Below are positions 1-42,539 of a stretch of DNA of 42,539 bases, one piece after another; position 1 is the first letter of the stretch, and each line of letters starts with the position of its first letter. The stretch comes from Hydrurus foetidus (Eukaryota). The notes beneath the pieces are model-generated. The model made no database searches and was not told the DNA's origin. It worked only from the letters and a program-made list of their open reading frames with translations. The stretch is from positions 1 to 42,539 of the forward strand of contig UYFQ01000065.1 of NCBI GenBank assembly GCA_900617105.1, given 5' to 3'. The translations under genes and the position numbers were made by a program.

Positions 1-1076
1 CCTAATCTTCAGTATTGATTCCAGTACATCAAACTATCAATTCAGTACACGAATCTCTCAATTCAGTAGACGGTAAATTATTTTCGCTAAAACTATTCCC
101 AAAAAAATTATATCTGGGTGGGGTGCGGGGTATGGCGCGCCATGTCGAACCCCTAGAATTTTACAGAAAATTTAAAAATTCGAACACGAAAATTTTTCTT
201 CGCACAAATTTTTCGGCACAACATTTTTTTTCCAACCGTTGCGCCTACTTCTGCGACCCAAACGATCACCCAATATGTACACCTAGAGTGTCACATACCG
301 ACCACTTTGAAGCACGATATCAAATTTCTGACAGCTCAACTTCAAAAAGCGAATCAGCAGCAACCCAAGATGTCATTCAAAGCAGCTGTTGCCGCTATCT
401 CAAAATTTGGAAATCACTAACGCTTGAGAAGTCTTGCATCTCCAAGACTCAGAAAAAAGGATCATTTCGTCGAATCCAAGCCATCCAGAAGAGATACTTT
501 GACCGCTGAAACTCTCTCTTTCTTGCATGAAAACACAGGCGGTCACTCATTTTGGCTTCAGACGATCGCGGGAAGTCAGGTCTTCCCGAACTGATTTCAT
601 AGCCAAAATGTTCGAAAAAATAATATCTGCTTATTTTGCAACCACTGTCTTCGATCATTCTGAAATTTCGTGAGAAGCTGGTATATATAGTTGTCTAAAG
701 CTAGCCAAATTTTCATGCAATAACTATAGACAGATATTTCTTTGCACTTTCTGTAAGCTCTAAAAAAAGTTGTCTTGAAATAATGAGTACTCGTGCAACT
801 TCCGAGCGAATTAACAGCTCTAAAGACTCCTACATAAATGATGCCGCTAAATTGTGTAGGTTTATCAAGGAACCCGAAATACCACAGTACAGCATGCAAT
901 CCTGAAATTATACGCATTTTGTTACGATGTCTATCTATAAATTGACATGCTTGTGAGCACCTTGAGCGCTCTGACAGTTGCTGCAAAGTGGTGGTGGCCG
1001 CTCCCTCTACTGGCTTTTCTATAGTTCAAAAGAATGCTGCGGGAGGAAGTTCAATCGCAGTCGAGAAAGTGAGATG

Positions 1077-1251
1077 ATTCCCAGAAACCCAGACCCCCAG
1101 ATTTTGGGTGGAATTTTTGAAAAATCTGGAATGGTTTAGGATCCTATTTCTGGGATCCCAGATAAATCTAGAAAGGTCTCCAGATTTCTTTTCAAATCCC
1201 AGAATCCCAGATTTTCAAATCCAAAATCTGGGGGTCTGGGTTTCTGGGAAT
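1077..1251. mobile_element. MITE-like element 1 (~175 bp, 31-bp TIRs)
   Basis: ATTCCCAGAAACCCAGACCCCCAGATTTTGG at 1077-1107 is the exact reverse complement of 1221-1251; non-coding interior. Confidence 0.75.
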
Positions 1252-1265
1252 AAACGTTGTCACCC

Positions 1266-1901
1266 ATTGTTGAGGTCAAAACAAAACGCCAAATCCGTGA
1301 TTCCAGTGCCCGGCAATAATCAGGCCACGGACAATAATCAGGCCACTCGGTTTTTTCGTGATATTTCAGTCAATATCGATCGGAGCAGTATTCTGAGAAC
1401 GGATTCAAAAATTTCTTTTTCTTGTTGCTGCCAAAAGTGCAGTTAATTAACTCCCTATATCTATTTTGGATCGTTTTCACCTTTACAGGGGAAAATTACG
1501 CGTTTTTCTTCTTTATTTGGTATTAAATATGAAAATTGATACAAATGTCCACAAAATATTTTCGGAATAGCATAATGTGTAACATTGCATAAGATTTCAG
1601 AATCCGTTCTCAGAATACTGCTCCGATCGATATTGACTGAAATATCACGAAAAAACCGAGTGGCCTGATTTTTGCCGTGGACTGAATATTGCCGGGTACT
1701 GGGATTCTCTCAAAAGAAATTTTCTCTCTCAAAAGATTTTTCGTCCCCAAAAGGTAATTTTTTGCTGTGTGGTGGTGTTTTTTTGAGTGGGAATGTTCCC
1801 AGACAGCCAAAAAGGTACCTTTGGGGACGAAAATCTTTTGAGAGAGAAATTTTTTTTGAGAGAATTTCACAGATTTTGCGTTTTGTTTTGACCTCAACAA
1901 T
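1266..1901. mobile_element. MITE/foldback-like element 2 with ~140-bp imperfect TIRs
   Basis: 1266-~1406 (ATTGTTGAGGTCAAAACAAAACG...CTGAGAACGGATTC) matches the reverse complement of ~1600-1703 plus 1866-1901; AT-rich spacer; right arm interrupted by element 3. Confidence 0.75.
1704..1865. mobile_element. MITE-like element 3 nested in the right TIR of element 2
   Basis: ~50-bp imperfect inverted arms ATTCTCTCAAAAG...CCCCAAAAGGTA / TACCTTTGGGGACG...TTTTGAGAGAAT; absent from the left arm of element 2. Confidence 0.7.
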
Positions 1902-1911
1902 ACGTCCTCTG

Positions 1912-1942
1912 GGCGGCGCAGTGTTGTCTAGAATAAGCACGT
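1912..1942 (+). repeat. Left TIR of Zator-like transposon
   Basis: GGCGGCGCAGTGTTGTCTAGAATAAGCACGT. Confidence 0.95.
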
Positions 1943-2070
1943 CATGTCCAAAAACGGCCTAGGGGGGGGGGGGTCAAACACAAAACTTATTACATTTTAC
2001 AAAACTTATCATTGAAGTCAAATTCTACGACTTAATCGTTTAGAAGTGATACGTTATGCTTGATTTTATG

Positions 2071-7533
<5,463 letters not shown>

Positions 7534-7674
7534 TGATGAAGAGTCTCGAGGAAAACGGTCGAGGATGCAACCTGACGATGCTGTGGAGCTCTAATTAGCT
7601 TGTGAGGAGTAGTTGCGATGAAGTTTTGTATCACGTCAAAAGTTTTGTGGTTTCGAGGTGGAGGGGGGGGGGTT

Positions 7675-7705
7675 ACGTGCTTATTCTAGACAACACTGCG
7701 CCGCC
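7675..7705 (-). repeat. Right TIR of Zator-like transposon
   Basis: ACGTGCTTATTCTAGACAACACTGCGCCGCC, exact reverse complement of 1912-1942. Confidence 0.95.
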
Positions 7706-7898
7706 CTGCCCCCAAATCCGTTTGATTCAAGATTCAAGCCGTTTGAAGAAATTTATTTTGGAATTGGAATGCTTTTCTGAAGGCCATCACCACGACGGCA
7801 GGTTTGCCCAGTTCCTAAACCACTCAACAATATACCAGTGTAACGACATCGCGCGAAATCGACCAGGACCCCGTACAACTTTTCTGAAAAAATCAGTA

Positions 7899-8649
7899 AT
7901 GTCCGAGGAAAAAATCGTAGCTTATCACCCCAATAGATCTAGAATTAGCGACAATACACTCGGAAAGTTCATTCGCTCTGAAATCTCAGGAGATTTGCTT
8001 GAGGTGGGATAAAACTGCGCAAAAAAGCCATCTATTATGCCATTCAATCAGGCTTATTTATTTCAGGTGCCGGGAGTTGGTGTTGCGAGTGTAGATGCTC
8101 TTAAAAAGGCAGATATCACTACAACTCACCAGCTATTAGGTAATATTTTCCTTGTCACATTTACTTCAGTTCCGCACGAACAGATTCAGGTTTCATTTTT
8201 TTCTTCTGTGGATATTTAACAGAAAATACTTCCCTTGATTACAGGAAAATACCTCAGTCTTAAGGGTGAAGGTGTCCAACCAGTAGAACTGGCTGATCGC
8301 TTCTTCTACTGGCTTAATAGCATCGGCACAGCACCAGGTGATAAGCACTTCTTTTTTTTAATGAAAGAACATGAGTTGCATATTGCCTTTGATGATGTTT
8401 TGAGGTGCTTTTTACGATGAAAACTTCTTTTAATCGATTTTATATCACTCCTTCTGTGATATACTCCTTCTGTGATATAAAAAAATCGGAATGCTAACAT
8501 CATTCCCCTCTATCCACGGCCTTGCCTACTCGAAAGGATCTCGCTCTGGCGTGGTACTCGCGGTTGCTGAGAAGTTGAATCTTTCCTTCAATGGCATTTA
8601 CGACGCTACTGCATATGATGAAGAAGAGGAACACGAACAAGATGCTTGA
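7899..8649 (+). CDS. BAF-like (barrier-to-autointegration factor fold / helix-hairpin-helix) small protein, 127 aa, 4 exons
   Basis: Exons 7899-8003, 8067-8139, 8245-8337, 8537-8649 splice in frame at GT-AG sites; DLLEVPGVGVASVDALKKADITTTHQLLGKYLSLK...FFYWL resembles BAF LAGIG...VLGQFLVLK...FREWL. Confidence 0.75.
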
Positions 8650-9506
8650 ATATGAACCGTGTCCAACAACTTCTCCACCCCGAAATTCGACCAATTAGCG
8701 ATTGTTCTCGAGATCAATCATCACGGTCCTGAATTGCGGCAGAATCTTTACTCCTCCCGCGTTACTTCAACTTTATTGTAAATTGTAAATTCCACTGCTG
8801 TACCTTCGGAGATCCACTTATTCTTCATATAACCCGTTGGATCAAGGAGAGTGGAAATTGTGTCCTGTCTTTTCCCCATAGATACGACCGACCATCTATG
8901 ATGTTTTTACTCTCGCATGTTTTAAGTAAGATCAAGCAAGCACTGCATGAGATCGTGCTCGTCTATGGAGTGCACACTTCCATCAAATCGCATCAATGAA
9001 ACCAATTATAAGCAGTCTTTGTTTCGAAAGCTTTCTGGTCCCTACATTGTCCTTCATCTACATTTTACGCCATCTCCTGAATACCCTATCCGAGAGAACG
9101 AGTCGAGTGTAGCATCGGATGTTATGAAGAGTTGATCAACAAGTCCTTCTGCAGGACGCGCAACACTTCTTTTCCCATCAACATGATTAAATTACATTGA
9201 GCTGTTTGCCGAGACTAGATTAGACGCTTTTTACATAAACATGATTAAAGAGACTGGATTAGAGTTTGAATGTCGCAAGTGCTCTACACACAGGTAATTG
9301 AGAGATGTAATTGCGGGACGCACACATCGTACCGTACGTGCGTCCCACTGATGAGTGATGAGTGAGAGGACACATCGCTTCAAAACCGATTTTTGACTTC
9401 TTCGCGAGTTATTACAGATAGCAGTAATAAAAGTACTGCTGCAGATTGAGCATTCCGCTTCGAGACGACTCACAAGTATTTTTTGCTGCTCTCCAATTTA
9501 GGTTCA

Positions 9507-10085
9507 ATGAAATACACCGATTTCACATTCACCGTCATTCCTCCTGAGGAGGCTTTCCTCTCCAGCGAGCTTTGGACGGCGAGTAAAGTTATTGGGAGAG
9601 AGTGTGCCGAAATGAATGCCGCCTACTTAAAATGTAAAGTCGAAAAGGTACGTCCAGCTACCGAAAAGCGGCAATGATTCACGGAGAGATATTTGCAGGA
9701 GCATCCAAGTAATAATTAGTTCATGAAGGCGATTCCCCTTTATTTTGCTCTTTTTATTGCGAAGGGTGAGGAAGCGAAGGCTTGTAAGCCAGAAGCCCGT
9801 TTGGTTCGATCATGCGTCGTAGATGTGTAAGTTATTGCTGGCCTTGCTCTAATCGCGATCCTCATGAGGAACAGCATGCCTTGTGTATTATTCTGAAATC
9901 ATCTATGTCCTCACTACCTCAGGGTTGGGATCTTGAAAGTGAAGTTTGCTGATGAGTTTACAGCTTTTCAGAAATGCCTTGACTACAACGACTATCGTTT
10001 CAATGATTGTCAGTCGACGAAAGAGGCATTGCATAACTGCTGGAATAATCACATGGGGTATGGAGTGAAAGAGCAAGAAGGTTGA
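9507..10085 (+). CDS. NDUFA8: NADH:ubiquinone oxidoreductase subunit NDUFA8 (PGIV)-like CX9C protein, 121 aa, 3 exons
   Basis: Exons 9507-9647, 9765-9826, 9923-10085; LWTASKVIGRECAEMNAAYLKC...CKPEARLVRSC...FQKCLDYNDYRFNDCQSTKEALHNC CX9C pattern. Confidence 0.85.
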
Positions 10086-10869
10086 AAGACGCCTTCAACG
10101 TCATCGTGCTCTGCTTTACTACGAAATCCACTTCCCATTAGAGAAATATTCTGCAGTCAATGTTGTCACTGGTGCTGTCTAGTTGCAGATCATGATTTGA
10201 ATTGCTAGAGTTTTTCAGGCAAGGCGTTCGTAACGTTTCAGAAAACAGCTTTTGTGCAGGAAGGCGTCATGTCATGTTGAAGTCAGTTGTTCGCTTCGGC
10301 TGTAATCCAAATCAAAGTAACATGGAATACTGCACCTTCGGAATTAATTCTTTCCTGATTCGACTCATTTCAAGTAAAATGTGAGAAGGTCTGGCCGAAT
10401 GTAATATTTCGTTAAGTTAAAATGCATGCTCGGCAGTGGTGCAGGATGTGCTGCGCTTCGATGTGATGACTCTCAAGAGAAAAGAATAATGTTAAACTGA
10501 TGAATAGTGAATGGAAGGTAACGTGTAGTCTACGATGAAAACGAAGAAAGTCGCGATAAAAATCTACTTGTAGCTTTCCCTTCCCTTAAGTGATAATACT
10601 TGTGATGATGGTGACGTGCTAGTGACGTCAGCGTAGAGGAGAGGTCCGCCAAACTGAATGAAATTAAATTGATCTTGGAGGACAGGGTGGGATAAGTCCG
10701 TTGCAGGCAGGCATCAACCGATGCGACATACTTGTGTCGTGCGATAGAGTCATCCCTTCCAGCCAGGCGGCTGGTCGAGATCGACACCACATCATCCAGG
10801 AATATTTCTGTCTGTACTGCATGTATGTGTGCGTACAAGTGCATTAATCTGTGTTATCCGCATCGCCCA

Positions 10870-13800
10870 TTAGAAGTTGTTCGGCGTGAAGGATCGGAAG
10901 CCCAATAGCGATAGCAGCTTGGCAGTGAGAAGGAAGGAAGCGGTGATGGAGCTCTCCAGCAGATCTCCGACGGGCTGCCTCTTGTACACCTCGGCTGCAC
11001 GGACAGGATCAGCGTACGGACCAACCAGTCTGAACAGTGTGCATGCATGGGATGGAGATTGTTACATTGGCTCAATGTGTCGGTAACTTCATCGAATTTC
11101 CTAGCATCCCTGTGCATGTACCGTGCTGTTCCGCACGTACCTGTACTGATGCATGGTGAAGGGTCCGAACATGATCTTCACCCATATGGAGGGCTTCTTG
11201 AAAAACAGCTCCGTTAGAGGCGGGTTGCAGCCGATGCGACTAGCGAGCATGTCGCAGTAAATCTGGAAATCTACCAACCCTGTTGTAGGGTATAGATAGA
11301 ATAGGTTGAGTCATGTGAGACTGAAGCTAGTTGATAAAGCTGTAGGCTAGGAGTGGATTGAATTGCATGTTACGCAAGGGAGGGATGATCGCAGGAGTGA
11401 GAGAGGGAGAGAAGGATGGTACACCTTTGACTCTCAAGGCGTCACTCTTGAACCGTGACGTCCACTCGGCCATATCCTCCTCAGCTGTTTTTATCATTTC
11501 TTCCCTGGAGGGCAAGATGCGTTCCTGTGAAAGAAGTGCATCAAATTGGATGAGGCGTCATGAGGTACAACAAATTTTGCAGTTTCGAGATGGTGGAATC
11601 ACAAAACGGTGAGAGCGGTGCGATGTAATGTGCCTCCATACGATACATCTAGATAAAAGCGCTGATAAGGAGCTTCATTTTCTTTCTCCTTCTCTCTCAT
11701 CTTGATGGTGTGTATGTGCGGATAACGAGTTGTGTTCATGCGGTCACTGTCACGTCACTGTACTGCACTCTCACCCCGTTAATGACTAGGGAGTAGTAGC
11801 GGGACTGCATCTCCACTGTGGGGGGGATGGACCCGAAGGCGGGACGGGCGAACCCGAAGAAACAAACCTCTCCGGGGTGATCGATGGAAAATATCTGATT
11901 GGGTTAAAGCACAGAACATGATATTAAATAGTTAAGTGAACAGATTGACACACAGATTAACAGGCAGAAAGGCAGGCAGATTTTGATGAAAAATTAAATT
12001 GATCAGTGAGTGTAATTAGTTCTCTTCTCAAATATGTTGAATCTATTTTATCTCCAGGATGAAGATGGTGTACTGTTAGCCATTAGCCGTACAGTGCTGT
12101 ATCCCTCCACTTCACCTGCTTGAAGTTCGTTCTCGGGTTCATGCCCGCGAAGCACAGCTCGGGGTGATGCTCTTCAAAGAAAGGAAAGGCGTTGCGATAT
12201 CCTGGGGAATGGTGGCGAGTTAGAGGGGGCAGTCATTGGAGGAAGGTGTTGCAGTTGGGGCAAAGGGCAGAGCTGCGCATGCTGGTCATCAGTTAGAGAG
12301 ATGGTGCAGGCGCTCACCTGTGCAGGCGACAATGGCATCGCATGCGAATTCCGATCCATCTGCGAACACGACTTTGTCCTGGAAGATCTAAACAGAGTCG
12401 TACGTACAATCGGTTGCAGTGCGTGATGTTTCATATAATTGCGAAGCAGCTTGGTTTTGCGTTTACGAACGAGTGGATTCTAGCCAGCTCTCACCTCGAA
12501 GTTATCCCTGTGCAGCTCAGCGCCTCTGAGGACCATCGCGGTGACGAAGCTGACGCACACAGAAATAAAAACAGATCGAAGAAGAGAGGTTCTTAAATTG
12601 AATAGAGGTAGGGAGGGAGTTGCGGTGAGAGAAGACGATGACAGTTTCAGTTGTGGACATGGAGGCTGCTTCTGTCAGAAGACACAGCATCGCGTTGATA
12701 AAGGAGAGGAAAGAGACTCACTCACCCCTCGTTTTTGCAGCCAAACTTGGAGAACGCGGAAGTGCCCTGTTTGAGGTTGAGCTCTCCAATCTTCTGCAGC
12801 ACCTTAGACATCTCATTCTTGGGGCCCATTGATGCGGCGAATCTGAGTCAGCCCAGTGAAATGCGTTCGAGTGGTGGGTGTCAGTCAAGTGGGTAGTGGC
12901 AGGGGTGACCCATGGAATGTCTGTAGGAAGGAAGGGAGAGGCTTTGGCGGTCACCTTTTTGCCTTCTGATTGCAGTAACCTATGTAGTCCCCGAATATGT
13001 ACGGGTTGGAGTACCGCACTCTATTTGTGTTTAGATCAGTCACTCGGCCGTTGCCTGTATAGCATTGAAGATTTGAAAGCTCTATTAGAAGATTTACTAT
13101 ATGAGGCTGGAATATCTTCAAGTAAAGAGAATCAAATGATTGATTCTTGGACACACCCACATGTTTGTGTAGGCAAAACAATATATATCATTCCCCGATG
13201 TGGTCACCTTGGATTCGCGGAATAAGGTGGCCGTGTAGGCCTCTCACCGCTATCGCACATTTCGAAGCAACCTTCGAGATCTCATTTGTGATGTCCGATC
13301 CAGATTCACCAGCACCAATTATGAGCACACGCTTGCCCGCGAAACGGTCTGGGCAGCGATAATGCTGAGAATGCACCAGTTCACCTGCGAGAGAGTTTCA
13401 AGTGAAAAAGGTGCTAATGACGAATGGCTTCGTACAGGCTGTGACCTTTAAATCGATCTTGACCAGGAAAGCTGAGATTCGCAGCGAATGTATTAGTGCC
13501 TGTACAGATCGCAATGCCATCGAAAGCGAGTGTGTATGGTTCCGCTCGAGAGTCCTCAGGAGTTTTTTCACATCTTTCGACCTCAGTGCATCCCCTACCG
13601 CCTTGCGCTGTCACCATCCATTTACCCGTGACACCACACTTCTTCACCGTCAGGACGTTATGAGAGAAGCGAATGTTCTTCAAAAGGTCAAATTTCTTTG
13701 CGAAGTTGTTCATGTACTCTATATATTCCTCAGCTGTCCAGAATTTGGGTTGATCCTCTTTACCATCACTGTAGTCCGACCATGCTGTCAACAAGCTACT

Positions 13801-14016
13801 TGTGGTGAGTATAGCGTTTTGGTAGCACTTGACATAGACACCTCCTATGGCTGGAAGGCTCTCGAAGCAAGTGACTTTGTGGCCGAGTTTCGTAAGTTCT
13901 TTCATAACGACTAGACCAGATGATCCCGCGCCAATAACGCATATGTTCTTCTTTCCCGGTGCATCGGGTAAAAATTGCGGGTCAACTTGCGGTGTCGAGC
14001 TCAGTTGGTTGCCCAT
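10870..14016 (-). CDS. Flavin-containing monooxygenase (FMO family), about 11 exons
   Basis: FAD motif ICVIGAGSSG; FMO fingerprint FKG|ELVHSQHY; NADPH motif VLIIGAGESGSD; DAIVACTG|Y; FFGFARPAFGSIPPTVEMQSR; last exon ends FTPNNF-TAA at 10870. Confidence 0.93.
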
Positions 14017-15467
14017 CTTTCGTTTCCTGATGCTGCTCCGTGAGTTTTGGCAGAGAGGGAGGGTTCAACTTCACAGGCGACTCTATACTCAGTGATGTTA
14101 TACTGACTGTACAAAAGCAAGAAGAAGTTCTCAGAGGGCGTGTGTCTTCAGAAGTGTATCGACGCCGCTGACCGGAACGAAATTTTCGTAACGGTCAGCG
14201 GCTTAGGACTTTGAGTCTGCACATGTTCTGATTGAATGGAGTCCGCACATATTTACCACACGCACGCATCACCATATTATAGTCATCTAAACATGTGATG
14301 TGCTGTACGTGCCGATGAGGAAATATGAATCATTCTCACTTCGTTGACTGAAGGCCACCGGAATTATTTATGTGGGTCTTAGCTAAGCTGTCCATGTTAG
14401 TTCTCTCTGGATTCGACGTACAATCGTACGTTTAATGCCACTGTTTGTGGCACCTGGTTGAATCACCTGGATTGGGTACGGCACCGTACATCTTTTCCAC
14501 TATTGCCAGTGGTTCTACCTACCTCTGCAGAATCATAGGAGACATTGAGGACGTCACATGGTTTGATCTGAGCCCGTTGTGTTAGTCATGTGAGGGGAGG
14601 GAGGGGGCACACTCATGAAATGGACGCACGAGACAATCAACGACGAGCTATCGCATTTAAATCTCACCGAGCCGGACAGCGCCTGTACGGCAGATATGGA
14701 AGCATGATAGTATGACTTTCGTGATAAATAGTTATTCATCCCTACTTCCATGATATGTCCAGCCGTTCGCAGGTGGAAGAAAAAATAAATATGAATTTGA
14801 GAACAGGATTCGAAAGGCATCTTTACGCATCGAGATAAAAGGAGGAATCATATTATGAAGGAGTTGTGGAGGGTCGTAGGCTATGAGAGTTGAATATTGC
14901 TTCTTCTTCATGCTGAATAAGGGTTAGTTCGATCAGATTAGATGAGGGCTGGAATGCTCTCGCTCATCCAGTGGACACGAAGACACGCATGCAGACCATC
15001 CTGATTGACTTGAATACGACACAAAGTGTATGTGGGGTGTTGATCATTATCGCTGCTAACTATTTTGCAGCTCGGCAGGCAGGCAAGGGGAAAAGTGGAG
15101 CGAAGAAAATGTCGCAAATAAAAGCAAATGAAAGAATAAATAAATAAGTTGCTCTGTTCTGTAATACACTGCACTGTAAAAGACACGACGCGACTGATCA
15201 AGATCAGTGCAGACAGCAGCTGTTTTTCACTTTCGTCCTTCTGAAGCTACTGCCTGTCTGTCTGCCTGCCTGTTCCCTCTCAGAGTGAGTATCGCTCATA
15301 TGCTATCTGTGCCCTAGCAGATCCTGCGCAGGTAGACTGATAGATGGACTGATGGATGGATAGATCGGCTCGGTGGGTGGGATCCGAGTGAATCTCCCTT
15401 ATTCCTAGGGAACTTTAAAAGCAAAGCAAGCCCTCTTCTGCAATAAGGACAAGGACTCGAGGTGTGT

Positions 15468-16927
15468 TCAGTAAGTCTGATCATCAAGTATGTAGCTCAG
15501 CTGGGGGCTAGTAGGGGTGATGTAGTTGATGAAGTGCGTGGTGGAATTGTACGTCTCGAACCACTGCAACAGCTGCTTGGCAATCATCTTAGCAAGCAGT
15601 TGAGTGCCCCTCTCGTTGGTGTGCTCCCCGTCTTTCGTGACGTAGCCTGAGTACCAAAGTCGCCACCATGGCACCGCCTTCTTCAGTTCTCCTCGTATGT
15701 CCAAGTAGGGCACTTCATACTTCCTGGCGATCTCGCGTGCTATTTGGCAGTAGTCGTCGAGCATGCCTAAAGTCGATGGCGTCACGGAGATAAACAATTG
15801 TATCTTTCTGAAGGGTGCATCGGTTACAAACTCGCGACATGACATCATCGTATCATGTCATATTGCATCGTGTCATACATCACATCATATCATCGTGATG
15901 CAGAGACTGCAGCATGTTGCACGGGAGTGGCAAGATGGAGATGGCTCACCTTCTTTGTTGACGAATCTCTCTGGGTTCGGAATCTGGAAGAGAGGACCCT
16001 CTCCGAGCAGACCCGGACCTACAGAATGGAGCAACATTGCATTAGAAAATAATGGCAGGTAAAAGTGTGTGAACTTGCTTCTCTCTTCCGAGGAGGGGAG
16101 GGGTTTACGATTTGACTAACAGTGAAGAGAACTAGCATTCCTGCACTGCCTGTGGATCTCTCAGACATGTATGACAAAGTGATTTCATGCATCAGTCCAC
16201 ACTGCTAACCGCGTTGTTCTATTCGATTGATCGAACGTTGCAAACAATTAAAGCCAGTTACATTCAGGTGATTTCCTTGGTCACCTGATATTGCCAATTT
16301 TGCCTTCGTGGCGAGTATGCTTTCGACAATTGAAGTATAATTTGCTCTGTACGCAGTACGCACTCGATACTTCTGGGGCAATGAGAGAACGTCCTCATTT
16401 GAGTTACTGAGATCACTGTCAGAGTAAAGAATTACTACATCGGGCTTTTCTGCTTTCAGTATTTTGTCGATTCGGGACCTCAAAACGAACATCCTCACTC
16501 CCAGCTTCCCACTGACTGCCACGGTCATGTAGTATTGAGGTAAAAGTTGACCGATCTTCGCAACCAGTGCCGTCTTCCTGGAGGGTAAGCCGAGCACCGA
16601 GTCACCTATTTATGAAGTTGTGGCGTGCATTCGTCATTAACATGATGCAGGAAACATAGATGAAAAAACCATTAAAGAGAACTGACCAACGAGCAGAACT
16701 CTGATAACACCAGTAGTTTTTGAAGGTGATGTCGTCAGAGCGAGAGCTGGTCGACGACTGCATCTGATGGGCACGATCGCGAAAGTGAAAAATACTAGGA
16801 TTGGGATAGCGACGAAGAGAATGAACGCGGCAATGACTTTCTTGCATAGATTAGTAGTGCCGCAGAGTGTTCGGACTGTCTTAAAGTCTTCGCTTCGCGG
16901 TGGTGGATAAATTTCCTCTAAAGTCAT
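15468..16927 (-). CDS. SGNH/GDSL hydrolase with N-terminal transmembrane anchor, 4 exons
   Basis: Exons 16927-16687, 16605-16285, 16018-15950, 15766-15468; VLLVG|DSV (block I), KPDVVILYSDSD, TKDGEHTNERG (DxxH); hydrophobic segment VIAAFILFVAIPILVFFTFAIV. The start may lie in a further upstream exon. Confidence 0.85.
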
Positions 16928-17225
16928 CACTGGACCGGCTGGACCACCACCAAAGCGACAGTCAGTTTCAGTGATAGGAATACTACTGATGCACAGTGGT
17001 TGTAGAATGTTGATCTCGCATCATTATCCAGCAAGCATCCCTACTTCAACGCCCACATGAGAAATAGCTTGCAGTAGACAGCTTCTGAATTGAGGCTGTG
17101 TCAATTTTGTCAACATTAGAGATTAGATTGGTTGCGATTTTCGTTATTTGACCTTTTTACTTTTTGAATATTCAACTTTTCAAGGCGTATTCCCAACCGA
17201 TTTCTGAAGAAAGCGTGGAACGTGG

Positions 17226-17591
17226 TGTCGTGATCCACGCTCTAGTTCCCGTGAATGGGCAACTAAATCCTTCCTGGGTCCGCTCTCCTTCTGCAACTTC
17301 AACCTAGCTTCTGATCACTTTCCCGGGCTCAAGGCGAAAGTGGGTTTGGTTTGGAGTTTAAAGTAATTAACAATGCAACGTAGCTTACATCGTTCGTGGA
17401 GACAGTCGAGAAATTCGATCTGTCCCGCACAGTCAAACATGGTGTACTTTCATTTTTAATGTTCCTGGATGTGGAAAAAGAACTTGGACCGGTGGAGTAG
17501 CGACCTCCACGTGGCACACGACGTACGAAACGTCATTAAATGTACATACGTAATAACTTATACGGTTACTTATCACACAGTTATTCCGACA
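17226..17591 (-). repeat. 3' LTR of Copia-1
   Basis: TGTCG...CGACA termini; no difference from 23230-23595 seen by eye. Confidence 0.97.
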
Positions 17592-17600
17592 CACCCCTAT
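17592..17600 (-). other. Polypurine tract of Copia-1
   Basis: ATAGGGGTG on the minus strand abutting the 3' LTR. Confidence 0.7.
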
Positions 17601-18244
17601 GGCGTGAGTCGTCGGGTTGGTGTATGTGGATATGAAAACGCAGTAGTTCAAAAATACTCCGTTTACATGGAGTTGCACAGGTGGTGTATCATAACATGAT
17701 TTTGTAGGGTAGGGAAGTAGGGTAATGGTGAGGTTGGTGTTAGTTGTGACGTTAGATAATTTATTACACACAGGGTAATGTTAGTATCATAAGGTCCGAC
17801 TGATCCTCATGAGAGTAGAATTAAAAACGCGCTAAAAGATTTTTTAGTAACACACATAAGAATGCAATGAAGGCAATTTCCTAACTGGGTAAATCGCTGC
17901 ACTCCGCACTTCTTTCTTGGGTCTGGTCCACGCTCCTCGCTCGTCGTGTCTCTGTCGGGGTTTTCTTGGGGTCTTGAGTGTTCGGGTCTTGGTTTCGATT
18001 CTCACTTGACGGGGCAGTAGGAAAATGACGGAGGGGGGTAGGAGGAACAGATGGAGTCTTGGGGTCTTTGTCGTGATGCGCACTGATGGGGTAGTAGGAA
18101 TTGATGGAGGTGGGCAGCAGTAATGACGGAGTCTTGAGGTCTTCTGAATCAGTCTTCGGCTAAAGCGGACAGCGGTGGTTTAGTAGGGTATGATGGAGGG
18201 GGGCAGTAGGGAGTGATGTAGTCTTGGTGTCTTCGTCGCTAGCA

Positions 18245-21200
18245 TCAAGTCTTCTTCACAGATGGATATTGGAAGTGTGGGTTGGTCTTTTGCCGCGCGG
18301 GAGTAGATGGTGAGTCCACGTGATCCTCAGTCTTGCAACCTTCTGCATAGGTAATGGAGAGGGGGGGGATGTTGAGTAGCTGCTTCCTCAGCTTCCTAAA
18401 TAGCTCCCCCTGCAATGGCTTGGTTAGGATATCTGCGATCATGTCAGTAGTGGGTAAGTAGACAATGTCGATATCGCCTGTGGTAATCCTGTCGTGCAGG
18501 AAAAAGTACCGTATGTCGACGTGACGTGTACGTTCACTATTAGAACGACCGTTACGAATTAACTGTATCGTGGACTGGTTGTCCTGGTACACTAGTGCGG
18601 GAGGCTGTGGGTGTCCTTGGCTCTCCAGGAAATTCCTGGTCCATAGCACTTGGTTGGCGGCGTCGCTGAGTGCGACTAGCTCAGCCTCTGTGCTGGACTT
18701 GGTCATCAGGCGCTGTGTCCCGCTCTTGGCATAAATTGCCCCTTCCCCAATGTGACCACGCTACCTGTGTGGCTTTTCATGTCGGGGTGTATGGCAAAGG
18801 ATGCGTCGATATATGCAGTAACATGGATAGGTTCATGTACTTCAAATGTAATACCCATGTGCTGGGTACCCCGTATGTACTGGATCGTACGGGACAGCTT
18901 GTCGTAGTCATCCCTTTGGGGCTTCAGCACCCGCTTGGTGAGGAATGCTACAGCCGTGAGAATGTCCGGCCTAGTCCTCTTACTCAGGTACAGTAGCTTA
19001 GCTGTAATGGAGTGGAAACGCTCACGCAAGTCATCAGGTAATAATGGGTTAGATTCATCAGGTATAGCAAACAGATTGGGTCGTGCAGGAGTGGTAGCCG
19101 TGCCCGGCATGTCCGTGCACCCCTCAATGAGATCTTTTACAAACCCTTCCATCGTCATCTTGACTACTCCTTCGTTATTGAAGTCGAAGGTCATACCTAT
19201 GTAATTTAATACTTTGCCGCGGTGTTTGGTTAGACCGGGGTATATAGTTTCAATCTGCTTTATAACCTCATCCACGCAGGATTCGGTTGAAGCAGTAATA
19301 ATCATGTCGTCAACATGAATTACTAGTGAGGTTTGTGTGTTATCAGTTTCGGTTCTATTGAATACGCAGATGTCGTATTCGTTTGCAGTATAATTGAGTT
19401 TATTCAAATCGCTGGATAGTTTGTCATACCATAACTTAGCAGATTCTACACATCCATATAAAGCTTTCTTTAGTTTCACAATACATGTTCCATTCTTATT
19501 TATGTATTTGTTATATGTTGCGTCTATTTGTATTAGTGCAGCAGTCAGTTGTTTATTTAATCGCATGTATACAACATGGTCACCGGTCAGCGGCATATCG
19601 CTATTCAGAAATGCACCGGGGAAATCAACAGTGGCAATAGCACGGTTCTGTTTAGCAGCAATCGCAGTTAGTATAAATACGCTGGATGTGCTAGCAGTAG
19701 GGGATGCACCATTGTTATAAACATCTCTATCTTGTAGGTGCCCACCGGCTACTAGTCTAGATTTCAGTTTTTCAAACATACCATCAGCCGTGTACTTTTC
19801 TTTTAGAAACATGCTACTCGGTATGATGGTGCGTTTTTGTTTAGGGGTAAGTGATTCATAAGTTACACCTTCCCATACATCCTTGTCGCACATTTGTTTT
19901 AGTTCGGATGTAATGGAATCAACAGCTAGCACCCCTAACTTATTAATTCCTTCACTAACAGTCATCTTATATAAGGATGTGTTTTTATAAAACATGCTAC
20001 CAACATATTTCCTATTCCATTTACCTAGTTGGTGGTTTCTACCACTTCTACGCAACAAAGGTGAAACACTGTCTGGTAAATCATATTCTGTTTCTATTAC
20101 TGAAGGTGGTGAGAATACTTCGGGTTGCGCAGTTACATCGTCAAAGTCATTTTCATCATCACTTATTCCAAATATATCATCGATTAGTGCTTGATCGTAT
20201 CTGGGTGAACGCTCATGTGTTTCATATTGATTCGAATCATCATGTGTGTGGTTATCGTAATATAGTTCGTCATTAGTATGAGTGGTGTCATTCATATATA
20301 GTGTGTCATCTACATACTCATCTAATGTCGGTGGGTTGTTTTCATCGTACATATATTGTTGTGGCTCAGGGTATGTGTCATTGTCAACATGTTGGTTGTC
20401 TTCAGTGATTTCATCGGTTTCTTCTGCGTCAGCAGATTCGTCAATGGTATCATACTCAATGTCACCAATGTATTCAGGGTCATCGTCAACATCATCGTCA
20501 TCATCGAATACGGTGTGGCTATTCTCGAATACAGGTTGTTTAACATTGGCAGTTTTTCTATTCGCTGCCAGACTGTTTAAGTGTAACACAACTTCGTTAG
20601 GCATGGGTAGTACAGTTGCTTTTGTACGTTTAACAATTTGTTCATTTGCTAACAGCATGTAGTACCATGAACCTTCTAGATTGCCGGAGCTCATAAGTGC
20701 TATGGCCCCGGCTGTTCTTGGTTTGGTAGAGTTGTCAATAACATCATTGTGCACTTGGACATAATCACCAAAACCGTGCTTAATCTCTTTATCTACATCA
20801 ATCTTTCTACCGCTGAGTTTCTCTCGTGGGCTGATGTGATCTATAGAGTTACGTGTGGGAGCTAATACAATTCTACTGACTGCATACTTAACTAACCACA
20901 CTTCAAGTTTCTCGCTTAATTCAAATGGCAGCGTGTTAATAACGGATCTGACTCTCTCTTTAATGTGTCTAATCTTACGCTCCACTACGGCTACGGCTTC
21001 CCCGGCTCCGGTAACATCTAAAATGATACCTCTGAGACTGACTTTGTTGTGGAACCATTCGGTGTTTATGGCGCCTTCACCGTCTACTCTTATCATCTTA
21101 ATCTTAAAGTGATACTTAGTCATGCCTGCTATGGCTGTCTTTAGACTGTTCCATAGTGTTTTGTGATCTCTCTTGGCTAGCTTGCTAACAAACAGGAATT

Positions 21201-22101
21201 CAATAGGCTGTACAACTGATACTAGGTAAGGTATTTGGTTGACAAACATTATATCAATGTACATGATCTGTTCTGTCTTATACTCTGTACCTATGAGAGG
21301 CAACTTTTCTTCTAGCTTAGCTTGGTGGCTAGTAGTCTTGCCCTTTAGGGATCCAATGTCTGGTCCCCATATGTCTATCGCTCGGTGTACGTCTCGCGCA
21401 GTCACTTTACTGTTAGTCAAATTCCCTTGGGATATCAACTTGATAGTTTGTGCTGCGCTAGCGTAACCTAGCCTACGCTGATAGTCTCTAGCTAGCGAAG
21501 CGTCTCTGACCTCTCTAACTGTATACTTCTTCTTTTTCTCTTCTACGGTTGTAACTAATAGTGGCATACACTCAGTCACCATGGTATCAAGGTTACATTG
21601 ATATATATTCATTGACTCATCTCGTGAGAATCTGTAGAAGTAGTTACCAGTAACATCTTGCACTATATAACAGTCATGGTCATGTAAGTACATAACGTCA
21701 GTGCAGTCACGTACAGCATTACCAAAAGACAATATGTTACCAGCACAGTCAGGGCTATAATATACGTTGCCGAATGCTGATTCTCCACGCTCCTTGACTA
21801 TTAGCGGTTTTCCTTTCGGATTCACCCCGCTAACAATCATGGGAGTGGTCGCAGATTCGACGTTGTATAACAGGGATGAGTCGTTGAATACCGACTCACC
21901 GGCACAAGTATCAAGTAATATGTGTCTTGATTTAATTGCATTATATATATTACAAATATTGGTGCTAAATACAATACGATCGCACGATTCAACCCCGCTA
22001 GTGGAGTCAGCCAAACGTGGACCGGTGAGGGTGGATGCGTGTACAGGTGTGTGTGTGGGTGTATGTGCAGGTGAGGAATAATGTAATGTATTTAGTTTAC
22101 C
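18245..22101 (-). CDS. pol: Copia-1 Pol (protease, integrase, RT, RNase H)
   Basis: ILLDTCAGES (PR); YIDIMF / RVDGEG / VERKIR (IN DDE); KSRLVAGG, LKKALYG, IHVDDM (RT); YIDASFA, SSTEAE, YQDNQS, IADILTKPL (RH). One 1-nt shift in a G-run near 18740. Frame is open back to the gag end in -1. Confidence 0.95.
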
Positions 22102-23204
22102 GATTTAAAGTTTCCACTGGCTGCTGATGCAGCCGATTGGCTTTCCTTTGCCGTGCACTCGTATGCGTAATGGCCCGGTTGTTTACATGAGTTACAAATT
22201 CCGGGTCGGGTGCCGTACTCTGTGCGTGCACCCTTCCCTTTGCTCACACCCCCACTCCCCTTTCCCTTCTCATTGCCTGCTGATTTCTCTCCGCCGGCTG
22301 TTTTCGCTGCAAAGACGTTAGTTTGGTTAGGTAGGCCCGTACCGGCAGGTTTCTTAGGGGTTACTTTGGCCATTTCGAGATACGCTTCATCGAGCGTATC
22401 AGGCCAGTCTTTTATGCCGTGCTCGTAGTACTCTACGAATTGTCTGTATCCCGAGTTAAGCCCCTTCATGAACTTCATTGCTGTAATCAAGTCTTCGTGT
22501 GCGGTCATAGCTGGTGTGTAGACGGGCATGAGTTCTAAGGACTGCCGCGTGTCGTCGTATCCTATTTTGAGCGCCTTGAACCGTTGATAGTAGTATTTCA
22601 ACATATCGTTCGGTTCCATTTTTACCGTTTCATAGGCCATTCTTACTCTTAATAGGTTCTCGTCCGCGCCTAATTTCGGATCTGACAGGTGCGTTAGGAT
22701 GATGGCTCTCATTAGGAGTAGCGGGTTCTCCGCTGTGATCGCTGCCAGGCCGGCTTCAGTTTCGCGGATAGTCGCCTTAGACGTCTCGCTAATCTGGCCG
22801 AGCATCAGGCCGAACACTTGCTTCGAATCCGTGGCCAGTTCCAGTACTCGTTTGTCGTAAAGCTCTAGTGCTTTTTTCCACCGCGTGACATCCATGAAGT
22901 TTGCTTCGACTGCGATGTCTACCGGTGCTACGAAGACAGGGTAATTTCCCGGTATTCCTTCGTTCCCAAAAATTTCACAGACGTCGGACTTGTAGTTGGT
23001 CCGTGTGTACTCACGAAATTTCCTCATCCATGCGCTTACGCTGCCATGGTTCATTTCCTTCCCCAAATCCAGGAACGCGCCGATGGCAGCTACCGTTCCT
23101 GTTCTGGGTGGAGGCTTTGGCCCTCCACGGCCGGCGTTGCCCCTGCCTCCGTTGGCGGGGCCGCCCTTGCCAGAAGGTTTTCTCTCTGCAGCTTTGCCTT
23201 TCAT
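22092..23204 (-). CDS. gag: Copia-1 Gag
   Basis: ATG at 23204, RGG-rich N-terminus, CCHC knuckle CNSCKQPGHYAYEC. Confidence 0.92.
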   Translation of the reverse strand: MKGKAAERKPSGKGGPANGGRGNAGRGGPKPPPRTGTVAAIGAFLDLGKEMNHGSVSAWMRKFREYTRTNYKSDVCEIFGNEGIPGNYPVFVAPVDIAVEANFMDVTRWKKALELYDKRVLELATDSKQVFGLMLGQISETSKATIRETEAGLAAITAENPLLLMRAIILTHLSDPKLGADENLLRVRMAYETVKMEPNDMLKYYYQRFKALKIGYDDTRQSLELMPVYTPAMTAHEDLITAMKFMKGLNSGYRQFVEYYEHGIKDWPDTLDEAYLEMAKVTPKKPAGTGLPNQTNVFAAKTAGGEKSAGNEKGKGSGGVSKGKGARTEYGTRPGICNSCKQPGHYAYECTAKESQSAASAASGNFKSVN

Positions 23205-23229
23205 CGAATGCAAGTGCAATTGTTAATTA

Positions 23230-23595
23230 TGTCGTGATCCACGCTCTAGTTCCCGTGAATGGGCAACTAAATCCTTCCTGGGTCCGCTCTCCTTCTGCAA
23301 CTTCAACCTAGCTTCTGATCACTTTCCCGGGCTCAAGGCGAAAGTGGGTTTGGTTTGGAGTTTAAAGTAATTAACAATGCAACGTAGCTTACATCGTTCG
23401 TGGAGACAGTCGAGAAATTCGATCTGTCCCGCACAGTCAAACATGGTGTACTTTCATTTTTAATGTTCCTGGATGTGGAAAAAGAACTTGGACCGGTGGA
23501 GTAGCGACCTCCACGTGGCACACGACGTACGAAACGTCATTAAATGTACATACGTAATAACTTATACGGTTACTTATCACACAGTTATTCCGACA
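23230..23595 (-). repeat. 5' LTR of Copia-1
   Basis: Direct repeat of 17226-17591. Confidence 0.97.
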
Positions 23596-23962
23596 CGTGG
23601 AACGTGGTTCCCATTGTATGTGGACGTAGGCTAACTACTTTCGGTACAGAAATTACTACTTTCGTAGAAATTTTCAAGGAAAAACGGCTCAACACAAGTA
23701 GAGTGTTTGCGCATTGGAAATTACAGAGACTTTGACCCCCTTTTTTCCGGTCCACCCCCCAAAACGTTGAAATTTACGAGAATCTCGCAAATCCCCTGCT
23801 GAGATTCACTCGATCTCAACAATTTGATCTCGCAAATATCCAAGACTGCTGAGGAACCGATCACCTCTGAAACTGTACCCTCCAATGCTATCATACAAGT
23901 TTACCTACCCACCATTCTTCTTGTATCACTCGTTTGCTAGCTTTAAGAGTTAGATTGTAGCT

Positions 23963-24350
23963 ATGGCCAACGTTGAACCCATCGTGAAGCCAAAAGGCAA
24001 GGGTAATACGATCTGGAGTAAAATTGCCAACGAGTATCTTGTCGCAGAAATTTCTATAGGTGCACCAACTAGGTGCTGCGATTATGCCAAGATGGGCCAC
24101 GGGCAGTCTGCAGTCTTCTGGGCCGAGATTGCGAGGGCACTTCAGGATCGAATTGACGCCTTCCCCGACGCAACATATCCAAGTTCTCGTGTGTGCCAGC
24201 TGCAATTTGATAAATTGCTGCTGCTGCAAAGGAAGAACTTCAAGGATCACAAGTGGCAAAGTGGAAGCACTGAGGATGTTGGAGAAGTCGCCTCTGGTCT
24301 CGAAGAAATAATGAAGGAGATCGACGAGCAGTCTGATATTAAAAATGCAG
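23963..24350 (+). CDS. First exon of a Myb/SANT-like (trihelix) protein, possibly a PIF/Harbinger accessory gene; interrupted
   Basis: IWSKIANEYLV...FWAEIARAL...SSRVCQLQFDKLL pattern; donor CAG|GTAAAT at 24350/24351; Copia-2 is inserted in the following intron. Confidence 0.6.
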
Positions 24351-24413
24351 GTAAATTCAACTCCATTTTAATTTAATTTAATATACTACGGAAGCCTAAT
24401 CTAAGATTGTGTC

Positions 24414-24778
24414 TGTCGGAATAACTAATGAGCTAAGTAACCGTATAAGTTATTACGTATGTACATTTGATGACGTTTCGTACGTCGTGTGCCGTGTGGT
24501 GGTCGCTACTCCACCGGTCCAGGTTCCTTTAACCCAGGAACATCAAAAAGACGAAAGTGCACCATGTTTGACTGTGCGGGACAGCGCGATCTTTTCGCCT
24601 GTCTCCATGAACGATGTAAGCGATGTTGCATCGTTAATTACCTTAATACTCACACCAGCAGAGCTTTCGCCTTGAGCCCGGGAAAGTTGCTAGCGCACGT
24701 GTTGAACCTGCAGAAGGAGCGCGTACCCAGGAAGGATATAGTTTTCCATTCAGTGGAAACTGATCCTTAGTTACGACA
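24414..24778 (+). repeat. 5' LTR of Copia-2 (365 bp)
   Basis: TGTCGGAATAACT...TTACGACA, collinear with the Copia-1 LTR. Confidence 0.92.
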
Positions 24779-24815
24779 TAATTAACGAGTTGCTTTCGTT
24801 GCAACCAGTTGCAAC

Positions 24816-25928
24816 ATGAAAGGCAGAGGCCGAGGCCGAGAACACAATACCGCAGGCGGTCGAGCAAACCCTGCCAACGGTGGCAGAGGGAATGCTGGCC
24901 GCGGTGCGAAGCCTCCACCAAGGACAGGAACGGTAGCCGCGATCGGCGCATTCCTGGATCTCGGAAGAGAGATGAACCATGGCAGCGTCAGCGCATGGAT
25001 GAGGAAGTTCCGCGAGTATACTCGCGCGAACTATAAGTCCGATATCTCTGAGATATTCGGCAACGAGGGCATACCGGGTGATTACCCGCAATATGTCGCT
25101 CCAGCGGACATAGCTGCCGATGCAAATTTCATGGTATCAACAAAATGGAAGCGAGCATTGGAGCTATATGATAGAAATATACTTACTTTGAGAGAAGACC
25201 GAAAGCAAGTCTTCGGACTCATGCTAGGTCAGATTAGCGAAGCGTCGAAAGCGACGATTCGAGAAGCTGAAACGGGCCTTGCAGCCATGACTGCAGAGGA
25301 CCCGCTTCTATTGTTGAGAGCTATAATCCTGACCCACCTCTCTGACCCGAGGTTGGGCGCCGATCAAAATCTGTTGAGAGTCCGAATGGCTTACGAGACA
25401 GTCAAGATGGAGCAGAATGACGTGCTGAAGTACTACTATCAACGCTTTAAAGCGTTGAAATCCGGATACGAGGACACGATGCGGGCACTAGGGGTCATGC
25501 CCGAGTTCAACGAGGCCATGACCGCACATAATGAACTTCTAACAGGGATGAAGTTCATGAACGGCCTGAACTCCGGTTACCGTCACTACGTAGAATACTA
25601 CGAGCACGGACTGAAGGAATGGCCAGACACACTCGAGGATGCATACATCGAGATGGCTAAGGTCACGCCGAGGAAATCAGCAGCAGCAACACCACCCAAC
25701 CAGACCAACGTTTTCGCCACGAAAACGGCTGGCGGTGAGAAACCTACTGATGCTGGTAAAGGGAAGGCTAGTGGGAACGGGGACAGAGGGAAGGGTGGGC
25801 GTACGTCGTACGGCACCCGTCCCGGAAATTGCAATAAGTGCGGTGAAGCCGGACACTACTCCTATGAGTGTACGACCAAGGATAGCCAAGCGGGTGCATC
25901 AGCACCCAGTGGAAAGTCGGTAAACTAA
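24816..25928 (+). CDS. gag: Copia-2 Gag
   Basis: 370 aa, homologous to Copia-1 Gag; CNKCGEAGHYSYEC knuckle. Confidence 0.92.
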   Translation: MKGRGRGREHNTAGGRANPANGGRGNAGRGAKPPPRTGTVAAIGAFLDLGREMNHGSVSAWMRKFREYTRANYKSDISEIFGNEGIPGDYPQYVAPADIAADANFMVSTKWKRALELYDRNILTLREDRKQVFGLMLGQISEASKATIREAETGLAAMTAEDPLLLLRAIILTHLSDPRLGADQNLLRVRMAYETVKMEQNDVLKYYYQRFKALKSGYEDTMRALGVMPEFNEAMTAHNELLTGMKFMNGLNSGYRHYVEYYEHGLKEWPDTLEDAYIEMAKVTPRKSAAATPPNQTNVFATKTAGGEKPTDAGKGKASGNGDRGKGGRTSYGTRPGNCNKCGEAGHYSYECTTKDSQAGASAPSGKSVN

Positions 25929-26850
25929 GTAAGATACATTATTCCTCACCTGTACACTCACCCACACCTACATCCGTACACACACCTGCACTTACATCCA
26001 CACACACACCTATACATACACTCACCGATCCTCCATGTTTGGCTGATTCCACTAGCGGAATTGAAACATGTGATCATATTGTTTTTAGTACCAATACATG
26101 CAATATATATAACATGATTAGAAGTAGACACATTCTGCTTGACACATGTGCTGGTGAGTCGGTTTTCAACGACTCATCCCTGCTGTATAATGTCGAACAC
26201 GCACCCACACCTATGATTGTTAGCGGGGTGAATCCGAAAGGAAAACCGCTGATAATCAAGAAACGTGGGGTGTCGGCGTTCGGCAACGTGTACTATAGCC
26301 CTGACTGTGCTGGTAACATATTGTCTTTCGGTAATGCTGTACGTGACTGTACTGATGTTAAGTACTTACATGACTATGATTGTTACATAGTGCAAGACGT
26401 CAGCGGAAAATATTTTTATAGATTCTCACGAGATGAGGCTATGAATATATACCAATGTAACCTTGACACTATGGTAACAGAATGCATGCCAATGTTAGTT
26501 ACGACAGTAGAGCAGAATAAAAAGAAGTATACAGTAAGAGAAGTCAGAGACGCGTCGTTAGCTAGAGACTATCAGCGTAGACTAGGATACGCTAGCGCAG
26601 CACAGACTATTAAGTTGATATCCCAAGGGAATTTGACTAATAGCAAAGTGACTGCGCGAGACGTACATAGAGCCATTGATATATGGGGACCGGACGTGGG
26701 ATCCCTTAAGGGGAAGACCACTAGTCACCAGGCCAAGTTAGAAGAGAAGTTACCATTGATAGGTATAGAGTACAAGACAGAACAAATCATGTACGTAGAT
26801 ATAATGTTCGTCAACCAGGTACCATATCTAGTATCAGTTGTTCAGCCCAT
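25919..26850 (+). pseudogene. pol: Copia-2 Pol fragment
   Basis: ILLDTCAGES; near-identical protein to Copia-1 Pol up to the gypsy insertion point. Confidence 0.9.
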
Positions 26851-27058
26851 TGTGGCTCCCTCAGGGTCTGCTACCCCATTCAGCCGATTAGATGCTGTTT
26901 CCACCTTAGTACCTTCGTGTTCACAGCCACGACTATCAGTCACTAGCTAGTTTGTGCTGCTTTGCAGAAGTTACTAGCGTACCTTCTGCCTTCATCCCTA
27001 ACTAACTAGCTCCTTTTAGCCTTTAGATTTCCCTTCTCTTTTGCCTTCCAAGGTCACA
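26851..27058 (+). repeat. 5' LTR of Gypsy-A (208 bp)
   Basis: TGTGG...TCACA; differs from the 3' LTR by one substitution and one indel seen. Confidence 0.96.
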
Positions 27059-27153
27059 GTAGATCTACTTCCTTTAGTTTCTCTTCTTTAGACCCTATCC
27101 TCTCTCCTACTCTAAGCTACCATCCTCTACACTACCCTGCTGCCCTAACTCAC

Positions 27154-27501
27154 CCGATTATCTGCGTGGAGAATCTCGAATTTTATTCGAAATTCTCGTT
27201 TACGAGCAATTCTTACTATCGCGAGCAAGTCTCCGAAGTCTGGTCGCCGTAAACATAGTCACTCGGTATCTCCCGATACTTGACTATTTCGTGGTTGCTT
27301 GAGTTTCATCTCAACAATCCCATACCGATTACCTGCGTGGAGAATCTCGAATTTCATTCGACATTCTCGTTTGCGAGCAATTCTTACTATCGCGAGCAAG
27401 TCTCCGAAGTCTGGTTGCCGTAAACTTAGTCACTCGGGTTGAGATTTCTCTCCCGATACTTGACTGTCTTGTGGTTGCTTGAGTGCCATCTCAGCAAACC
27501 C
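27154..27501 (+). repeat. Two-copy ~171-bp tandem duplication in the Gypsy-A 5' leader
   Basis: Units begin CCGATTA at 27154 and 27325; imperfect copies. Confidence 0.9.
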
Positions 27502-27803
27502 AAATTTTTGTGCAGAGTTAACTCCGTTAACTTCTGCCCATCTCTCGCCGCAAGCTTTGCTTGGCTGACGTCCGTGGATAGCTTTGTCTTCCACGCCGTT
27601 CTCGTTATTGGTCGAGCAAGTCTCCCAATCCCGACTTATTTTGTACGGATTGATTCACTCATCCGTCCAGAACCTGCTTGACTTATTGTGCTTCGCCTAA
27701 TCGCCTGTTTGATTTTCATCCAAACGGCACGAGGCGAAGCCCTTGCAAAATTTTTTTGGCGACCCCCGCTATTTAAAATTGTCAAGACATAAGTCATCTA
27801 ACG

Positions 27804-30800
27804 ATGCCGTTATCCGATGACTCTTCGGAGATATCGCCGTCGCTCGCCGAATTAACCACTCAATTAATTCCGGCAGCGACGACTGTTTCAAAAACTCAGT
27901 CGACACCAACACCGCCGACAGCAGTAGCTGCGTCTGATGGAACTGATCGACCGGTATTCCCAGTAACAATACTGGGACCTACCAACAGTTCCAATCAGGC
28001 GCCGCCTAATCGTAATATCGACGACGACGACGACGTTCACACAACGCGACAACATGACAATGTCACGTTGCGTTCGTCAGACGCTAACCGTCAACAAACA
28101 CGCCATAATGGCAACCCTGACCGGGATGATGACGACGGCGATACTAACCCTCGCCACCGTATAGATTCACCCCCGCAACGATATCTCCGTCGTCGGGGCC
28201 TCGACAGTTACGACAACTCAACTCGTCGGAATAACCCCGTCGAAGGAGATGCAACGGGCGACTATCCGCCCACTCCGAATCAACAGAGTGGCAGCGAAGA
28301 CGGTGATGACGGTAATCGTTACGATAACCGTCAACGCCACGATCCTAACCAACGTCAATACAATGACGATAATCGCAACAACAACGATTATCGACGTTCT
28401 AATGATGACAATCAAGGTCACAACGACAGTCGTCGTAACTACGATGACTCCAACCCTCCCAGGGACAACCGTAACACGGGCCCTTCATACGGTACGGAGC
28501 ACCGTAACGACAATCGTTACGATAACGAGGGACGTCAATATAACGATGATCGCCGCAATGACAACAACGTCAGAGCGATAATCGTCGTTATAACGACAAT
28601 TACCGTCAGAATGACGACAACCACGACTACGACAACGATGGTCGTCGCGGCTACGACACCCCATTCAACGACGACAACAGACGTCAATACGACGATCGAC
28701 GCAGCAGCGACAATCGTCGCAACGACGACAACTCACGTCAGAATGACGGGCGTCGCGATCACGACTATCGCCAACAAGACGACAACCCTAACAGGGATAA
28801 TCGCAGAGACACTTTCCAACGTCACAACGATAACCCCCAAAGGGATAATCGTAACTACGAGGATTCTCGTCGTAATGACAACCCAAACAGGGGAAATTAT
28901 TCGACTAACAATCGCAGTTTCGATAATTCTCGCGACGACAACAACGACAGTTTCCGTCAGGGCGACAACAACCCCAATAGGAGAAGTCGTCGAGAACCTC
29001 CACAGGGTTACGATGACAGTCCCCCAAGGGATTATCCTCAAGGAGACAATCGTCGCCAACAGGATACCTCCAACCGGGGCAACCGTAATACTGACGGTCG
29101 TCAGTACAACGACAACCAGTACGAGGACGAACGTGCGACCCCACGGGCAACCGTACGCGTCACCGACAACTCTCGACTACTCGAGAGTCGCGATACGCGC
29201 ATCCCCGAAAATGTGGAGACAATAACCCGCACAGCGGACGTTCCTCGCAAACGCGCGTCACCTCCACAAGAGGGTCCCATATCACGCAAGCGACAAGCTT
29301 CCCCACCAGGGTCACCGGAACGGCCTACATACGTACGTACGTTCACCGGTGACACGGATTACAACCCACAACCCCAACGAGTCATCCAGGAGATCCCACG
29401 GGAAATTCGGGTTCCTAACCCACTCCCCTTGGATCCTCCTGAAATCGTGATACTGCCTGCAACAGCTCGCGTAATCGATTACGAGCAGCAAACAGCAGCA
29501 TTCCGAGCTGCAGGGGGCGGTCCCGACCCCAATGCAGCGCACCCGGTACGACCACCGATACCACGGTACATACACGATCGTACGTCACCGATCAACGTAC
29601 CCGCGGTACAGTTTGCCACACCCAATGCGGCACCTACAGCGCTTGTAGTGGGTGGCCGTGCTGTGGACGATGGTTCCCGACCCATCTCCGCTATTGCCTT
29701 GCAAACGGTGCTTTACGTTCTCAACGTAAATGCGTCAGGCATTATTGGACAAGAGGCAGCACGGGAGTTTTTCGAACACTCCCAGAGGTGGACCAACAAC
29801 TACGATGTTGGTCAAGTCATCTCGACTAAAGCAGTCAGGTGTATCGATGATCAGATCCATACGGATCAAGATTATCCATATGCGGAAGAGACACGTAAAG
29901 TGTGGCTCCAAACGCTGACGGTCCCTCAAGTAGCACAATTAGTCCTGCGCTACTTTCGCGCGGACACACAGCTAGGACAGTCACTAGCTGAGCATTTCTC
30001 GGAAGTCCATCTCGCCTTTTGTTACAACAAAAGGGAGATTGAGATGCGCTGCATGACTCAGTTTCGTGAGGTGGTGGAGAACCATGTACAAGTACATGGC
30101 CCACTCAGCACCTCCGACCATGCTGCACTCACTCTCATCTTCGAGAAAAAGATGCCTCTTAACGGTGCCATCACCGCCAAATACAAAGAGCATAAACGCG
30201 TCAACCCGCATGACGTGGACGATTGGGAATTCGCGATGCGTCGCTTTTTCTCCCAAGTCAATGCGGTACGCCAACTTCAGCTACACGTAGCGGCTTTTGG
30301 GGACCCCAACGACATTTATTGTCACCCCGCTACCCAAAATCCATACGGGTTGTCTCTCACGACGAACCCCAAAACCCTGTTGGTTGGTGCGGCACTCCCA
30401 GCTTTACCACCGCTGGCACTGCCAACAACACCACTCCGACAGTGTAACTCGTGTGGACACATGGACCATCTGCTGAAAAATTGCCCACACATGTGGATGG
30501 TGGATTCAAACACCAACCACAATGTTCCGTGGGACCACTCCAACATGGGTCGCACGTGGGCACAATACGGTCATGCGACCTACCCTATCAATGATCGCAT
30601 CCCTGGTCTGGGCCGCTTTAAAATCCACATACCCCGTCGTGAAACAAATTTCACTGATGAGGTACTGAATAAAACTCAGCCCCCAGGGGGTGGTCAAAAG
30701 AAAAAATACCAAGGGAACCCCAATCATGGGGGAACTATAATCGAGGTCCCACCAACAAACCGCGATACGGTTCTGGTGGACAAAACACCACGTTGGCCAA

Positions 30801-33800
30801 CAACACCTCCATCAACGCAACCCACAGTGGTCTACCGCCCGCAGCCGCATATGATGGTACGTTACCTCATGTCACGGTGGTGGAGTCATTGGTAGTGGCG
30901 ATACATGCTACTAACACATGTACACCTACCGATACACCACCACCTTTATGTATACTCAACTCTGATATACTTGTAACGAATACATTGGAGGTCTCAACCC
31001 CTCCAATACAGTATCGGATAACACTAACAATGTTCTTCCCACATGTCTTCACGTGTTACAGCCACCCCATACCTCCCTGCCTCTAATCTCGGAGGTGCTG
31101 GCGGCATGCCATAACCAGACCGACATGTCGGAAATACCGCTCATAGGTACGTTACCGTCTGACTCACTTGTAGCAGCGGTACACTCAACACATCCTAATG
31201 AACTTCTTTCATTATTGGTGTTCAAGGATGAACGAAGAACCTTGCAGGGACACGCCCCCACCACAGTCGCGTCAGCACCCCAGTCCACGGGACTTAGTCT
31301 TACAGCGCACGCGCTCCTAGACACGGGTAGCATGGCCGGCGATTTTGTTTCCAAATCACTGCTTGTCTCACTTGATGCACTTGCTCATTGTTATGTGTCT
31401 TCAACAGCACTTAACGTTTGTAGCGGTCTTGATGGAACTTGTTATAGGTGTAATACCTTAGTCGATTTAGGCCTTACTTTTTTCGATGATAGTAATATTA
31501 AGCACACTATCTATATCACTTTTAGTGTTAATCCTTTTGCACAATTGGATCTGATCATCGGACGCAAGTCCCTGAATCAACACAACTTGTTTGTGCTGAC
31601 GCCGAAACGTATGGGCTTTGACCCTACGTTAATCGAAACGTCACCCAGCCCAGATGACATCGGTCTACTTCCCTTAAGGGCAGAGTCCGACATCGGTACA
31701 GATTCACATACCGACGTCTGTTGTCATCATAGTGACGCTGTCGGATCGCGTAGTCCTTGTACACAGTGTCGCCTAATTACCGACACTGCTGACAATGGAG
31801 ACGAAGGTCACTCGAGCACCCACCGTATTCCAACAGTGGGAGAAGAGTGGGGTCCATCTGCGCTATGGACGGGCAGTGGTCTTAACCGCCCCCCTTCTGA
31901 GACCGGGACGAGAGTGAACACAGTAACACTTAACGCCGCGAGCGTGTTGCCGTGCGGAATCAATCTCAATGGAGATGAGATTGATGATGACAAAACAGAT
32001 GCATTCGGTCCGTTTCTTTCTGCATTGATGAAAGACCCTACCCCAACAGGTAGGGCGAACGACGTCATCTCGACAATCACCTTTGGTGGGTCGGAAGCTC
32101 TGCAAACAGCATGCAGAGCATTATGTACCGAATTTATTGACATCTTTCAAGATGAGGTGGCCCGTGAACCGGCCCGTATACCTCCTTTTGATATTGATCA
32201 TAAGGCGGCACAATGGGAAGTACCTGGTAACAGGACCCCGCTCCGCCCACAATCCTCACAGAAGGAAGAGGCGATTCACAATAACCTTCAGGATCTGATA
32301 CGGATCGGGGTGGTTGAAAAGTCTAATGCGGTATACTACAGTCACCCTGTAGTAGTACAGAAGTCACCCGGACAATACCGTGTATGTATTGACTTCCGGC
32401 CACTTAATAACTGTACGGAGTCGGCCAGTTGGCCACTCCCAAACATTCCAGCAATGTTTGAACGCATTGGCGCTCGTCAACCTGACATCTTTGGAGTTAT
32501 GGACTTAACGTCCGGCTACCATCAAGCACCCCTTACGGCATCAGCCAAAATCCTGACTGCATTCATATGCTTCTCTGGAATTTATCAATTCACTCGATTG
32601 CCTTTCGGCCTCAAACGTGCCCCATCATACTTCCAGGAGATGATGGCCACGGTTGTCCTTGCGGGCCTTTTATATGTAACATGTGAGATGTATCTCGATG
32701 ATTGCATTGTATTTGGTAATGGGCCTGACGAGTTTCTGCAGAGACTTCGTGATGTCTTCATCCGTTTTCGAGAAAAGAATTTATTCTTGAAAGCTAAGAA
32801 ATGTAAGTTCGGAGTTACACGCCTCGAATACGTCGGACGTGTGATCTCCAAAGAGGGGTTATCTATGTCGGCTGAGAAAATAAAATCTGTTTTAGATTTT
32901 CCTCGCCCTAAAACCGTTACTGCCCTTAGGGGATTTCTCGGTTTGGCGAACTATTTTAGAGGTTTCGTACCAAACCACTCCAACATAGTAGCACCGTTAC
33001 ATAAAATGACGGTGTCTACAACTCATAAACATTCCAGAGTAACTTGGAATGCTGAAACCATTAAAGCGTTTCAAGACATTAGGCAGGCAATCTCTCAATG
33101 CCCCCTGATGCACTTCATTGATAATGTATCACCAATACATTTATACACCGACGCATCTGATTATGGTGTAGGTGGTGTATTGTTCCAAAAGTTGGAGATG
33201 AAATGAAACCCATTTCATTTGTGAGTAAGTCACTCACCTTCTCACAGTTGAACTGGTCAACAATCCAGAAAGAAGCTTATGCTATCTACTTGTGTTGTAC
33301 AAAACTTGATCCACTATTACGTGATCGCAAGTTTACGATTCACACAGATCATAAAAATCTGACGTACATGAAATCCTCCCCTAACTCGATGGTAGGGAGA
33401 TGGTCCATGGCTCTACAAGAGCTCGATTACACAATCGCATACGTGCGAGGGTCTGAGAACACGGTAGCGGACGCTATGTCTCGCCTCTGTGCTAATCTCT
33501 CGGACCTTGTCATCAAGGTTCAACCAGCCACCACTGGCACAGAACCGGATAACTTGCCGGGCCCGTTTTGCGGCGCCCTCAAGGTCATACCAGAAATGAC
33601 TGATACGCAGCGTGACGCACTCAACATGTGCCACAACAAGTTTGTTGGACACGGGGCGTTAAACGCACCGTAGAAAAGCTTTTAAGCTTACCCATTGAGT
33701 GGGAACACATGGTTCAGCACACCCACTTGTTTATACAACAATGTGCGTGCTGCCAGAAGATGAACGCTACACGCGTACCGATACGTGTACACAAGTACGT

Positions 33801-33946
33801 TACTTCTGCGTACAAACCTTTCCATGTATTGAACATCGATTTCATCGGACCCTTCCCCGATGCCTCACACGTTCTTGTCATCATCTGTGCTTTTACACGA
33901 TGGACAGAACTATTTTGGTGTGCGATAATACGGAATCGGCTACCGA
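27804..33946 (+). CDS. Gypsy-A Gag-Pol, 5' part (Gag, PR, RT, RH, IN N-terminus), with several 1-nt shifts
   Basis: CNSCGHMDHLLKNC; LLDTGS; CIDFRPLN, DLTSGYHQ, LPFGL, YLDD; YTDASDYGVG; HHCC; shifts near 28568, 30730, 31000, 33188, 33655. Confidence 0.9.
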
Positions 33947-33948
33947 TT

Positions 33949-34143
33949 GGTGGCTCGAATGGGAAAAGGAAGAGGTGGAAGGCTAGAGAGGTAGTTAGTT
34001 ACAGCAGGAAGCTAGAAGCTAGGGTTAACTTCTACGTGGAGGCTGTAAGTGGCTACGACGATACAACAGACTGTAGTGTACGGTGGGTAGTGTACCGTAG
34101 TACTATCCGGTAGGATCGGGACCTTGGACCCGGAACTACCACA
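33949..34143 (-). repeat. 3' LTR of Gypsy-B
   Basis: Direct repeat of 40485-40679; one internal substitution; left terminal 2 nt differ. Confidence 0.93.
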
Positions 34144-34475
34144 CTACCCCCACTTATCCTTCTTTCTCAAAGAAAATCTAAACTAAACTAAACTATGGCG
34201 AAACCCCCGTTTCTATGTTTGAAAATAACAATATGTAACATAAATGATAACGAAAAAACGAAAATCAAAAATATGTACATTAACTTCAAATGCGAAAATA
34301 TATATAAAAGAAATTTTGAAGGGGTTTCGGAAATTGTGAGAAAGATAAGGATAAGGGAGCATGTACAAAACAGAATCGTTCTGTTGTACGAGGGTCAAAC
34401 GTAATTATGTCAGATTTTTACTGACTAAAAACCATAAAAATCCCTCGTGAGGGCAAAAATTAGGCCAAAAAATCT

Positions 34476-37400
34476 TCAAAAGATATTACGTTTGAGCTCA
34501 AACCTCGGTGGTTGATCCTCAATATTCCTGGGAACAAAACGCGACATGTTATTGTTCCTCAGGTATACATGGAGTGCATCACAGAGCCGGAGATTCTTCC
34601 AAGGCTCCCATGTATTATGTGAGTCATCATAGTTGAGCCATTTTACATGGAACGACATCGTAGTCGGTTTCTTCTTATCACCTGAGTGATTAAGAACTTT
34701 CTCAACGAAATACTCCATGTAATCGCGACGTGCTGTATCAGCAGGTAAGCCCATCGAAGGGTCATAATTGAATATCTTAAGATTCGTTACATGTACACTA
34801 TTGTGTTTATGTGTAATTAAGTTCGCGAGAACATACTCGGATCCATCAAAGGATACAACACGGAAAGGGCCTTTCCATTTAGTGTGTAGTCGAGTTGGAG
34901 GGTGTTCTTGTTTTACCAAGACATACGACCCTATAGGAAACACTGTCAAACCGGATGTCGACTTTTTGTGTTTTTCATCACATTTTTGAAGTGAGTCGAT
35001 TGCTGCATCGAGGACTTTGTCCTGTATCTCGATTAAATCAGCAATATATGTTGAATTTGATGATGATACCACTGGTAACAAATGAGGTGTTAAAATTCCT
35101 CGATTCAAATCAAGTTTATCCGCAAATAGGATAGATGCTGGACTTGCACCCGTACGTTTATTAACTGAACTATTTATAATTCGTTGTACGAACGGAATGC
35201 ATTTTGCATAATGGACAAGGGACGGTGTATCGAACACCAGTCCTTTCAAATGTCTATTTATCTCTTTATTGACTCGTTCAACAATCGCATTCTCTTGAGA
35301 GGAGTAAGCTAGAGTGAGATTATGGGGCGTACCCGTAAGATCTAAGAACTCTTTTATGAGATCATTAGCGAAATGGGATCCACGATCCGATCTTATCATG
35401 TTTGGCGAACCGAATCGACCAAAATGTGTTAATAAATTCTCCGCTGCAGATTCGGCAGTAGCGTCCTTACACCAGAACATTTCTGTCCATCTGGAGAAGG
35501 TGTCAATTATGACGAGAATATACCCCTTATCGGGAAAAGGACCCACAAAGTCAATATTCAACGTATCGAAAATTGCGTGAGTAGAAGTTGAAAAATGGGC
35601 TGCATTGATTTTCGCATCAACCGCACTTAGTTTTTGACAACAAGGACAGTTTCGTATGTATGAACGTACGTGCTGTTTCATATTTTTCCACACTTGGTTT
35701 AGACTGTAAAGTCGAGTGAGGGTTCGGTCGACACCGTTGTGACCAACAATTGCATTGTGGCACATTTGAATATGAAGTATTTGTTCATCTGTGGCCGGTT
35801 CGATAACCGTTAAAGCCGCCACACTTGTGGAAGAAGATGAAGATGATGATGAACAACCATCTCTGACAATTGTCAATGGTAGAGCAATCTCAGTAAGATT
35901 TGGACATAAACGTGACAGCGCATCGGCTAGTTCGTTATCAGATCCTTTAACAAAATGAACGGTGAAATCTAGTTCTTGCATTGCAATGAACCACCGTGCT
36001 ACCATCGAAGTAGGGTTTTGTTTCATATATGTCAAATTCATATGATCAGTATGAATAGTGAATTTCCGATCTCGGATAAGGTAATCCAATTGTTGGCAAC
36101 AATAAAAGATAGCGTAAGCCTCCTTTTGTATTGTTGACCAATTAATCTGAGTTGCAGATAGAGATTTGCTAATAAAAGCGATTGGTTTCCATTCGTCATT
36201 AATGACTTGGAATAATACACCACCGATTCCATAATCAGATGCATCAGTATATAATCTGATGGGTGAAGTTTCATCGATGAAATACATCAATGGACAACGA
36301 GATACAGCGATCTTTGTCTCATTGAATGCGTTTGTCCCCTCGAGGGTCCAAAAATTGGAGAGCGTTTAACCGCTTTTGGATCCACCATCATGTGAAGTGG
36401 TTTTACCATTTCTGAGTGAAAAGGAACGAATTGACGGAAATAATTGGCTAAGCCAAGGAATCCCCGTAATGCCGTAACTTCTTTTGGAAGTGGAAAGTTG
36501 AGAACTGTCTCAATCTTTTCTTTCGACATGGATAAACCATCTTTGTCGATGACTCGTCCGACGTATTCGATACGTTTAAGACCGAATCGGCATTTCTTTG
36601 CTTTGAGTTTAAGATTTTTAAGTCTAAATCTCTCAAAGACTTTCCTCAAGTTCAAAAGAAACTCTGCTTCGCCCCGGCCATATACAATGCAATCGTCGAG
36701 ATACATCTCGCAACAGCTGTATATAAGACCGTGAAGGACCGTTGTCACCATCTGCTCTTGAAAGTAAGAGGGGGCACGACAAGGGCCAAAAGGCAATCTT
36801 GTGAATTGAAACACCCCCATGAAACATATAAATGCCGTATAGATTCGGTGGGGTGTATATAAGGGAGCTTGATGGTAACCCGCGGTTAAATCCATCACCC
36901 CATAAATATCCGGTTTTCGATTACCGATCCTCTCAAAGAGGTGTTTGATATTTGGTAGTGGAAAGGAGGCCGGCTCAATGCATTCATTGAGTGCGCGATA
37001 ATCGATGCAGGTTCGATATGTATCGGCTGTCTTATTTACCATTACAGGATGACTGTAGTATGCAGCGTTCGACCTCTCGATCACACCATCTTCCAACATC
37101 TCTTCGATAGAAGTGCGGAGATAATGTTCCTTTTTAGAGGATTGGGGTCGCACGGGTGCGTGGTTCGATGGAACCTCCCATTTCTGCCGTGGCAGGTTTA
37201 TCTCAAACGGCTTGAGGTCAGCAGCTTGCGGAGCTAGCTTATCACTGAATATATCAGCGAATTCAGAACAGAGAGTACGGAGATCCTTTTGAAGGCTTTC
37301 ATCTCCTTCAAAATGAATCTGAGACAAGAAATCATCCGGCCCGTTGGGCGGTACATTCCGGCACGTCTTGTCACGCAAGAAAGGTGCGAAGGTATCAGTT

Positions 37401-39908
37401 TTATCATCGTCAATCTCGTCAACGGAGAGTGCGACACCGCTTGGCCATATGGCTTCCGCGTCATAGTCTGATGTAACAGTGTCCCCAGAGGTATGTGTGA
37501 GGATGGGAATCGAGTCACCATCTAGGTGCGGGGTATCACCCGTACGTTTCGCGAGTACAGTCGAGACACTGTCCAGTCGCTGACAACCCACATCACCACA
37601 TGGACTTTGGGTAGACTCCCTTGGTACCATCCTGGGTAACGTTACACGTGAACGTTGTATGACAATCTGACCCTACGACTTCCTTGGTTAGAGGTGCGTG
37701 CAGAATGGCCTTCTTAGGTGTTGGCATTGGGCAGAGACCGTATGGTTCTCTCCGATCCGAAAGTCTTGCTTTGGTGATACCCTTTAACATATCGTATGTA
37801 GGTGTAATCGACTCCACTTCCGGTTCTTCGGGTATAAAACCCTCAGATATCATACGTCTGGTGTACTTGTGCCAGTGAAGCGGGTCAAGCTTGGCTATCG
37901 CTTCCCTTTCTTCAAACTCGAGCCAACGAGCATCACGCTTCCTTTTGTTCTCGGCACTAAGCTCGGGAGAAATACCAAAAGCGAAAGGTGTTAATGACAT
38001 AAAATCATATTTATTTACAGTTTTTCGACTTAGTAAAAGTTCAATGTCTGTGTTCCTATTAACCCGCATCGTTAAAGGGATGGTATGACATTCGCCGTCA
38101 TAAGAATGAAATTTAAGAATTAAATCAATCATTTCGTTATTTATATAGCACTGGCCATCGAGACCAGAGCAAACAGTAATGGGTTTAGAAGCTTTATAAC
38201 AGTCATGTTTAGCATTCAACTTATCAATCATCGTGAAAGAAATAAAATCCTCGGAGTAATTGGCGGTATCGAGTACGGCCTTGCCCACAACGCGTCGTAC
38301 GTTAGATTGGCGCTCCTTATCCTTATCCTGTATCAAAACCGTTACGTTGAGATGGTCAGAAGGTAGAATTGATGGATCATGCAAAAATTCATCGGGAATA
38401 AATGCTGGAATGACCGATGCAGTAATGCATGATACTGAATGTTCCATGTCAGTGACATCAGATGAATCGACATCAGGATCATATGTACCTTGTTGGTTTG
38501 CAGAGCCGTTGCTCGCGTTGTTATCCCCTTGGGGTGGGTTGTATCGACCCCCTCGAGGGTTTTTACCTTGATACCCTCTGCCACCACCTTGGTTGCCCGT
38601 AGGACCGGGGTTCCCTTGGTTGCGGTTTTGGTTACTTTGGTTTCCGTAACCTTGGTTGTTGGTTTCCGGAACCTTGGTTCTGGTTACCTTGGTTTTGATT
38701 CCCACGGTTTCCCGAACCTTGGTTTTGGTTTCCCTGGTTTGGGTTGAACCCTTTACCTCCACCCTGGTTACCCTTGTGCTTCTTGTTATTGCACATCAAG
38801 TAAGGGGGTGCCCCTGCAGGGTGGAATCTCTCCCTGGTTTCGAACCCAGGTAGGATGAGTCTTTCCTGCCACATAACTTCACCTTGTGCCAGCCATGCCT
38901 TACCTACAAACGAATCAGACCAGTTACAGCCGTGATCGTTGTTGGTATCGGAATAGTACATGACTGTACAATCTGATAGAATATGTGCAGGGTTTCCGCA
39001 TGAGCGACAAACCCGGGCAGCGGACACTAACGGTTCGTCAAGTGTCGAACGTACCGCTAGGTTGCTACTCCCACTTGGGATATCTACATCACGGATAGCC
39101 AGTGTGCTCGCCCGCTTTTTAGTAGAGCGGGGAGGAGGGACTGCTGTACTCGGAAACGAGTAGACAATGTCAGGGTTGCCATAACTCCTGCTCATGTGAA
39201 TTGCGTCGCGAGCCGCCGTGACGACCGCGATAATGCGCAACATGGCGACTTCCCACGTCTTGGGGGACTCATTGTCACGTGCTTTGTGAGCGACGTAATC
39301 ACCCAAGATTCGGCTCCCTCGAGGGAGTCGTTTCTCAAGAATCGCTATCAACTCGGCATGCTGAGATGCGGTGATATGACGGACACGTTCGTGATCCGTG
39401 GCGATCTCTTTGTACGCCATGTACGTTACTAACTCTTCCTCATCGGAGGAAAGAGAATAGTGGAAGGGGACCTTAGCAAACAGTTCTGCTAAGGTATGAT
39501 CCCCTTGTTTGTTCTTGCAAAAGTATTGCATTACCAACTTGCCAACACTCTCTATCGGAAGGAGGTTTTGCCAATTAAGGCGTTGCTCGTTGGTAATAAC
39601 TGCCAGTGTCGACTGATCAGTTAAGATTTTAACATGAAGCAAATCGATTGCTTGACGTTGCATGCATTGTTTAATATGCAAGTGAGGTAAGCGTTGTGCT
39701 TGCTCATAGAATTCTTCAGCATCCTGCGGAGTAATATAATCTCCCCGTAGGATGAATATCTCACGCTGGATCTGAAGCGTCTGGGGAAACCCATGCTTGA
39801 CGATTGTGAGCTTTGTGAGATGTTAAGGATGTTTCCTTCCTCATCAACCTCATGCTCGTTGTCTGGCTCATTTGGCTCAGGCTCAGGATGTAGACCGTCG
39901 TCTTCCAT
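34476..39908 (-). CDS. Gypsy-B Gag-Pol with chromodomain, several 1-nt shifts
   Basis: CRSCGNPAHILSDC; VLDTAN; YLDD; YTDASDYGIG; IRSDRGSHF, ENAIVERVN, WKGPF; chromodomain VEKVLNH...FHVKWLNYDDSHNTWEP; shifts near 39787, 38665, 37620, 36350. Confidence 0.92.
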
Positions 39909-40484
39909 CTCCTATCGTAGGATGAGCAGTCGATATAAATCGAGTTGTATCGAAGCAAGGACGAGCTTTCCTCGTCAAAAAATTTTGCGAGAGCTTCGCC
40001 TCGTTCGCGTATCGAGTACTTTACGCAAGTAACAGCGAATGAGATGATTTCAACCCACTCTTGTCGAGAAAAATTCTATGGCGTCGAAGCCGAATTTTGG
40101 GTGATCGAAATTTTGGTGTCCTGTTAAGGATGAAGGAAGAACTTCCTGTCGACCAAAAGACGTCCTTAGACTAATCTGATGTCTCTAGCAGTGGAACCGG
40201 TGTCCAAATTGCCAGTGGAGAACTCCTTAATTTCGAGTTGGGAAGCCTCTCGCGACTTCGACCAAAACGAACTTTTGAAAACACCTTTCGGAGGGTTTCA
40301 AGCAGGAAGCGGCTATGCCAAACTCCTGTAAACTTAAACTAAGTTCTCGGAGCTTCGGGCTCAGCGAGAAAACGACTCCTCGGAAGTCGTGGAGTGAATA
40401 TACTCCTTTGGAAGTCTATCTAAAGTTTGGGACGAGTAGATGGGTAGAAAAGAAGAGAAGGAGGATGAGCGGCAATAGCGCTAT

Positions 40485-40679
40485 TATGGCTCGAATGGGA
40501 AAAGGAAGAGGTGGAAGGCTAGAGAGGTAGTTAGTTACAGCGGGAAGCTAGAAGCTAGGGTTAACTTCTACGTGGAGGCTGTAAGTGGCTACGACGATAC
40601 AACAGACTGTAGTGTACGGTGGGTAGTGTACCGTAGTACTATCCGGTAGGATCGGGACCTTGGACCCGGAACTACCACA
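40485..40679 (-). repeat. 5' LTR of Gypsy-B
   Basis: Direct repeat of 33949-34143. Confidence 0.93.
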
Positions 40680-41669
40680 TTTCACACGATGGACAGAACT
40701 CTTTTGGTGCGCTGATAATACGGCCAAATCGGCTACCGACTGCCTTCTCCAACACTTTGGAAGATACGGTGCACCCCAAATGATCAGATCTGATCGGGGT
40801 TCACATTTTGCTAACGAATTGATCAAACAATTCCTAGTGTCAACGGGTACACCCCACAACCTGACACTAGCATACTCTAAACAAGAGAATGCAATAGTTG
40901 AACGAGTTAATAAAGAAATTAACCGGTACTTACGTTCGTTCCTGTATGATACAAACGACGTGTACCAGTACAAAAACTGCTTACCGTTTATACAGCGCAT
41001 TTTGAATTCTTCAATTCACAGCAGTACTAATGCCTCCCCAGCAAGTTTATTGTTTGGTAACCAAATCAATCTTGATTCGGGCATACTTTCACCATTCCCA
41101 CCATTACCGGAAGAGGAAACTCCCGCATCAAAAGTGGTCTGTGAGATGTATCACATCCAGGATACCCTGATTGCCCAAGCACAAACTGCTTTGCGCACAA
41201 TGGACGCGGCTCATATTGCCACAAGTCCACAGGATATAACGGTTTTTCCCGTCGGTTCATATGTGTTGGCTAGATATACCACACAACCGCCCACACGGTT
41301 ACACACGTTGTGGCGGGGACCGTTTCAAGTGATATCGATTCACAACTCTGATTATACGTTGTTAGATATAACTACGAAGAAACATAAACATCTTCATATT
41401 AGTAATCTTAAACAATTTGTTTTCAATCCGAAACATACGGATCCTGCTGATGTAGCACGCCGCGATTATATGGAATTATTTATCGATTCCATTCTTCAGC
41501 ACCAAGGCAATTCCAGGCGCAAACCCAAATGCGGTTTTTAGTCAAATGGACTGACTTTGATGACTCGCACAATACGTGGGAGTCGTGGAAGAATCTTCGT
41601 CTTACAGACGCTCTTCACACATATCTACGCCTTCACGGCATGTCGAAAATAATTCCGACAGAAAAGTAA
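40680..41669 (+). CDS. Gypsy-A integrase core, GPF motif and chromodomain (3' part)
   Basis: IRSDRGSHF, QENAIVERVN, WRGPF; after a shift near 41525: MRFLVKWTDFDDSHNTWESWKNL...TAA 41669. Confidence 0.92.
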
Positions 41670-42033
41670 GTTCCCCAGGAACGACCTACACATTATCTTT
41701 TGAAGATTCCTCCTCATTTTTACAACGTTACGTTGCTTTTCAGGAGGTTTAGTCAGTAAAATCTGACATAAATGTGTAGGGAACACTTAGTTACAACACA
41801 TCTAGGCACTCTTTGTTTCTCACTTTCCATCTCTCATGTACAAATATCTGTATTTATCACATTTATTTAACTGATTTTTTTTTATTCTTTTTCGTTACCT
41901 TTTTCAGCATTTTTCTTTCTCACACTTGAGTCATATTTGTTTTGTTACACACTGTAGCTAGAGACTCACCAAAGAGAGAGAGGGAGAGGGAGAGGGAGAG
42001 AGAAATGAGAAAACGAGAGATAAGTAGGGGTAG

Positions 42034-42240
42034 TGTGGCTCCCTCAGGGTCTGCTACCCCATTCAGCCGATTAGATGCTGTTTCCACCTTAGTACCTTCG
42101 TGTTCACAGCCACGACTATCAGTCACTAGCTAGTTTGTGCTGCTTTGCAGAAGTTACTAGCGTACCTTCTGCCTCCACCCTAACTAACTAGCTCCTTTTA
42201 GCCTTTAGATTTCCCTTCTCTTTTGCCTTCCAAGGTCACA
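42034..42240 (+). repeat. 3' LTR of Gypsy-A (207 bp)
   Basis: Direct repeat of 26851-27058, preceded by PPT and a GA-rich tract. Confidence 0.96.
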
Positions 42241-42241
42241 C

Positions 42242-42538
42242 CACGAGAAAACGACTGGATACTCGATTGGATCCTGTGCCGCGTTTCTTCATGACGAGTT
42301 TCCTGACAGCGCTATTAATTGTGCCGCTTCATCATCACGATTGAGCATGTTTTTAGTCCATGATATCAAGAGCTTGCAATATGTCTGTATTGTCAAGGCC
42401 GGTCTGGCTGTTTGCGGCGAACAAGAAATGAAGAAAAAGGAAATCGAGAAGGAAATCTTCGAAGAATTCACGATGGCGGTGAATGTCCTTCAGTTATCTC
42501 TCGAAATCCAGGGAATCAACAGAGAAATCCTTCTCCGC
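42242..42538 (+). other. Open reading frame fragment of unknown function running off the window edge
   Basis: About 99 stop-free codons (HEKTTGYSIGSCAAFLHDEFPD...QGINREILLR) starting at the LTR boundary; unrelated to copia pol. Confidence 0.4.
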
Positions 42539-42539
42539 T

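Follow-up and report, generated by a model that had tools for sequence, protein, structure and literature searches.

A covarying 12-nt palindrome at the 5' LTR boundary of a chromodomain gypsy clade and its possible role in priming

In two chromodomain-type Ty3/gypsy families from Hydrurus foetidus and in their relatives, the position of a tRNA primer-binding site (PBS) is occupied by a perfect 12-nt palindrome that begins with the last base of the 5' LTR. This feature is real, clade-wide and strongly constrained. From the sequence patterns described below, we give an even chance to the reading that the palindrome is a primer site and a primer in one, such that the packaged RNAs would pair through it and one of them would be cut to prime the other. 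The window referred to throughout is the whole stretch of DNA that was analysed, namely 42,539 nt of contig UYFQ01000065.1.

The two gypsy elements and their LTR junctions

The window holds Gypsy-A on the forward strand and Gypsy-B on the reverse strand (Table 1). Both families have the LTRs, the polypurine tract and the RT-RNase H-integrase order of gypsy chromoviruses, with Gypsy-B complete and Gypsy-A in two halves. In Gypsy-B, a chromodomain lies at the integrase C-terminus (Pfam Chromo, E 2.5e-12), and one is present too in three related loci (L013, L025 and L041). The 3' LTR of Gypsy-B is found in the window without the last base of the family end CCA(C/T)A. The original prediction treated Gypsy-A as one element, and in this respect it has to be corrected. 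No target-site duplication was found at Gypsy-A or Gypsy-B (flanks 26846-26850, 42241-42245, 33891-33950 and 40680-40739), and the two halves of Gypsy-A are not a single insertion, which leaves the LTR-palindrome-gag junctions of A and B unaffected. Integrase sequence of approximately 56-60 nt lies on each side of Gypsy-B (33891-33950 and 40680-40739, 88% identity), and the copia element into which the left end of Gypsy-A cuts is not resumed at the right flank of Gypsy-A. What looks like one nest consists of two A-family copies with Gypsy-B as the junction between them, produced either by recombination or by assembly.

Table 1. Positions of the gypsy features in the window.
Feature	Position	Strand	Remarks
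Gypsy-A 5' LTR	26851..27058	+	208 nt, TGTG...CACA; 99% to 42034-42240
Gypsy-A palindromic candidate primer site	27058..27069	+	last LTR A + GTAGATCTAC + T
Gypsy-A left half: gag-pol, several frameshifted ORF pieces	27777..33673	+	Pfam RVT_1, RT_RNaseH
Gypsy-B 3' LTR	33950..34143	-	33951-34143 matches 40487-40679 at 99%
Gypsy-B polypurine tract	34144..34159	-	flush with the LTR's TGT
Gypsy-B 3'-UTR stem-loop, conserved	34405..34428	-	GTCAG-N7-CTGAC
Gypsy-B gag-pol, four ORF pieces	34476..39822	-	RT, RNase H, integrase, chromodomain
Gypsy-B palindromic candidate primer site	40474..40485	-	last LTR A + ATAGCGCTAT + T
Gypsy-B 5' LTR	40485..40679	-	195 nt, TGTG...CATA
A-family right half, integrase end	40680..41669	+	Pfam rve
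A-family right half 3'-UTR stem-loop, conserved	41749..41771	+	GTCAG-N6-CTGAC
A-family polypurine tract	42017..42033	+	flush with the LTR's TGT
A-family 3' LTR	42034..42240	+	99% to 26851-27058

Every gypsy ORF (27777-39822) is frameshifted despite LTR pairs that are 99% identical, and these frameshifts may be long-read assembly errors rather than decay. The Gypsy-A leader contains a 171-nt duplicated unit (27154-27502), and short repeats occur within Gypsy-A gag (28365-28765). Elsewhere in the window, a 12-nt unit is repeated in a long tandem array that holds open frames (5387-6300), and there are two related copia elements (77%), located at 17226-23595 on the reverse strand and at 24411-26850 on the forward strand. 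The first of these is a complete copy whose LTRs are identical and whose target duplication reads CGTGG. A flavin monooxygenase fragment in the window has its best named relatives in chrysophytes and other ochrophytes, at 59% and lower. Gypsy-B occurs in freshwater, biofilm and glacier samples. These matches make a chrysophyte, in all likelihood a freshwater one, the probable host, although a single gene fragment is slender evidence.

Rereading of the sequence at the two 5' junctions yielded AGTAGATCTACT for Gypsy-A and AATAGCGCTATT for Gypsy-B. As had been claimed for them, both are perfect palindromes of the same length and in the same register, including the terminal LTR A, and they differ at 4 of 12 positions with the pairing kept by every change. 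In Gypsy-A, the register is set by the second LTR copy (26851-27058 versus 42034-42240, 99%), by which the first base of the palindrome is the last base of the LTR. In the window, the agreement between the two LTR copies of Gypsy-B ends at 40487, and the claimed register lies two bases further on. Among the matches listed in four sequence runs, which were examined as contigs, four Logan contigs from three of the runs (X2 one, X4 one, X7 two and X1 none) have unrelated flanks outward from 40485; other breakpoints among these matches fall at 40484 in two contigs and at 40481 and 40490 in one each. In one contig from X1, the LTR terminates in CCACA and not in CCATA. Together, these breakpoints and ends indicate that the LTR of the Gypsy-B family ends in CCA(C/T)A and that the claimed register holds. 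The absence of listed variants over 40462-40493 in B-family contigs was considered as further evidence and was rejected, since approximately 21 sites vary in 341 nt, a density at which 12 nt free of variants are unremarkable.

Palindromes of at least 12 nt are common in the window, with 21 present versus approximately 10 expected from Markov simulations, and thus only their position is informative. Calculated from local composition, the chance of a palindrome at one fixed register is 8e-5 for Gypsy-A and 4e-5 for Gypsy-B.

Conservation and covariation of the palindrome among relatives

A protein search for relatives gave 403, and an alignment of 34 gave 78 metagenome loci and 33 loci from prokaryote bins. 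The 5' LTR junction is visible in 7 of the 13 close metagenome loci (L013, L014, L016, L019, L020, L022 and L023), the remaining six of which stop before the junction or carry a 3' LTR only, and in two in-clade loci among the 33 from prokaryote bins (L100 and L107). The expectation that related chromoviruses would share the palindrome was borne out at all 11 visible core-clade 5' junctions (the 2 in the window and 9 others), each of which has a perfect 12-nt palindrome starting from the last A of the LTR. At each of the nine further core junctions, the sequence is (C/T)A(C/T)A, then a 10-mer, then T. Outside the core clade, L025, whose RT is only 28-35% identical, likewise has a perfect 12-nt palindrome in the same register, and L046, a member of the wider clade with broken ORFs, is a near miss with two mismatches at the palindrome site. 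The LTR end is set by a second LTR copy in Gypsy-A, L022 and L016/L019 (via L015) and to within two bases in L023 (via L040), and it is placed by analogy at six junctions (L013, L014, L020, L025, L100 and L107).

An RT tree of 151 sequences places the core elements together on a long branch with a support of 0.91 (core RTs are 50-89% identical) and gives L025 no settled position. In an integrase tree of 30 sequences, consisting of Gypsy-B and the 29 of 35 loci that passed a length filter, the core elements, L041/L046 and L025 form one clade with a bootstrap value of 100, apart from the fungal-type loci L001, L012 and L011. Core RTs are 23-31% identical to that of L001. Scans of viral contigs with single proteins found no relative, and scans with alignments gave 12 distant loci that were used as controls only (L007 is without a junction, and L010 and L011 lie outside the control set).

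Most of the loci L091-L123 are short contigs of this retrotransposon clade from prokaryote bins, and in L091 bacterial-looking genes are joined to the element. These are presumably eukaryotic contigs in prokaryote bins, that is, bin contamination. At position 1367 of L122, an A+10+T palindrome, AAAGTACTTT, follows CATA ahead of a gag-like ORF; no RT is linked to it on the contig, and it was left out of the counts.

Covariation was evaluated in a set of 11 families, from which L016 was omitted as a duplicate of L019. The 11 families have nine different 10-mers, and Watson-Crick pairs are found in 66 of 66 cells with no G-U pairs. Five of the six pairs have changed on both sides and none has changed on one side only, counts that include shared ancestry. 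As predicted, covariation exceeded that of shuffled controls (0.685 versus 0.146, with 0 of 500 shuffles as high), and registers slid along the junction reached at most 0.114. The outer pair, formed by the LTR A and the T at +11, is invariant across the 11 families. The two central pairs are the most variable and are nevertheless always paired, having changed on both sides in 6 and 5 of the 11. Families with RTs that are 84-89% identical already differ by compensated changes, with two pairs differing between L014 and L019 (RT 88%) and one pair differing between L022 and L023 (RT 84%).

Two other elements recur in the clade. A 3'-UTR stem-loop of the form GTCAG-N6-7-CTGAC lies approximately 60-260 nt before the polypurine tract in the A family, in Gypsy-B and in 10 clade loci (L013, L018, L020, L022, L023, L024, L040, L103, L106 and L115), and L021 has a compensated version, GTTGG...CCAAC; the stem-loop was not found in L014, L016, L019, L025 or L046. 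Packaging and strand transfer are candidate functions for it. Likewise, 10 of 13 elements have a TGTAACTAAC-like motif that precedes the 3' end of the LTR by 48-98 nt. It lies at approximately 26998 (forward strand) and 40539 (reverse strand) in the window, is present in L013, L014, L016, L019, L020, L022, L023 and L107, and is a candidate poly(A) or promoter signal.

Priming at the palindromic site

In LTR elements, minus-strand DNA has to begin at the LTR boundary, with the 3'-OH for it paired just inside, and particles carry two RNAs. With respect to tRNA, none of the 13 junctions begins with TGG, in agreement with what had been noted for the two in the window, and the out-group locus L121 does begin with TGG. 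No tRNA or Rfam matches were found in the window. Host tRNA halves or 3' ends might still prime, with the palindromes being incidental, and copia lineages are known in which half-tRNAs prime at sites that lack TGG (PMC6317226). However, half-tRNA use is found in copia only in the survey as reported there, and nine different palindromic 10-mers in 11 families would presumably need as many self-complementary fragments. We consider this explanation very improbable.

The earlier statement that neither LTR offers a convincing complement also held up, since +1..+12 pairs with its own LTR no better than shuffles do in 12 of 13 junctions (p 0.155-0.94). The sole exception is Gypsy-A, in which a weak duplex close to the start of the LTR, with five Watson-Crick pairs in a row, has a p of 0.04. 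By comparison, the same duplex-energy test found an LTR complement better than shuffles in 7 of 9 fungal controls, which are called Tf1-type, as are L001-L012 generally, by their PBS:LTR complement and not by named references. Self-priming of the Tf1 type, by the 5' end of the transcript, would suit chromodomain gypsy elements that lack TGG, and the weak Gypsy-A duplex speaks for it. Given the result at the other 12 junctions and the separation of the two groups in the integrase tree, it is largely refuted, and we assign it almost no weight. A downstream complementary arm of the GalEa type, with which the site would form a hairpin, was better than shuffles in 0 of 10 elements tested (p 0.19-0.92). 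A polypyrimidine stretch after the LTR, as in Skipper elements, is absent, +1 to +11 being the palindrome; only Gypsy-A and Gypsy-B have flanks rich in pyrimidines (85%), against 36-62% in the other perfect-palindrome elements.

A second copy of itself is the sole good partner found for the palindrome. Calculated self-dimers range from -5.6 to -16.2 kcal/mol at 37 C and from -11.2 to -23.8 kcal/mol at 10 C. For the A/U-only palindromes, 6-7 of 12, the dimer is worth no more than -5.6 or -6.8 kcal/mol at 37 C and approximately -11 to -13 kcal/mol at 10 C. Primer duplexes of the Tf1-type controls range from -7.7 to -14.7 kcal/mol. None of 10 tested 12-mers has a stable hairpin, and hairpins forced into a 4-bp stem and a 4-nt loop come to 0.0 to +3.3 kcal/mol. 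With self-dimerisation favourable and fold-back unfavourable, these calculations support the original prediction that a loopless palindrome pairs best between two copies.

In the dimer-mediated mode of priming that we favour, the palindrome would join the two genomic RNAs of a particle head-to-tail by pairing, with RNA 2 lying on RNA 1 over -1..+11 and the invariant U at +11 placed opposite the invariant last A of the LTR. RNA 2 would then be cut at the 3' edge of the palindrome, at +10 or +11, likely by the RNase H of the element as in Tf1, in which this activity cuts an RNA duplex to yield an RNA primer (PMC7175516). The resulting 3'-OH would start minus-strand DNA on the U5 of RNA 1. The lock of the register to the LTR end would follow from such a role, because any primer 3' end must lie there, whereas a pure dimer signal has no such need. 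A cut of one genome at +11 would part its 5' end from its body, so that the partner would have to supply the second strand transfer, an arrangement that appears workable on paper.

A corollary of this mode is that plus-strand synthesis would copy the attached primer, by which the site would be rewritten as its own reverse complement in each round. Since the copied primer is the same as the site only if the site is a palindrome, rewriting would select for strict Watson-Crick symmetry. A single change would produce a mirror-image heteroduplex, the repair of which would give either the parent or a fully compensated palindrome. Rewriting would thus account for the double changes seen between sister families and for the absence of G-U pairs and mismatches among them. 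Of the dimer-mediated priming put forward in the original prediction, several parts now stand, namely a conserved palindrome that covaries at its central pairs too, a preference for the self-dimer over fold-back, and the lack of an LTR complement or downstream arm; the remainder is what we infer from them.

The argument from copying fits a fold-back primer equally well. In this alternative, priming occurs in cis: the RNA would be cut after the palindrome, and the 12-mer would snap back with a 4-bp stem and a 4-nt loop to prime its own U5. The position and register would be identical, and here too the site would be restored, and its loop made symmetrical, whenever the attached primer was copied. 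Nevertheless, the central pairs covary as if they were paired, yet they would be the loop in a hairpin, which counts against fold-back, as do the missing stable hairpins and the energies of the forced ones. We regard priming in cis as quite unlikely.

Trans pairing could also prime with a primer other than a cut genome, namely a separate short element RNA that would be either a prematurely ended transcript or a small RNA cut by the silencing machinery of the host. Such a primer would spare the packaged genome from sacrifice, and a sense fragment could pair only if the site were palindromic. An antisense small RNA, on the other hand, would make the palindrome needless, and we judge a separate primer RNA of either kind to be improbable.

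Finally, the palindrome might be a dimerisation or packaging signal only, in which case priming at the same boundary would depend on another source, such as a protein hydroxyl or a 2'-OH. According to PMC3592414, dimer initiation in retroviruses takes place at palindromes, and Ty1 has palindromes that are candidates for the same function. In addition, a weak 3-5 bp stem between U5 and the leader flanks the palindrome in 8 of 11 families, as a kissing loop would need (Fisher p 0.035 and 0.008, with 8-nt flanks only); with 12- or 20-nt flanks the stem is not significant, and we take it as a hint. However, the known dimer palindromes described in PMC5445492 sit in a loop elsewhere and are additional to a PBS. 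A signal for dimerisation only would leave unexplained why the length is always 12 nt, why the register is tied to the final base of the LTR and why 66 cells contain no wobble pair, and no other primer source was found among those considered above. This explanation is unlikely in our estimation.

Comparison with known priming systems

A palindrome in place of a PBS has already been published for the fungal Ty1/copia elements GalEa (Donnart et al. 2017, PMC5445492). These elements are without a PBS; 9 nt complete a palindrome with the LTR's last A, and an arm complementary to this sequence comes after it. The authors of that paper propose a priming role, mention dimer-initiation sites and report no model that fits. 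The GalEa Conserved Hairpin Site (CHSeq1/CHSeq2) resembles the site described here in that its palindrome includes the last A of the 5' LTR and lies at the PBS position with no LTR complement. It differs in being a 10-nt copia site, whereas the 12-nt site described here belongs to gypsy elements (RVT_1 and gypsy domain order). In GalEa, 85% of families are accounted for by two sequences, versus nine sequences in 11 families here, and the GalEa complementary arm, 12-41 nt farther on and with a fixed A/A mismatch, is absent here (PMC5445492). The claim of newness therefore has to be narrowed: the site type was already in print for GalEa copia, with no mechanism established in that paper, and no gypsy precedent came to light. 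Specifically, no published report of a palindromic primer site in gypsy elements was found in a search of open-access papers. For Tcn2-5, "novel mechanisms of priming" were described by Goodwin and Poulter in 2001, as cited in PMC7175516, and that paper and entries in Repbase or GyDB may describe similar sites.

Both copia elements of the window read GACA and then TAATTAAC after the 5' LTR, without TGG and with a 6-nt palindrome at +1. This palindrome recalls the GalEa site CTAATTAGT, but in a different register.

The Tf1/sushi/Tcn1 elements are, like those described here, chromodomain gypsy elements, and their priming is tRNA-independent (PMC7175516; bioRxiv 10.1101/2022.12.06.519325; PMC6317226). 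Their primer of approximately 11 nt is made from their own RNA by RNase H at a site flush with the LTR, which can be likened to the mode proposed here (PMC7175516). Tf1, however, primes with the first 11 nt of the same RNA, a sequence that does not form a palindrome (PMC7175516), while the elements described here have no LTR complement and belong to a separate clade. The Skipper chromoviruses of dictyostelids likewise have neither TGG nor an LTR complement, and a novel priming mode has been suspected for them (PMC5006619); their site is a degenerate polypyrimidine according to the authors' text, versus a palindrome here. Retroviral dimer initiation sites and the Ty1 PAL motifs share with the present site a self-complementary RNA that pairs two genomes, but they occur alongside a tRNA PBS and at a distance from the LTR boundary, as described in PMC3592414. 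Among plant elements, 6% are without a detectable PBS (PMC6317226).

For GalEa and Skipper, which have neither a tRNA site nor a Tf1-type complement, the published literature leaves open how reverse transcription starts, and the clade described here offers a clean covarying signature and sharp predictions. The balance seems to us level on whether a deep protist chromovirus lineage primes by a third route, using neither tRNA nor the 5' end of its own transcript, in which the genomes of a dimer would prime each other through a self-rewriting palindrome that acts as dimer seed, primer and primer site, with GalEa copia having reached the same solution independently. If true, dimerisation of genomes would be tied directly to priming, and the element would be freed from host tRNA. 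For annotation, PBS finders that match tRNAs miss these elements. Compared with known systems, the type of site has a copia precedent and tRNA-free priming is known as a strategy, and the gypsy palindrome is longer, more varied and without a second arm.
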